Positions 1 to 64,000 of a stretch of 64,000 nt of DNA are shown here, in pieces. Within the stretch, counting starts at the first letter, position 1; each line of letters opens with the position of its first letter. The DNA is from Negativicutes bacterium (GTDB lineage Bacteria; Bacillota; Negativicutes; UBA1444), in NCBI GenBank assembly GCA_963665275.2, contig CAXXIN010000017.1, forward strand, positions 127,213 to 191,212. Direction: 5' to 3'. The translations under genes and the position numbers were made by a program. A model generated the notes under the pieces. It was given only the letters and a program-made list of their open reading frames with translations, made no database searches and was not told the DNA's origin.

Positions 1-72
1 CAGGACGATCTAGAGAGTGCCCGAGAGAAGGCAAAGTTAAGCATGGAACTATGGGTTTGTATCTGAAGGTGA

Positions 73-1251
73 CTAAAATGTTAGCCCAAGTCTCGCAAAC
101 GCACGTTGTGGCGTTTCCTCATTTGTTAAAATAACTTCGGTATTAGAATTAGAAAATACATAAGATGGCCCTTTGCTAGTGAAATCACTTTTGACTAAGA
201 CTGCATCAACCTTATTTTGCGTTAGAAATTCTGCTGTTAAAATCCCTTTGCCTTTTTCTATTTTGCTATAAGGATTATTAAGGATATCAACTTTACCAGC
301 AACTTTTTCCCCTGTTCTAAATGTCACAAGCATGAAACAAGATGCTTCGCCAAAATGAGAGTTGATCGAAGCTTGATCATCTGTTAACGGAAGAACATAA
401 ACAGTTTCTGCCTTCTGTAATGGTTCATAATGAATAAGGACCTGATCAATACTCTTGATCTCGTCTTTGATATGACGCTCAATTTTATCTGTTATAAAAT
501 GAGCTTTATCTAAGTTGTGAGTTTTTATTACAATACCCACTTCTATAAATTTGAATCGTCCAGAATTGCGTCCGGTTAATTTTTTCAGTTCAATAACTTG
601 AGGTGTATTGACAATGATCTTTTCTACTTTGCTAAGAGTCTCATAATCCAAGGAAGCATCTAGAAGGACCTTGGTTCCGTCTATCAATATTTGAAAGCCA
701 GTCTTGGCAATAAACCCAACTATAATGAAAGCGGCTATTTTGTCAAATTGATAACCGATCAAGTTGGAGATAATGGCTAATAAAGCGACTGCATTGCTTA
801 ATACATCAGTACGGATGTGAGCCGCATCAGCTAATAAAACGGGGGAATTGTTTTTTTGCCCAATATTCTTCTCATATCTGGAAAACCAGAAAGTGATCAT
901 TATTGCAGATAATAGGCTGAATATTGCGAGTCCCGGGTTTCTCAAGTCAACTGATTTAGCGGTTATAGCCTCTACCGCAATTTCATAGCCTGTGTAAAGA
1001 ATAACCACGGCAATAACAACAGATATTAGATTCTCAATTTTGTACAGTCCATAAGGGAATGACTTGGTTTTACGTTTGGCAATCTTCAATCCTACAAAAA
1101 CAGTTAAAGAGGCGACCAAATCTGCAAAAGTGTGAAACGCTTCAGCTTTTAACGCAAGGCTGCCAGAAACAGCTGCGGAACCATATTTTATTCCGAATAT
1201 AACGGAATTGATAGCAATCGAAAATAGCGCTGTTCGTTCACTTTCCTCCAT
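73..1251 (-). CDS. Cation diffusion facilitator transporter with C-terminal NifB/NifX (FeMo-co binding) domain
   Basis: CDF motifs (AEAFHTFAD, FPYGLYKIE, DAAHIRTD); C-terminal HFGEASCF...NP...KGI NifX-like motif; start moved to ATG 1251 after GAGGAGG RBS. Confidence 0.85.
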   Translation of the reverse strand: MEESERTALFSIAINSVIFGIKYGSAAVSGSLALKAEAFHTFADLVASLTVFVGLKIAKRKTKSFPYGLYKIENLISVVIAVVILYTGYEIAVEAITAKSVDLRNPGLAIFSLLSAIMITFWFSRYEKNIGQKNNSPVLLADAAHIRTDVLSNAVALLAIISNLIGYQFDKIAAFIIVGFIAKTGFQILIDGTKVLLDASLDYETLSKVEKIIVNTPQVIELKKLTGRNSGRFKFIEVGIVIKTHNLDKAHFITDKIERHIKDEIKSIDQVLIHYEPLQKAETVYVLPLTDDQASINSHFGEASCFMLVTFRTGEKVAGKVDILNNPYSKIEKGKGILTAEFLTQNKVDAVLVKSDFTSKGPSYVFSNSNTEVILTNEETPQRAFARLGLTF

Positions 1252-1294
1252 TCCAGCCACCTCCTCGTTATTATGTCCAATGCCGAATTTAGCA

Positions 1295-1732
1295 TTATAT
1301 TTCTTCTACACAATCATTCTTTTTAATTCTACCGCCTGTAGCAACTTTACAAAATAACCCTTCACCCGGCAAAAGACTTACGCCGAATGTTCGGCTGACT
1401 ATACTGAGATGATCATCTTTACCAATTTGAACGACTTCCAATATAACACTTGTTCCTAATTTAATCCTGCTCCCAACTCGTAACCGAGAAAGTTTCAAGC
1501 CATCAATTAAAATATTTTCTGCAAAGTCACCAGGGCCAGCATTTAGCTGATATTCTTTATTGGCATTTCGAACACTAGCCCAATTAAGACAAGTAACCTG
1601 ACGGCCCCAATCACCGGCATGCCCATCGTTTTCTATCCCAAAATTTTCAATAAGATTAGCTTCAAGAACTTCTTTCTTAAGTTGACCTCTTTTAGGGCTT
1701 ATAGAGATGGCATAAATGATTCCTTTGGGCAT
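1295..1732 (-). CDS. MOSC domain-containing protein
   Basis: GIENDGHAG, RQVT, PGDFAENI, GGRIKKND motifs; start at ATG 1732 (MPKGII) with GGAG RBS. Confidence 0.85.
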   Translation of the reverse strand: MPKGIIYAISISPKRGQLKKEVLEANLIENFGIENDGHAGDWGRQVTCLNWASVRNANKEYQLNAGPGDFAENILIDGLKLSRLRVGSRIKLGTSVILEVVQIGKDDHLSIVSRTFGVSLLPGEGLFCKVATGGRIKKNDCVEEI

Positions 1733-1865
1733 CAGTTTTACTTCTATCTCCTTCCGTGCAAGGCAACAATCGCATAATCTAAAATCCACATTTTGGATTT
1801 TGGCATGCCATTGGGGTTCTGGCATACCATTGGGATGAATTTTATACTTCCCTTTTTCTGTCACT

Positions 1866-2594
1866 TTATCTTCTTGACTCGCTGCATTCGAATGCAAGAA
1901 CCTCTTTCTTAGCTGTTTCCAAATGGTCACACAATGCCTTGGCAGCACCTGCACCATCATGTTGGCGAGTTTTTCCCAGAATGAACCGATGATCTCTAAG
2001 GACATCCGCATAGCGGCTGGGTTTTTGAAACGATCGGCTACACGAAAATCTCAATAAATCCATGAACATTTCATTGATCCGCATCAACAGGGCATTATGA
2101 GAAGCCGTAATAATTGCCGTATGAAACCGAACTGAAGCTTCTTCCACATCGTCACCGAGAACTATTATCTTTTCCATTTCCATGATTTCGCTTTCAATTT
2201 GCAAAAGGTCCTGCTCTGTACAACGTTCTGCTGCCAACAAGACGGCCTGACACTCCAATCCATGCCTTGCTTCAAATAAATCCGTCAACAAATGGGCAGA
2301 ATCCACCATCAAAAAATCAATATTGCTGAGAACCTGACTAATCCCAATTTTTCTTACATAAACTCCTTTACCGCGGATGTGTTGAACAGCTCCTAAAAAC
2401 TCCAATACTTTTAATGCCTCGCGAACAGGAACCCGACTAACACCAAGCATTTGAGCCAAATCTCGCTCCGATGGTAACTAATCCCCGTCCTTCAAGTTTC
2501 CCGTCCCTATCCATTGCCGAATACGCTCTACAATTTGCAGGTATAGAGCAAGGGTTTCTTTTCTTTTGTCGCGATCTATTGGCGTAATATCCAC
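1866..2594 (-). pseudogene. FadR/GntR family transcriptional regulator interrupted by in-frame TAG at 2478-2480
   Basis: From GTG 2594 reads MDITPID...LYLQIVERIRQWIGTGNLKDGD*LPSERDLAQMLGVSRVPVREAL, in frame with ORF 1866..2459 (HTH plus FCD domain). Confidence 0.75.
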
Positions 2595-2701
2595 GAATAT
2601 TTCCCATCCTTGCAACTTTGAAATTTTTGAAGGGTATTGGTATTACCAATACCCTTCAATAGAGCTCCGCTCCCTATTATGTTGTGTAAGTATCTGCTGT
2701 T

Positions 2702-3424
2702 TTATTTTTCAAAAGCCATGTCAGGCTGCCATACCTTCCAAACCTTCCCTACCAGATCAGGTCCTGGTTGCAGGGTAGGTTTTCCGGGTACCCAGCCGGA
2801 AGGAGTTGCCTCCCCTGTCGCACGGACGTGTTGGAAAGCCTGAACCTGACGAATCATCTCGGCTACATTGCGCCCCACGGGCGGGGTCATCACTTCCATG
2901 GCCTGGATGATTCCATCTGGATCAATCAGAAAACGTCCACGGATATCCACCCCAGCTTCCTCATCATAAACACCGTAAATCTCACCGATTCGGCCACCGG
3001 CATCGGACAGCATGGGAAATGGCACTCCACCGGGAACCATCTTTGAAAGTTCTTCTTCCTGCCAGATTTTATGACTGAACCGACTGTCTGTGCTCATTGC
3101 CAAAACCTGAACTCCTAATGCTTGCAATTCTTGAAATTTGACGGCGACCGCCGACAATTCGGTCGGTCAGACAAATGTAAAATCACCTGGATAAAAGCAG
3201 AGAGAAATCCACTTTCCTTTATAATCGGAAAGTTTCACATTTGAAAACGTCCCATTGATGAACGCATTGGCTTCGAAATCCGGAGCCGGTTTACCCACTT
3301 TAGCCAACATTTTATATTCTCCCTTCGTTTCAGTCTGGTTTTCTTGTACAACCATTGTTTCGATAGGGTTACCTATTGTTGGTCCTTTTGCCGGGCTCAC
3401 ACAGGAAAGCTTTTCTTCTGCCAT
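2702..3424 (-). CDS. prxU: Selenocysteine-containing peroxiredoxin (AhpC/TSA family), UGA at 3167-3169
   Basis: ORFs 3167..3484 and 2702..3157 are in frame across TGA: [17 protein letters not shown], placing U at the peroxidatic Cys position; SECIS-like hairpin follows. Confidence 0.9.
3133..3160 (-). promoter_or_regulatory. Candidate bacterial SECIS element of prxU
   Basis: GAATTGT-CGGC-GGTC-GCCG-TCAAATTTC hairpin, with a G-starting loop about 17 nt after the UGA. Confidence 0.6.
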
Positions 3425-3591
3425 CTTTTTCACCTCTCTCTCTTCTTTCTTCCATGCATCATCCTTGCAGCAACCGCAAAGCAAGCTTCCGACGCAGCAC
3501 GGAATACAAGGTTAATTGGGTTCTCCATTTTAAAAAAATTGTGGAAAGGGCAGTCAATCGTTTTCCTGCCCTTTCCACAGCGTGGATGCTT

Positions 3592-3915
3592 TTAGTCGGT
3601 ATTTGTCGAAATATTTTCCAAACGTTGTTTCATTTGTTGCAACTGCTTTTCCAAAAAACTCATTTGATTGGTCAACAACTCTTTTTCATTACCAACGGGA
3701 TCATTTACACCAGAGTATGGCTGAGTCATAAATCGGTTTCGCGCCTGTAAGCCAGCTCCACGCATCATTCCACCAGTACCACGCCGGCAACCAAAGCCAC
3801 CAAACATACCTGGAGTGTTCATTGCGCCCGGCACAGCAAACCCTGAACAAAAACCGGCGCCGCGCCCTGTCTTTGAACCCATTCCCATCGGTCCCATTCC
3901 ATCTCCTCTTGGCAT
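3592..3915 (-). CDS. DUF5320 family glycine-rich protein
   Basis: MPRGDGMGPMGMGSKTGRGAGFCSGF N-terminus and C-terminal coiled coil EKELL...LEKQL...RLE. Confidence 0.8.
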   Translation of the reverse strand: MPRGDGMGPMGMGSKTGRGAGFCSGFAVPGAMNTPGMFGGFGCRRGTGGMMRGAGLQARNRFMTQPYSGVNDPVGNEKELLTNQMSFLEKQLQQMKQRLENISTNTD

Positions 3916-3970
3916 CTTTTTCACCCCTTTACTATTTTCGGCATCATACGATTTCAGCTCGGTACCGTTT

Positions 3971-4018
3971 TTGTCATATGCCCATAATTATAATAACCCG
4001 ATTACCGGCATATGTCAA
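3971..4018 (-). promoter_or_regulatory. SigA promoter (TTGACA-17-TATTAT) bracketed by two CATATG-centred boxes
   Basis: TTGTCATATGCC (3971-3982) and GGCATATGTCAA (4007-4018) form an imperfect inverted repeat overlapping the -35 element. Confidence 0.55.
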
Positions 4019-4377
4019 CAACTTAACAAAAAACATCTCCTCTTCTTGAAATAAAACCCGAAACTTCTACCTCATATCTATGCCGTTCCCCATCTTATCT
4101 TTACCTCTAAATATATTTCACCCCGTTTTACATAAGAGTTCTAAAATCACCAATCTCGCAAAACTAAATCTCTGATGATAAAAAAACAACCGGTAGCACA
4201 GCCACCGGTTTCATCAATATCAACGCTCAAAACTCAGCCTACAACTTCAGTTTTTCTCTTTGCAGGCTCAACGTATTCCCTAATGAACGTGCGCCAAGAT
4301 TTTGTTTAAACATCAACATATCGGTCTAATCACTCCAACCAGCCCTGCACAACCGTTTAAATTGTTTAGTCATTGCT

Positions 4378-5373
4378 TCATTCTTCAGGCACGCACAATT
4401 TTCCTCTTCTAATAAGGCCGATCGTCTTATACGCCACCATCATAACCACAAGAGTAGCGATCAGTAGCATAAGTCCGCCGAAAATATTGAAAATGGCGAG
4501 TTGTGTGGCTCGAAATGCAACAAAAAGAGAGATGGTAAAAGCGCACAGGGGAAAGGTATATCCCCACCAAGATAGGAAAAACGGCAGTTTAACAAATTTT
4601 CGATACATTGTGAATAATAACAAAGTAAGAAATACAGCAACATACAACAGCACTCTAGCAGCCGGATCAAAACTACCGGTAAGCCGAAAATAGGATACAA
4701 AGGCAATGGCGGGTGGCGCGATTAGAATAAACAGCGTCGGAAAAAGTTTTTCCGGCAAATGATCGTGGAAACCCAATCGGTACACCATAATTGTAAATAA
4801 ACTTAACCAAAAAACGAGTCCCACACTAAAAAAGAACCAGGAAATTTCTTTCGAAGCAAATTCCACGCCGGCAATGGGGACCAAAATATTACCCACCACA
4901 GGAATGAACCATGCCGGATTGAACTGTTGGATGCTGTAGAGGCGGTTAATCCAACGCGATACAGCTATCACTGTAAAGGCCAAGTGAGCCACCGCGCCGA
5001 CCACCCACAATCCTCTCGCCAAATCTGGAGCATGCTCCATGGCTGCAATCGCCAGTAGTAACAGACTGATCGATATCGCAGGGAAAAAATTAAATCGTAC
5101 GGGGTGATTGAATTCTTTCAATGCCTCCTCAGGATAATGCAGTATTTTCCAGAGATACAAAACACCAATGCCAGAAAAAAGGCTGAATGCAAAGAACAAT
5201 AAACCGATTCCAACATCACCTGCTAACGAAAAAAAATGTCCCGCTCGTTGGTAAGCAATGGACAACCCGGTAATCCCCATGACGCTGACGAACAATGTTA
5301 CTGGAAAATATTGCATTTTTAAAACTCCTTGCATTTTTGTCGGGTTTAATCGGTCTTGTTCATTTAACTTCAT
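4378..5373 (-). CDS. SLAC1/TehA family anion channel (tellurite/C4-dicarboxylate transporter)
   Basis: FVSVMGITGL, HPVRFNFFPAISIS, NPAWFIPVVGN, LSWWGYTFP motifs. Confidence 0.9.
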   Translation of the reverse strand: MKLNEQDRLNPTKMQGVLKMQYFPVTLFVSVMGITGLSIAYQRAGHFFSLAGDVGIGLLFFAFSLFSGIGVLYLWKILHYPEEALKEFNHPVRFNFFPAISISLLLLAIAAMEHAPDLARGLWVVGAVAHLAFTVIAVSRWINRLYSIQQFNPAWFIPVVGNILVPIAGVEFASKEISWFFFSVGLVFWLSLFTIMVYRLGFHDHLPEKLFPTLFILIAPPAIAFVSYFRLTGSFDPAARVLLYVAVFLTLLLFTMYRKFVKLPFFLSWWGYTFPLCAFTISLFVAFRATQLAIFNIFGGLMLLIATLVVMMVAYKTIGLIRRGKLCVPEE

Positions 5374-5377
5374 TTCT

Positions 5378-6565
5378 TCACCCAGCCGCACTGCGCTGGA
5401 GTCGAGCCGCCGGACGGTTTTTCATCAACAAGGCTGCCAACCCGGCCACTAATGGAAGCAGAAAAATAACGAAAATTGCCGATGCCAGGCCCCAAATATC
5501 ACCGATGCGACCAATAAGGATTACAGCCAGACCGCCTACCCCACCGGCAAATCCCATGGTAAGCCCTGCCGCCAACGCTTTGTTATCAGGAATCGCCTCC
5601 TGTGCCGCAATCACAGTAACGGAAAAACTGGATAACAGAGTTGCTCCGGCCAAAGCGAGAAACAGCATACTCAATACCCCTTGCGTGTAAAAAAACGCAA
5701 AAAACAATGGCGTTGAAAGGACTAAGGACCCCACAATCAATCGTTTTCGCCCATAAAAATCAGAGAGAAACCCTCCCAATACTCCCCCCATCGCTCCTGC
5801 AAAAAGCATGATCGTAAGCAGATGACTCGCTGCAACATTGGATAGGTTTTGTGATTTAAAGTACAGGGGCAACAGTGCCAGCATCCCGGTATAAGATAGG
5901 GAACGAATGGCGATAACACTAATGATGGCTACAAGTTCTTTTTTTGAGGCTTTCAACGAGCAAAGAACCTCGGAAAAGTCCGGGACGGTGCCGGATAATA
6001 CATTATCGCGCGGAGCGTAGAAAAACAATAATATCGCTACCAAAATTCCAGGAATCACTGTAATGGCGGTTGCGTGCAGGCCATAAGCTTCGAACAACGG
6101 TACCAGCAAGAGTGGCCCCAGAGCAAACCCGACATTTCCAAAGGCTACAAAGGTTGAAAGCATAACTGCCTTATGTTCGCCGCTCAAAACATTAACCATC
6201 GTGGATGCCTGGGGATGAAACGCCGCCGTACCCAAACCAGCTAAGGCCGCCAAAACAACAATGGCCCAATAATTTTCAACCAGGCCGGTCATGCTCAGCA
6301 TAATCGCCATCCATAGGGTCCCCACATGCACGAGCCAACGTTTACCCTGGCGATCCAAGAAATAGCCAAACATCGGCTGAATCAATGACGAAGTAAGAGT
6401 AAACGCAGAAACCAGAATCGTAGCCCGAGTGGCGGTAAAGCCGGGACTTAACACAATCAAAAAGGGAAATAGCTGAGGTAGATAATTGCTATACAAATCA
6501 TTGAGCGTGTGCGCTACTGAAAGCACTCCGATTTTAGTGTACTGGATCTCTGACTTATCATCCAT
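5378..6565 (-). CDS. MFS transporter (Fsr-like)
   Basis: HTLNDLY, QPMFGYFLDR, GLGTAAFHP, LSDFYGRK; start at MDDKSE with GGAG RBS. Confidence 0.85.
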   Translation of the reverse strand: MDDKSEIQYTKIGVLSVAHTLNDLYSNYLPQLFPFLIVLSPGFTATRATILVSAFTLTSSLIQPMFGYFLDRQGKRWLVHVGTLWMAIMLSMTGLVENYWAIVVLAALAGLGTAAFHPQASTMVNVLSGEHKAVMLSTFVAFGNVGFALGPLLLVPLFEAYGLHATAITVIPGILVAILLFFYAPRDNVLSGTVPDFSEVLCSLKASKKELVAIISVIAIRSLSYTGMLALLPLYFKSQNLSNVAASHLLTIMLFAGAMGGVLGGFLSDFYGRKRLIVGSLVLSTPLFFAFFYTQGVLSMLFLALAGATLLSSFSVTVIAAQEAIPDNKALAAGLTMGFAGGVGGLAVILIGRIGDIWGLASAIFVIFLLPLVAGLAALLMKNRPAARLQRSAAG

Positions 6566-6595
6566 GAGAAAACTCCTTCGGCTTATATTTCCCCG

Positions 6596-6658
6596 GATAC
6601 ACCGGGGGGGTATAAAGATGTATTTATCATAACCTCTTCCCACCCGCTTGTCAAGAAA
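6596..6658 (-). promoter_or_regulatory. SigA promoter plus CsoR/CstR-like operator (copy 1)
   Basis: TTGACA-17-TATGAT followed by ATACCCCCCCGGTGTAT; 51/63 identical, ungapped, to 33507-33569. Confidence 0.75.
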
Positions 6659-6772
6659 CGGCGTAGTTATTATCGCCACACACCTGACACTCGCATGGAA
6701 ATCAACCAGGTTTAATGCTACAATATTTCGAGCAGAGTTGCCTCCTGACTTCTATAACGAATGAGGTGTGTT

Positions 6773-7252
6773 ATGATCCACTACCAACCGATCGGCATTA
6801 TCCGCACGCCGTTTTCAAAACCCAAAGGAACACCGATCCAGGCGACCGCCGCACAAGGTGTCACCGGAACTATCGAAATATATTCAGAGTTTGCAGATGG
6901 CTTAAAAGATATCGAGGGGTTCTCCCATCTAATATTGATTTACCATTTGCATTTAATTAAAAAATGCGATTTATTGGTCAAGCCTTTTTTAGGCAACGAT
7001 TTACACGGAATATTTGCAACGCGCTCTCCAGGCAGGCCCAATCCCATCGGATTTTCCATTGTGCGCCTTACCCATGTTGAAGGAAACGTGCTGGCGATTG
7101 CGGATGTTGATATTGTCGACGAAACGCCTTTATTGGATCTCAAGCCCTATGTTGGCGAATTCGATGTCAGACATGCACCAAAATCAGGTTGGTTTGAGGA
7201 AAATTTGCATAAACTTCCTTTCACAAAGGACGATGGAAGATTCGTGGAATAA
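6773..7252 (+). CDS. tsaA: tRNA m6t6A37 methyltransferase TrmO/TsaA
   Basis: PIGIIRTPF, GFSHLILIYHLH, GIFATRSPGRPNPIG, TPLLDLKPY. Confidence 0.9.
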   Translation: MIHYQPIGIIRTPFSKPKGTPIQATAAQGVTGTIEIYSEFADGLKDIEGFSHLILIYHLHLIKKCDLLVKPFLGNDLHGIFATRSPGRPNPIGFSIVRLTHVEGNVLAIADVDIVDETPLLDLKPYVGEFDVRHAPKSGWFEENLHKLPFTKDDGRFVE

Positions 7253-7287
7253 TCTGTTACCTCCGCCAGCAATAATGAATTAATTGG

Positions 7288-7336
7288 AAACAAGGGACGT
7301 GCTAAAGCATTAGCTTTAGCACGTCCCTTGTTTTTT
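7288..7336. terminator. Long perfect hairpin, bidirectional terminator or REP-like palindrome
   Basis: AAACAAGGGACGTGCTAAAGC-ATTA-GCTTTAGCACGTCCCTTGTTT followed by Ts, between convergent genes. Confidence 0.8.
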
Positions 7337-7404
7337 CATTCAATTTGATTACGATCTCAAGGTTTTGATCAGAAACTTATCGCCAGATGCTCGATTCATT
7401 CCTT

Positions 7405-9852
7405 TCACTTCTCTTTATTTTGAAATTTCACCTTGAAAAAATCGTTAATGCCAAGGGAAAACAGCAGGCTATAGGCAACGATGAACAGCAGAATCGGCCA
7501 ACTGATCCCCGGCAAGTCGGAAAGGCCAAACGCGCCAATCATACTGGCGATAATGGTGTCGGCAGCAATGACTCCGCCTAGCGTAGCGCTGGGCCTTGAC
7601 TGCCAGAAGTGTCCATCCTGCCGGACTACGAACAGTGAAAATATCGCAAAAAAGAATAGACTCAAGAAAGAAAAAGTGTTTAGCGTGCTCTCGCCAGGGC
7701 GCAACTTGAAATAGTGGATTCCGATGAACATCAACAGGGCAATTTCCAGCACCATGGCCGTCCCCAGAATGGTTCCCATTCTCGTCATCGGAGCGATGTT
7801 GAGGGTGGTGGGGTTGGGCGATGATTGCACCCGGTCTGTCGCCAAAGCTATTTTGGCGAAGTCGGTCATGAAAATCAGCAACAACATGGCTAAGGCCGAA
7901 ACGAGAAAACTGCCGGTAAGTAAGAATGAGCCGACAACAAAAGTCGCCTTGAGGATCGTCCTGGAAATTTTGTTGAGCACCCAGATTTGAATCCGACGGT
8001 GTACGGTTCTGCCGATTTTGATCAGACTGATAATCCCGGCCAGCCCTTCCGTTGTCAGGACGACGCTGGCTGCTTCCTTGGCAACATCGGAAGCATTGCT
8101 GACAGCGATCCCCACTTCCGCCTGCTTTAACGCCGGCGCATCATTTACACCGTCGCCGGTCATTCCCACCACGTGACCCGCATCTTGCAGCGCTTTTACA
8201 ATCAGGAACTTATCCTCGGGATAGACTTCGGCAAATCCACCCGAATCTCGTATGAGCTGAAGAGCCTGCTTCGGTGATGTCTTGAGCAATTCTCGGACGG
8301 CTTTGACAGACACCACCTCGCCGGGAATTCCTACCTGTCGCGCAATTTCCCTCGCAGTGCCCAGCGCATCGCCGGTGAGCATCTTAATGCTGATCCCCAG
8401 TGAATATGCCTGCGAAATTAACTCTTTTGAATCGGGCCGCGGTGCATCATTGAGTCCTAGCAGTCCGATGAAAGAATAAATCGCATTGTCATCGACTGTA
8501 GCAACGGCGATAACTTTATTACCCGCATTGGATAGTTCTGCGGCCATCTGGCGAATTGCTTTAGCGCCTTTATCAGACAAGCCGCAAAGATCAACAACCA
8601 CATCCACTGCTCCTTTCATCACCCGATAGTGTGATTCTGGTTCAGTGACTGTAGCCTCCGTGCGACGGGTTTCCGGGCTGAAGGGAACGAAGTGGTCGAC
8701 TTGGCTTGAACCTACGACAATACCGCGAGCAGTAGCCGCTTTGATGACCGCAATGTCGATCGGATCCTGATCGGCTTCTTGGGAAGCCAACAGGCCAGCT
8801 TTCAGAACGAAGTCTTCACTATAGGGAGGTTGGGGCAACACCTGGGTCACGGAGAGCTTGTTCATTGTGATTGTGCCGGTTTTATCGACGCAAATCACAT
8901 CCACCATGGCGGCATCTTCCGAAGCGCTGAGTCGGGTAACCAGCACTCCTTGACTGACGAGTTCTTTGGCGCCAAAGGTTGTTGCCACCGTGAGCATGAC
9001 CGGTAATGCTACAGGTACTGCCGATAACAAAACGACGAGAACAAGCGGCAACGTCGCTATGACGGAAAGTTGCCGATAAACCACTACCGCCAGCATAATC
9101 GACAAGAGCACTGCCACAATGACAAACAACCGCCGAACAACTTTCGTGATGATCTCTTCGATGTGGAGTTTCGGCCGGGCGGATTGCACAAGTTGCGTGG
9201 TCTTGCCAAAAAAGGTCGCTTTCCCCGTAGTGAGCACCACACCCGTAGCTTCGCCTCGCTGTACGACTGAACTACTGTATAGATTATCCGCTTTCACCTT
9301 AACCACCACGCCAGACTCGCCTGTCAAGCTGGACTGGTCTACCCGCAACTCGCCATCCGCCAACTTTATGTCAGCCGGCACAAAGTCGCCGGCTCGCAGT
9401 CTGATAATATCCCCAGGCACCACCTGCCGGGCCGGGGTAGTGGTCCATTGTCCGTCCCGCAAAACCTTGGCGTTAATCGACAATTTACTCTTTAGCGCGT
9501 CAACCGCCCGCTCAGCTTGTCCTTCTTCAATATAGCTCAACACCGCATTGACAATCAACAATCCGGCGACGATAGCCATATCCGAATATTTTTGCAGATA
9601 CCAGGACAAGATCACGACCAATTCCAGCATCCAGGCAGAAATGCCCCAAAACTTCCCTGCGAAGCGCAGGATGGGATTGGCTTTGGTTTCCGCTACCTCA
9701 TTGTACCCCGATTGCGCAAGACGCTTTGCAACTTCACTGCCGCTCAGGCCTTGGGCGAGCGCCACGTTCAGATCCCCAATCGCTTTATCCAGCGTGGCAT
9801 CAAACAAAGTGGCTTTGACCCCACTGGACTGTGGTTCTGTCTCCATAATCAT
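7405..9852 (-). CDS. Plasma-membrane proton-efflux P-type ATPase (type IIIA)
   Basis: [29 protein letters not shown]; F(W)G-WMLE and TDF motifs typical of PIIIA. Confidence 0.85.
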   Translation of the reverse strand: MIMETEPQSSGVKATLFDATLDKAIGDLNVALAQGLSGSEVAKRLAQSGYNEVAETKANPILRFAGKFWGISAWMLELVVILSWYLQKYSDMAIVAGLLIVNAVLSYIEEGQAERAVDALKSKLSINAKVLRDGQWTTTPARQVVPGDIIRLRAGDFVPADIKLADGELRVDQSSLTGESGVVVKVKADNLYSSSVVQRGEATGVVLTTGKATFFGKTTQLVQSARPKLHIEEIITKVVRRLFVIVAVLLSIMLAVVVYRQLSVIATLPLVLVVLLSAVPVALPVMLTVATTFGAKELVSQGVLVTRLSASEDAAMVDVICVDKTGTITMNKLSVTQVLPQPPYSEDFVLKAGLLASQEADQDPIDIAVIKAATARGIVVGSSQVDHFVPFSPETRRTEATVTEPESHYRVMKGAVDVVVDLCGLSDKGAKAIRQMAAELSNAGNKVIAVATVDDNAIYSFIGLLGLNDAPRPDSKELISQAYSLGISIKMLTGDALGTAREIARQVGIPGEVVSVKAVRELLKTSPKQALQLIRDSGGFAEVYPEDKFLIVKALQDAGHVVGMTGDGVNDAPALKQAEVGIAVSNASDVAKEAASVVLTTEGLAGIISLIKIGRTVHRRIQIWVLNKISRTILKATFVVGSFLLTGSFLVSALAMLLLIFMTDFAKIALATDRVQSSPNPTTLNIAPMTRMGTILGTAMVLEIALLMFIGIHYFKLRPGESTLNTFSFLSLFFFAIFSLFVVRQDGHFWQSRPSATLGGVIAADTIIASMIGAFGLSDLPGISWPILLFIVAYSLLFSLGINDFFKVKFQNKEK

Positions 9853-9878
9853 TACCGTCCTTTAAGTTTGGAAATCAT

Positions 9879-10558
9879 TTAGTTGACCCGCTTCACATAA
9901 TACAAATAACCCCACAAGATCAGCAGCGAGATCATGACGAGGCCGATCAATCTCGGCAGGTGCTGATGGAAAGCGATCACATCATGTCCTGATAAGACTT
10001 CAATTGCTACTGAAGGAATTTTTCCGATGCAGGTCGCGATAAAGAAATCTTTAAATGACACGGTACTGATTGCACCAGCGGTTGTCAGCGCCCCGGAAGG
10101 CATATAAGGAAGAGCTCGTCCCGCCAGAATAAGGCCAAACCCACTTTGGCTGCTGAACGCCTCCACTTTTTCGTTGTAGCCTCTACGCACCAGAAATGCC
10201 CGGGCCGAGTCTTGAAAGAGCCGTCTTATCATAACAAATCCCAGCGCCGCGCCAACGCATTCGCCAGCCCAAGAGATCAGAATACCAGGCAAAAGTCCAA
10301 ACAAAAAACCATTCGCCACCAGTAAAAAGATATTGGGCAAGAAGCCTAATACATTGAGCATAACCAAGAGAAAAAAGCTAATCCAGGCAGCCTTCTCACC
10401 GAAGGATTGAAGGTATGCAATAGCTCCCTGCATATCTCCTCATAACGATAGGGAAAAAACCTCGGGAAAAACTCTTGATCCATAAAATAGATGCCAGGTC
10501 CCAATAAAATCATTGTTGCTGTTAGAGCGGTTTTTAGCCATAACTGTGAACCTCGCAT
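9879..10558 (-). pseudogene. TVP38/TMEM64 (DedA/VTT) membrane protein, N-terminus disrupted
   Basis: Core 9879..10433 has GFLFG, RALPYMP, GKIP motifs; N-terminal TM segment from ATG 10558 is in another frame (shift at T-run near 10455, TGA near 10441). Confidence 0.55.
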
Positions 10559-10785
10559 ATTGCCTCCCAGCGCCATCGACATAAAACACGTTCCCAGCAA
10601 AACATAAATCAAACACAAAATAGCCCCATCGATCAATAAAGGATCAGCTTGGGCCTAGGCAATCCAGATCCTTTCCATCTGTTATTGCTCGTACGCAAGA
10701 GTCGCCGCTTGTCCGCGGCAACCCCTTGTCTCAAAGCCTTTACAGGTAGTTCAACCTTGTAATCAAACAGAGCAATATCGTATGA

Positions 10786-11025
10786 CTACAAAAGATTAGC
10801 CTTCATTTTCTCGAATTCTTCGTGACTTATTTCACCGCGCGCATAGCGCTGTTTCAAAATTTCAAGCGCCGTATTTTCTGTCATCCCAGCAGTTGTCTTT
10901 GAATGATTCATCAGCATACGGATCAGAAAAAAGCCACCAACGAAAAAAATCACCACAAAAATCAGCATAATAAGCCCTCCTCCGAACCAACCATCCATCA
11001 TTCCATATCCACGGCCATATCCCAT
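10786..11025 (-). CDS. SHOCT domain membrane protein
   Basis: MGYGRGYGMM, TM helix, ALEILKQRYARGEISHEEFEKMK; GGGAGG RBS. Confidence 0.85.
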   Translation of the reverse strand: MGYGRGYGMMDGWFGGGLIMLIFVVIFFVGGFFLIRMLMNHSKTTAGMTENTALEILKQRYARGEISHEEFEKMKANLL

Positions 11026-11223
11026 GATTGTTACCTCCCTTTTACAGTTAACATCCTCGTCTTTTCCGCAGGAATAGCCTCCTGACACTTCAAGTTTATG
11101 GCATATTGGTGTATAGATCATTAGAATGACGATATAAGTTTTGCAAGGAGAATTTAGCTTTCTTTTATTATGGTTGCACAAATTGACGATCACATCAAAA
11201 CCACTCTAGTTCCCGAAGAAGAA

Positions 11224-11991
11224 CTAAATATTGCTCAATATCATCCGTAAGCCCAAAAAAAGTAACGCCAGGCAAAGTAGTAGCGTAATCGACCTTGCTT
11301 TCGTTTTTGGCGCAACGTAAGCGCCGATTTGCGCTCCGATAGCAGCGCCACTGCCAACGATAAGCGCCGGGCCAATCAGGATATTGCCCAAAAAATAATG
11401 AGAAACCACGCCAAAAAAAGTGGAAACAGCTAACACAAAGTGTGACGTGGCGGTGGCAACATGAGTAGAAAAACCGAGCAAAGCAATCATGGCGGGTACA
11501 TGGATAATACCGCCGCCGATACCAAAAGTGCTGGATAAAAATCCAACCATTACACTTAAAGATATTCCCAAAAATCGATTGTATTGTGCTGGGAAAACAT
11601 CTGCTCGGCAAACAGTTTCGTCTTCTTCTTTCAAAAGCCAATATAGAAGACCGGCAATCGAAATCAGCAACAGGCCAAAGCTGATGTAAAATATGTGGCT
11701 GGTAAAATAGCGGGCAAGATAACTGCCGATTACAGCTCCTGGCAGTGTTGCGAGACTAAAGCGAATCGCGGCATCATAATATACTTTCTTTTGCCGCATG
11801 TATGCAATCGTTCCGGAAAAAGCATTGAAAAAAACAACTACCAGCGAGGTGCCGACAGCGAACTGGGGAGTATAGTCAAATAGCAGCAAAAAAACTGGCA
11901 CCAAAATAAATCCACCGCCGACTCCTATCAATGTGCCAAAGGAACCCACTCCAAGACCAACAATAAACAATTCTATGGTTAACAGCATCAC
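11224..11991 (-). CDS. Sulfite exporter TauE/SafE family protein
   Basis: Duplicated GVGGGFILVP and GIGGGIIHVP motifs, AVGTSL and ATATSH. Confidence 0.9.
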   Translation of the reverse strand: MMLLTIELFIVGLGVGSFGTLIGVGGGFILVPVFLLLFDYTPQFAVGTSLVVVFFNAFSGTIAYMRQKKVYYDAAIRFSLATLPGAVIGSYLARYFTSHIFYISFGLLLISIAGLLYWLLKEEDETVCRADVFPAQYNRFLGISLSVMVGFLSSTFGIGGGIIHVPAMIALLGFSTHVATATSHFVLAVSTFFGVVSHYFLGNILIGPALIVGSGAAIGAQIGAYVAPKTKARSITLLLCLALLFLGLRMILSNI

Positions 11992-12072
11992 AAGTCCTCC
12001 TGAAAAAGCAGAACCGCCTCAACAATGAGGCAGTTCCTCTACGATAAGGTTTGATCTCCTACAAAAGCGCAT

Positions 12073-12828
12073 TTATGACGTCCGTATTTTACCCACCAAA
12101 ATTTCTATTTGACTTCGCCACACGCGATAGGCATTGTCATTCAAGTGTAGACCATCATAGGTATATTCGGGTGACAACCGTCCATCACTCCCAGTGAAAC
12201 CTGTCGCCAAGTCGATATAGCGATAGCCATGCTTGTGAGCCATTGTTTTGAGTTCCTCATTCAACACGCGTATATTTTCGTTCTTCCAGAGGCCCCTTGA
12301 CGGAAAAAGCTTGTCGTTAAAAGGCAGAATACTTTGAACATAAACGGGCGTACTTGGCAATTCCCTTTGAAACCGCTCCAGGATGCGTTGATAATTTGCC
12401 AGTATTTTTTCTGGCGGCTGTTCAAAACACAAATCATTGGTTCCGATCATGAGGAAAATTTGACGGGGTCGCAGTGCGATGACTTCATCCTGCCGATTCA
12501 AAAGCCCAAGCGTCGTATCGCCGCTTATGCCTCGATTGACTACATTAATTCCCGGGAACAGTGCTGGCCAGTCAGCGCCAAAAGTGATACTGTCACCAAA
12601 AAAGACTATAGGCTCTTTGGTTTTGAATGAAGTAATTTTAAAGTACATCCGTCGGATTCGATAATTCATCGTGAGATAGGGCGGGTCCTCGGGTTTTCTG
12701 CCCAAATTGTTGGCCCAAACGACAACCTCTTCGCCCATAAGCTTTGCCATTGGTGAGACAGAAAAGATTGTCGGTGCGACTACGATAAGCAACAAAACAA
12801 CAACGGCAATCTTAGAGAACCGCTTCAC
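12073..12828 (-). CDS. GDSL/SGNH esterase-lipase, probably exported
   Basis: FFGDSIT, NRGISGD, IGTND, DGLH; N-terminal hydrophobic segment; start uncertain. Confidence 0.85.
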   Translation of the reverse strand: MKRFSKIAVVVLLLIVVAPTIFSVSPMAKLMGEEVVVWANNLGRKPEDPPYLTMNYRIRRMYFKITSFKTKEPIVFFGDSITFGADWPALFPGINVVNRGISGDTTLGLLNRQDEVIALRPRQIFLMIGTNDLCFEQPPEKILANYQRILERFQRELPSTPVYVQSILPFNDKLFPSRGLWKNENIRVLNEELKTMAHKHGYRYIDLATGFTGSDGRLSPEYTYDGLHLNDNAYRVWRSQIEILVGKIRTS

Positions 12829-13507
12829 TGGCCAACCCCGCCTGTCCATAGATCCACCGCTGTTGCAAAAGCTGGACCATATTGCCGGCGGCCCAATATA
12901 ATCCTAAACCTGCCGGAAAAGATATCGCCATGTATCCGACAAAAATCGGCATCAATAGCAACATCATTTGATTTTGCTGCGACTTATTCATCGAAGTTTG
13001 TTTTTGTTGAAAATATGTTGTCAGCGCGCACAACAGTGGAAGGATAAAATAGGGATCACTCGGCACATTAATCGACGCGCCCCGGGCGAGGTCGGGCAAC
13101 CAAAGAAAGCCAGACCCGGCCATCTCTTTGTATTCTCTTATCGCATAGAAGATTGCTGTCAAGATCGGCATTTGGATAAGCAAAGTCACAAAGTTACCCA
13201 AAGGATTGACTCCTGCAGCTTTGTAGATGCCTGCCATTTCTTTTTGCAACTTTTCCTTATTATCCTTATATTTTTCCTTAATCTCTTGCATCTGCGGCTG
13301 CAAATCCTGCATCGCTTTCATAGACCGTATCTGCTTCACCATCAACGGATACAGAAGCATTTTGATAACTACTGTAAGCATGATAATTGCAAGCCCATAG
13401 CTGGGAGCGCCCAACATCGCGGTTAGTTGATAACAAAAGGTTAAAGCCGCCGTTAATGGAGTTATGAGAAAATTTAAATTGAAATGCAATCCAACATCAA
13501 TCTCCAA
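12812..13507 (-). CDS. yidC: YidC/Oxa1 family membrane protein insertase (short paralog)
   Basis: YGLAIIMLTV, LQPQMQEIKEKY, GVNPLG, LIQMP, PAGLGLYW; start uncertain. Confidence 0.85.
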   Translation of the reverse strand: MEIDVGLHFNLNFLITPLTAALTFCYQLTAMLGAPSYGLAIIMLTVVIKMLLYPLMVKQIRSMKAMQDLQPQMQEIKEKYKDNKEKLQKEMAGIYKAAGVNPLGNFVTLLIQMPILTAIFYAIREYKEMAGSGFLWLPDLARGASINVPSDPYFILPLLCALTTYFQQKQTSMNKSQQNQMMLLLMPIFVGYMAISFPAGLGLYWAAGNMVQLLQQRWIYGQAGLASEAVL

Positions 13508-13589
13508 TTCAAAATATTTGCCGGGAATCTCCTCGCCAATTCAATGAATGAACCTGCAATCCATCACACTTTGAAACGATTCAATCTGG

Positions 13590-13814
13590 CTATTTTACCT
13601 TACGACACAAAATCAGCCCTTCAAAGTTACTCATATTTCGATAATCCACAACATCATAGGAATTAATCAAGGCATGCAAATCGTCTTCAACCTCGATATC
13701 TTTCGGACACTCAAAGGCCTTTTTTATAGCGGATGCCAACTCGCCGACCACCACCACTTCCTGATTTTTTTCATGAGCCGCTTTACGCATTTATGAAAAC
13801 GAGCGAACAATCAA
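13590..13814 (-). pseudogene. Small hypothetical protein with in-frame TAA at codon 8
   Basis: RBS GAGGAAGGA then TTG: MIVRSFS*MRKAAHEKNQEVVVVGELA..., in frame with ORF 13590..13790. Confidence 0.4.
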
Positions 13815-13942
13815 GTTAATCCTTCCTCCTATCGCATCGCCATGCACAGTTTATCCTACTAGTAATATACGCCATAATTAAATATATTTAAAATATAAAT
13901 TTTTGGTATTATAATAGTTATAAACTATATTAAGAGTGAGGC

Positions 13943-14854
13943 GTGATTCAGTTGGAACTTCGTCAGCTACAATATTTCCAGTCAGTCGGTCGACTGCTTA
14001 GCATAACCAAGACGGCAGACAAGTTTAATATTGCTCAACCCTCTGTCAGCATTGCCATACAAAGTCTGGAAAAAGAAATGGGTGTCCAACTTCTAGACCG
14101 TAGTCATCGCCGAATTGCCTTTACTGCGGAAGGTGATATTTTTTTGCAGAAAGTCGATGAAATTCTTGCGCTACTAACAGATGCCGTACGCCAAATGACT
14201 GATTATAGGGCACTTGACCCAGGATACATTAGCCTGGGAATTACGCCGACAACCAGTGGCGTTTTATTCCCCAAAATTTTTGCTGATTTTCACACCCAAT
14301 TCTCGCACATTAACCTTACCAGTGTTGAAGAAGGCTCGCTGGCAATTGTTAAGCTATTGAAGCAAGGTAAAGTGGATATCGGAATCATTATAAATTCAGA
14401 ATTCGCATCTGGATTAGAGATATTACCCTTAAAAACAGAGCAGATCGTACTTTGCCTACCACCCCGCCATCCGCTAGCTGCCAGCAAAAAAGCAACCTTT
14501 GATACTCTCAAAAGCTATCCCTTTCTTTTATTTAAAGAAGATACCTATTTGCGCCAAATAATCTTGCAAGAATGTGCTAAAAACCATATCACTCCCAAGG
14601 TCGCTTTTTCTTCCAGCCAAATTGAAACGATTGTAAGTCTTGTACAGGAAGGAGCCGGCATCACTTTTCTGCTTGAGTCCACGGTCCGTAAATACGCAGA
14701 CATTATGGGGCTTCCGTTAGCGGAACCAATATGGGTCCAGATGGGGTTAGCCTGGAATAAGGATAGATATTTATCGAAAGCGGCCAGAACCTTTATCAAC
14801 TTTGTTACAGAAAAACAATCGCCAGAATCCGAAATTGAATGCGGACCTGAATAG
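13943..14854 (+). CDS. LysR family transcriptional regulator
   Basis: LRQLQYF...IAQPSVSIAIQSLEKEMGVQLLDR HTH plus substrate-binding domain. Confidence 0.92.
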   Translation: MIQLELRQLQYFQSVGRLLSITKTADKFNIAQPSVSIAIQSLEKEMGVQLLDRSHRRIAFTAEGDIFLQKVDEILALLTDAVRQMTDYRALDPGYISLGITPTTSGVLFPKIFADFHTQFSHINLTSVEEGSLAIVKLLKQGKVDIGIIINSEFASGLEILPLKTEQIVLCLPPRHPLAASKKATFDTLKSYPFLLFKEDTYLRQIILQECAKNHITPKVAFSSSQIETIVSLVQEGAGITFLLESTVRKYADIMGLPLAEPIWVQMGLAWNKDRYLSKAARTFINFVTEKQSPESEIECGPE

Positions 14855-14891
14855 AACAAAGACGCCCGTTTTCGGGGCGTCTTTGTTCTAT
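14851..14891. terminator. Bidirectional terminator hairpin
   Basis: ATAGAACAAAGACGCCC-N7-GGGCGTCTTTGTTCTAT between convergent genes. Confidence 0.8.
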
Positions 14892-14894
14892 CCG

Positions 14895-15197
14895 CTATTC
14901 CAACACATTTCTCAAAACCAGCCGCTTAAAAAACAAAACAGTTTTCAGCTCGATTTCCCAAGCTGCCGGCTTCACTTCCTCAAGCGAGTGATGAAGATAC
15001 AGGGTTATCTCGTCGGAAGCGGACACTTCATATTCTTGTCTATCTTTTTCCTCGGGCAATCCCAGTCGCACGGACGGGGTGGCTGTAAGCCGGGAGCCTC
15101 CTCAACCACCGGTCAGACAATAATAAACCCGGGCTGTGACAGAACCGCCCTTCGCCTGGATAAAGTTACGGGCTTGGAGCGTCATTTCCAGTTTCAT
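14895..15197 (-). CDS. Putative 100-aa selenoprotein (CC/Se-motif, HesB-like fold), UGA at 15102-15104
   Basis: Manual translation: MKLEMTLQARNFIQAKGGSVTARVYYCLTGGUGGSRLTATPSVRLGLPEEKDRQEYEVSASDEITLYLHHSLEEVKPAAWEIELKTVLFFKRLVLRNVLE*; GGAGG RBS; ends 3 nt before the terminator hairpin. Confidence 0.75.
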
Positions 15198-15248
15198 CAG
15201 GTTCTTTTCCTCCAATTGTGTCAGCAAACGAGCTTATTTCGCATCGCG

Positions 15249-15665
15249 CTATTTTGTGTTTTTACTCAAAACCTCGTCAAATTGCTGCGTCACTACCGCG
15301 ACTACTTTCGCCACCATTGCCGCGTGCTCTGCCGTCAAATCCCTAGTTGATAAAGCCGGTCCTTCAGCCAGTTCGTCGCCAATGATATCCGAAACAAACA
15401 CCACGCTGTTAACCTTACCGCTGTACTTCTCCGTGGCCCGCTTGGCACAGGCCTTACTGCAGCCATCCACCGCGATAGTCGGATACTCCTGGGCGAACAT
15501 CCGCTCTTCCTGCCCGCCGGCTATATAGAGAGGCAGGCAGATGGTCACGGTCTGATCGGGTCGCACCTCATCCAGCATTTTGCGGGTGGCCAGCCGAGAA
15601 ATCGTGCCACCCAGGCAGTCTTCGCCGCTACAGGAAACCACGCCGATTTTTAATTCTTCCGCCAT
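15249..15665 (-). CDS. DGC domain (putative zinc-binding) protein
   Basis: SCSGEDC, TICLP, AVDGCSKAC. Confidence 0.85.
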   Translation of the reverse strand: MAEELKIGVVSCSGEDCLGGTISRLATRKMLDEVRPDQTVTICLPLYIAGGQEERMFAQEYPTIAVDGCSKACAKRATEKYSGKVNSVVFVSDIIGDELAEGPALSTRDLTAEHAAMVAKVVAVVTQQFDEVLSKNTK

Positions 15666-15669
15666 TTCT

Positions 15670-16080
15670 CTATCGTCCTTCGCTCTGAATTTGCGCCACC
15701 TCAGCGCATAGTTTGGCCGCAATTTCATCCACGATGGCCCAGCCCTCTTCCGTCAGTTCGGTAGCGGTCCCGGGCTTGGCGCCTTTATGCAGGCGCATGA
15801 CATCCAGCACTTTGAACTTGGCCTTGATATCGCCGCCCATTTCTTCCGCGCTTTTTGCGGAGCACATGGCTGGACAGCCGTCAATGGTGATGCAGGGCTG
15901 GTCGACGATCTTCGCCGTAGCCTCGGCATCGCCGGTGACGATATAGGCCAGGCAGGTAGTATCGGCCTGTTCGGGGCAGAGATGCTGCACTGTCTGCAGC
16001 ACCGCTTCCCGGGCCATCAACCCGTACACCTTGCCCATGCCGCTGCAGGCCATGACTTTAACTTTACTTTTTGTTGGCAT
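15670..16080 (-). CDS. DGC domain (putative zinc-binding) protein
   Basis: ACSG, TTCLA, TIDGCPAMC. Confidence 0.85.
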   Translation of the reverse strand: MPTKSKVKVMACSGMGKVYGLMAREAVLQTVQHLCPEQADTTCLAYIVTGDAEATAKIVDQPCITIDGCPAMCSAKSAEEMGGDIKAKFKVLDVMRLHKGAKPGTATELTEEGWAIVDEIAAKLCAEVAQIQSEGR

Positions 16081-16930
16081 GATACTCATCCGCCTTTTTC
16101 TTCAGTACTTTCAGATAGCCCTCCGCATCAAGCAGAAATTCTTGTTCTTCCGCGAAATTCGTCAATTCGATTTCAGCAATCCAGCCTTGTTCATACGGAT
16201 TCTGATTGATCAGTTCCGGCGCGTTCAGCACGGGGGTATTCACCGCCGTGATTTTGCCGCTGACCGGACTCACCAGTTCAAAGACCGCTTTGCCGGATTC
16301 GAGCGTTCCGGCTTCGTCGAATTGATCGATGGTCGCGCCTACCGACGGCGGTGTGACGAACATGATGTCCGACAAGCTTTGCTGCATGAAATCCGTAATG
16401 CCGATCCGGGCCCGGTTGCCGACCGGTTGCACCCAGCAATCGTTCTCCGTGAAATAAAAGCCTGTCGGCGGAACACGGAAAATGAACTTATCTTTCTTGT
16501 GGATGATATATTCCTCGGGTACGGGATAGAGCACGCCGGAATCGACGCTGGCATCCTCCGCTTCCGCCTTGACCAGTTCGGCGGCAAGCTCCGCGCCAAG
16601 GGCGAGTTCGGCCGCACCCAGCCGCAATGGCGTAACTGCCAGCGGCGCTCCGCGCTTTTGCGCTTCTTCCGTCACCGTCATTTTGCGGAAAATCTTCAAC
16701 CCTTTTTCGCCCGCCAATTTGCTGGCGCAGCGCGTCGCACAGCCGTCAATCACCAATAACGGATTCTCTTTGGCGATTTTATCGTACCGGGCATCCGACA
16801 CCCGGTAAAACACCGGGCAAATCAGTTCATTCTCCGTGTTCTCGCAGACGATCTGCGCGATCTCCCGGGCTACCTGACCCGCACATTTATCCAGTCCGTT
16901 GCAAGGCAATACCGCAAATTTTTCACTCAC
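16064..16930 (-). CDS. DGC domain - glycine cleavage H (lipoyl carrier) fusion protein
   Basis: N-terminal PCNG, ICP, IDGCATRC; C-terminal ARIGITDF, LESGKAV (lipoyl Lys), SPVSG, NPYEQGW. Confidence 0.85.
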   Translation of the reverse strand: MSEKFAVLPCNGLDKCAGQVAREIAQIVCENTENELICPVFYRVSDARYDKIAKENPLLVIDGCATRCASKLAGEKGLKIFRKMTVTEEAQKRGAPLAVTPLRLGAAELALGAELAAELVKAEAEDASVDSGVLYPVPEEYIIHKKDKFIFRVPPTGFYFTENDCWVQPVGNRARIGITDFMQQSLSDIMFVTPPSVGATIDQFDEAGTLESGKAVFELVSPVSGKITAVNTPVLNAPELINQNPYEQGWIAEIELTNFAEEQEFLLDAEGYLKVLKKKADEYHANKK

Positions 16931-17216
16931 CGCTCGCCACCCCGCTCCGTGTTTCCTTTATCTTCTTCGTCACTTCGACTTTATTGGGAAACTCCAGTGC
17001 GTCCAGTCCGCAGGTCTTACTGCAGGCCCGGCAGAACACAACGCAGTTGAGGGGATTTTCGACAATCAGCTTGATGGGGTCATCTTCCTGCTTCTTAAAT
17101 ACTTTGTGGGGACAAAAATCGAAGCACTCCATGCAGTAATTGCACTTTGTATAGTCAATGGTCGGTTTCCAGTCGATGGTATTGCGGGGTACCCCCATGA
17201 AAGTATCTTCGCTCAC
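16923..17216 (-). CDS. 4Fe-4S ferredoxin
   Basis: CNYCMECFDFCP and CVVFCRACSKTC. Confidence 0.88.
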   Translation of the reverse strand: MSEDTFMGVPRNTIDWKPTIDYTKCNYCMECFDFCPHKVFKKQEDDPIKLIVENPLNCVVFCRACSKTCGLDALEFPNKVEVTKKIKETRSGVASGE

Positions 17217-17596
17217 TGCTTAGCCTCCATTTCTTCCAATGCTTTGGAAACTTTTTCAAATGCCTGCTCATTGGTCATATCGCGGATATCCAGCGCCACC
17301 AAGTCTTTGGTGACATCCAGCCCGGCCGCCTTGAAGGCATCCTTGAACATTTTGATCTGCATGTTTTTGGCGCAGGCCCCGATGACCATCGGCCGGTCGG
17401 CTTTGAGCATATCCGCCAGGAAGCGGTCGCCGTCCTCTTCACACAGTTGCGGGTGTATGAACCCGTATTCCACCGGCAATTCCACCCGGACCTGATTGAT
17501 GAAATCCCAGATATCCATGGCTTTAAAGCCGGGGCACTTGCCTGTGCACACGCACATAATAAAACCGGGTAGTTTTTTTTCTTCTTCGCCCATCAT
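17213..17596 (-). CDS. Small Cys-rich protein resembling the HdrA N-terminal Fe-S domain
   Basis: FIMCVCTGKC, HPQLC, VIGAC, DIRD spacing resembles HdrA CxC...LC...AC...NIRE. Confidence 0.55.
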   Translation of the reverse strand: MMGEEEKKLPGFIMCVCTGKCPGFKAMDIWDFINQVRVELPVEYGFIHPQLCEEDGDRFLADMLKADRPMVIGACAKNMQIKMFKDAFKAAGLDVTKDLVALDIRDMTNEQAFEKVSKALEEMEAKQ

Positions 17597-17627
17597 TGCA
17601 TCTCCTCTTACGTAATTTTATATTTTC

Positions 17628-19031
17628 TTACCCTTTATGGATTGACCTGCCGAGCGCGTCGGCACAAGCCTCCATCACTGCTTCGCTCAGCGTGGGGTGC
17701 GGGTGGACCAGGTCGGCGAGTATGTCGGCCTTGAGCCCCAGCGAGACTGCCAGCGTCAATTCCGAAATCAGTTCCGTCGCCTGCGGACCCAGGATCTGCG
17801 CGCCCAAAATCACATGGGATTCCTTATCCGTCACGACCTTTACCATTCCTTCCCGCTCGCCCATGCACTGAGCCCGGCCATTGGCACGAAAATCAAAGCG
17901 CCCGGTCTTCACTTCGCGGCCCTGCGCGGTCGCCGTTTTTTCATCCATACCGACCGAAGCCAGTTCCGGCTGAAGGTACACACAGGAAGGAATCGCGTTA
18001 TAATTCAGGAAAAGGTTCGCGCCCAAGGCATTTTCTATTGCCACCCGGCCTTCCACATAGGCTTTGTGCGCGAGCAGCTTGCCGCCCGTCACATCACCGG
18101 CCGCGTAAATGCCCGGAACTGTCGTTTCCATTTGCTCGTTCACAATCAGCGCTCCCTGCGCGCCGGTAGCTGCGCCCAGTGCAATTAATTCGCGGGGCAC
18201 CGCCGGTTTGCGGCCCACTGCCAGTAGCACACGATCGGCCTCGATCAGGGTTTCCTTCCCCTGGGTCTGAAACAGGACTTTTGCTCCCGCTCCCTCAGCA
18301 ACGATTGCGGAAACGGTGCTGGCAATATAAACCTTCACGCCCTGACGTTTCAAAACTTTGAGCACTTCACCGGCAATCTCAGCATCTTCCTGCGGCAAGA
18401 TCTGATCCGCCATTTCGATGACGGACACCTTCGTTCCCAGTCCGTTGAACATTTGGGCAAACTCCAGCCCAATAGCGCCGCCGCCAATAATAGTCAAACG
18501 CTGGGGCACTTCCTCCAGCGACAACATCTCATCACTGGTCAGCACTACCGGCAAATCCAGACCGGGAATATTGGGCCGCACTGGCCCGGAACCTGTAGCG
18601 ACCAGGATTTTTTTACAATGAATGACCACTTGGCCTTCCGTTGTTTCAACATGCATCTGTTGGGTATTAATAATAAGGCCCTGGCCTTTTATGATAGTAA
18701 TGGCATCCTTGTGCAGCAAATGTTCCACACCCAGGCGCAGACTTTTGACGACCCGGCCTTTGCGGCTATGCCCTGCCGGCCAGTCGATCACAGGTGGCGG
18801 CCCCACCACGCCGAACTCCTGTCCCTTGCGGGCAAGCGCCGCCAGCTCCACCGTCCGCAGCAATGCCTTGGTAGGAATACAGCCACGATTCAGGCACACC
18901 CCGCCCAACAAGTCCTGTTCGACGATCGCTGTGCGAGCGCCTAACTGAGCAGCCCGCACGGCAGCCACATATCCGGCAGGTCCGCCGCCAAGAATGGCAA
19001 CTTCGACATCAACCTCTCGTTGCATATTCAA
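17628..19031 (-). CDS. lpdA: Dihydrolipoyl dehydrogenase
   Basis: GGGPAG, GGVCLNRGCIP, GGGAIG, HPHPTLSE. Confidence 0.93.
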   Translation of the reverse strand: MNMQREVDVEVAILGGGPAGYVAAVRAAQLGARTAIVEQDLLGGVCLNRGCIPTKALLRTVELAALARKGQEFGVVGPPPVIDWPAGHSRKGRVVKSLRLGVEHLLHKDAITIIKGQGLIINTQQMHVETTEGQVVIHCKKILVATGSGPVRPNIPGLDLPVVLTSDEMLSLEEVPQRLTIIGGGAIGLEFAQMFNGLGTKVSVIEMADQILPQEDAEIAGEVLKVLKRQGVKVYIASTVSAIVAEGAGAKVLFQTQGKETLIEADRVLLAVGRKPAVPRELIALGAATGAQGALIVNEQMETTVPGIYAAGDVTGGKLLAHKAYVEGRVAIENALGANLFLNYNAIPSCVYLQPELASVGMDEKTATAQGREVKTGRFDFRANGRAQCMGEREGMVKVVTDKESHVILGAQILGPQATELISELTLAVSLGLKADILADLVHPHPTLSEAVMEACADALGRSIHKG

Positions 19032-19068
19032 TCCACCTCTATTTTTTACACTTGACGATTATGTTGAT

Positions 19069-19088
19069 ATATAATTTTATATTTATAT
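19069..19088. promoter_or_regulatory. ATATAA-N8-TTATAT palindrome, possible ArsR/SmtB-type operator upstream of lpdA
   Basis: Inverted repeat about 40 bp upstream of the lpdA start; AT-rich, so could be chance. Confidence 0.35.
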
Positions 19089-19378
19089 GTTAACACAATG
19101 ATAGTACAAAAATTTTTGCCTGTCAATTTTCTTTTCTTATTCTCGACTCCCCAAATTGAAGAGAAAATAATCCCTGCTGCAATCCGGAGCTGCAAAGCAT
19201 AAGGAGTTGTCTGCTGTATTCCTTCTCCGTAAGCGTACCGCAATATAAAAACACCTTGCGGCAAAAGTTGTGCAAGGTGTTTTGGCTATGTGCAGCTATC
19301 GTCCGGCATTGGAGCCCTCCGGACCCAGCACACATATTCTCAAGACCGCAGGCCATGAGCATCGCATTTTAAAAACTT

Positions 19379-20566
19379 TCACTCATTCTTCCGAGCACTG
19401 TTTTGGAAAATATAAAAGCACCCCAGCGCGATGGTTTGAGCGACGACAATAAAGCCGAATACAAAAGTCAGGTTAAAGTCGTACAAATACCCCACCGCCG
19501 TACTGCCGAGGAACCATGCAACACCATAAATCGTGTTAAAGATCCCGTAAGCCCTTCCCCTGGCCGAGATAGCCGTCATGTCTGCAATCGCAGCCCGCAT
19601 GATCGTCTCGTGAATCCCCATAACCGCACCCCACAAAACTACCGCCGTTATCGCCAGCGCATAGCTCTCGGAGAATCCGAAAAAAGGAATGGGAAGGCTG
19701 AGGAAAGGAATTGCGAGTAAAACTCTCATGCCTTTCTTATCGTACAATTTTCCCACAAACAGCGCCACCCCTGCGTCCACTCCCATAGAGAGGGCATACA
19801 GTGTCGGAATAAGAGCTTCAGGCAAGACGTCTTTCACCTGCAAATGATACGAGATCAGTTGAAAGCTGGCAAAGCCCAACACGCAGAAAAATGAAAAAAC
19901 AGAGTATCGCCAAAAACTTCGCGATAACGGTTGCGGCCCCAATGCAGAGTCTTCTTTGTGCAGGGTAACGCGCTCTTCCAGCTGGGCTGGATCAGGATAC
20001 TTCAAACTGGTAAAGATCACGACCGCCACCGTCAAGAGAGCAGGCACCCACATCATTTGAAATCCAAGTGCATAGCCGCCATGCAAGGCTAAGCCTGCGG
20101 TAAACAACAATGGGCCGATAAATGCGCCGATTTGGTCCATCGCTTCGTGCAAGCCGAACCCGAACCCGGTCCCCACTTGCTTCGTCGCATGGGACAACAA
20201 GGCATCCTTGGCCGGGCTGCGGATCGCCTTGCCGATTCGTTCCAGCATAATAAACACGACGGCTATCTTCCAATCGCCCGCTATCGCCAACAGCGGCACG
20301 GAAACCAGCAGACCATATCCCAGAATAGTTACCGGCCAGTAAAGCTTCGTCCGATCGACAAAATATCCCGACACCAGCCGCAGCGCATAGCCCAAAAACT
20401 CGCCGATACCGGTCACCAAACCCACCGTAGCTGCACTCGCACCCAAAAAACCGAGATAAGGCCCGTAGATACTGCGAGCGCCCTCGTAGGTAATGTCTCC
20501 GAATGCACTGACCAAGCCAAAAAGCAAGATAAACTGCATGGCTTGCTTCTTTTTGTCCGTTTTCAT
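19379..20566 (-). CDS. MFS transporter
   Basis: DITYEGARS, ERIGKAIRSPAKD, GKLYDKKG. Confidence 0.88.
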   Translation of the reverse strand: MKTDKKKQAMQFILLFGLVSAFGDITYEGARSIYGPYLGFLGASAATVGLVTGIGEFLGYALRLVSGYFVDRTKLYWPVTILGYGLLVSVPLLAIAGDWKIAVVFIMLERIGKAIRSPAKDALLSHATKQVGTGFGFGLHEAMDQIGAFIGPLLFTAGLALHGGYALGFQMMWVPALLTVAVVIFTSLKYPDPAQLEERVTLHKEDSALGPQPLSRSFWRYSVFSFFCVLGFASFQLISYHLQVKDVLPEALIPTLYALSMGVDAGVALFVGKLYDKKGMRVLLAIPFLSLPIPFFGFSESYALAITAVVLWGAVMGIHETIMRAAIADMTAISARGRAYGIFNTIYGVAWFLGSTAVGYLYDFNLTFVFGFIVVAQTIALGCFYIFQNSARKNE

Positions 20567-20598
20567 TATGCGGCCCCTACTTTCATGAATGGTTGCAA

Positions 20599-20850
20599 CT
20601 ATTTCTTCGCGATTGCCTTCTCCAGCCAGTCATGAACTTCCGAAGCAGCCGGGATGCGGCCGGAGGAAACCACTTCTTCATTGATGACCAGAGCTGGCGT
20701 GGTCAATACATTGTAGTTCATAATGTCGGCATAATCCATCACCTTGATGACTTGAGCTTCCAGGCCCATTTCCTCGGATACTTTGCGCGCAATGCCCTCA
20801 AGCCGCTTGCAGTTGGCGCAGCCTGAACCCAGAATTTTAATGGTGACCAT
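20599..20850 (-). CDS. Small redox-active disulfide protein (MTH895/thioredoxin-like)
   Basis: IKILGSGCANCKRL, YNVLTTPALVIN, GRIP. Confidence 0.88.
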   Translation of the reverse strand: MVTIKILGSGCANCKRLEGIARKVSEEMGLEAQVIKVMDYADIMNYNVLTTPALVINEEVVSSGRIPAASEVHDWLEKAIAKK

Positions 20851-20890
20851 TCTTCTCCCCTCCCCTCGTATTGATGGAAAAGTTTGGCGC

Positions 20891-22336
20891 CTATGCCACG
20901 TTTCGCTTGCTAGCTCTCCACAGTCCGATAAAAAGGGTCGCAAGAAAAACAACCAGATAAAGCATAATCACAGTAAGGCTGGCGCCATCGATCCACATGC
21001 CGTAGAGCAGTCCAGAAAGAGCGCTGAAAATTGCGACGCATACCACATAGGTCGCGGTTTTGGCACGACCGATAATGGCCGCGGTAATGAGCATGCTTTG
21101 CAGACTCAGCTCGGGATCCGCCATGAGGTAGGCAAGCAGCGGCCCCCTATGCATACCCAGATCGAGGAACATCTTGGCGATGGGGACTTCCACCAGGGTC
21201 GGAAAATACATGAATATCCCGAACAATACGCCAGCCAGGTTCCCAGTCAGAGAGTTGTCGCCAGCAATGGCTTCAATCCATTCCGGTCTGATTATCTGCC
21301 TGATGACCCCCACGACAAAAACGCCGACAATCAACAGCGGGAAAATCTGTTTGACGAATTTCCAAGACTCCCAGAGAAAGCTGCAAGTCTCATCTTCCGT
21401 AAACTTTGTTACGAGCAACCCGTAAATTGCAGCCAACGACAAGGCCACGCCTATGAACTTGCCATTGACAAGAATGTCGAGGCCGCCGGCATGCGGCGTC
21501 ATGCCCACCGCCGCACACAGAAAGGTTATCGCCACTAGCGTTAAAGAAATCACCGACCAGCGGTTCAACCCGTCAAAAACATTTTCTAGACCTTTCCAGG
21601 CCGTCCAACCGATAAGCGCCAACAGGACAATCAGGATAGCACCTTGCGCAGAAACTCCCTCTTCCCCTTTTGCCGGATCAAAGGGTACCAGTCGGAGCAA
21701 GGATTCCTGCACTGTATCCATGCCGGCAACCGGCAACGTGATCGTTGCATACGTGTTGGTGAGCAGACCGATTTTCAGCGTACCTGAAAGGAGCAATGCA
21801 ACCAGCAGGGCGATCAGGGCGAAAGCCGAGCGCTTCATTTCCTGATTGCCGGCAAACAGCGCATCTGCGGCTGCATCATGGGCCGTATCTTCTTTGCTGA
21901 AAACCAGCGCCATGATCATCCCGATACCGATCCCGAATACCAGGGAAAGAAAAAATCTGGCAAAAGCCAGATCAGCGCCGATCAATCCGCCGGTGTAAAT
22001 TAACGCGAGAATATTGGCGGCTGGCGCAAAGAACAAAAATGTGATCGCAGGGCCGATGCCCGCGCCTTTCTTATATATTCCGGCAAACAGGGGGACAATC
22101 GTACAGGAACACACGGCAAGCAATGAGCCTGATGCAGCTGCGGCAGGATAGGAAATATATTTCGGCCGGTTCCGCCCCAGAAACCGGGTTACCGATTCTT
22201 TGGGGATGAGCGCGGTCATTGCGCCGGCAATAAAGAATGCCGGCAACAAGCACAATAGTACGTGCGCCGCAAGATAGGCCGCCAAATTTCCCAAACCGCT
22301 GTTGAGGAGGCTTACGAAGTTATATGTTGTTTCCAT
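20891..22336 (-). CDS. DUF318/ArsP-type permease
   Basis: HVLLCLLPAFFIAGA, AVCSCTIVPLF, MYFPTLVEVP. Confidence 0.85.
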   Translation of the reverse strand: METTYNFVSLLNSGLGNLAAYLAAHVLLCLLPAFFIAGAMTALIPKESVTRFLGRNRPKYISYPAAAASGSLLAVCSCTIVPLFAGIYKKGAGIGPAITFLFFAPAANILALIYTGGLIGADLAFARFFLSLVFGIGIGMIMALVFSKEDTAHDAAADALFAGNQEMKRSAFALIALLVALLLSGTLKIGLLTNTYATITLPVAGMDTVQESLLRLVPFDPAKGEEGVSAQGAILIVLLALIGWTAWKGLENVFDGLNRWSVISLTLVAITFLCAAVGMTPHAGGLDILVNGKFIGVALSLAAIYGLLVTKFTEDETCSFLWESWKFVKQIFPLLIVGVFVVGVIRQIIRPEWIEAIAGDNSLTGNLAGVLFGIFMYFPTLVEVPIAKMFLDLGMHRGPLLAYLMADPELSLQSMLITAAIIGRAKTATYVVCVAIFSALSGLLYGMWIDGASLTVIMLYLVVFLATLFIGLWRASKRNVA

Positions 22337-22688
22337 GCTGCACCCCCTGAAGCCCTGCGCAGATCAAACAACTCCCTGAAGTGTGGTGAAGAAAAACCAA
22401 CGCCTATTATAATTTTATATCAAACTCTTTTTCCCGCCATTATCAACCCCTAATCACAAAATCCAATAATTTTACCGAAAAACTAGCTGCTTTGTATAAG
22501 ACGGAGAATCAAACGCAAGTGAGACGTTGAAGCGATCCTCCCTTTTTGCAAGCAGTTTCCCGTTTTAACCATACAAAAAGATGTTCATGCCACACCAGCC
22601 CGAAGGACGGTTTCAGGCAAAAAGAAGGAACTGCCTCATTTGTTAGTGCGACAGCCCCTTATGACATCCATATAATGCTTAGATAATG

Positions 22689-23711
22689 TTATTTCGCAGA
22701 CTTGGCTATAGCTTCCAACTCAGCCTTGTATTCAACGCCATATTTTTCAACGACACTCTTGACCGCTGCTTTCCACGGCGCAACGTCTTTTACTTCCGTT
22801 ACGATTACTCCGCCCTGGATCAGTTTTGCCAAGGCATCTTTCTCAAATTTATCCCAGGCCTCTTTCTGGAACTTCACGGAATCCTGGGCTGCCTGCTGGA
22901 TGATCTTCCGATCTTCATTCGACAGTTTGTCCCAGGTTACTTTGCTCACCATCAGCACTTCAGGCACACGTTGATGACCATCGAGGATATAGTTTTTTAC
23001 TGCCTGATGATGGCTCGCTGTCAGATAGCTCGGGGGGTTATTTTCCGCTCCGTCGATAACGCCTGTCTGAAGAGCGCTGAACACTTCGCCGTAAGGCATG
23101 GGGGTTGCGCTGGCGTCAAAGGCTTTCATCAGTTCAATATTGATGGCGTTTTGAATAACACGGATTTTAAGACCTTTTAGGTCCTCCGGACTTTTAACCG
23201 GTTTCTTGGTGTAGAAGCTACGGGAACCGGAAGCATAATAAGCCAGTCCCATCATCCTTGATTTTTCCAGGTTGGTCAACATACCTTTGCCATAATCGCT
23301 GTCAAGGAATCGCCAAACATGATCATTGTCATTGAAGACATATGGCAGGGAAAAAACGCCGAACTGTTTGTTAAATTCAGCCAAAGTTCCGGAGCTGATC
23401 CGCGTGAACTCGATGGACCCTAGTTGAACCTGCTGAATGACCGAATTTTCGTCGCCGAGCGAACCTGAATCAAACACTTTGACCTGAATCCGGCCCTGCG
23501 TTCTTTCATTCAAAAGTTCGGCGAATTTCTTGTCGCCCAGGGTAGTGGGATAATCCGCCGGATGAGCTTCAGCCAGCCGAAAATTTAATTTGGGTTTTTG
23601 TGGTGCATTCCCAGCCGCCGGAGTCGCCTCTTTTTTGCCGCAACCAGTGATAAGAACTGTCAGTGCCAGAATTGCCGTGAAACAAACGACCAGCCACTTT
23701 TGATTTTTCAT
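22689..23711 (-). CDS. dctP: TRAP transporter substrate-binding lipoprotein
   Basis: Lipobox ITGC, DLKGLKIRV, EVFSALQTGVIDGAENN. Confidence 0.9.
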   Translation of the reverse strand: MKNQKWLVVCFTAILALTVLITGCGKKEATPAAGNAPQKPKLNFRLAEAHPADYPTTLGDKKFAELLNERTQGRIQVKVFDSGSLGDENSVIQQVQLGSIEFTRISSGTLAEFNKQFGVFSLPYVFNDNDHVWRFLDSDYGKGMLTNLEKSRMMGLAYYASGSRSFYTKKPVKSPEDLKGLKIRVIQNAINIELMKAFDASATPMPYGEVFSALQTGVIDGAENNPPSYLTASHHQAVKNYILDGHQRVPEVLMVSKVTWDKLSNEDRKIIQQAAQDSVKFQKEAWDKFEKDALAKLIQGGVIVTEVKDVAPWKAAVKSVVEKYGVEYKAELEAIAKSAK

Positions 23712-23825
23712 TTCATTTCCCCCTTACTCCTTTTCCGTAATCGCAGTATGAAATCGCAACCCTAATCCAATATATTTTTTCTTGTCGCCTCCCCCACTCG
23801 CAAATCCATCCACAAACTGATTTTG

Positions 23826-25118
23826 TTAAGGAAACATAGAGGGCAACCAAAGCACCGTTGCAGGCACGTAGGTTATCAATGCCAACACTACAAGCATGGC
23901 GTAGAAAAACGGCATCATGGCTTTTGTCCCCTGCGAAATCGAAATATTACCAATCGCGCAGCCGATAAACAGCACTGTACCAACCGGTGGGGTAAGCAGT
24001 CCCATACCGGCGTTAAAAATAAGCACCAGTCCAAAATGAATAGGGTCCATTCCAATCGCTAGGCATACTGGCAGCAAGACTGGCGTGAGAATCAGGATCA
24101 TCGGCGCCATATCCATCGGCCCGCCCAGGATCAGGAGCAAGACATTGATGAGGAGCAGGATCACGTACGGATTGTTGGAAACACCCAAAAACCATTCCGT
24201 GATCATCTCCGGCACGCTCAGAAAGGCCATGACATAGCCAAATGCGGCCGAAGCCGAAATCAGGAAATATACCATCATAACCGTACGTAGCGTTCGTTTG
24301 AGCACATTCCACATTCGGGACAGAGGTACTTCCCGGTATACACCGAAGGCGAGAATAAATGAGTACACCACTGCCAGAGCCCCCGACTCGGTAGCAGTAA
24401 ATGTGCCGGAAATAATGCCGCCCAAAATAATGAAGGCCGGCGAGATGGAGAGTAATCCATGGAAAATAATACCGGGGCGCTGCGAACTTGGCACCGGTTC
24501 ACTGGCTGGATATCCACGTTTGATAGCCATCAGGTACGCAACTGTCATTAGGGAGCCCAGCAACAAAAAACCCGGAACAATTCCGGCCAGAAACAGGCTC
24601 TTGATGGACAGGCCGCCAGCCACAATGGAGTACAGCACCAGATTATGACTGGGCGGAACAACAACGCCCTGGATGGCTGACGAGATTGTCAGCCCCACCG
24701 CATAATCAGCGTCGTAGCCTTTTTTCACCATCGCCGGGATCATGACCGAACCGACCGATGCGGCATCCGCGCCTGCGGAACCGGAAATATTGCCGAAAAA
24801 CATACAGGCAATACAATTAACCAGTGCCAGACCGCCCCTGATCCGACCCACAATGAGACTCGCTAGGTCAACCAATCGCTGTGCCAGGCCGCCTTCACCC
24901 ATAATTTGTCCGGTCAGAATAAAAAATGGAATCGCCAATAGAGAAAAAGTGCGAACACCATTGATCATTTGCTGACCGATGGTCGGTAGCGGCACATCAA
25001 GATAAACCATTGTCAGCAGGGAGGATGCAAACAGAGCCTGCGCTACCGGCAGCCGCAACAACGTAAATACCAGAAAACTGATCCCTAATAACCATACCGC
25101 TATGTCATTTGCTTCCAT
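23826..25118 (-). CDS. dctM: TRAP transporter large permease
   Basis: LLAIPFFIL, ISGSAGAD, VPPS, TATE, TPPVG. Confidence 0.92.
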   Translation of the reverse strand: MEANDIAVWLLGISFLVFTLLRLPVAQALFASSLLTMVYLDVPLPTIGQQMINGVRTFSLLAIPFFILTGQIMGEGGLAQRLVDLASLIVGRIRGGLALVNCIACMFFGNISGSAGADAASVGSVMIPAMVKKGYDADYAVGLTISSAIQGVVVPPSHNLVLYSIVAGGLSIKSLFLAGIVPGFLLLGSLMTVAYLMAIKRGYPASEPVPSSQRPGIIFHGLLSISPAFIILGGIISGTFTATESGALAVVYSFILAFGVYREVPLSRMWNVLKRTLRTVMMVYFLISASAAFGYVMAFLSVPEMITEWFLGVSNNPYVILLLINVLLLILGGPMDMAPMILILTPVLLPVCLAIGMDPIHFGLVLIFNAGMGLLTPPVGTVLFIGCAIGNISISQGTKAMMPFFYAMLVVLALITYVPATVLWLPSMFP

Positions 25119-25638
25119 CGCTTTTTTCCTCCAACTCCGCGCCTACTTCAATATCCGCTCCCTTATGGCGTCTCGTGTCAATCCCCATCATCTGCAGAAT
25201 GGAGTATGCGCAGACCATAACCCCGCTGACCGGCATCACCAGATAGACGACACTATTGGGCAACTTGGTGGCCGGCAATGTGGATTCAAACATGAGCACT
25301 GTAAATTCCCAGCCGTAAACAACAAAATAGAGCCCATAAATCAGGCCCATGATATCAATCCATTTATTAATCCAGCCATTTACACGGGGAGAAAAATGTT
25401 CAGTCAAAGCATCCACGCCCATATGCACGCCTTCGCGGAAACCGATGGCAATACTCATGAAAGCAAACCATACCAAACAAAGCAGAATACCTTCTTCCGA
25501 CCAAAAAAAGACAAAATTAAATATTTTTCGCGTCACAACTTGCAGTGTCATGACCAAAATAACACCCAGCAACGCAAATATTGCACAAGTCTCAAACAGC
25601 GTATCCACTTTTAGAGCCAGCTTCTTTAATTCGTCCAA
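25105..25638 (-). CDS. dctQ: TRAP transporter small permease
   Basis: QVVTR, WSEE, HMGVD; four TM helices. Confidence 0.9.
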   Translation of the reverse strand: MDELKKLALKVDTLFETCAIFALLGVILVMTLQVVTRKIFNFVFFWSEEGILLCLVWFAFMSIAIGFREGVHMGVDALTEHFSPRVNGWINKWIDIMGLIYGLYFVVYGWEFTVLMFESTLPATKLPNSVVYLVMPVSGVMVCAYSILQMMGIDTRRHKGADIEVGAELEEKSDGSK

Positions 25639-25683
25639 TGCATCTGCCTCCCTTTCTGCAACCGCAAATCAGAATATCAACCT

Positions 25684-26529
25684 TTATACCCCTGAATATG
25701 CCATGAAACCGCCATCAACCGGTACTACAATGCCGGTCACAAATCCGGCCGCCTGCTCGTCCAGCAACCACAGTAACGTCCCCAGTAGATCTTCCGGTTT
25801 GCCGAATCGGCGCATAGGCGTATGAGCAATGATTTTGTCAGCTCTGGCAGTTAGCGAACCATCTGGATTTGTCAGCAAAGCTCGGTTTTGTTCAGTGAGG
25901 AAGAAACCAGGCGCAATAGCATTGACTCTTATCCCCGCTTCTGCCATATGAACTGCCAACCACTGCGTAAAATTGTCGATTGCCGCTTTGGCTGCGCTAT
26001 ACGCAGGAACTTTGGTCATGGGGCAGGGCGCACTCATCGACGAAATATTGATAATTACCGCACCTGTTCGCCCCAGCATCTGGCGAGCAAAAATCTGACT
26101 CGGAATCAACGAACCAATAAAATTGAGGCGTAAAACATAGTCGAAACCGTCAGTTGTCATGTCGAAGAAGGTTCTGAGTTCGCCTGCCTTGCATTCCAGA
26201 TCAGACAACTGAAAGATTTCTTTCGTAGTCGTGCCACTGGGGTCGTTGCCTCCTGCGCCGTTAATCAAAATATCACAGGGTCCCAGTTCTTGTTCGACGA
26301 CAGCCGCAGCGCGACTGACGCTGTCGCGGTCAAGCACATCGCAGGCGACAGCAATAGCGCATCCACCATTTTGTACAATATCCGCGGCCACGATCTTTGC
26401 TTTCTCCTCACCCCGGTTCAAAACAGCGACCTTTGCACCCTGACGACCGAGTTCCCGCGCCATTGCCCCGCAGAGTATTCCGCCACCGCCTGTAACGACG
26501 GCAACCTTGTTTTTCAAAGGACTATTCAC
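25684..26529 (-). CDS. uxuB: D-mannonate oxidoreductase (SDR)
   Basis: [31 protein letters not shown]; adjacent to uxuA. Confidence 0.85.
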
Positions 26530-27605
26530 TTTTCCCCTCTTCTCCTTTCGATCGCGTCCCAAAGTCCGGTCAGATAAACTGCCCCTAGTGCACGGTCATA
26601 CAATCCGTACCCTGGTCTGCCTTTTTCTCCCCATATCATGCGACCATGATCCGGCCGAATCGGCCCTGTAAAATCAATATCATGGAACGCTTTCATGACT
26701 TCATACATATCAATCGACGCAGAAGCATCCTTATGTGCGGTTTCGTGAAAAACACCCTGTTCGTCAATTTTAATATTACGGACATGCCCGCAATTGATTC
26801 GCCCCATTTTGCCAAAATAACGGATGATTTCCGGCATATCATTTGCCCTATTTGCGCCAAGGGAACCGGTGCAAATCGTCAACCCATTATTAGGACTGTC
26901 CACCAGACGAACAATGCGTTCCAAGTTTTCCTTGGAGGTTACGATCCGTGGCAGGCCAAACACCGGCCAGGGGGGATCATCCGGGTGAATCGCCATCTTG
27001 ATTTCGCATTCCTCCGCAACAGGAATAATCGCCCGCAAAAAATAACCGAGATTTTCAAACAGATCTTCTGCATCGATATTTCTGTACAAAGCGAATACTC
27101 TCTTAAGTTCGCCCATGCGTTCTTTTTCCCAGCCCGGCAGTTCAAATCCATTAGACCCTTCATACATTGATTCCATTAGTTTTTCCGGGGTCAATGCACG
27201 TATTACATTTTCGTTATACGACATCGTATTGGAGCCGTCCACCAGGTTCTTGGCCAGCTCGGTCCGCAGCCAGTCAAAAACCGGCATAAAATTGTAGCAA
27301 ATGACTTTTGCGCCGGCAGTGCCCAAATTTCGGAGTGTTTCGCAGTAGTTTTCGATGTAACGGTCGCGTGTCGGCAGTCCGAGCTTGATGTCTTCATGCA
27401 CATTCACGCTTTCAATGGTATGGAACAGCATCCCCTGTTCCTCGATCATATTTTTCAGCGCCAAAATTTTATCCAGCGGCCATACTGCTCCAACCGGAAC
27501 ATCAAATAACGCACTCACGATACCTTTCATGCCGGGAATTTGGCGAATATACTCCAGCGAAATGGGATCATCTTTTTCCCCGAACCAACGAAACGACATG
27601 ATCAA
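26526..27605 (-). CDS. uxuA: Mannonate dehydratase
   Basis: [45 protein letters not shown]; TTG start after GGGAGG. Confidence 0.95.
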
Positions 27606-27823
27606 TAGAGTCAACCTCCCAAAACTCAAGCACATGCAAGTTATATTATCGAACAGAAAACCTCGTCTTTTTTTGTATACTACCATACTACCATACCGTC
27701 GTCAATCAATTTTCTCACACTAATCTGATTTATTTATGAAAATAAAAAAAATATTGACACCGCTATTTGAGTATAGTAGTGTCAATAATGAGTTTGTGTT
27801 TATCAGGAATTCGGGGAGGATGT

Positions 27824-28531
27824 ATGGACCTTCAGATGTTGAAGCGGTCACCGCACGAATCGACACGCAACTACGTTTATCAGATAATGAAACAAAACAT
27901 CATGACGCTTCAATTACCGCCGGGAACTGCCCTGTCCGAGCAGGAAATCGCCACAGCGCTTTCCGTGAGCCGAACTCCGGTTCGGGAAGCTTTTATCCGT
28001 TTATCCCAGGAAAATCTTCTGGACATTATCGCGCAGCGTGGGACCTATGTATCGTTGATTGACCTGGATAGTGTCCGGGAGTGCAAGTTTTTACGTGAAA
28101 CCCTGGAAAAAGCCGTCATACGTCTGGCATGCGCAAATTTTCCCAATGACAAATTATTTGATCTCCAGTCCTATCTCAGTGTTCAGGAGCTGTGCCTGCA
28201 GGAAAACAACTATCTGAAGTTTTATGAACTGGATGAAAAATTGCACCGTACGATCTTTGACGGCTGCCAAAAAGCCCGCATCTGGGAACTCATCCAACAA
28301 CTGGGCAGTCACTACAACCGCGTACGCTTGCTCAATCTGGCCCGGGGGCATGAGCTGGGCCAATTGCTTGAGCATCACAAAAACATTGTTCTTGCCATTC
28401 AAACCCGCGATGCCGCTTTGGGTAGCCGTACCATCAATCAACATTTAAACAAGGTACGCGTTGACATCGTGGATTTGCTGCAGGATTATGGCTCCTATTT
28501 CAAACAATCCGATTCTGATGGGGTTAATTAA
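27824..28531 (+). CDS. GntR family regulator (divergent from the uxu operon)
   Basis: LSEQEIA...[13 protein letters not shown] plus FCD domain. Confidence 0.9.
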
Positions 28532-29588
28532 TTTTTAGCGTACAATTAAACTTCGCAAAAGAATTGCGAAAATGCAGCGCCACATTCACCAGCGCGATCA
28601 TCACCGGCACCTCGATCAACGGCCCGATGACTGCGGCAAAAGCCTGCCCCGAATTGATGCCAAAGATTGCAACTGCTACCGCAATCGCCAATTCAAAATT
28701 GTTGCTTGCCGCAGTAAATGACAGGGTCGTCGTCTGTTCATAGTTCACACCCATGCGCCAACTCATGAAAAAAGAAACCGCAAACATGATCGTAAAGTAG
28801 ATGATCAACGGAATCGCAATCCGCACCACGTCCATCGGCAGTTTCACAATATAGCTGCCTTTCAATGAAAACATTACCATGATCGTAAACAGCAGCGAAA
28901 TCAACGCCAGAGGACTGATCTTGGGAATGAACGTATTTTCGTACCATTCGCGCCCTTTGGCCGGCAACAGGAATCTGCGGGTAAGAAATCCAGCCAAAAA
29001 AGGAATCCCCAGATAGATCGCCACACTCGTGGCCACATCCTTCATTGAGACTTGGATACTCATCCCCTTGAAGCCGATCCAGCCTGGCAATACGGTAATG
29101 AAAAAATAGGCGAAAACCGAGTACAACAACAATTGAAAGATCGAATTCAAAGCCACCAAAGCCGCTGCATATTCATTGTCGCCGTCCGCAAGTGAATTCC
29201 ATATGATGACCATCGCGATACAACGAGCCAGTCCGATGAGGATCAAGCCCACCATGTATTCCGGCATGTCAGCGAGAAAAATGATCGCCAGTGTGAACAT
29301 CAGCACTGGGCCGATAATCCAGTTCTGCACTAGAGACAGCGTCATGACCTTGCGGTTGCTGAATACTTTTCCCAGTTCTTCATACTTCACTTTGGCCAGT
29401 GGCGGATACATCATCACGATCAGGCCAATGGCGATCGGAAGCGAAGTAGTACCTACCGAAAACTTGTCCAGCCACGCCGGTATGCCAGGAAATAAGTACC
29501 CCCCACCGACTCCAATGGCCATGGCCACAAAAATCCACAGGGTCAGAAACCGGTCAAGAAATGACAGTCCTTTTTTCGTTTGCGCCAT
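28524..29588 (-). CDS. acr3: Acr3 family arsenite efflux transporter
   Basis: [41 protein letters not shown]. Confidence 0.95.
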
Positions 29589-29700
29589 AAAAATCACTCC
29601 CCTTCCATGCTGAATAGTAGGATTACAGTCGCCGCCCAATTCACGCTACCCTTTCGATCACGCGGCATAATAAGGATCCACTTCAGTATTCTTATATTCA

Positions 29701-29728
29701 ATTTTACTCATGTATCAACAATTGTCAA
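29701..29728 (-). promoter_or_regulatory. Probable SigA promoter of acr3
   Basis: TTGACA-16-TAAAAT. Confidence 0.5.
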
Positions 29729-29872
29729 TCGATAGAATTGTTGTGTTTCTATTAATGTGGTGACAGAATGTGACAAAAAGGGAGAGGGACGAAGAAATCG
29801 TCGAGTCAACGAGCGCAATATTCGACCAGTATAAAGGGCATTGCCGTCGGCAATGTCCTTTATACTGTAACT

Positions 29873-30402
29873 CTATACCTGCTGGTGCTTCAGATAGATC
29901 GCCTGCTTTTCCGCCTCGGAATGCATCCGATCTGTAACATAGGCAATCGATATGATTCCTATCAAACTGCAAACCCACCGTGTGGTCGAAAAAGGAACGC
30001 CGAGGAACTGGATTTCAAACAGGAACATCGGAATTTTCAGGGTCGCCCAGGCTCCGATAAAAAGAATCACATCGAAGAGGCTGGTCCCTTTTTTCAACAT
30101 TACGGCCACTACCGGAAAAGCGGCATATAACGGTCCGGCATTTGCCACACCCAACAGTACCGCCAGCGCCATTCCCTTTACTCCTGATCCCGGCCCAGAT
30201 GGCTGACCACCTTTTCCCGAGGCACCCATGTGTCCAGCAATCCCAGGATGATAAAGACAAGGGGAATGAAGCTGAGCATCTGCAGAAAACTGTCCGATGT
30301 CTGGATGACAATATTCTTGCCCAGACTCTGGTCCCATATATAAAGCGCGATATCTACCAAAAACAGCAACAGCACCCACTTGTAACGGCTCCATTTTGCC
30401 AC
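29873..30402 (-). pseudogene. DUF318-type small permease, frameshifted near 30195
   Basis: N-part (ILGLLDTWVPREKVVSHLG) and C-part (PGSGVKG...AGPLYAAFP...KIPMFLFE) lie in different frames. Confidence 0.75.
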
Positions 30403-30403
30403 T

Positions 30404-30685
30404 TTACCCGGCCACCTTTCCCAGTACAAACGCTACGGCGAAAGAAAATATCAGACTCAAGCCGTTTCGCCACAACATCACTTTTCGGCTGAGAAGCGGT
30501 AACGGTTGCTGGAGAAACCATTGCCATTATCATGCCGACCAACAGCAGAATGGCAGCAAAAGCCGGCAGAATATTATCAAAAGCTTTCCAGGCTTTTTTC
30601 AGAGACTGTTTTGTTTTCTGTTTATCTTTCCTGTATGACCAAATGATTCCACCTGCAGCCAGTCCATAAAAATCACAATGTCCAA
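30404..30685 (-). pseudogene. Partner permease remnant (frameshift plus internal deletion)
   Basis: YRKDKQKTKQSLKKAWKAFDNILP... is joined directly to C-terminal RKVMLWRNGLSLIFSFAVAFVLGKV*. Confidence 0.65.
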
Positions 30686-30712
30686 AGAACTCACTCCAAA
30701 TCGCTTGCCGCT

Positions 30713-31684
30713 TTAGCTTCCTGCATGCGTCGCCAACTCAAAAGGGCATTCGCCACCCCGGCAACTCAGGTTCCTGCAGTCTGAGTCTTCCTCCAACACC
30801 TGAATGGTGGAGTGGCGAATCCCATAGTTTTTCTCGAGCATTGCCGAAGCGTTGGCAATCAATTGCCCGATGTTCGTCCCCTTGGCCACCACAATATGGC
30901 CACTGAATACGTCATAGCCTGAAGTTACCGTCCAAACATGCACATCATGAACATTGCAAACCCCCTCGATCGATTCCAACGCCGAAACGATGGCCTCCAC
31001 GTCAGCTCCCGCCGGGGCGCCCTCCATGAGGATATGCAAGGATTGCGACAACACTCCCCACGCCCCGCGCAGGATCAGCACCGCAACGAGAACGCTAACG
31101 ATGGGGTCGGCAATATACCAACCATAGAGGTACATGAGCGCGCCGGCCACGATGGCGCCGACCGAACCGAGCGCATCACCCAGCACATGCATGTAGGCGC
31201 TGCGCAAATTCAAATTATCTTTCACATCCCCTTGGTGAAGCAGAACCCAGGCGCTGGCGAGATTGGCCAGCAAGCCGACGACCGCGATCCCCATCATGGG
31301 TCCGCTAGCTACTGTCGGCGGTTCGTATAATCTGTGCCACGCTTCCCAAGCAATAGCAATCGCAATCAGAAATAGGGCAACACCGTTGGCGAGTGCGGCC
31401 AATATTTCAAGCCGGCGGTAGCCATAGCTTTTTCTTGGCGATGCAGCCTTCGCAGCAAATCGGATTGCCACCAAGCTCAGACCCAACGACGCAGCATCGC
31501 TGAGCATATGACCAGAATCGGATAAAAGTGCGAGACTGTTGGTCAGCCAACCACCCACCACTTCGGCAACCATGATTACCAAGGTGATGCCAAATGCCCA
31601 GGCGAGGGCTGAACTGTTACCTTCGCGTTTCAAACCATGCGTATGGTCGTGTCCATGTCCGTGGTCGTGATTGTGATCGCTCAT
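30713..31684 (-). CDS. czcD: CDF Zn/Co/Cd efflux transporter with His-rich N-terminus
   Basis: HDHGHGHDH, SLALLSDSGHMLSD, HVLGDALGS, HDVHVW. Confidence 0.9.
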   Translation of the reverse strand: MSDHNHDHGHGHDHTHGLKREGNSSALAWAFGITLVIMVAEVVGGWLTNSLALLSDSGHMLSDAASLGLSLVAIRFAAKAASPRKSYGYRRLEILAALANGVALFLIAIAIAWEAWHRLYEPPTVASGPMMGIAVVGLLANLASAWVLLHQGDVKDNLNLRSAYMHVLGDALGSVGAIVAGALMYLYGWYIADPIVSVLVAVLILRGAWGVLSQSLHILMEGAPAGADVEAIVSALESIEGVCNVHDVHVWTVTSGYDVFSGHIVVAKGTNIGQLIANASAMLEKNYGIRHSTIQVLEEDSDCRNLSCRGGECPFELATHAGS

Positions 31685-31889
31685 CTTTCATCCATCCTTT
31701 ATAACTGCACTTTGCAGGTTGGAACCTGCCTGTGTTATTTCACTATTGATAAAAGCTCCTATTATTAAAACATATAACTAACTATTAATAGATTAATCCT
31801 CTTTTGAAATTTATGCAACTCTCGCTTGACGAATTGCATAAAAATATTTTAATATATTATTGAAGATATGTGAAAGGAATGTGATTGTC

Positions 31890-32264
31890 ATGGCTGATTG
31901 CTCCAATGGATGTAGTTCCAATGGGAAATCCCGCTTGCTGTATGCTTGTTCGGGTGCGGCAGACGTTGGTCAGATTGCGGACCTCACTGCACGGAAACTG
32001 GCAAAGGAAAAATTCGGTGCAATGAGCTGCTTGTCAGGCATTGGCGCTGGATTATCCGGTTTTCTGGATTCAGCCAAAGAAGCGGAGAACATCGTGATTG
32101 ATGGATGTCCTGTCAGCTGTGGCAAAAAGATGTTCGAACAACACGAACTGCCCTGCACGGAGTTTGTGATTACTCAACAAGGCGTCGTCAAAGGTTCTGC
32201 ACCCGCAACGCCAGAAGTGGTCGAACGCATGGCGAAAGCGCTAAAGTCCAGCGTAATCCTATAA
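31890..32264 (+). CDS. DGC domain (putative zinc-binding) protein
   Basis: YACSGAADVG, MSCL, IDGCPVSC. Confidence 0.88.
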   Translation: MADCSNGCSSNGKSRLLYACSGAADVGQIADLTARKLAKEKFGAMSCLSGIGAGLSGFLDSAKEAENIVIDGCPVSCGKKMFEQHELPCTEFVITQQGVVKGSAPATPEVVERMAKALKSSVIL

Positions 32265-32277
32265 TGAGGTTAATCAC

Positions 32278-32619
32278 ATGACAAACAAAGCTTTGGCGAA
32301 AATCTTCAAGGCGCTGGGCGATGAAACACGTCTGGAAATTGTTCGGATGTTGGCCGGCAAAGAGCGCTGCGTGTGCGCATTTCTCAACTCCTTTGCAATG
32401 AGCCAACCAGCCATATCCAACCATCTGCGTGTGTTGCGCGAAGCCGATGTCGTTATTGACACGCGTGAAGGACGCTGGATTTTTTACCGCCTCAATCCCG
32501 AAGCTTTTCACGCCGTCGAAGCAATCTGCGAGCTTGTCCTTCCAGCCGGAGAACCCGAGCGCATCAATCCAACAACAGAACCCTGTGCTTGTCCCAAAGG
32601 AACGGAAAAATCCGCATAG
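32278..32619 (+). CDS. arsR: ArsR/SmtB family regulator with CVC metal(loid)-sensing motif
   Basis: FKALGDETRL, ERCVC, SQPAISNHLRVL, REGRWIFY. Confidence 0.88.
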   Translation: MTNKALAKIFKALGDETRLEIVRMLAGKERCVCAFLNSFAMSQPAISNHLRVLREADVVIDTREGRWIFYRLNPEAFHAVEAICELVLPAGEPERINPTTEPCACPKGTEKSA

Positions 32620-32626
32620 AAAATAT

Positions 32627-32667
32627 ATGAAAACCCCTCCAACTTATATTGGAAGGGTTTTTTTCAT
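32627..32667. terminator. Bidirectional terminator
   Basis: ATGAAAACCCCTCCAA...TTGGAAGGGTTTTTTTCAT between convergent genes. Confidence 0.65.
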
Positions 32668-32713
32668 GATCGCACTATTTCATTGATGTCCCGAGTCTCC
32701 CGGGAGCAAGCAA

Positions 32714-32959
32714 TCAAGATTCCAGTTCATTCTCCAACGCCTTGCTCAACTGATCCACGCAAGAGGTCGGCTTACTTTCACAAGTAATCCCCTTCAACTT
32801 TTGAATGACCTCTTCGACCTTCATGCCCTGAATAAGAGTGCTGATCGCCTTCAGATTGCCATCGCATCCTCCTTCGAATTTTACGGCTTTGAGAACCCCG
32901 TTCTCCGTTTCAAAATTGATCTCCGTAGAGCATACGCCTTCTGTATAATATGTTTTCAT
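32714..32959 (-). CDS. TIGR03905 family TSCPD domain protein
   Basis: GVCS, FEGGCDGNL, LKGITC, TSCVDQL. Confidence 0.88.
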   Translation of the reverse strand: MKTYYTEGVCSTEINFETENGVLKAVKFEGGCDGNLKAISTLIQGMKVEEVIQKLKGITCESKPTSCVDQLSKALENELES

Positions 32960-33020
32960 GTCGCACTCCTTATATCCTTGATTATTTTTTTACAATATCA
33001 ATCGTTCAACGAAGTTCACA

Positions 33021-33479
33021 TCAGCGCTTGCTTTTCGCCGCTAAATTCGCTAATGTTCCCATCGGACAAACCGCTGCGCACCAGGTCCGTTGATTAAAAG
33101 TAATGCCCAACAAAACCCCTACAATGGTGGTCAGAAAAATAACACGCAAAAATACTCCTCCCACTGCCGCCCAGTCACCCCATGCCCAAAAAACTTGGAC
33201 ACTAAACAGGGTCATGATAACGGCCAAAGCGAAATAGCGAAATGTATTGGTTCGCATCCAGCCAGGAATTGGCCGTTTTAACGAAACCTTTGAAATCACC
33301 TGATCAAAAAGACTTCCTCTGGGACAAAAATTCCCACACCAATACCGGCCACGATAAAAGGCAACGGCGACAGGCGCGGTCATACACAACAAAGCCGCTA
33401 ATCCTACCCAGGGATAAAATAAACCTACCAGCAAAAAGATAGCCAGGACCCAGTACAAAAACGGACGAAATCGTTTCAT
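33021..33479 (-). CDS. Membrane 4Fe-4S binding protein (NapH/MauN-like)
   Basis: GRYWCGNFCPRG and RTWCAAVCPMGT with TM helices. Confidence 0.85.
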   Translation of the reverse strand: MKRFRPFLYWVLAIFLLVGLFYPWVGLAALLCMTAPVAVAFYRGRYWCGNFCPRGSLFDQVISKVSLKRPIPGWMRTNTFRYFALAVIMTLFSVQVFWAWGDWAAVGGVFLRVIFLTTIVGVLLGITFNQRTWCAAVCPMGTLANLAAKSKR

Positions 33480-33506
33480 AAGCACCATCCTTAAAAAATT
33501 ATCCCC

Positions 33507-33569
33507 GATACATAGGGGGGGTATCAACATGTGTTTATCATACTCTCTTCTCAATATCTTGTCAAGAAA
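33507..33569 (-). promoter_or_regulatory. SigA promoter plus CsoR/CstR-like operator (copy 2)
   Basis: TTGACA-17-TATGAT then ATACCCCCCCTATGTAT; ungapped match to 6596-6658. Confidence 0.75.
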
Positions 33570-33636
33570 AAAAACTGCCCCTCGGCACAAAGCGTCATGC
33601 TTCATGTCGGGGGGCGTTTGCGTTCATTATTGCCGC

Positions 33637-34095
33637 TTAGTATTTGCTCTTGAATTTTGCCCAAGTGTCAATAATAATCTGATAAGTGTCCGCAAATCCC
33701 TTCTTCATTTGTTCCCAGACGCTTACGGAACTGTTTTTCAAGCTTCCATACCACTCGGCCAACTCAATTCGTTGCTTGCGTAATTCCTTCAAACCGGTCT
33801 GAGCCTCTTCGCGAGCATTTTTGTCCATTTTATCCCAGCTATTATAAATGTCTGTTTCCAATGCATCAATGCGATTATCAAGTTTTTTCAGAGCCTGCTC
33901 TGTTTGTTTGGTCGCTTCATCTCGCTGATCCGCCGTGTATCCCTTTATTTTCGCAATCAACTCCTGTGCTTCCTGTTTTACATCCTGAATCGTTGTCTTG
34001 TCATCACTGGCTTGCGTATAACTCAGCGGTACGAAACAGAGCGTTACAATCATAAACAGAGTTGTTACTAATATGGTCTTCCTCATTATCCTCAC
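33637..34095 (-). CDS. Exported helical hypothetical protein
   Basis: Signal peptide, coiled-coil composition, GAGGGGG RBS. Confidence 0.7.
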   Translation of the reverse strand: MRIMRKTILVTTLFMIVTLCFVPLSYTQASDDKTTIQDVKQEAQELIAKIKGYTADQRDEATKQTEQALKKLDNRIDALETDIYNSWDKMDKNAREEAQTGLKELRKQRIELAEWYGSLKNSSVSVWEQMKKGFADTYQIIIDTWAKFKSKY

Positions 34096-34327
34096 CCCCT
34101 CTTCATTGGTAACCCAAATTAATTATGGCGCCCTGTGAATATGTTATGTTTACTTGATCCAAAGCCCTGTAAACCTTATCACATTATAACGGCGAAACGT
34201 ATTGACTATAAGTATAAGGAAACCAAGCCAGAATTATAACATTGTTATAAAACCACCTTGGTTGCAAATTGAATATTGTCTGCGCTTGTCCCGCGTTTTC
34301 TCCTTCATTGTCTTTAGGCGCCCTCTA

Positions 34328-34528
34328 CTATTTATGGCCGTTGATAAATCTTTCGTATTCTTCTTTGGCCTTGTCTTTGGAATAGCCGTATTTCGTTTGC
34401 AGAAGCCCCTGGAGTTTCTCGGCTTTTCCATTCACTATATCGAGGTCGTTGTCAGTTAGTTTACCCCACTTCTCTTTGACTCCACCTTTTAACTCGTGCC
34501 ACTTTCCTTGTAGAATATCTTCGTTCAT
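34328..34528 (-). CDS. CsbD family stress protein
   Basis: GKWHELKGGVKEKWGKLTDNDL...LQTKYG. Confidence 0.92.
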   Translation of the reverse strand: MNEDILQGKWHELKGGVKEKWGKLTDNDLDIVNGKAEKLQGLLQTKYGYSKDKAKEEYERFINGHK

Positions 34529-34874
34529 GATTTTCCTCCTACTCTTTTTTTGATTTGTTTCTGGCTATTTTGATTTGAAGGAGCGCGTCTAACAAGGCTC
34601 CTATGTATAGAATACGCTAATTTCGCGCTCTGCACATTAGAACAAGAAAACAAATTTACGGTTAGAAAGGCAAGGAAATTCTATAACAATATTATAAAAA
34701 TTCCTTGCCTGGCAAAGCGCAGGTGAAGACGAAGCGGTGACCAAGAAAAAGCCTAATTGGGGTTTCATTGCTCTAGCGCCTTGGCTTGGACGCCACAGTT
34801 CTATCCGTCATGCGCTTCGCCTCGGACGCCGGCTCTATGTAAACTACATTTTTAGAAAACATTAAGAAGCAACA

Positions 34875-34999
34875 AAAAAGCTCCGAAGCGAAGTGCCTCG
34901 AAGCCATAATTTACGTTGAAGTAGTCGGGTTCTAACCGGCGACCCCTTGAATGCCATAGATATCTGGGCATTTTTCGGCAGAAAACCGCCAGCCTACTC
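34875..34999 (-). repeat. Degenerate tRNA-Ala(GGC) 3' fragment (att copy 1) with conserved flanks
   Basis: Core about 34915-34957 is a mutated copy of 48632-48676; left flank matches 51151-51193, right flank matches 48677-48718. Confidence 0.8.
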
Positions 35000-35046
35000 A
35001 GATAAGCAAATACGCGCTCAGTACGAACATATTGTCTGTGGCTTCC

Positions 35047-37128
35047 TCATATGAGTTTAACAAAGTTACTCACCAATTCTGGATCGAATTGAGTTCCAGA
35101 ACAGCGCTCCAGTTCAATGACGGCTTGTTTGCGGCTCATCGCCTTGTGATAGAGCCGGTTGTTCGTCATGGCGTCATAAGCATCGACAATCGTCAGAATT
35201 CTGCATTCTATAGGAATTTCATGTTTTTTCAAGCCCCCTGGGTACCCTTGCCCGCCCCACCATTCGTGATGATGCAAAATCCATTCTGCAATTGGCTGCA
35301 AATCGGGAATTGATAGCGCAATACGGTACCCGATTTCCGAATGTTGCTTCATGATCACAAATTCTTTGTCTGTTAAACGGGCCGGTTTAAACAAAATATG
35401 GTCGGGTATGCCTACCTTTCCAAGATCATGAAAACGCGCAAAAAGAGCCAGATCCGGGTGGATATTATGGGATATGCCCACGCTTTCAGCCAGTAATGTT
35501 ACTAGCCCTTCCAACCGTTCGGCATGCCCATCCGTAATATGGTCCCGAGTTTGCAATGCTTTTATCAACGCTTCGACCATTGCGCTTTTAGAACTTTCGT
35601 GATGGTGCAATTTTTGTCGATACATCCGATTATCCGCTTCCTTGAGTAGCTCGTCGAGATTGTCTGAAGCCGTTTTATTTACCGCATACCCGATGGCTAA
35701 CCCAATCGGCATGAGTTCACGTTCAACATTGTACCTAGCCACCTTCCGGTTGATCCGTTTACAGATCTTTGCACAATCAACGACGGATTGTTCCTGCAAT
35801 AATACTGCAAATTCATCCCCGCCAATTCTAGCAACAATATCACTGGCACGAAAAGTGGATTTAATAATTTGAGCGACTTCTTTCAGCACCTGGTCCCCTG
35901 CTGAATGGCCCAGGGAATCATTGATCAATTTTAAGCCGTCCACATCACACATCACCAATCCCGCGCCAACCTGTCGACCCATTTGCAACCGAGTCATTTC
36001 CTGTTCAAAATACGCCCGGTTATATAAGCCCGTCAGAGCATCATGGAAACTCATATATCGCAGTTGATCTTCCATTTCCTTACGGTCGGTAATATCGCGA
36101 ACAATGGCCATTACTTCATCATCTCCGCAAGCAGCCAGCCGGACTTCCAAAAAAAGTGGACGCTCCCCGTTGGAGTATTTAAACTCCAGCGTCACTAGCG
36201 TATGGGTCCGCAACACTTTTTCGATCCCGCGGGCAAGTCGCTTTGCTGTTTGCCGGGGCAGTACGTCAGAAATATTTTTCCCCGTCGTTCTTTTTCCTGT
36301 ATATAAAGCGGAATCAGAATGAATCGAGTCTTGATGAATTGTCCCGTCGCGACCGATTCGGAACAGGGAATCCGGAATCGCTTTAATCAGGGCTTGCGTT
36401 TTCTTTTGGGCGTCATGCAGATGTTTCTCATATAATTTTCGTTCGGTGATGTCCCGGCCAACACTGATGATAAAGAGCTTTCCCATAATATCCGCGCTGC
36501 ATGACTTCACTTCCATTTGAAAAGTACTGCCATCTTTGCGCAAGCCGTTTACTTCAAACAGGGTAGGCTGGAATTTGCTTTCGAACAAGTTTTTTTGAAC
36601 GGCCGCCGAAGATTCGGATTGGCGCAGTTCATGCAATGACATGGATTGAAGCTCTTCCTTGCTGTAACCGTACGATTGAACGGCTGCCTGATTCGCACCG
36701 CTAATCCTGCCGTCAGCGTTAACAATTAATACAATGTCCCTCACACTATCAAACAGGAGCTGGTATTTTGTTAATAGTCGCTCTGCATAGAGATTGCGGG
36801 GCCTTTTCACGACAGATACAACGCTCAGGCCTTCCACCGCCATCGGAGCTACCGTAAGCAAAGCCGGGATTTCGCGTCCGTTGCAGTCAATCAAGGTTGC
36901 CTCGTGCGGCGCTGTCCCTTTTCCGCCATCGAGTCTGTGTAGCTCCGTCCATTTTTTGCAACTTTCCAGCGCGGATTTAGGGTAACCGCTCAGCTTGACG
37001 AATGCCTTATTGGCTAAAACAATCACAGCCTCCGAATTGATCACCAGCATAGCCGTACCATTTTTCTCAAATAAGGCTCGATATATTTCGTTGGAACCAT
37101 TCTTCATCGAAAGCATGTGACCCTGCAA
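35047..37128 (-). CDS. PAS-GGDEF-HD-GYP c-di-GMP signalling protein
   Basis: PAS repeats, HDALTGL, GGDEF, HDLGK, HHEWW...GYP. Confidence 0.9.
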   Translation of the reverse strand: MQGHMLSMKNGSNEIYRALFEKNGTAMLVINSEAVIVLANKAFVKLSGYPKSALESCKKWTELHRLDGGKGTAPHEATLIDCNGREIPALLTVAPMAVEGLSVVSVVKRPRNLYAERLLTKYQLLFDSVRDIVLIVNADGRISGANQAAVQSYGYSKEELQSMSLHELRQSESSAAVQKNLFESKFQPTLFEVNGLRKDGSTFQMEVKSCSADIMGKLFIISVGRDITERKLYEKHLHDAQKKTQALIKAIPDSLFRIGRDGTIHQDSIHSDSALYTGKRTTGKNISDVLPRQTAKRLARGIEKVLRTHTLVTLEFKYSNGERPLFLEVRLAACGDDEVMAIVRDITDRKEMEDQLRYMSFHDALTGLYNRAYFEQEMTRLQMGRQVGAGLVMCDVDGLKLINDSLGHSAGDQVLKEVAQIIKSTFRASDIVARIGGDEFAVLLQEQSVVDCAKICKRINRKVARYNVERELMPIGLAIGYAVNKTASDNLDELLKEADNRMYRQKLHHHESSKSAMVEALIKALQTRDHITDGHAERLEGLVTLLAESVGISHNIHPDLALFARFHDLGKVGIPDHILFKPARLTDKEFVIMKQHSEIGYRIALSIPDLQPIAEWILHHHEWWGGQGYPGGLKKHEIPIECRILTIVDAYDAMTNNRLYHKAMSRKQAVIELERCSGTQFDPELVSNFVKLI

Positions 37129-37152
37129 CTCTCCTTCACTCGCTTCCGTCGA

Positions 37153-38868
37153 TCATAGCCGGAATTTATTAACGGCTTCCTGAAGATCTTGCGCCAGTTT
37201 GGCAAGAGCTTGGCTCGAAGCTGCGATTTCTTCCATGGATGCCGACTGCTCTTCTGTGGCGGCAGAAACCGTTTGGGTTTCACTCGCCGCTGATTTGCTC
37301 AATGAGTCGATCTCTTTCACGGAGTTCACGATCTGCTGGGTTCCGCTGGCCATCTGTTGAACTGCCGCAGATATTTCCCGCACCTGATCTGAAACCTGCA
37401 AAATCAGCGCAGTGATTTCTTTGAATGCCTGTCCGGCTGCGGTAACCACTTCGCTGCCGACCTTCACTTCACGTGTTCCTTCGTCCATTGCCACCACCGC
37501 TTTATCCGTATCTCCCTGGATTTCGCTGATCAGGTTGGCTATTTGTTTGGCGGCTCCTTCAGATTGTTCAGCCAACTTACGCACTTCTTCAGCGACCACG
37601 GCGAAGCCGCGGCCCTGCTCGCCAGCGCGCGCTGCTTCAATGGCAGCATTCAGCGCCAATAAATTGGTTTGCCCTGCAATGCCGGAAATGGTATTCACGA
37701 TTTGCCCGATTTCTTTGGACCGTTCACCGAGTTTTGCTACAACCTTGGCCGAGTTGTTGACCGTTTGTTCGATGCTGACCATTTGATCAACCGCTTTATT
37801 CACGGAAACATTTCCGTCGCGTGCTTTATCGGCAGCTTGCGCAGAGTTGGTAGCTACTTGGTTGGTATTGGCGGCAATCTGTTGAATGCCGGCAGACATT
37901 TGTTCAACAACCGCGGAAGTTTCAGTTGCCGCCGTAAGTTGCCGTGTAGCTCCTTCTGCAACATCGGTAATAGCCGCCGCCACTTGATTCACAGCCTGCG
38001 AAGATTGTTCGGCGCTTGCCGTCAACTCTTCGGAGGAAGCGGCAACTTGCTCTGCAGATTCATTGACCTGCTTTAAGGCTTTTCGCACATTGGTCCGCAT
38101 ATCCACCAGCGCATCCGCCAATTGCCCAATTTCATCTTTTCGCCTAACCTTACGCTCAGCTTCCGCGAAATTTCCTTGCGCGAGTTCACGGCAGATGCCG
38201 ACCATAAGTTGCAAAGGCCTGGTAATGGCCCGGGTAATCGTCCATCCGGCAACAAGCAGAATCATCACTGCAATAATGAAGAATACAGCCATGACAAGAG
38301 CGGCGTTTCGCTCCGCCGCAGTAGTGTCCGCGCTCATCTTTTCCCCACGTTTAGAATAATGTGTGGACCACTCTTGAAAATTCTTTACATAAGCGCCAGC
38401 AGCAGGGATTCCTTTTGACACATACAAGGCATACGCTTCGGTATTTTTATTTTGCATGGCAAGATTGACAACATCGGTTCTAACGCTTCGATAGTTCTGT
38501 CCAGATACTTTAACTTTCTCAAATAGTTCCTTCTCTATTGGTCCCATCGGTATTTTTGCAATATCGGAAGCATTTTTGTTGATTTGGGCGTCATAATCCG
38601 CAATGGATTTATTCAATGCTTGGTTTCTTTGAGCATCGGTAGTTAACATCAATTCCAACACTCGACCGTTGCTGGCGTAGACAAAACCTTCGGTTTTAGA
38701 GATCAGATCGTTGGGGACAAAATTTTCCGCATACATCTCGTTAATGCTACGATTTGCCATTTTCGTTTCATAAAATCCGAGCGTTGCTACAGATATCAAC
38801 GCGACAACGGCGATAAAGATCATCAGTGCTAATTTTTTCCCAATCTTTAGGTTGTTTAAAAAACTCAT
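37153..38868 (-). CDS. Methyl-accepting chemotaxis protein (4HB sensor, HAMP)
   Basis: [38 protein letters not shown]. Confidence 0.95.
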
Positions 38869-39229
38869 CTTTTTCCTCCTCCATTTTTGCCCACTAAAAT
38901 ATCACGTGATCAAAAATTGGTCTCCACTATGAAGATACTTTAAGAAATATTCGACAACTGGTAACAACACCTCACAATAAGCCACCTATTTTCAGAAAAA
39001 CGACAGAATATCCTGCCTAAGAAAGCAGCAGGCATTCACTTGCGCGATGTGGTCCGCTTAGCCTCCATGGATGAAAGCTTTTTATGCATTCAGTTAGCTG
39101 AATCTATTTAATATTACATCAATTGTAATTTGTTATCACTTGCAATTTTAACCCGTTTTCTTGCATAAAAAAGTCGCTTTTCGTTCCCTAAAGGATAAAA
39201 AGCGACAAAGCGTAATGAACGGTCATTCC

Positions 39230-41395
39230 TTATTTTTCTGTTTTCACATTCACCTTCAGCATCTTAATAGCACACCCTACCGTTATGCGAGCATCCAAAT
39301 CATCGAGATCCACTCCCAAAATCTGTTCCAATTGATTTTTCCGGAACAGTAATGTCTTGTAATGAATTGACAGCATGCCAGCTGCACTCTTTAGGTTATC
39401 GCTCAACATGATGCATTCGAGTGTAGGCAAAAGTTTCAATTTTCGATTCATATCATATAGCAGCACCGGCCCTAAGGTCCGCTCGATATATTTATCCAAT
39501 TGTTTTTTGTCATTAATATAGGGAAGAAGCTGCAAGAGACCGATGTCATGATAATGAAAATATTTGCGTTGGGGCCAAATTTTTTTACCACTTTGCACCG
39601 ATGCAACCGCCTGCCGATAGCACATCCCAAGCTCAGACAGACTTCTTACTCGTTCAGCAATGCCAATGGAGACATCGAAGTCTGGCTTGTGACGCATTAC
39701 AGTTTGTATTATTTCCTCAGCCTGTTTAACCTGCTGCATTTTCCCCATACTTTTCGGTTCATCGCTAAAACAGAGTATCCCCAGTCCGTCTGGGCTTTCC
39801 CATGCAATCGTTTTTCCGCTTTCTAAAGCATCCACGATGGAATCCAACAGTGGTTGATATACGTCGCGTCGATTCAACCAGTATTTTCGAGGTTTTCCTT
39901 TGTAGGCGTTCATTACAATCAAATAGCAATTGAAAGGCCCCTTTGCTCGATTTCCCAACACTCGCTCACAAGCAGATAAAACTTGGGGCGAAGGGGTATC
40001 ATGTTGAAGCAAGTCGTTTAGAAGATCACTCTTTCTTTTCCGTTCGTAGGATGCCATAAGTAAGCGTTCATCGCGCCGTCGTTCTGTAACATCCGTAAAG
40101 GTCACTAGAAAGCCGTCATCCACAATTGTCCCTGTGATCACAAATAGATGTAGTTCCCCATTTTTACAACAAATTTTCGCTTCCGTCGGTTCGATCCTCA
40201 AATTGCATTTTTTATTCGAAGCCATCGCATTTTTCCATAAATTCATCCGTTCGCCGCGGAGTTTTTCATTTGGATAGGCGAATTCCCACCACTTTGACAT
40301 CGTTGGCACTTCGTCCAATGTGTACCCGAAGGTTTGAACAAATTGTTCATTGACATACTCGATGCTCTTTTTATTGCGGTGGCCATACATAAGTGGAACA
40401 GGGAGATAGTGGGCGAACTTGCGAAAGCGTTCTTCACTCGCACGTAGTGCCTCTTCCGAATGTTTGCGACCAATTGCCAATGCGAGCTGTGCGGCGACAA
40501 TAGAAAGAAATTGGAGATCTTCAGGTTGAAAGGATCGCTCATCGGACAGCGTCAGCACGCGGATGATCCCGAAAATGCTGCCTGCGATGTCAATCAAAGG
40601 AGCTCCCAACCATTCCTTGAACGGAACCAAGCGGGAATCAACCTCGCCGGATTCTTGCAGTTGTTCATAACTCTCCGCCGTTACGTGTATAGCCCGCCGC
40701 TGCCGCATGACATATTCGGCCAAATGCCTGCCGAGCGCTCTTCGCTGGGGAACGCGTCCTGTTTCATCTACAAAATAAGGAGATGTTAGTTGGCCGGCGG
40801 CTTGATCAATAAGATATACTTGAATATTCGTCGATGGCAGAAGCCGTCCGACCTGATAATGAACCGTCCGATACAGCTCCATTAACGGAGAATGAGCAGC
40901 GGCATCGGCTATTTCCCTTAATACGTTTTGTGCTTCGGCGCACCGCCATTGTGCTTCTTCCGCTTGTTTTCGATCCGTTATATCGATAACTATGGAATAC
41001 GTGGCCGCGCATTGCTTCCACTGGACCGGCACAATATGCACTTCAACGTCGCGAATTTCCCCATCAGCCACTCTGTGCTGAAACATAAAAGAACTGCGCC
41101 GATGCTTCCTAACAAGTTCAATTTTTTCCAACAACGCTTCTTCTGGCAATAAATTGAGCTGCGTAATTTTCATTTTTTGCAGTTGTTCCAAGCTCCACCC
41201 GTAGAAACGGACAGCCGCAGAATTCGCATACAGTATCTGTCCATTTTCCGGGTTCACAACTAGCATCACCAAAGGATGATTCACAATCAGGTCCTCTGAA
41301 GGTTCTGTAATGACGGGTTCAGTTTTTTGATGTGCGTTCACGGTGCTCAGCCCTTTATTTCTCTGTATGAAGCAAACCATTTCTGATCTACCCAC
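39230..41395 (-). CDS. PAS-GAF-PAS sensor with C-terminal PucR/CdaR-type HTH regulator
   Basis: PAS (YANSAAVRFYGW), GAF (WLGAPL), LLPTL...AAGMLSIHYKTL.FR; start uncertain. Confidence 0.8.
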   Translation of the reverse strand: MGRSEMVCFIQRNKGLSTVNAHQKTEPVITEPSEDLIVNHPLVMLVVNPENGQILYANSAAVRFYGWSLEQLQKMKITQLNLLPEEALLEKIELVRKHRRSSFMFQHRVADGEIRDVEVHIVPVQWKQCAATYSIVIDITDRKQAEEAQWRCAEAQNVLREIADAAAHSPLMELYRTVHYQVGRLLPSTNIQVYLIDQAAGQLTSPYFVDETGRVPQRRALGRHLAEYVMRQRRAIHVTAESYEQLQESGEVDSRLVPFKEWLGAPLIDIAGSIFGIIRVLTLSDERSFQPEDLQFLSIVAAQLALAIGRKHSEEALRASEERFRKFAHYLPVPLMYGHRNKKSIEYVNEQFVQTFGYTLDEVPTMSKWWEFAYPNEKLRGERMNLWKNAMASNKKCNLRIEPTEAKICCKNGELHLFVITGTIVDDGFLVTFTDVTERRRDERLLMASYERKRKSDLLNDLLQHDTPSPQVLSACERVLGNRAKGPFNCYLIVMNAYKGKPRKYWLNRRDVYQPLLDSIVDALESGKTIAWESPDGLGILCFSDEPKSMGKMQQVKQAEEIIQTVMRHKPDFDVSIGIAERVRSLSELGMCYRQAVASVQSGKKIWPQRKYFHYHDIGLLQLLPYINDKKQLDKYIERTLGPVLLYDMNRKLKLLPTLECIMLSDNLKSAAGMLSIHYKTLLFRKNQLEQILGVDLDDLDARITVGCAIKMLKVNVKTEK

Positions 41396-41510
41396 ACGAC
41401 TATCCGACTGCAGGTCCTCAACAACTTCTTCGTTTACAATTGGACTAATTCATTTGCAACTATCGCATTCCATTATGAAACAGGTTCTATTTCCTCTGTC
41501 TGATAAACGA

Positions 41511-41550
41511 CAAGGCGTGTGCCATGTCCCAGGACATGGCACACGCCTTG
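41511..41550. terminator. Perfect 19-bp inverted repeat downstream of purL
   Basis: CAAGGCGTGTGCCATGTCC-CA-GGACATGGCACACGCCTTG; U-tract weak. Confidence 0.6.
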
Positions 41551-41579
41551 AATCATCCTTAGTAATAGAAACAGCAAGC

Positions 41580-44500
41580 TTATCGGAAATATCGAACCCC
41601 AGCTTCAAAAATCTTCTGATCTTTCTCCCCGGGAACGTTGACTGCGACATACCGCCCCATACGTTCCGAGTGCCCCATTTTGCCAAAAATCCGCCCGTCT
41701 GGGCTGGTGATTCCCTCGATGGCCCAGTCAGAGCCATTAGGATTCGCTAGGATCTCCATCGACGGATTCCCTTCGGCGTTCACATATTGGGTTGCAATCT
41801 GTCCATTGGCGGCCAAACGAGCGAGATGGTCACGGCTGGCAACCAGTCGCCCTTCACCATGAGATACGGCAATAGTGTGCACATCACCCGGCTGAACCAA
41901 TCCGAGCCAAGGCGAAAGTCCTGACACAACTCTAGTTTCTGCCATCCTCGATATATGACGACCAATCCTGTTGAAAGTCAGAGTGGGACTATCCGCAGCA
42001 AGAGAGCGGATCTCGCCATATGGCAGGAGTCCTAATTTAATCAGAGCCTGAAAGCCATTACAAATGCCAAGCATCAATCCATCGCGTTCCTTCAGGAGTC
42101 GCATAATCGCAGCGGTCAGTCTCGGATTGTGAAAAAAGGCCGCGATGAATTTTCCAGATCCGTCCGGTTCATCGCCTGCACTGAAACCGCCTGGCAGCAT
42201 AAGAATCTGCGAACGATCGATCGCTTTTTCCATCGCAACTACAGATTCTTCAATATCGCGAGCCGACAAATTTTTAATGACAAGAATTTCCGGTGTCCCT
42301 CCGGCCGCTTCGAAAGCCCGGGCCGAATCATATTCGCAATTTGTTCCCGGAAATACGGGGATGACAATCCTGGGCCGCGCTACCGACGTCTTCGGTTTTC
42401 CCTGGACGACCGATCCCTTGAATGGTTTGAACGCGATCGTCTCATTCCCCTGCTCCGATTTGGTTGGAAATACTTTTTCAAGGGGTGTTTCCCACGCACT
42501 GCGTGCAGTATCAAGCGAAATCGAAGTTCCCATGACGGAGATAGACGGCATCCGACTTGTACAACCAAGTAAAACGAAATCCACATCAGCCAGTGCGACT
42601 GCCGTATTCTCGCCGGGCGCCAATTCTACGACAATCGACCCATGATCGGGCCGGAATAATTGTTCCCGCGAAATATCCGGCAGAAATTCAAAGCCAATAT
42701 GGTTGCCGAAAGCCATTGTACTGACGGCAGCGGCAACCCCGCCCAAGTGGACAGTCTTTGCCGAAAGAATGCGCTTGGCGGCAATCAGTTCGGCAATTCT
42801 GCCAAAAGCCTTGTTAACTGCCCCAAAGTCTGGCATGCCGCAAGAATCTCGGAGTAACGGAATCAATAACACCTGATTCCCGGAGTTTTTAAACTCCGGA
42901 GAAATTACGGTACTGGCATCAACAGGTGCAACCGCAAAAGAGACAAGTGTCGGCGGCACATTCAGATCCTTAAAGGAGCCTGACATGCTGTCTTTGCCGC
43001 CAATGGCGGCGACGCCCAACTGCAGCTGGGCCCAAAAAGCTCCGAGCAAAGCGCTGAACGGTTTTCCCCAGCGAATTTCATCATTGCCAAGCTTCTCAAA
43101 ATATTCTTGTAAAGTCAGACGAACTCTAGACGGATCTCCTCCCATAGCAACAATTTTAGCAACCGACTCCGTAACTGCGTAGACCGCGCCATGGAACGGG
43201 CTCCACTCTGATAGATAGGGATTATACCCATATGTCATCAATGTGCCGGTAACAGTTTCACCAGAAAGAACTGGAATCTTCGAGGCCATTCCTTCCGGCG
43301 GAGTAGCTTGGAATCGTCCGCCGAACGGCATCAGAATAGTAGATGCGCCGATCGTGCTGTCAAAACGTTCGATCAGTCCGCGCTGACTACAGACATTGAG
43401 GTCGGAGAGATTCATCAGCCACTCGGCTTCAATATTGCCGTCAGGCGCAGGTCGCTCGAAATAATAGCCCGTTTCGTCCGGCGCTTTGACGCAAACAGTG
43501 GCATGTTGCCGCACTCCATTCGTGTCCAGAAAATCGCGGCTGATATCCACAATTGATTTTCCGCGCCAACGCAGCCTCAGCCGTCGAGTGTCTGAAACCA
43601 CTGCTACAAGCGTGGCTTCAACATTTTCCTCTGCGGCAAGTTCAATAAATCGCTGCGCATCGGCTGAAGCAACCACGACCGCCATCCGTTCCTGAGACTC
43701 GGAAATCGCCAGTTCAGTTCCATCCAAGCCTTCATATTTTCTAGGAACTGCGTCCAAGTCAATGTCAAGCCCGGCCGCCAATTCGCCGATCGCCACCGAC
43801 ACGCCGCCCGCGCCAAAATCATTGCATTTTTTGATTAAATGGCTGACTTCCGGCTTACGAAACAAGCGCTGGATTTTTCGCTCCGTCGGCGGGTTTCCCT
43901 TTTGGACTTCTGCTCCGCAAGACGCGAGCGATTCCTCCGTATGCTCCTTCGATGACCCCGTCGCCCCGCCACATCCATCGCGACCAGTCCTGCCACCGAC
44001 GAGGATCACTGCATCGCCCGACTCCAAGCTCTTGCGCACAACATTGCTCCGAGGTGCAGCGGCGATAACGGCGCCGATCTCCATGCGTTTTGCCACAAAG
44101 CCCGGATGATATACTTCCGCGACCTGCCCGGTCGCCAGTCCGATCTGATTGCCGTATGAACTGTAACCAGCCGCTGCGCCTGTGGTAATTTTCCGCTGAG
44201 GCAGTTTCCCCGGCAAGGTATCTTCAAGTTTTTGGCGTGGATCAGCGCTTCCGGTGACACGCATCGCCTGATAGACATAGGATCTGCCGGACAATGGGTC
44301 ACGAATCGCTCCGCCCAGACAGGTCGCAGCGCCGCCGAAAGGCTCAATCTCGGTCGGGTGATTATGCGTCTCATTTTTGAACATCACCAGCCATTCTTCC
44401 TGGCGGCCGTCAACGATCGCATTGACCACGATACTGCAAGCGTTGTTTTCTTCCGATTCATCGAGATCGTCCAGGCGACCGGCTTTTTTCAGTTCCTTCA

Positions 44501-45344
44501 TCCCAATGGTCGCAACATCCATCAGGCACATTTCCCGTGGTTCTGCTCCGTAAAGTTTCCGGCGCGATTCCTGATAAGCGTGGTAGGCGGCAGTGATCGG
44601 CGCGGCGAACCTTCCCCCGTCGATCTCAACCTGGTCCACAGCAGTCAAAAAGGTAGTGTGTCTGCAGTGATCAGACCAATAGGTATCAATTACCCGGATT
44701 TCAGTAACTGTAGGCTCACGCTTTTCCGTGTCGCGAAAATAAGTCTGGCAGAATTCCAGATCGGCCTCACTCATAGCCAGTCCCATCTCCGCCACCAATG
44801 CTTTCAGCCCGTCTTTGCCCAAAGAACCAAAGCCTTTGAGTACAGACACATCCGGCGGCACGGGAGCACTCATTTCGAGTGTATCCGGCTTTGTAAGCAA
44901 GGCCTCTCTTGCTTCAACAGGATTGATGCAGTAAGCTTTCACAGCTTCAAACTGACCCTCGGAGATATCTCCATAGAGTACGATCAGTTTTGCCGATGCA
45001 ACCTGTGGACGTTCCTTCTGCGTGACGACCTGAATACATTGTGCGGCCCAGTCGGCTCGCTGATCGTATTGCCCCGGGAGGTACTCCATCGCAAATACTC
45101 GGGCTTCCGGTCCCAGGTCGATGGTTTCATCAAAAATTTGGTCCGCCGGAGGCTCGGCGAATACTGTCTCTCTCGCCAATGCATACTCCATATCATCCAG
45201 ACCCGCCACATCATACCGATTGATAAGACGCAACCGGGCGAGTCCCTGCAACCCTACGTTTTCCTTTAGGTCCAGCAGCAAACCGTGGGCTTCTACATCA
45301 AAGCCCTGCTTTTTTTCCACATAAATTCGTCTCACCTGTGCCAT
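41580..45344 (-). CDS. purL: Phosphoribosylformylglycinamidine synthase (fused large form)
   Basis: WSDHCRH, ETHNHPT, DFGAGG, SESQERM, GICNGFQ, MGHSER. Confidence 0.95.
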   Translation of the reverse strand: MAQVRRIYVEKKQGFDVEAHGLLLDLKENVGLQGLARLRLINRYDVAGLDDMEYALARETVFAEPPADQIFDETIDLGPEARVFAMEYLPGQYDQRADWAAQCIQVVTQKERPQVASAKLIVLYGDISEGQFEAVKAYCINPVEAREALLTKPDTLEMSAPVPPDVSVLKGFGSLGKDGLKALVAEMGLAMSEADLEFCQTYFRDTEKREPTVTEIRVIDTYWSDHCRHTTFLTAVDQVEIDGGRFAAPITAAYHAYQESRRKLYGAEPREMCLMDVATIGMKELKKAGRLDDLDESEENNACSIVVNAIVDGRQEEWLVMFKNETHNHPTEIEPFGGAATCLGGAIRDPLSGRSYVYQAMRVTGSADPRQKLEDTLPGKLPQRKITTGAAAGYSSYGNQIGLATGQVAEVYHPGFVAKRMEIGAVIAAAPRSNVVRKSLESGDAVILVGGRTGRDGCGGATGSSKEHTEESLASCGAEVQKGNPPTERKIQRLFRKPEVSHLIKKCNDFGAGGVSVAIGELAAGLDIDLDAVPRKYEGLDGTELAISESQERMAVVVASADAQRFIELAAEENVEATLVAVVSDTRRLRLRWRGKSIVDISRDFLDTNGVRQHATVCVKAPDETGYYFERPAPDGNIEAEWLMNLSDLNVCSQRGLIERFDSTIGASTILMPFGGRFQATPPEGMASKIPVLSGETVTGTLMTYGYNPYLSEWSPFHGAVYAVTESVAKIVAMGGDPSRVRLTLQEYFEKLGNDEIRWGKPFSALLGAFWAQLQLGVAAIGGKDSMSGSFKDLNVPPTLVSFAVAPVDASTVISPEFKNSGNQVLLIPLLRDSCGMPDFGAVNKAFGRIAELIAAKRILSAKTVHLGGVAAAVSTMAFGNHIGFEFLPDISREQLFRPDHGSIVVELAPGENTAVALADVDFVLLGCTSRMPSISVMGTSISLDTARSAWETPLEKVFPTKSEQGNETIAFKPFKGSVVQGKPKTSVARPRIVIPVFPGTNCEYDSARAFEAAGGTPEILVIKNLSARDIEESVVAMEKAIDRSQILMLPGGFSAGDEPDGSGKFIAAFFHNPRLTAAIMRLLKERDGLMLGICNGFQALIKLGLLPYGEIRSLAADSPTLTFNRIGRHISRMAETRVVSGLSPWLGLVQPGDVHTIAVSHGEGRLVASRDHLARLAANGQIATQYVNAEGNPSMEILANPNGSDWAIEGITSPDGRIFGKMGHSERMGRYVAVNVPGEKDQKIFEAGVRYFR

Positions 45345-45746
45345 GGGATACCACCTCTCAAATTACTGCTACCAACTCTCAAATTTAAGTCTGTCGGGGC
45401 GCGATAATGCATCAAAATTCTACATGAAAATATTTTTTGTGCAAAATTGGTTAATTTTAGGAAGCAACTGGATGTTCACAGTAACATTCTATCATTGTAA
45501 ACCCCTCGTTTCCAGCAAGATTTCTAAATTCACAAGGATAGATTTGAATAGTGGAGACGCAAGGGGGGCTAATGAGCTAAAATCAACTTTTACTGATTGG
45601 TCGAATCCATTTCCATGCAAATTGATTAGCAGGATAATTGGGGCATTCACCGAAATTTGTTTTAATTGCCAAAAACAGAATCAGTGCGAACGAGAGCTGA
45701 ACGCTTCGTAAAAATGGATTGAAATATGAAGTGGGGGGTGTTTGGA

Positions 45747-48407
45747 ATGTGGTTTTCCCAATCAATAGAAAGCGTGTTGCAAGCCCAATCCGTCAATCCG
45801 GCAACCGGCCTGAGCGAGGAAGAAGTTCGTTTACGATTGGAACAGTATGGCAAAAACGAATTAAAAGGAAAGCCGAAAAAAAGTCTGCTGACGCTTTTTC
45901 TGGCCCAACTGCAAGACATGCTGATTTACGTACTGCTCGGTGCGGCTGCCATTACCGTGTTTATCGGCGAATATGTCGACTCGGTAATCATCCTGTGCGT
46001 GGTCGTGCTTAACGCAGTCATCGGCGTCGCGCAGGAATACAAAGCCGAAAAGGCGATGGAAGCCCTGCAGAAGATGACCTCGCCCAAATCGTTGCTGCGC
46101 CGTGGCGGCGAGGTCAAAGAAGCAAATTCCGCCGAAATCGTCCCCGGAGATATCGTGCTGCTCGAAGCGGGTCGCACCATTCCAGCAGATTTGCGCCTGA
46201 TCGAAAGCGCCAATCTGCAAATTGAAGAATCAGCCTTAACCGGCGAATCGGTCCCGTCGGATAAGAATGCAAAATCCTTGTTTGATGCCCCCAAAGTGGC
46301 AATCGGCGACCAATCAAACATGGCTTTCATGTCCACATTGGTCACTTACGGCCGGGGCGAAGGCGTGGTCATCGCTACGGCGATGGATACGGAAATTGGG
46401 CGCATCGCCAAAATCTTGGATGAAGAACTTGAAGAAATGACCCCGCTGCAAAAACGTCTGGAAGAGTTGGGGAAAACGCTGGGTTTCATCGCCATAGGCA
46501 TCTGCCTACTGATTTTCCTGCTGGCACTGTGGCAAAAACGCGATATGTTCGAAATGTTTCTGACCTCAATCAGTTTGGCGGTTGCGGCGATCCCCGAAGG
46601 TCTGGCAGCCATCGTGGCCATTGTACTGGCACTCGGCGTCACCAAAATGTCCCACAACAACGCGATCATCAAGAAATTGCCGGCGGTCGAAACGCTGGGG
46701 TCTGTCAACATTATCTGTTCCGATAAAACCGGCACCCTGACCCAGAATAAAATGACGGTGGTCAAAAGCTATTTGCTCGGATCACTGCGGACTATTCCGA
46801 CGGAAGAAGCGCACTTGGTTGCTGCCGCTGACGAAGTGGAATTGGTCAAATCTTTCGTCCTCTGTTCAGATGCTACGTACGAAAATGGTCAAGGCACCGG
46901 CGATCCCACGGAAATCGCGCTGGTCGCCTGGGGCGACAAATACGGCCTGGTTAAGTCTAGTTTAAGCGGCGAACACCCTCGCATCGACGAAAAACCGTTT
47001 GATTCAGATCGGAAACTGATGTCTACACTAAACCAGGAAGGCTCGGCCTTCCGGGTCCATACTAAAGGCGCCCTGGACCAATTGCTAAAAATCACAACCC
47101 ATGCCCTTGTTGACGGGAAAGTCACGCCGCTAACTCCGGAGATGAAAGCAACCTACCTGCAAGTCGCTGAAGAAATGTCCGATGCCGCGCTGCGGGTTCT
47201 AGGAGTTGCGTTCAAAGATGTCCTCCAGGCAATCGGACCGGCGGATATGGAACAAAAGTTGACGCTACTCGGCCTGGTGGGCATGATTGACCCGCCGCGT
47301 CTAGAAGTCCGCGATGCGATTCAGACAGCCAAAATGGCTGGCATTACCCCGATTATGATTACCGGCGACCACAAAAATACAGCCGTGGCCATCGCCAAAG
47401 AACTGGGCATTGCCGCCTCCATCGACGAAAGCTTGACTGGCGATGAAATCGATGCGTTATCCGATGAGGAATTCGCCCGCCAGATCAATCGCTACCGGGT
47501 GTTTGCCCGGGTATCGCCGGAACACAAGGTGAAAATCGTCAAAGCGTTCAAAGCGCATGGCAATATTGTGTCGATGACCGGCGACGGAGTGAATGATGCC
47601 CCTTCGCTGAAATACGCCGATATCGGCGTAGCCATGGGAATCACCGGCACCGATGTCTCCAAGGGCGCCAGCGACATGATCCTGACCGACGATAATTTCG
47701 CCACCATTGTTCACGCCATCGAAGAAGGGCGCAACATTTATAACAACATCAAAAAATCGGTCGTCTTTCTGCTCTCCTGTAACTTGGGGGAAGTTATCGC
47801 GATTTTTGCCTCGATCCTGTTCTTCTGGCCGGTGCCGCTGATCCCGACCCAAATTCTCTGGATCAACTTGGTTACGGATACCCTGCCGGCAATCGCCCTC
47901 GGCATCGACCCTGGTGACAAAGACGTGATGAAAGCCAAACCCCGCAATCCCCGGGAAAGCTTTTTCGCTGGCGGTGCAGGGCTTCAGGCTTTGATCGGAG
48001 GCTCATTGATCGGACTGCTCACCTTGGCGGCGTTTTATTTCGGTTTATACGAGCATGGCTACAGCATGGGCTCCCATGAAATTCCCGAGACGGTCCTCAC
48101 TTATGCCCGCACCATGGCCTTCGTGGTACTGGCGGCCTCCCAGCTGTTCTATTCGCTGGCGATGCGCAGCCCCACCAAATCCATCATTCAGGTCGGCCTG
48201 TTTACGAACAAACCTTTGATTGGCGCGATTCTGGCCGGATTATTCCTGCAGCTCATCGTTATTTCGGTTCCATTTTTGGCCAGCGCCTTCAAAGTGCATA
48301 ATCTAAGCGCCCTTGATTGGGGAATTGTCTTTGGTTTCGCACTGGTGCCGCTCATTGTGAACGAACTGATTAAAACCTGGTTACGCCAACAGAAGCCTCG
48401 CGACTAA
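45747..48407 (+). CDS. Calcium-translocating P-type ATPase (type IIA)
   Basis: [32 protein letters not shown]. Confidence 0.92.
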
Positions 48408-48532
48408 TCCAGGAATTGCTTCAACGCCAGAGGGTTTCCCGTCATCTTTGCGCCCTTTTCGTCAGCCAAGAGTTCCCGTGAACTCGATATCTGCATTTGA
48501 ATCAGCATCGCGGCCATCGGCGCCAGAATGAT
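48404..48532 (-). pseudogene. htpX: HtpX metalloprotease internal fragment
   Basis: [37 protein letters not shown] resembles the HtpX ILAPIAAMLIQMAISRSREYLAD...GNPLALA segment. Confidence 0.65.
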
Positions 48533-48631
48533 GCAATTTTCCGAGAAACTTCAGATTTCCCCTTTTGCAAAAAGATTGCCCGAATGCATAAAAAAAGAGT
48601 TCCACGAAATCGTGAAACCCCTTGATTACTG

Positions 48632-48676
48632 TGGTGGAGGTAGTCGGGATCGAACCGGCGACCTCTTGAATGCCAT
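48632..48676 (-). repeat. tRNA-Ala(GGC) 3' fragment (att copy 2)
   Basis: Minus strand ATGGCATTCAAGAGGTCGCCGGTTCGATCCCGACTACCTCCACCA: anticodon loop, T-arm and CCA, no 5' half; identical to 51194-51238. Confidence 0.9.
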
Positions 48677-49017
48677 AGATATCTGGGGGTTTTTAGGCCA
48701 AAATCCGGCAGTCCAACAGGCAAAGAAAAAACCAGAGTCGTGAGTTTGTCCCGGCGGTTTATTTCTATCTTCTACCTACTGACGCATTTTAAAAAGTGCT
48801 GATATTTGTGACGGCAGATTTTTACCTTACCAAGATTTGATGGACAACCAGAATGCTTTCTACTATCATTCACAACAATATTCTCAATCAATACAAAATA
48901 CATATCAACATCAAACTCTTCTATCGCTTCAGCCACTGACAAAATGTGCATAAACTGCTTCGCTGTGCGCCAAACCCTGATTTTTCGACTGCAAAAATCG
49001 GAGTTTTCAGTAGCTTC

Positions 49018-50700
49018 CTAGCGGGTAAGTTTTCTGAACTTCAGTCGATGCGGCTGATCGGCTTCTTTGCCAAGACGTTTTTTGCGGTCGGCTTCGTAGT
49101 CCGAATAGTTACCCTCAAAGAAGGTTACGACGGAGTCACCCTCAAAAGCCATGATGTGACTCGCGATGCGATCAAGGAACCAGCGGTCGTGGCTGATGAC
49201 CAACACGCAACCGGCAAAGTTCTCCAGTGCGTCTTCCAGGGCGCGCATGGTGTTCACGTCCAGGTCGTTGGTGGGTTCGTCAAGGAGGATTACGTTGGCC
49301 CCAGCTTTCAGCATCTTGGCCAGATGAACGCGGTTGCGTTCACCGCCGGATAGCACGTCCACTTTCTTTTGCTGGTCCTGTCCCATGATGTTGAAGCGCG
49401 CGCAGTAAGCCCGAGCATTAATCTCGCGAGTGCCCAGTTTGATAATGTCCTGGCCGTCACTGATCACTTCGTAGACGGTTTTGTCGGGCTCAAGGGAGTC
49501 GCGGTTCTGGTCCACGTAAGCCAAACTAACCGTTTCGCCGATTTTCAGGGTACCACTGTCGGGCTTTTCCTGTCCGGTGATCATCTTGAAGAGAGTGGTT
49601 TTACCGGCTCCGTTTGGGCCAATGATACCGACGATGGCTCCAGCCGGAATCATGAAGCTCATGTTTTCCACGAGCACCTTGTCGCCCATGGCTTTGCTGA
49701 CATTTTCGGCTTCAATGACGATCTTACCCAAGCGCGGTCCCGGTGGAATGTATATTTCCAAATCCTTACCCAAGCGTTCAGACTCATGTGAAAGCATGGT
49801 TTCATAAGCGTTGATCCTGGCTTTGCTCTTGGCGTGGCGTCCTTTGGGAGCCATGCGGATCCACTCGAGTTCGCGGGCCAAGGTCTTCTGACGTTCGGTT
49901 TCGCTTTTTTCTTCGTTGGCCAGACGTTGTTGCTTTTGTTCCAGCCAGGAAGAGTAGTTCCCCTTCCAGGGAATGCCGCGACCGCGATCAAGTTCAAGAA
50001 TCCAGCCAGCCACGTTGTCAAGGAAGTAGCGGTCGTGGGTTACGGCAATTACAGTACCGGGGAAAGTGTTTAAAAAACGTTCCAACCAGGATACCGATTC
50101 AGCGTCCAGGTGGTTGGTTGGTTCGTCCAGAAGCAGGATGTCCGGGTTTTTCAGCAGCAGGCGGCACAAGGCCACACGGCGGCGTTCACCGCCCGAAATC
50201 ACCGAAACCGATGAGTCGGGCGGAGGGCAGCGCAAGGCGTCCATGGCCATTTCAAGCTTGGAGTCCAGCTCCCAGACGCCCTTACTGTCCATAAGTTCCT
50301 GCACTTCACCCTGGCGGGTGATAAGCGCGTCCATTTCGTCCGGTTCCATGGGCTCGGAAAATTTGGCGTTGATGGCTTCGTACTCATCACGAATCTGAAC
50401 CAGTTCTGTTAAGCCTTCTTCCACCACCTCGCGCACGGTGCGGGTTTCATCCAGCAACGGCTCCTGAGGGAGGTAACCGATGGTGTAGCCGGGGGCGATA
50501 ACGGTCTTACCGTCAAAATTCTGATCTTCTCCGGCCAGTATTTTGAGGAGCGAACTTTTGCCGGATCCGTTTAGACCTTGAACACCGATTTTTGCTCCGT
50601 AAAAGTAAGAGAGCGAAATATCCTTGAGGACTTCTTTCTGCCCGTGTTTTTTAGATACACGGATCATGGAATAAATTATTTTGTCAATTTCCTGACTCAT
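49018..50700 (-). CDS. ettA: Energy-dependent translational throttle protein (ABC-F)
   Basis: LKDISLSYFYGAKIG, two ABC domains, GRGIPWKGNYSSWLEQK, ELEWIR, IPPGPRLG. Confidence 0.93.
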   Translation of the reverse strand: MSQEIDKIIYSMIRVSKKHGQKEVLKDISLSYFYGAKIGVQGLNGSGKSSLLKILAGEDQNFDGKTVIAPGYTIGYLPQEPLLDETRTVREVVEEGLTELVQIRDEYEAINAKFSEPMEPDEMDALITRQGEVQELMDSKGVWELDSKLEMAMDALRCPPPDSSVSVISGGERRRVALCRLLLKNPDILLLDEPTNHLDAESVSWLERFLNTFPGTVIAVTHDRYFLDNVAGWILELDRGRGIPWKGNYSSWLEQKQQRLANEEKSETERQKTLARELEWIRMAPKGRHAKSKARINAYETMLSHESERLGKDLEIYIPPGPRLGKIVIEAENVSKAMGDKVLVENMSFMIPAGAIVGIIGPNGAGKTTLFKMITGQEKPDSGTLKIGETVSLAYVDQNRDSLEPDKTVYEVISDGQDIIKLGTREINARAYCARFNIMGQDQQKKVDVLSGGERNRVHLAKMLKAGANVILLDEPTNDLDVNTMRALEDALENFAGCVLVISHDRWFLDRIASHIMAFEGDSVVTFFEGNYSDYEADRKKRLGKEADQPHRLKFRKLTR

Positions 50701-51149
50701 TTACTCACCTCTTAAAAATTTTTAGTAAAAGCAATAATCAGATGCAAATATCAGCTCTAGTGAATGACATTGTATCATTTCGTTGTATTGTGCTACTATC
50801 TTTGTGACAAAATAAATTTATTTAAAACAAATATTCGTTCAAGATTAATGGCTTATAAAATTGGAGATCTTCTTCTTTGATGAAGTCATGCGTTGCCCGA
50901 ACAGAGCTTTCAGAAATATTTATCAGCGTTTCATAATCATTTCTAGACGGTTGAGTATTTTTTGTACTGTCAACGCCAATGTGATTTTGTCCGCACCCCT
51001 TTTTTTTGCATTTTATCATTGGCGTTGACAGAAAAATGGATTCTGCAGCCGGTCCAGTGTACCCCAACAAAGTAAGCATCCATCCCCGTTCACTTTGGTG
51101 GGCGGGGACGATTATTTTTCTGTAAGCATATTTTCAAGCATACAACATG

Positions 51150-51180
51150 AAAAAAGCTCCGAAGCGAAGTGCTTCGGAGC
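51150..51180 (-). terminator. Intrinsic terminator after the tRNA-Ala fragment
   Basis: GCTCCGAAGC-ACTTC-GCTTCGGAGC-TTTTTT on the minus strand. Confidence 0.8.
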
Positions 51181-51193
51181 CTTATAATTTACG

Positions 51194-51238
51194 TGGTGGA
51201 GGTAGTCGGGATCGAACCGGCGACCTCTTGAATGCCAT
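51194..51238 (-). repeat. tRNA-Ala(GGC) 3' fragment (att copy 3)
   Basis: Perfect direct repeat of 48632-48676. Confidence 0.9.
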
Positions 51239-51509
51239 CTGAGAAAAGATGAGCAGATGTTTGCTGACTTTTCAGCAACAGCAGGCACTTTCACGATTTA
51301 GGGCTAGATGCTTTCAGATGATTATTGAACTCACTTTTAGAAAGTTTTTTAGAAGGGTTTTGCGCACTTTCACATCATCACGTATCTGAAAATTTGTATC
51401 CGGTCCGGATAGCGCCGCCACTTAATCTATTTGTATGATGAAAAGAAAAATCGCAATAACTTCCTAACTTCATTATAATAAATATGAATTTTCGTCAAAA
51501 AATCACGTG

Positions 51510-52979
51510 CTATCGAATTTTTACGTACTTACGCCCGGATTTTGCCACACATATCCCTTCTTTGATGATGAAGGCTTCAACCCAATGCGTTCCCCTGTAA
51601 GCAGTTGCTTCCCAATTAACATTTTTGTCAGTATTTTCTCCTATCTGAAAACCTCCGCGCAGTTGATTCGCATTTTGTGCATCTTCTCCAGTATTTACAA
51701 CTTGCCATCTGACATCATACGGAGGAGGAGTATCCGTTACAACACGAAACTTCAGCCATACATTTCTCGGAACTGCTCGTCGAGACAGTTGCCAAAGCAG
51801 TTTTCCATCCTTCTGTTTATATACCGAGGCCTGAATACGTGCGGAATGTTGGACTTTTTCACTCCAGATAGGGTTGACGACATGTTTGGTATCGCCGACA
51901 CCTGGAACTTCGGGTGTTTCAAGCCACGAGGGAAGATTATTATAGTTTGTAATAGATTCTCCCATTTGACTTGCAACCTTTGCCAAAACACTTTCGCCAA
52001 GGATTGGCGAAAGTGTTTTGGCAATTTCGCTTAAGCCTTTCTTTTTCTCTGCGTCAAGAAAATCTATTTGAACTATGTTTAACCATTTGAGAAATGCATT
52101 TTTCCTTTCAGGGTACTCATTCCATTTGTCAGCAAAATTTTCTTCTGCTACAGGATTGGCGACCCACCATTTTTCATTTCGTTTTTCAATGAAGGAGGGC
52201 ATGTTTTTTACGATGCACTGCAGCGCATCAAATATATCTGCCTGACCCTTATAAGCTCGGGCTGCGAGAGTAGTTATGATGATTGATACCGGTTTATTTT
52301 CAAGGTTGTCTTGAAAGTATATATCTCGGTGCCGTTTCAATATTTGAATTGAAATTTGCAGAGGTGTTTTTACCTGCCATTCTGGAACATCTTCTATATT
52401 TGCATTAACAGATTTTGCGAGTGCTGCTCGCTTCTCAAGAAAAATTACTTCCATTTGCTTATAAAACCAATCTGCATAAGCCTTAGGGTCGCTTTTTTGC
52501 CACAGGGTCAATTCCGTATCCGTGATCAGAATCCCTGTTGGCAAACCATCGCTGTTATTGATTGCAGGTAATATATCCATGTGAAAAGAGGGTATGGCTT
52601 GTTGCGTTTTGTATTTCAATGTCCAACAGCGACGAGATTCTGAAAGTATTTTCTTTAACTCCTCATCTTCTTGCAGTCGATCTCCAACTTTTGTCTTTAA
52701 ATCTGCTTGAGATACCTGGGTTTTTTCCAAATTTAAATGGCATACAAGGTCTATATCATATTCACCTTCTCGTGAATACGGACGTACAATTGTTCCCAAA
52801 CGAAAGGATCCTTGAGGATAAATCTCAGGGGAATATTTTTGTAATTGTGACCCGTCGGCAGATAACAAGATACCGACTTCTTCATACTTTATCACTGCAT
52901 CTTCATATATGTGATCAGGAATATCTAGCATACCTGCCGTTCGACTAAGGAATTCATTGACTTGTTCTCGATTCATCAA
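51510..52979 (-). CDS. CBASS CD-NTase (cGAS/DncV-like, SMODS) with C-terminal AGS-C domain
   Basis: PQGSFRLGT...YDID, MDILPA, NPVAEENFADKW; C-terminal WQVVNTG...LRGGF...TAYRGTHWVEAFI. Confidence 0.88.
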   Translation of the reverse strand: MMNREQVNEFLSRTAGMLDIPDHIYEDAVIKYEEVGILLSADGSQLQKYSPEIYPQGSFRLGTIVRPYSREGEYDIDLVCHLNLEKTQVSQADLKTKVGDRLQEDEELKKILSESRRCWTLKYKTQQAIPSFHMDILPAINNSDGLPTGILITDTELTLWQKSDPKAYADWFYKQMEVIFLEKRAALAKSVNANIEDVPEWQVKTPLQISIQILKRHRDIYFQDNLENKPVSIIITTLAARAYKGQADIFDALQCIVKNMPSFIEKRNEKWWVANPVAEENFADKWNEYPERKNAFLKWLNIVQIDFLDAEKKKGLSEIAKTLSPILGESVLAKVASQMGESITNYNNLPSWLETPEVPGVGDTKHVVNPIWSEKVQHSARIQASVYKQKDGKLLWQLSRRAVPRNVWLKFRVVTDTPPPYDVRWQVVNTGEDAQNANQLRGGFQIGENTDKNVNWEATAYRGTHWVEAFIIKEGICVAKSGRKYVKIR

Positions 52980-52995
52980 CGCGCATCATATCCTT

Positions 52996-53991
52996 TCAAA
53001 TCGCATAGTAAGGGGTAAATGGAGGGGCAATATATTTCGTAAATTTTTCTTCAAACTCTGCCATGCAGTGACGACTATAGTGAGCAGCTTTAGCAATTAG
53101 ATCGTCGGCTTTTTCTACTCCATCTAAAGAAAACTCTCCGGCAGGAACCTTCGGATTTAAGCGCATTATATTTTGTTTGCCAAGTAAAAAAGTTGCTTGA
53201 TTATTTACACCAATGCTCTGCCCTCGCATAATTACATCTGTTGCTGTTGCTCCCAATGCCCAAGCAATGATTCCCCCATTATCAAGCCTTTTTGCTCGCT
53301 GCGTGACCTCGTCAGATGTGCCTATACTAAAAACAGATATTGCCTCAAGGGGGATATTGAGCGTGCCATAAGCTTCAATTATTCCAACCATCGTTGGGTT
53401 ATTTGCCCAAATTCCCCCATCAATTAAGCGAACTCTGTCCACTTCACGTGTGCAGGGGAAATACGTTGGTGCGGCGCTTGTTGCGAGCGCGATTTTCCAC
53501 GCAGGGACTTTATAGTCTCGTTTTAGCTTAGGATGATGCGCCGTACGGAATAAATAAACATCATCGTCGCCGATATTATACGATGGAATAACCAAGGCTC
53601 TTTTACTATGTCCGAATCGCTTGTCCTCGAAGCACTCTTTTAGGGCATTGATCAGGGGGTCAGCTGAGAATTTCCTATACATCCAATGTTGCAACGACTT
53701 AACGCCATACCGGCGAGGAAATATGGTTTTTCCATATTTTGCATAGAAATCAACGATTTCGCGTGGCTTCATCCCAAGCCCTAGCCCCAATGCAATAATG
53801 CCTCCTGTTGAAGTTCCGGTAATTAAATCAAAGTGGTCAATAATGCTAACTCCCGAATCTTCTTCAATAGCTGCCAGCATTGCAGCAGAAAATAGGCCTT
53901 TAATTCCACCGCCGTCTAGTGATAATATCTGAAACTTTTCTTTTTGGTCGGGCTTTCGACAATAGGAGTGGCATTTTGGACATTCTTTCAA
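52996..53991 (-). CDS. CBASS patatin-like phospholipase effector (CapV/CapE-like)
   Basis: DGGGIKG, GTSTG, ATSAAPTYF, DGGIWANNP; sits between two CD-NTases. Confidence 0.88.
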   Translation of the reverse strand: MKECPKCHSYCRKPDQKEKFQILSLDGGGIKGLFSAAMLAAIEEDSGVSIIDHFDLITGTSTGGIIALGLGLGMKPREIVDFYAKYGKTIFPRRYGVKSLQHWMYRKFSADPLINALKECFEDKRFGHSKRALVIPSYNIGDDDVYLFRTAHHPKLKRDYKVPAWKIALATSAAPTYFPCTREVDRVRLIDGGIWANNPTMVGIIEAYGTLNIPLEAISVFSIGTSDEVTQRAKRLDNGGIIAWALGATATDVIMRGQSIGVNNQATFLLGKQNIMRLNPKVPAGEFSLDGVEKADDLIAKAAHYSRHCMAEFEEKFTKYIAPPFTPYYAI

Positions 53992-54043
53992 AAGAATCGC
54001 CTCCGGTAATCGATACTATTTCCTTCAATTTCTTGGTAAGACA

Positions 54044-54984
54044 CTACGAGCATGCTAATGGGAAGTATTCTTTGCCCAGCAGTGTTTGCCATGCCACCAC
54101 TCCAAGACTCCAATCATCGGAAAGACTTGCAATGCTGGCAACACTGGCCCACGTTTTTATCGCATTATGGAAACGCAACCAATCATGAAAACCCCATTCA
54201 GAATGCTAAACAAAACCCTCTCGCCACAGGGAGTTTTTATTCCAGAGTGATACCATAATTGCTCTGGTGATACTTTTGCAAGAGCATCCAATACTTTGAA
54301 AATATAATCTGCAGCATTTCCTTGAAATAAGCTATCAGGCAATGAATATAGTAATGATTCGATGTGAAACGAGACAATATCCAAATTGTTTTTCGTTCGT
54401 AGATGTTTCATCACTTTAATCATCGGAATGAAGTTTGCGGCAGTTCGTGCTGGAGCATTTTTGTCTACAAGATGCTTTTGATGGAACCTTGCGTAACCAT
54501 CTTCCCATTGTTTTTTCTCGGGACGATATACTCGAAACGGCTCCTGTTTATCGTCATAGTTTCCTGCCTTATAAACAACAGGTAAAATTTCGATTTTTAT
54601 TCCTAGATCAACTTTTATACACATGCTACTATCCCTGAAATATATCTTTCCACGATACCTTCCATCTTGCAGTAGAGGGGCAGCAATAGTATCGAAAATT
54701 TCATCTCGCGTCCACGTTTTTGCTCCAGGGCTATTTGAGCCGGGCTGCCACAAAGTACAGAGAGCTACAATATCCACGTCATTAATTGTGTAAATTGCAG
54801 TAGCCTGTTTATAAGATCCCTGCAAAAAACATTTCGGTGAAAGCAACTTTGCTGGGCCTGATGGATCTTCAATAAGAGAGATTATTGTGGAATGTTCGCG
54901 TGAGGCTTGGGCGATATACGAAGGGCTTGGGTTAATTCTATTGAAAAAAAACGTGAAGTTTTTCGAAAAACTATTTGTTGCCAC
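54044..54984 (-). pseudogene. Second SMODS/CD-NTase-like nucleotidyltransferase with a frameshift near 54205
   Basis: LQGSYKQATAI...DVDI, IEILP, SFHIESL; shifted frame continues SEWGFHDW...AWQTLLGKEYFP to TAG at 54044. Confidence 0.75.
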
Positions 54985-55133
54985 AACATCACCTCAACAA
55001 TTTCAATTTTTCATTTAAGTTTTGAGATTCTATCCCCTATGTATTCCCAAGTAAAAACAAATATTCCTCTTTAATTCATCAAACATTTGTAAAGTTTGGG
55101 ATTATAGGAAGATGCGTCTGCGTCACCTGAATT

Positions 55134-55363
55134 TTACCTCTCCAGAAACCATCGTCCCTCATCCTCAAACAGATAAACTTCTTTCCCCATAATCCTGCAT
55201 GTATACCGCATCCCCAGCCCGCGCCCTTCATCGATGGGGCCATCCTCGCATCCGTTACCCGGTCGATCTCATACTGTTTGCCGTTGGTCCATACCAGGGC
55301 CAGCGGTTTTGTTTTACCGTCGATATCATGCACCGCCGTCACCTTTACGAATGTTTTACCCAC
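55134..55363 (-). pseudogene. Small DinB-associated hypothetical protein, frameshifted near 55222
   Basis: P...W.NG.QYEIDRV...SMKG, then in the shifted frame GLGMRYTCRIMGKEVYLFEDEGRWFLER*. Confidence 0.7.
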
Positions 55364-55376
55364 TTTTGCTCGCCCC

Positions 55377-56615
55377 CTATCTAAAAAAACTTACCGGATG
55401 AATCACATTCTCATCTTTCGGGTTGAAACCGGTCAATCGGTCATCCTGTAGCAACGAGCAGCGCCTCACACAATAAGGGCCGAATCGCTCTCGCAGACGG
55501 TCCACGGTTCGTTCCAGTTCTTCCTGATCCGTAGAATCTGGAGTAAATAAATCCAACTGCACCGACCCGTCCTCCGTCACCAGATCCGCCCCGCGCACGC
55601 CGAGGCTGCGGATCGGCCGATCCCAAGAATAGTTTTGATGGAACAGATCCAGCGCTTTGCCGGCAATATCCCTGGACAGAAAAGAGGGGGCAGGCAGCTT
55701 GCTTTGCCGTTTAAAACTATATAGTTCGTTATTACGAATATGGATCGCCACCGTCCGGCACTTCAACCCATGGCGCCGCAGGCGAGCCGCCACACTTTCG
55801 GTCAAAACAAACACAATCATTTTTACATCTTCAATGTTCGCCAAATCACGGGGCGTGTTTGTCGAGTTGCCGACAAACTTGATGAAGCTTTCTTCGCCGG
55901 ATTGCGTCACCGGTGCTGCATCGCGTCCGTTGGCGAATGTACTCAACGTTTCGCCCCAGATGCCCAGCGACAGTTTCAGCAAATGCACATCCCGCTTTGC
56001 CAAGTCGCCGATTGTAAAAATAGCCCGGTTATTTAGTTTGGCTTTCGTGGAACGGCCCACGTATAGCAATTCTTCGACCGGCAGCGGCCAAACAATGTCG
56101 CGATAATTCTGCTCGCTGATCACAGTCGTTGCATCCGGCTTTTTCATATCCGAACCGAGTTTGGCAAAAATCTTGTTCCAGGACACGCCGACCGAGCCGG
56201 TGACTCCTAGTTTTTCGCGCAGCCGCCTGCGGATTGTGCTTGCAATCTGTACGCCATCGCCAAACAGTTCCGTCGATCCGGTCACATCGAGCCAATTTTC
56301 ATCGATGCCAAAGCTTTCGATCCGGTCTGTGTAGTCAGCATAAATATTGCGCGCCAGTCGGGAAAATCGTAGGTATTTGCTATAATCCGGCGGCAGGCAA
56401 ACTAGGGTAGGGCACTTCTGTCTAGCCTGCCAGATCGCTTCACCCGTTTTCACGCCCGCCTGCTTGGCTAGTTGGTTCTTAGCCAGAATGATGCCATGCC
56501 GATTTTCCACATCACCACTGACCGCCACCGGTTTGCCGCGATGCTCCGGATGGTAGAGGCACTCGACAGAAGCATAAAAATTATTGAGGTCACAATGCAA
56601 AATCGTGCGAGTCAA
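55377..56615 (-). CDS. dinB: Y-family DNA polymerase IV
   Basis: ILHCDLNNFYASVE, FGIDE, AKLGSDMKKP. Confidence 0.92.
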   Translation of the reverse strand: MTRTILHCDLNNFYASVECLYHPEHRGKPVAVSGDVENRHGIILAKNQLAKQAGVKTGEAIWQARQKCPTLVCLPPDYSKYLRFSRLARNIYADYTDRIESFGIDENWLDVTGSTELFGDGVQIASTIRRRLREKLGVTGSVGVSWNKIFAKLGSDMKKPDATTVISEQNYRDIVWPLPVEELLYVGRSTKAKLNNRAIFTIGDLAKRDVHLLKLSLGIWGETLSTFANGRDAAPVTQSGEESFIKFVGNSTNTPRDLANIEDVKMIVFVLTESVAARLRRHGLKCRTVAIHIRNNELYSFKRQSKLPAPSFLSRDIAGKALDLFHQNYSWDRPIRSLGVRGADLVTEDGSVQLDLFTPDSTDQEELERTVDRLRERFGPYCVRRCSLLQDDRLTGFNPKDENVIHPVSFFR

Positions 56616-56639
56616 TTCGTCACCGGCTTATCTTTTTAT

Positions 56640-56653
56640 CGAACATTTGTTCT
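56640..56653. promoter_or_regulatory. LexA (SOS/Cheo) box
   Basis: CGAACATTTGTTCT matches Firmicute CGAAC-N4-GTTCG, about 25 bp upstream of dinB. Confidence 0.8.
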
Positions 56654-56935
56654 GTATGATTAGTATAGCCGATGAAACTGGACGTGTAAAGCGAACAAAT
56701 TGTGAACTTTTTGACGGTGGCGAAAATAAAAAACCGGGCTGCCTTAAGCACCCCGTACCATCCATCCCCTTGACAACAGCAGTTTAACAGGTTTTAAAAA
56801 GCATTCTGCGAAACCGTTTCCGTCTCTCTTCAACAATTTTGTCGCCGTCGCAAAATAGACTCCCTCTACCGGTACGCGGCTGAGTTTACAAATCGTTCAT
56901 AAATCATTTTAGTCAGTGCCTTCATGTTTGATAAT

Positions 56936-57015
56936 TGGCGGAGTTGGAGGAATTTGAACACTCGCGGCCCCCCTATCGGTTTAGCAAATGTGCCTACTCC
57001 TTCCAGCACCTTAGG
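56936..57015 (-). pseudogene. Degenerate tRNA-Ser(GCT) remnant
   Basis: Minus strand TTTGCTAAACCGATAGG...CGCGAGTGTTCAAATTCCTCCAACTCCGCCA: GCT anticodon, T-loop, GCCA end; 5' arm decayed. Confidence 0.6.
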
Positions 57016-57296
57016 GATTTATCGTGAAAAGTCCTGATTTTACCTGGATTATCATGATTTTTGTTTCCAGATTTTTCGAGCTAATACGAGATAAATCCAG
57101 CAAATTTAAACAAATAAACAAACAAATAATTGGAGGCCTCAGTCAGTTAAGTATATTATGTTAAGGTATTGCCAAGAGCTCCTCCTTCCGACGCAATCGT
57201 CGGAAGTCACAAATTATATGAAGCGGTCAATAAGAATCGAATTCGCGACACACATGGTGGGAATGCTAAATTTCGTATTTCCAACTGGCAGTAAGC

Positions 57297-58466
57297 CTAT
57301 GCAAAAATCGATTTTCGCACATATACATATCCATCCATAATTCGACGCGCCGTTCTATAAACACCTAGTCTCGTGATCTTAATTAGACCGTTGACGTTTA
57401 TAGATTCTGCCTCCACGGGGATTACCCCGCCTGGGTGTCCTATATTCACAGATACCCGCGCTCCTGCTTCAGTCCGCAGCACTTCCCAGGCAACGCTGCC
57501 TGCCACGCGGACGGCCGCTCCAGTAGCTACCGTACCGGTGACCGGATATGTTTTATGCATCTTCAACATAAATAGCAGCCTAGATACAATATCTACCTCT
57601 TCAGCCATCACCTCGGCGCCGCTAATCGAAGTATAGTCGGCAGGCGAACTGACAATCGCAAAAAACGGGGCATAAGGGCTTTGGGTTTTGGCCTCGTCAG
57701 CAGCGCCAACCATTCCGCATAACACAGCGGCTTGACCGCGAATTTTTTCAATCTTCTCCATCAATGCTTTATCCGTCTCAATTTCGCTTGGCGACTCAGT
57801 CCCTTTCAGATTAAGTGCGGCGGCTTTGATGAACACAACCGGGTTGCCGGCGTCGACAATTGACACCGTATATTCGGTGTCATCCACAATAAGGATATCC
57901 TTAGCGTTGCCTGTAGGTAGCAGCTTTCCTGTAACGCCACCTACTACATCAGACCAATCCAGTGATATCTTTGCTCCGCTGCCGGGGCAACCATCTATGA
58001 CGCAATCACCCTCGACCACCGCTTTACCGTTCTTCACCGGCACTTTGGCAACGAGTATGTTGCCGCTATTGGTCAGATGGATTCTCACAGTAGTTACAGG
58101 TTCCACCGCCGTGACTAAGCCTTCGTCAATGGCAAAAGGTCCGACCGCTGAAGAAATATTCCCGCAGTTGCCGCCGTAATCAATAAATTCAGTTTCAAAA
58201 CTCACTTGTCCAAAAGTGTAATCGACGTCCGCATCAGGTCGGCTCGCAGGCGAAATAATGGCCAACTTGCTGGTCAATACGTCCGCTCCGCCCAATCCAT
58301 CAATTTGGCGGACATCGGGACTCCCATAAATTGCCCGTATTACCGCATCTCGTTCATCTGGATCTTGCGGCAATTCATTTTTCATTATAAAAACAGCTTT
58401 ACTGGTTCCTCCACGTACTATGGCGCATCGCAACATTTCCATTTCAGGATGCATAAATTTCTCCAT
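57297..58466 (-). CDS. PrpF family isomerase
   Basis: RGGTSK, QIDGLGG...TSK, NCGNISSAVG, VDAGNP, RTARRIMDG. Confidence 0.9.
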   Translation of the reverse strand: MEKFMHPEMEMLRCAIVRGGTSKAVFIMKNELPQDPDERDAVIRAIYGSPDVRQIDGLGGADVLTSKLAIISPASRPDADVDYTFGQVSFETEFIDYGGNCGNISSAVGPFAIDEGLVTAVEPVTTVRIHLTNSGNILVAKVPVKNGKAVVEGDCVIDGCPGSGAKISLDWSDVVGGVTGKLLPTGNAKDILIVDDTEYTVSIVDAGNPVVFIKAAALNLKGTESPSEIETDKALMEKIEKIRGQAAVLCGMVGAADEAKTQSPYAPFFAIVSSPADYTSISGAEVMAEEVDIVSRLLFMLKMHKTYPVTGTVATGAAVRVAGSVAWEVLRTEAGARVSVNIGHPGGVIPVEAESINVNGLIKITRLGVYRTARRIMDGYVYVRKSIFA

Positions 58467-58492
58467 ATACTATTTTATTTTTGACCCCCTGT

Positions 58493-59734
58493 TCAATAGG
58501 CTCCTACTCCGCCATCCGCAAGAAAAAGCCGTATTAAGTTGTTACAAACCAATTCGAAGCTTGCAATCTCCGTATATTCTGCAGGACTGTGGCTTTTGCC
58601 GCCGACACTTGGCATAAAGATCATGGCGGCATCAGTAACTTGGGCAAAAGCTTTTGCATCATGCCCAGCCCAACTGAAAAGTTCCATCGTATTGGGAATC
58701 TGAAGCGCTCGGAAACTATTAAGCAGTTGTTCCGAAAACCTCAGCACCGGCGTATAGATCTCTTGGGTAAGCCGCGCATTTACCCCGTATTTCTCATTAA
58801 TAGTCAAAGCATATTCTTTAATTTGGGAGTTGATGTCTTGGGCAACCGTATCGTCTGTCGCACGAAAATCGACAACAAGAGCAGTCCTGCCCGAAATTAC
58901 GTTGTGAATATTCGGATAATTAGCAATCCGTCCGACTGTGGTTACAGCCCTACCGCTATATAGCTGCCCAATCTCCCATACCTTCATAATCAAATCAGCC
59001 GCAGCCACCAAAGCATCCTTCCTGCCTTTCATGACTGTTGGGCCGGCATGGTCGGCTTCACCATGAAATTCGAAGAACAATCGTCCTATCCCGACAATGC
59101 CTTGCACGAGACCGGCATCACATTTATTTTCTTCTAGGACAGTGCCTTGTTCGACATGCACTTCGATAAACTTACTGAAATAATCCTTCGCCCAGCCAAT
59201 ATCGGTTCCAAAAGGATGACCGGAAAAAACACCGCTTTCCATCCTAAGCGTTTCGAGGTTTTTCCCGTCCGCATTTTTATAAGATAGAGCCTCTTCAACG
59301 TCCATATCACCGGTCATGAAGCGGCCGCCGAAATAGCCTTTCTGGCAAATCAGACCTTCTTCATCCGCAGTTGCCAAAATTTCAATCGGCCACTTGGGGC
59401 ACACTCCATTTTCATACATCATCGAAACAAGTTCGAGTCCGGCTACGATTCCAGCAACACCATCATAAGCTCCGCCATCAGCCACCGTGTCTATGTGCGA
59501 TCCAATGCCTATGGGTTTTGCTGTAGATTTCGCCGGATTATAAGCACCAATAAGGTTGCCGAAAGTATCCATGCGAACTTGCATATCCAGCGCTTCCATT
59601 TCAGATTGCAGATACGCCACCGCAGCAACCCAAGCATTCGAATATGTAGGGCGAGTAATCTTGCCCGCTTCTTCCGTAAAGTTAGCTATAGTCAACAGTC
59701 TTTGATGAATTCTTGAAGTATTGGCTTTGATCAC
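58493..59734 (-). CDS. M20 Zn-dependent N-carbamoyl-amino acid hydrolase (beta-ureidopropionase/allantoate amidohydrolase-like)
   Basis: GSHIDTV, GAYDG, DEEG, EVHVEQG, HAG, AGHDA, SHSPAE. Confidence 0.88.
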   Translation of the reverse strand: MIKANTSRIHQRLLTIANFTEEAGKITRPTYSNAWVAAVAYLQSEMEALDMQVRMDTFGNLIGAYNPAKSTAKPIGIGSHIDTVADGGAYDGVAGIVAGLELVSMMYENGVCPKWPIEILATADEEGLICQKGYFGGRFMTGDMDVEEALSYKNADGKNLETLRMESGVFSGHPFGTDIGWAKDYFSKFIEVHVEQGTVLEENKCDAGLVQGIVGIGRLFFEFHGEADHAGPTVMKGRKDALVAAADLIMKVWEIGQLYSGRAVTTVGRIANYPNIHNVISGRTALVVDFRATDDTVAQDINSQIKEYALTINEKYGVNARLTQEIYTPVLRFSEQLLNSFRALQIPNTMELFSWAGHDAKAFAQVTDAAMIFMPSVGGKSHSPAEYTEIASFELVCNNLIRLFLADGGVGAY

Positions 59735-61131
59735 CGAGGTCCTCCTTTTGGGCCGTGCAAAAATCTGCCTTGCCCTGCTTCAATAAGTATTTTGCCATTT
59801 TCATAAGCCATATGCCCTTGAACAAGTGTCCCCACAACTTTATGCCTTAACGCCAGCCCATTGTATATTATTGCGCTGTCTCGACTCTTGCTGCGCAGAT
59901 TCTGACAATTGATATATTCCAGTGCTTCCAATTTTTCGACTATAACAAGGTCTGCATCCAACCCATTTGCAATCCGGCCTTTTATTTTTTCAAGCCCGAA
60001 CAACCGTGCTGTATTTTCCGAAGTGTTCTGGGCAATCCTTTCATAAGTCAGTCGACCGGCTTCCACCAGCCTCAACAATAGTGGCAACGTCATTTCAAGG
60101 CCCGGCAAGCCATCTGGAGCACTCCAAATGCAGTCGCCATTCCGCAGTTTTTCTTGCCTGGTAAAGGGCGCATGATCACTGCCTGTTATTTCTATAACCC
60201 CAGCCGCATAGCCCAAAACCAGTTGATCAGTACATTCTGCGGCACGAAACGGCGGCTTCATGCGGGCAAATACGCCATAATCATCCATTGACTCACTATC
60301 AAAGGTGAGATAGTGTGCACAAGTTTCCCCATGGATATCAACCCCATTTTTCTGCGCCTCTTTGATCATTTTCATAGCGGTTGCAGAACTAACATGGGCT
60401 ATGATTGTCCGGCACCCAGTAGCTCCCGCCGCTTGGACAGCCCGTTCCACTGCCCTAATTTCAGCCGACTCCGGCCGGGATGCACAAAAATCCCTAACTC
60501 TATTTCCCCCTTGAGTTCTTATCTTTGCAAAATTTTCGTCGACTATAAGTGCATCCTCACAGTGGATCGTCAAAGAGAGACCCGTTTTTGCAACACGTTC
60601 CATCACTTTTTTCAATTCTCCCGGACCATCTGCACACAACCCGTAAAACTCTGTTTCTCTACCGTGAACCGGCGGCATGAGGAAGGTCTTGAACCCAATA
60701 GCACCTGCTTCAGCGATCTTCGCAATGCAATCAAGATTATCCGCCCCTGCACCACCATAGAGAGCAACGTCCACACACGCATCACGCTCTACCTCGGTAA
60801 CGCGCAACAAAAAATTTGTGACCGTCGATGCAGGCTTGGCGCAACCCGGCATTTCCAGCAAGGTCGTAACACCTGCAGCAGCTGCTGCAATCGTTGCTGA
60901 TGTAAAGTCCTCCCGATAAGAAAACTCTCCGCCGCGAATATGAACGTGCGAATCAATTATTCCTGGGAAAATCAGCATTCCCTCAGCATTGATCACTTTT
61001 TCAGCCCCCGACAGGCTGCCGGAATCCTCAGCGATTTGAACGATTTTTCCGCCAACTATGCCGATACTGCCTCTCCGGCGGCCTTCCGGAATTATCAGCG
61101 TTCCCCCCAAAATATTGATATCATTTGACAT
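59731..61131 (-). CDS. Cyclic amidohydrolase (allantoinase/dihydropyrimidinase/dihydroorotase family)
   Basis: PGIIDSHVH, GFKTF, HCED, ETCAHYL, GSDHAP. Confidence 0.85.
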   Translation of the reverse strand: MSNDINILGGTLIIPEGRRRGSIGIVGGKIVQIAEDSGSLSGAEKVINAEGMLIFPGIIDSHVHIRGGEFSYREDFTSATIAAAAAGVTTLLEMPGCAKPASTVTNFLLRVTEVERDACVDVALYGGAGADNLDCIAKIAEAGAIGFKTFLMPPVHGRETEFYGLCADGPGELKKVMERVAKTGLSLTIHCEDALIVDENFAKIRTQGGNRVRDFCASRPESAEIRAVERAVQAAGATGCRTIIAHVSSATAMKMIKEAQKNGVDIHGETCAHYLTFDSESMDDYGVFARMKPPFRAAECTDQLVLGYAAGVIEITGSDHAPFTRQEKLRNGDCIWSAPDGLPGLEMTLPLLLRLVEAGRLTYERIAQNTSENTARLFGLEKIKGRIANGLDADLVIVEKLEALEYINCQNLRSKSRDSAIIYNGLALRHKVVGTLVQGHMAYENGKILIEAGQGRFLHGPKGGPR

Positions 61132-61144
61132 GTATCTTCTCACC

Positions 61145-62341
61145 TTATTTTCTTATCAGCGAAATGCACTCTTTCGGGCAAACATAGGCACACAGGCCAC
61201 AACCGTCACACTTGTCGGCGTCACACACTGCGGTTTTTCCCTCCATATGAATAGCCGCGTAGCCGCTATCCAAACAGGAAACTACGCATTTTCCGCAGCC
61301 GATGCATTTTTCACCATCTACATCTGCATGAATTTTATATTCCCGGCTAAGATCAATCTGTTTTGCAATGTGCGGCAGCGCCTTTCCACGGAAACTGTCA
61401 ACGGTCTCAAAATTCATTTTTTCCATATAACTCAACAAGCCAGCCTTAAGGTCATCGATAATGCCATAACCGTTTTCCATGACCGCAGAACATACTTGTA
61501 TCGTTTGAGCTCCCAACGAAATAAACTCGGCTGCATCACGCCAGTTATAAACACCGCCAGTTGCTGAAATAGGCAACTTCGTCGCCATAGCCAGTTGCAT
61601 AACACATCCTAGAGCGATAGGCTTTATAGCCTTGCCGCTAAGTCCCTGCGGTGCGCTCCTGCCATCAACACAGTTATAGGGAACAAAACTGTCGAGATCT
61701 ACTCCAGGAACGGAACGAATGGTGTTAATTGCCGTGATCGCGTCCGCACCTCCGGCCTTGGCGGCAAGCCCTTTGGCCTGTACATTCATTGTTAGCGCCG
61801 TCAACTTAGGGATAACCGGCTTATGGGTTTCTTCTCGCACCCAGGAAACCACCATTCGAATTTTTTCTTCGTCCGCCCCAAGCATCGCGCCACAACCACT
61901 TTCCGCTTGCCCATGCGAACAAGAAAGATTCAGTTCAAAACCATCGGCTCCGGCATCATCAAGGATTCGAGTCGTTTCACGCCATTCCTCTTCTTTGAGA
62001 ACATCAGTATGCATAAGACTAGCCAGCACGCCATGTTCCGGAAACCTTTGTTTGAGCCAAAAGATACTTTGAGCCCATTCATCCAACGTCTTTTGGCTAC
62101 CTATTTCAAAATTGGTAAAACCCATAATCTGATTTTTATTTTTTATGGCATGGATACGGGGATTGACATTTTGTTTGATCCACCGGGGTGAGTATTGTAC
62201 AGTTTTGATAACTGCACCGCCCCACCCCCGTTCGAAACTGCGTGCAATTTGCTCTGCTGAAGTGCTTGGCGGTGCAGATGCAAGCATAAAAGGATTCGGC
62301 ATTTGTATACCTACGAAATTAGTCTGTAATGTAGCCGTCAT
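61145..62341 (-). CDS. preA: Dihydropyrimidine dehydrogenase FMN/Fe-S subunit PreA-like
   Basis: NPFMLASAPP, ELNLSCSHG, PKLT, AINT, two C-terminal CxxCxxC motifs. Confidence 0.8.
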   Translation of the reverse strand: MTATLQTNFVGIQMPNPFMLASAPPSTSAEQIARSFERGWGGAVIKTVQYSPRWIKQNVNPRIHAIKNKNQIMGFTNFEIGSQKTLDEWAQSIFWLKQRFPEHGVLASLMHTDVLKEEEWRETTRILDDAGADGFELNLSCSHGQAESGCGAMLGADEEKIRMVVSWVREETHKPVIPKLTALTMNVQAKGLAAKAGGADAITAINTIRSVPGVDLDSFVPYNCVDGRSAPQGLSGKAIKPIALGCVMQLAMATKLPISATGGVYNWRDAAEFISLGAQTIQVCSAVMENGYGIIDDLKAGLLSYMEKMNFETVDSFRGKALPHIAKQIDLSREYKIHADVDGEKCIGCGKCVVSCLDSGYAAIHMEGKTAVCDADKCDGCGLCAYVCPKECISLIRK

Positions 62342-62370
62342 ATTTCTTTCACTTCCGTTTTCACTCGAAT

Positions 62371-62970
62371 TTACTGCATATCTTTTGCGGTATGCTGCAC
62401 CAGCCTATTGCCAATGAAATCGCTAAACTCCTCAAGGATTTGCTCATTGGTCTTCTCGCGATCGTCCATGGCAAGCCCGTAAATAATAGGAAGTTTCAGT
62501 TGCCGTTCAGCTACTTCCGCCTGCAGTTCCTCAATAAAGATTCCCGGTTTATCCACAAGCACTCGCGGCACTTCCTTGGGACGACCACCCCAGTCTTCGC
62601 AGTAACTCGACTTGTTGATGCCGCATGTAGGCGAACCGTCGCACGTTAAAATCGCGACTACCTCATAGGCAACATTTTCATAATTTTGCAGATAGTCGGC
62701 CATTTGGCCGGCCAATTGTCGGCAGAAACGCCGGTAGCCCACATTATCATAAAGATTACGGCTGTTCCACCAACGTTGGTTTCCCATATACAAAGTTTCT
62801 GGGCATGGCATCTGCATGACTCCCAGGCCGAAATTGTCCATTATCCGGATCACTTCGGAAAACATCCCCGAATAACGGGCAAACTCCCACACTTTGTTAT
62901 TTGCGTTCAGCAGACAGTTGGCCACAAAAATTATTTTTTTACCTCGGGCATCTTCGTTGTGCAATGACAT
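62371..62970 (-). CDS. TudS-related (CD3072-like) putative Fe-S desulfidase
   Basis: IFVANCLLN, QMPCPE, DGSPTCG, GIFIEEL. Confidence 0.7.
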   Translation of the reverse strand: MSLHNEDARGKKIIFVANCLLNANNKVWEFARYSGMFSEVIRIMDNFGLGVMQMPCPETLYMGNQRWWNSRNLYDNVGYRRFCRQLAGQMADYLQNYENVAYEVVAILTCDGSPTCGINKSSYCEDWGGRPKEVPRVLVDKPGIFIEELQAEVAERQLKLPIIYGLAMDDREKTNEQILEEFSDFIGNRLVQHTAKDMQ

Positions 62971-63007
62971 TCTCCAACCCTCGCATTCTTTCAAAACCTC
63001 ATCAGCA

Positions 63008-64000
63008 TTACTTTAATGCTTTGGAAGCTTCCTCCCACGGTTGTGTGTCATAAACTTTGGCGGGGATTTTCTTAATGATCTTATATTTAAGAGCCATTTC
63101 CTCGGTAGCTTTAATATTTTTTTCGTCCATATAGAGCATCTGAGAAGCTTTTCCACCTGCCGGCGCAACAAGTTTGGCAATTTCTTTAGCAAAGTTCAGC
63201 TGATGGTCTTTGTTGTTACTGGCCTGGTCAAGGTATTTCCACACAATATCGGTTGCCGCCCCTGGATCATTGCTGGCGTCGGCCCAGCCCTTCATAGTAG
63301 CTTTCATAAATTTGGCGGCAACCTCTTTGTTCTTCGCTAGCCATTCAGTATTTACGATGAGGCAGTCTTCCAACATGCCACTGTCCTCTTTTTCCAGGTC
63401 AATCACGTTGATGTCGTTTGGACTCAGGCCAGATTTTAGCAGAACAAGATACTCATTATAGGTATGAGCCGAAGCTGCATCCAAGGAGCCGTTGAGAAGA
63501 GCATCCATTGTATTGCCCTGTTTTACAATAGTCACATCTTTATTTCTGTCTATCCCGTATTTGTCTAGCAATGCATATACAGGATATTCAGCCGACCCTA
63601 GCCATGCACCGATCTTTTTTCCCGCAAGATCTTTAGGACTATTAATCCCTTTGTCCTTTTTTGATACCAGAAGGAAAGAGCTCTTCTGGAAAATTTGTCC
63701 AACTTCTGTCACTGGATGACCCTGCTCAATAAACGGCAAAATGCTATAAAGATTGGCAATCCCGAATTCGGCCGCTCCCACCGAAACCTGATTTGTCGAC
63801 ACAAGATCCGGGCCACCGGCTATAAACTGGACATCAAGCCCTTCAGCCGCGTAGTATCCCTTTTCCTTTGCGTAATAAAAGCCCATAAACTGAGCTGATG
63901 GCACCCACTTAAGTTGAAGACGGACTTTGATCGGCCCTTTAGCGTTAGATGCTGTTTCCTTAGAAATCGGTTTCGAGTCACCGCACCCCGCCAAGGACCC
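63008..64000 (-). CDS. ABC transporter substrate-binding lipoprotein, NMT1/THI5 family (5'-truncated by window)
   Basis: LAGC lipobox, LQLKW...QFMGFY.A..KGYY..EGLDV, TYNE. Confidence 0.88.
   Translation of the reverse strand, partial: GSLAGCGDSKPISKETASNAKGPIKVRLQLKWVPSAQFMGFYYAKEKGYYAAEGLDVQFIAGGPDLVSTNQVSVGAAEFGIANLYSILPFIEQGHPVTEVGQIFQKSSFLLVSKKDKGINSPKDLAGKKIGAWLGSAEYPVYALLDKYGIDRNKDVTIVKQGNTMDALLNGSLDAASAHTYNEYLVLLKSGLSPNDINVIDLEKEDSGMLEDCLIVNTEWLAKNKEVAAKFMKATMKGWADASNDPGAATDIVWKYLDQASNNKDHQLNFAKEIAKLVAPAGGKASQMLYMDEKNIKATEEMALKYKIIKKIPAKVYDTQPWEEASKALK

Follow-up and report, generated by a model that had tools for sequence, protein, structure and literature searches.

The window, meaning the whole stretch of 64,000 nucleotides that was analysed, carries between positions 14895 and 19031 seven closely spaced, co-oriented genes on the minus strand, so that the seven-gene operon claimed in the initial annotation was recovered gene by gene. 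In the direction of transcription, the region comprises the following features:

19058..19126, minus strand: promoter-like site (TTGACA, 17 nt, TATCAT) and inverted repeat, upstream of lpdA
17628..19031, minus strand: dedicated dihydrolipoyl dehydrogenase (LpdA), 467 aa; TIGR01350, 506.2 bits, cut-off 408.8
17213..17596, minus strand: p127, a stand-alone five-cysteine protein of 127 aa, like the HdrA N-terminal domain
16923..17216, minus strand: ferredoxin, 97 aa; Fer4, E 2.9e-7; motifs CxxCxxCxxxCP and CxxxCxxCxxxC
16064..16930, minus strand: DGC::H-protein (GcvH) fusion, 288 aa; PF08859, 64.1 bits, and PF01597, 113.3 bits
15670..16089, minus strand: DGC2, free DGC protein, 139 aa; PF08859, 47.2 bits
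15249..15665, minus strand: DGC3, free DGC protein, about 138 aa; PF08859, 64.8 bits
14895..15197, minus strand: CC/Se-motif (seleno)protein, 100 aa; NF041239, 50.6 bits, cut-off 40
14841..14895, minus strand: hairpin separating the Sec-protein gene from the convergent LysR gene; -34.7 kcal/mol, z -8.06

Three of the junctions are overlaps (4, 8 and 26 nt) and three are gaps (4, 31 and 51 nt), with the start of the ferredoxin gene overlapping the stop of p127 by 4 nt. The promoter-like site has 11 of 12 matches, and the imperfect 17-nt inverted repeat that lies 3' of it is a possible operator. The upstream MFS gene is closed by a perfect 12-bp hairpin (19248-19283), and the operon is therefore a separate transcription unit. 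At the distal end, none of 200 shuffled sequences was as stable as the native fold of the hairpin at 14841..14895, which was omitted by the terminator scan because its T run (U-tract) is weak and which is likely to be a two-way terminator.

Conservation of the gene set was borne out by a neighbourhood survey of 185,579 species genomes, in which 187 of 476 pattern-matched stretches encode a relative. Across the best 80 of these 187 loci, a non-random sample that was studied further, the order of a five-gene core (p127, ferredoxin, fusion, DGC, DGC) is kept: p127, the ferredoxin and the fusion are present at 80 of 80 loci, DGC2 at 77 and DGC3 at 78, the misses including loci at contig ends (L003 and L042). 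The core is found in Bacillota, Bacteroidota, Melainabacteria and others, and the operon described here represents one instance of this widespread set. The cassette is accessory, since it is carried by 3 of 13 genomes in the order and is absent from three genomes that are 99-100% complete. The initial annotation knew of no described system of this composition, and indeed the gene set is described nowhere in the literature covered by our full-text search.

The first two core proteins point to iron-sulfur chemistry. Although p127 gave no match to Pfam or NCBIfam, its predicted fold is that of the HdrA N-terminal iron-sulfur domain: a sequence profile matched residues 5-94 of HdrA (7bkb_A, E 3.4e-4), and each of the seven best Foldseek matches of the AF2 model (pLDDT 87.7) is to chain A of HdrA, with E values between 2.7e-5 and 1.8e-4. 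The family is small and tight, with 131 representatives among 1.84 billion proteins and 65-100% identity over the best 80 of 187 loci, and C15, C17, C21, C52 and C75 are invariant; p127 is presumed to be an iron-sulfur protein. It has in common with HdrA of methanogen heterodisulfide reductase (PDB 7bkb, 5odc, 8rvu) the fold of the cluster-binding domain and the cysteines that follow strands 1, 2 and 3, but it has an additional CxCxxxC arrangement and consists of 127 aa without the FAD/thioredoxin-reductase domain or the ferredoxin domains. The eight cysteines of the neighbouring ferredoxin are kept in 23 of 23 aligned sequences.

In the fusion, the DGC domain (PF08859, residues 6-95; C10, C38, C64 and C68) is joined by a linker to the H domain (PF01597, residues 159-278), in which 16 of 16 sequences have the lipoyl lysine K214 (ESGKA). 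In the AF2 model (pLDDT 85.1), the H domain superimposes on the pea H-protein 1dxm with a Z score of 22.5 and an rmsd of 1.0 over 131 aligned residues, while the best structural match of the DGC domain (3pu6_A, Z 8.7) indicates a generic alpha/beta fold and nothing more. The cysteines of the free DGC proteins are kept too: C15, C46, C66, C72 and C76 of DGC2 are invariant in 20 of 20 sequences, and C10, C41, C67 and C71 of DGC3 (alignment numbering) in 21 of 21, with a fifth cysteine almost invariant. The DGC3 reading frame spans 15249-15728, and alignment of homologues places its likely start at 15665. The DGC3 homologue of locus L008 bears a C-terminal GCGCGCGCGC tail. The genome has four DGC matches, every one of them inside the window.

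LpdA adds a fourth Lpd paralogue to the genome and scores under the cut-off of the MerA model. The other three, all above the TIGR01350 cut-off, lie on other contigs, each about 2.6 kb or less from an E2 gene. LpdA shares 47-76% identity with 43 cassette-adjacent Lpds versus 40-43% with the three paralogues of its own genome, and 44 cassette Lpds form a single group in a quick tree (SH-aLRT 99); the cassette Lpd is thus a dedicated, separate lineage that travels with the cassette. A full-length adjacent Lpd is present at 45 of the best 80 loci.

The selenoprotein belongs to a different category. Its TGA (codon 32, window positions 15102-15104) lies inside GGUGG and is found at the identical codon in the relative L002, with 65% identity across it; the genome encodes SelB, and no hairpin after the TGA scored better as a SECIS than shuffled sequence. 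The claim that this protein is part of the conserved system did not hold, as it occurs at one of the best 80 of 187 loci; it is a lineage-specific addition to the operon. A further selenoprotein, PrxU, is encoded elsewhere in the same window.

The initial annotation saw no known lipoyl-dependent enzyme and no lipoate ligase in the window, and family searches agree: GcvP, E2, LplA and CCG (HdrB-type) families gave no match in the window, all genome matches being on other contigs. Contig C4 carries the canonical GcvH and GcvP genes side by side, together with GcvT-like ORFs, and three of the four E2 genes have an Lpd nearby. Six LplA-type matches elsewhere indicate that the genome is capable of lipoylation. 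Another contig bears a cluster of two GcvH-like, two LplA-like and one HdrB-like gene. Queries with the genome's own GcvP, GcvT, E1, E2 and HdrB-like proteins (those for GcvP/GcvT and E1/E2 being ORFs of these gene regions, named by position and not by family scan) matched none of the best 80 of 187 loci.

The surroundings of the cassette are of arsenic type, and those farther off in the window are of arsenic or metal type. The following genes of the window are relevant here:

20599-20952 (ORF; likely start 20850), minus strand: MTH895/ArsE-family thioredoxin-like protein; TIGR00412, 97.1 bits, cut-off 62
20891-22336, minus strand: ArsP_1-type permease, upstream of the operon; PF03773, 237.6 bits
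28524-29639, minus strand: ACR3; TIGR00832, 465.7 bits, cut-off 282.8
30713-31684, minus strand: CDF transporter; PF01545
31860-32264, plus strand: fourth DGC gene, adjoining arsR; PF08859, 92.8 bits
32278-32619, plus strand: ArsR/SmtB regulator; PF01022

Family scans thereby upheld the neighbours named earlier, that is, the ArsP-type permease, the redox disulfide protein, Acr3 and the fourth DGC gene beside arsR. In the relative L002, the pair of ArsP_1 and MTH895/ArsE-type genes directly precedes lpdA. At the best 80 of 187 loci, neighbours were counted as ORF clusters within about 6 kb; with the simple greedy ORF caller employed, these numbers are minimum values. An ArsR-family regulator was found near the cassette at no fewer than 57 loci, ACR3 at at least 15, ArsP_1 in at least 13 full-length and 14 split copies, and ArsF-type, ArsA and ArsD genes in at least 13, 8 and 4 neighbourhoods. 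A lipoate ligase is present at 20 or more loci, 18 times on the same strand, with a median start 1.7 kb past the fusion start and hence directly after DGC3. Twelve of these 80 loci (Bacteroidota, Melainabacteria) show the single-strand arrangement ArsR-ArsE-ArsF-ArsG-p127-Fd-fusion-DGC-DGC. Representatives of the neighbour clusters exceed the NCBIfam cut-offs for the ArsF family (109.2 versus 60 bits), the ArsG family (315.7 versus 200) and lipoate-protein ligase (436.4 versus 280). A MerB-thioredoxin fusion was seen near the cassette at one locus, L059.

The metalloid link suggested in the initial annotation is therefore supported by the ArsR, ACR3, ArsA, ArsD and arsEFG-type neighbours of relatives, but less so for the operon itself, which lacks a dedicated arsR (the closest one is 13 kb off) and whose nearest regulator gene is the convergent LysR-type gene. 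Also against an arsenic function, no ArsR lies in the searched span at 23 of the best 80 loci, and among 81 neighbouring ArsR ORFs, CVC followed by D/E is found in 26 and no CxC at all in 19; ArsR/SmtB regulators are known to sense other metals and persulfides too. The literature searched gives no ars name to any of the five core genes.

We propose, with about as much confidence as doubt, that resistance islands of arsenic type share a conserved accessory module working as a redox relay, and that the operon is its local form, headed by Lpd. The best reading is that lipoyl, thiol and iron-sulfur redox chemistry is linked in it to arsenical stress. The H domain would be lipoylated by a cellular ligase, which is operon-encoded in at least 20 of the best 80 relatives, and the dedicated Lpd would use NAD(P)H to reduce the lipoyl arm; at loci without Lpd, low-potential electrons may instead come from the ferredoxin and p127. 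From the dihydrolipoyl arm, reducing equivalents or a thiophilic ligand bound to it could then move on to the four-cysteine centres of the three DGC domains. The output would be arsenical detoxification, in which pentavalent arsenicals may be reduced, the island's thiol proteins (ArsE/ArsF-type, ArsP partners) may be held reduced, or As(III) may be stripped off dithiols and then exported via ACR3 or ArsP. The simpler relay put forward earlier, which would run from NADH through LpdA and the lipoyl group to DGC, is incomplete, as Lpd accompanies 45 of the best 80 cassettes while the iron-sulfur proteins, to which it gave no role, accompany all 80. The position of the cassette among arsenic-resistance genes in many anaerobes suggests a role for lipoic acid in arsenic defence.

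It is unlikely, though worth serious consideration, that the cassette is a general module against soft metals and disulfide stress, in which DGC proteins would bind zinc or cadmium as buffers or chaperones, their thiols would be kept reduced by the lipoyl, Lpd and iron-sulfur components, and arsenic would be one inducer among several. The sources label DGC proteins 'putative zinc-binding protein', the regulators are of the metal-sensing ArsR/SmtB family (including the 19 of 81 without CxC), and CDF transporters lie near at least 8 of the best 80 of 187 cassettes as well as beside the fourth DGC gene of the window. The MerB-thioredoxin fusion and, in Bacillota, CcdA-type membrane thiol transfer proteins and thioredoxins 3' of the cassette point the same way. 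However, ACR3, ArsA, ArsD, the ArsF/ArsG family and ArsM-like methyltransferases outnumber zinc, cadmium and mercury neighbours, and a simple metal buffer should work without a dedicated Lpd, a lipoyl carrier or a pair of iron-sulfur proteins.

Handling of sulfane sulfur or selenium is distinctly improbable. The DGC cysteines would carry persulfide or perselenide like DsrEFH/TusBCD, and the lipoyl arm would reduce or accept it, as in sHdr-LbpA. The cassette encodes three paralogous small alpha/beta cysteine proteins, which may be comparable to the three-paralogue relay of DsrEFH; some ArsR-family members sense persulfide, and the BigR model matches weakly. Cysteine desulfurase (TIGR01977, 444.8 bits, cut-off 377), rhodanese and Se/S-carrier genes occur near at least 11, 7 and 4 of the best 80 of 187 cassettes, and the selenoprotein of our operon would fit this reading. 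These neighbours are a minority, however; the selenoprotein is present at a single one of those loci, HdrB-type (CCG) proteins are absent from the window and from all 80, and DsrE/TusA families are absent among the 38 neighbour-cluster representatives scanned.

Dihydrolipoyl groups are a classic target of As(III), and the extra lipoyl protein could accordingly be a sacrificial high-affinity sink that shields essential lipoyl enzymes and is regenerated by the DGC and iron-sulfur proteins. We give this little credence, even though the cassette H protein is additional to the canonical GcvH and the genome has four E2 genes and three further Lpd genes that would need protection: a sink requires stoichiometric amounts of protein, it would not explain why two iron-sulfur proteins and three distinct DGC paralogues are so strictly conserved, and the idea overlaps with the relay that we prefer. 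That the operon is a displaced fragment of glycine cleavage, a 2-oxoacid dehydrogenase or sHdr-LbpA is scarcely credible, and the earlier note's separation from these systems holds: Lpd and an H-type carrier are parts common to known lipoyl systems and the GcvH/LplA/HdrB-like cluster lies on another contig, but the canonical genes stand together elsewhere, three E2 genes have an Lpd nearby, the Lpd of the cassette forms its own lineage, and the partner proteins match none of the best 80 loci.

Considered as an arsenical-stress-linked relay, the cassette resembles several known systems in part. It shares with glycine cleavage the H-protein fold with its lipoyl lysine and the L-protein (Lpd), but P and T proteins are absent from the window and from the best 80 of 187 loci, and the canonical set is separate. 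Lipoyl-dependent thiol relays are represented by Lpd-DlaT-AhpD-AhpC of Mycobacterium tuberculosis and by the Lpd/H-protein/OsmC or Ohr peroxidase systems. The proposed relay would likewise run from NADH through Lpd and protein-bound lipoyl to a cysteine protein, in detoxification and not central metabolism; unlike them, its acceptors would be DGC domains and it includes an obligatory pair of iron-sulfur proteins. Genes of the AhpD-like (CMD) type make up two neighbour clusters, at no fewer than 4 and 3 of the best 80 loci, and none is in the operon. In sHdr-LbpA sulfur oxidation (Cao et al, 2018, eLife; PMC6067878), a GcvH-like lipoyl carrier works outside glycine cleavage. As in the cassette, the carrier is encoded beside iron-sulfur parts related to Hdr, and many genomes add a lipoate ligase dedicated to it. 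Compared with that account, the cassette has HdrA solely as a free N-terminal domain of about 125 aa, lacks HdrB/C (CCG), the full HdrA flavoprotein and DsrE/TusA, and has its carrier fused to DGC in an ArsR and ars context instead of one of sulfur oxidation. The ars islands that carry thiol accessory genes, in particular those of arsEFG type (Chen, Zhang and Rosen, 2019, as cited in PMC9144182), share with the cassette loci ArsR-family regulators, ArsE-type thioredoxins, ArsP/ArsG permeases and ACR3. Our window has the ArsE-like protein and ArsP_1 without ArsF, ArsG or an operon-borne arsR, whereas at 12 of the best 80 of 187 loci the cassette directly continues the arsR-arsE-arsF-arsG string.

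The seven co-oriented genes that the initial annotation had read as one operon at 14895-19031 on the minus strand are borne out by ORF coordinates and family matches, with the Lpd at the head and the selenoprotein at the end:

17628-19031, minus strand: LpdA, 467 aa; TIGR01350 dihydrolipoyl dehydrogenase equivalog, 506.2 bits against a cut-off of 408.8
17213-17596, minus strand: p127, 127 aa; matched by neither Pfam nor NCBIfam
16923-17216, minus strand: ferredoxin, 97 aa; eight invariant Cys across two motifs
16064-16930, minus strand: DGC::H-protein fusion, 288 aa; PF08859 at residues 6-95 (64.1 bits), PF01597 at residues 159-278
15670-16089, minus strand: DGC2, a free DGC protein; PF08859, 47.2 bits
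15249-15728 (ORF), minus strand: DGC3, a free DGC protein with a likely start at 15665 by homologue alignment; PF08859, 64.8 bits
14895-15197, minus strand: Sec protein, 100 codons with a single in-frame TGA at codon 32; NF041239

The three PF08859 matches lie above the gathering score of 27, and LpdA scores below the NCBIfam cut-offs for mercuric reductase and glutathione reductase. Neighbouring genes overlap by 4, 8 or 26 nt or are separated by 4, 31 or 51 nt. The last gene is followed by a hairpin (-34.7 kcal/mol, z -8.06), and the region 5' of lpdA holds a perfect hairpin closing the preceding MFS gene, together with a promoter-like site matched at 11 of 12 positions. An imperfect 17-nt inverted repeat (ATTGTGTTAACATATAA / TTATATATCAACATAAT) at 19058-19099 separates the -10 element from the lpdA start and could be an operator; it is unlike the repeat at 31810-31842 in front of the DGC-arsR pair. 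Because of the tight junctions, the closing hairpin and these upstream elements, the seven genes look like a single, separate transcription unit. The regulator gene closest to the operon is convergent with it and of LysR type (13943-14854, plus strand); 'selenium metabolism-associated LysR' ranks fifth among its NCBIfam hits (143 bits, far short of the cut-off of 250).

The lipoyl carrier is intact. The H domain of the fusion matches PF01597 at 113.3 bits and passes NF002270 (118.1 bits against 117), while remaining under the TIGR00527 cut-off (105.3 against 115.85). Its lipoyl lysine, K214 in the motif ESGKA, is invariant in 16 of 16 aligned fusions, and in the AF2 model of the fusion (pLDDT 85.1) the domain superposes on the pea H-protein 1dxm with a Z of 22.5. 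The four invariant Cys of each DGC paralogue follow strands 1 and 2 or lie in the DGC-x3-C motif; a fifth is invariant in DGC2 and nearly so in DGC3, and one DGC3 homologue ends in a C-terminal GCGCGCGCGC tail. In the rearranged cassettes L032, L059 and L060, DGC3 is of ~240 aa, with a ~140-aa C-terminal extension that has no Pfam or NCBIfam match. The own genome has four DGC matches, all inside the window, the fourth copy scoring 92.8 bits with PF08859. The DGC domain model has a generic three-layer alpha/beta fold, whose best match is the uncharacterised Wolinella protein 3pu6 (Z 8.7). Flavodoxin-like and hydrogenase-protease folds come next at Z 6-8, and the fold search as a whole gave only generic flavodoxin-like matches at Z of 6-9. 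These matches do not identify a function. A sequence profile search returned no solved-structure relative at E < 0.3, DGC3 led only to DGC clusters in the protein atlas, and prediction of a complex between the fusion DGC domain, DGC2 and DGC3 gave a control score too near the complex score, so that it speaks neither for nor against binding.

The most conserved protein of the set is p127, with 65-100% identity across phyla and five invariant Cys. Its profile matches the HdrA N-terminal domain (7bkb_A residues 5-94, E 3.4e-4), and the top Foldseek hits of its AF2 model (pLDDT 87.7) are seven HdrA chains (E 2.7e-5 to 1.8e-4; TM (query) 0.63-0.66), with MvhD chains lower in the list. The protein has an alpha/beta fold with Cys after strands 1-3, as in the HdrA N-terminal domain; the label 'HdrA-N-like', assigned earlier from the sequence, holds because profile and fold both point to that domain. 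The family is small and nearly always free-standing: 131 representatives at E <= 0.001 among 1.84 billion proteins, 128 of them of at most 208 aa, and a search for longer relatives found a single protein, of 245 aa, covering 26% of the query. The position of Cys after strands 1-3 in both DGC and p127 gives an impression of likeness; profile-profile comparison of the two was not significant (probability 0.12%).

The gene set is conserved. A database search at E <= 0.001 gave 1177 relatives of the fusion, the best 120 of which all have both domains, and 187 of 476 pattern-matched stretches encode a relative in a collection of one genome per species (185,579 species). The following counts, by tblastn, are from the best 80 of these 187 loci.

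Genes of the operon and a companion in the best 80 loci (tblastn)
p127, ferredoxin, fusion: 80 of 80
DGC3: 78 of 80
DGC2: 77 of 80
any LpdA match: 49 of 80
MTH895/ArsE-type thioredoxin: 32 of 80

The loci missing DGC2 or DGC3 include some truncated by contig ends (L003, L042). The order p127-ferredoxin-fusion-DGC2-DGC3 is kept in nearly all of the 80, the DGC genes standing in front in a few MAGs (L032, L059, L060, L065). Carriers include Negativicutes, Desulfosporosinus, Desulfitobacterium, Clostridium ljungdahlii, C. ragsdalei and Neomoorella, as well as Bacteroidales, Gastranaerophilaceae (Melainabacteria), Limisphaerales and an acidobacterial MAG. Within the order to which the window belongs the cassette is patchy, being found in 3 of 13 genomes, this one included, and lacking from three genomes that are 99-100% complete.

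The selenoprotein, which had been counted as part of the system, proved to be a local add-on: it occurs in one of the 80 loci (L002), where the TGA is conserved. With TGA read as Sec, residues 1-95 match NF041239, 'CC/Se motif family (seleno)protein', at 50.6 bits against 40. The homologues found for it are only C-terminal fragments of 58-65 aa, as they would be if gene calling broke off at the TGA. No SECIS-like fold was found after this TGA, the 63 nt around and after it folding no better than shuffles (z +0.98). A PrxU-type peroxiredoxin gene at 2705-3310 (minus strand) has an in-frame TGA at the peroxidatic position (FTFVUPTE) and is the second selenoprotein gene of the window, since it passes NF040737 with TGA read as Sec (387.9 bits against 270). 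Sec decoding of the operon TGA is plausible, given that SelB is encoded in the genome and that the PrxU gene of the window carries such a codon.

The surroundings of the cassette are of arsenic type. For the 80 loci, 1170 ORFs within ~6 kb of the fusion were clustered and 38 cluster representatives were named with Pfam, some also with NCBIfam; the counts are lower bounds, because a simple greedy ORF caller was used.

Neighbours of the cassette (loci of 80, lower bounds)
ArsR/SmtB regulators: 57
full-length adjacent Lpd: 45
DsbD-family membrane proteins: 24
lipoate-protein ligase (TIGR00545, 436.4 bits against 280): 20
ACR3: 15
ArsP_1, split: 14
ArsP_1, full-length: 13
ArsF-family: 13
cysteine desulfurase: 11
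MFS: 11
ArsA: 8
CDF: 8
rhodanese: 7
extra DGC: 7
ArsD: 4
Se/S-carrier: 4

In 12 loci of Bacteroidota and Melainabacteria, the order ArsR-ArsE-ArsF-ArsG-p127-ferredoxin-fusion-DGC-DGC runs on one strand, and neighbour representatives pass the NCBIfam models for the ArsF family (109.2 bits against 60) and the ArsG family (315.7 against 200); the roles of ArsE, ArsF and ArsG are presumed here, in part from NCBIfam names. The ligase genes are on the same strand as the cassette in 18 of 20 cases, their median start lying directly after DGC3, and in Bacillota the place downstream of the ligase is often taken instead by a CcdA-like membrane protein together with a membrane-anchored thioredoxin. Among 81 neighbouring ArsR ORFs, 26 have CVC followed by D or E, which we take to be the mark of an arsenite-sensing ArsR, 36 have another CxC and 19 have none. 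Two conserved same-strand ORFs without family match (~152 and ~312 aa; 6 and 5 of the 80 loci) lie 3' of DGC3 in the Bacteroidota loci L064, L070, L071, L076 and L077.

In the window itself, an ArsP_1 permease gene (~1.9 kb away), a gene for an ArsE-type thioredoxin-like protein (TIGR00412, 97.1 bits against 62) and the MFS gene lie upstream of the operon on the same strand, and in the related locus L002 the permease-thioredoxin pair abuts lpdA. ACR3 (9.5 kb away), a CDF transporter, the fourth DGC gene (31860-32264, plus strand) and arsR stand at 9.5-13 kb. There is no ArsR ORF between 19032 and 22700, the nearest arsR being at 32278-32619. The window abounds in genes for ion and metal transporters, which lie at 76-1260, 4381-5391, 7405-9852, 11224-11991, 30713-31684 and 45726-48404; the set consists of two CDF proteins, a TehA/SLAC1-type tellurite-resistance/dicarboxylate protein, two P-type ATPases and a TauE/SafE sulfite-exporter-family protein. 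Further along, a CBASS-like anti-phage pair at 51513-53991 (minus strand) comprises a SMODS/DncV-like nucleotidyltransferase with an AGS-C sensor (51513-52979) and a patatin-like phospholipase (52999-53991).

The module is real and strongly conserved, and by position it belongs to ars islands. We propose, with about even confidence, that it is a relay of lipoyl, Lpd, iron-sulfur and DGC components serving arsenical detoxification. This reading is based on the intact lipoyl carrier, the dedicated Lpd lineage, the three four-Cys domains, the two ever-present Cys-cluster proteins and the arsenic-type context. The carrier of the fusion would be lipoylated. Its reduction would come from NAD(P)H through Lpd or, in the 35 of 80 loci that lack Lpd, through the ferredoxin and p127. 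From the carrier, reducing power or a thiophilic ligand would pass to the DGC domains and their Cys centres, and the output may go to arsenical detoxification.

A broader duty, as a general soft-metal or disulfide-stress module, is rather unlikely. Within arsenic metabolism, a more specific role is conceivable but unlikely in our judgement, namely that the cassette is an arsenical reductase system running on protein-bound dihydrolipoate. The lipoyl arm, reduced by Lpd or by ferredoxin and p127, and the four-Cys centres of the DGC domains would then reduce pentavalent arsenicals (possibly arsenate, or methyl or aromatic arsenicals such as roxarsone(V)) to the trivalent forms used by ArsEFG, ArsP, ArsM and ACR3. 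We know of no enzyme assigned to the organoarsenical reductase step, which the cassette would fill if this were true, and lipoate, the classic victim of arsenic, would become a weapon against it. Neighbouring genes for desulfurase, rhodanese and Se/S-carrier, along with the selenoprotein of the window, hint at trafficking of sulfane sulfur or selenium; we consider it improbable. It is a long shot that the fusion is a sacrificial lipoyl decoy for As(III). Hardly credible is a fragment of a known lipoyl system, since queries for GcvP/GcvT, E1/E2 and an HdrB-like protein match none of the 80 loci and the own-genome copies lie on other contigs.

The queries against the 80 loci were ORFs from the GcvP/GcvT and E1/E2 gene regions of the same genome, plus its HdrB-like protein; H-protein, Lpd and LplA queries did match among the same loci. 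In this genome, GDC-P matches are confined to contig C4, beside a canonical GcvH. All four E2 matches are on other contigs, as are the six LplA-type matches and three further Lpd genes that pass the cut-off, with an E2 no more than ~2.6 kb from each; the window holds no lipoate ligase gene. The 15 CCG (HdrB-type) matches are all on contigs other than that of the window. A fragment of glycine cleavage, of a 2-oxoacid dehydrogenase or of sHdr was accordingly rejected. A cluster on contig C15 (~40.3-47.7 kb, L088) encodes two GcvH-like proteins, two LplA-type proteins, an HdrB-like two-CCG protein and an E2, and is a second non-canonical lipoyl-protein locus of this genome, possibly of sHdr/LbpA-like type.

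The operon Lpd shares 47-76% identity with 43 Lpds that adjoin the cassette in other Bacillota, but only 40-43% with its three paralogues in the same genome. In a quick maximum-likelihood tree with thin outgroup sampling, 44 cassette Lpds form one group (SH-aLRT 99) with the three housekeeping copies outside; two long-branched cassette-adjacent Lpds (L059, L065) also fall outside the main group. These sequence relationships indicate an Lpd lineage dedicated to the cassette.

To our knowledge, the jobs of lipoic acid are very few: 2-oxoacid dehydrogenases, glycine cleavage, sHdr sulfur oxidation and a few peroxidase relays. If the proposed relay is correct, metalloid defence would join them, served by a module that brings along its own carrier and Lpd lineage, often a ligase too, and that sits in arsenic-type islands of at least 187 species genomes across several phyla. 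The DGC domain and the free HdrA-N-like protein, both uncharacterised families, would thereby gain their first functions, and the arsEFG-type link is a testable tie to organoarsenical handling by anaerobes. All parts are small soluble proteins, so that genetics and biochemistry are feasible. No description of the cassette was found among 8.1 million open full-text papers and 0.36 million preprints, a provisional result with subscription journals outside the coverage. Two reviews and one genome-analysis paper that deal with an ars operon each mention lipoyl a single time. PF08859 is mentioned in no open full-text paper, 'DGC domain' bringing up diguanylate-cyclase work only and nothing together with arsR, and the five core genes were never found named as ars genes in that literature.

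Among known systems, arsenical efflux nearby recalls an ArsR-regulated ars operon; the difference is that no ArsR/SmtB stands at this operon, although one is present in 57 of 80 loci. The ArsE-type protein recalls the ArsEFG organoarsenical system, whereas neither ArsF-type nor DsbD_2 (ArsG-type) families matched among the subset of window ORFs scanned with Pfam or NCBIfam. The cassette resembles sHdr-LbpA (PMC6067878), but it is without HdrB/C and a full HdrA and has another gene context. Instead of the full-length HdrA flavoprotein there is p127, which covers only HdrA residues ~5-94, and a dedicated lipoate ligase, as in that system, is absent from the window but immediately follows the cassette in 20 of the 80 loci. 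An H-protein with its lipoyl lysine is shared with glycine cleavage, but no P or T proteins are encoded with the cassette, and, unlike in 2-oxoacid dehydrogenase complexes, no E2 core or E1 stands beside the operon Lpd. Lipoyl-dependent thiol relays are Lpd-DlaT-AhpD-AhpC and Lpd/H/OsmC, and it is most like these that the cassette would work, with Lpd and a lipoyl carrier in one operon. It differs from them in having no AhpD/CMD, OsmC/Ohr or peroxiredoxin among its seven genes; CMD proteins form two neighbour clusters (4 and 3 of 80 loci), and the PrxU gene lies 11.6 kb from the operon. We class the cassette with the lipoyl relays, as a variant linked to arsenic-type islands.
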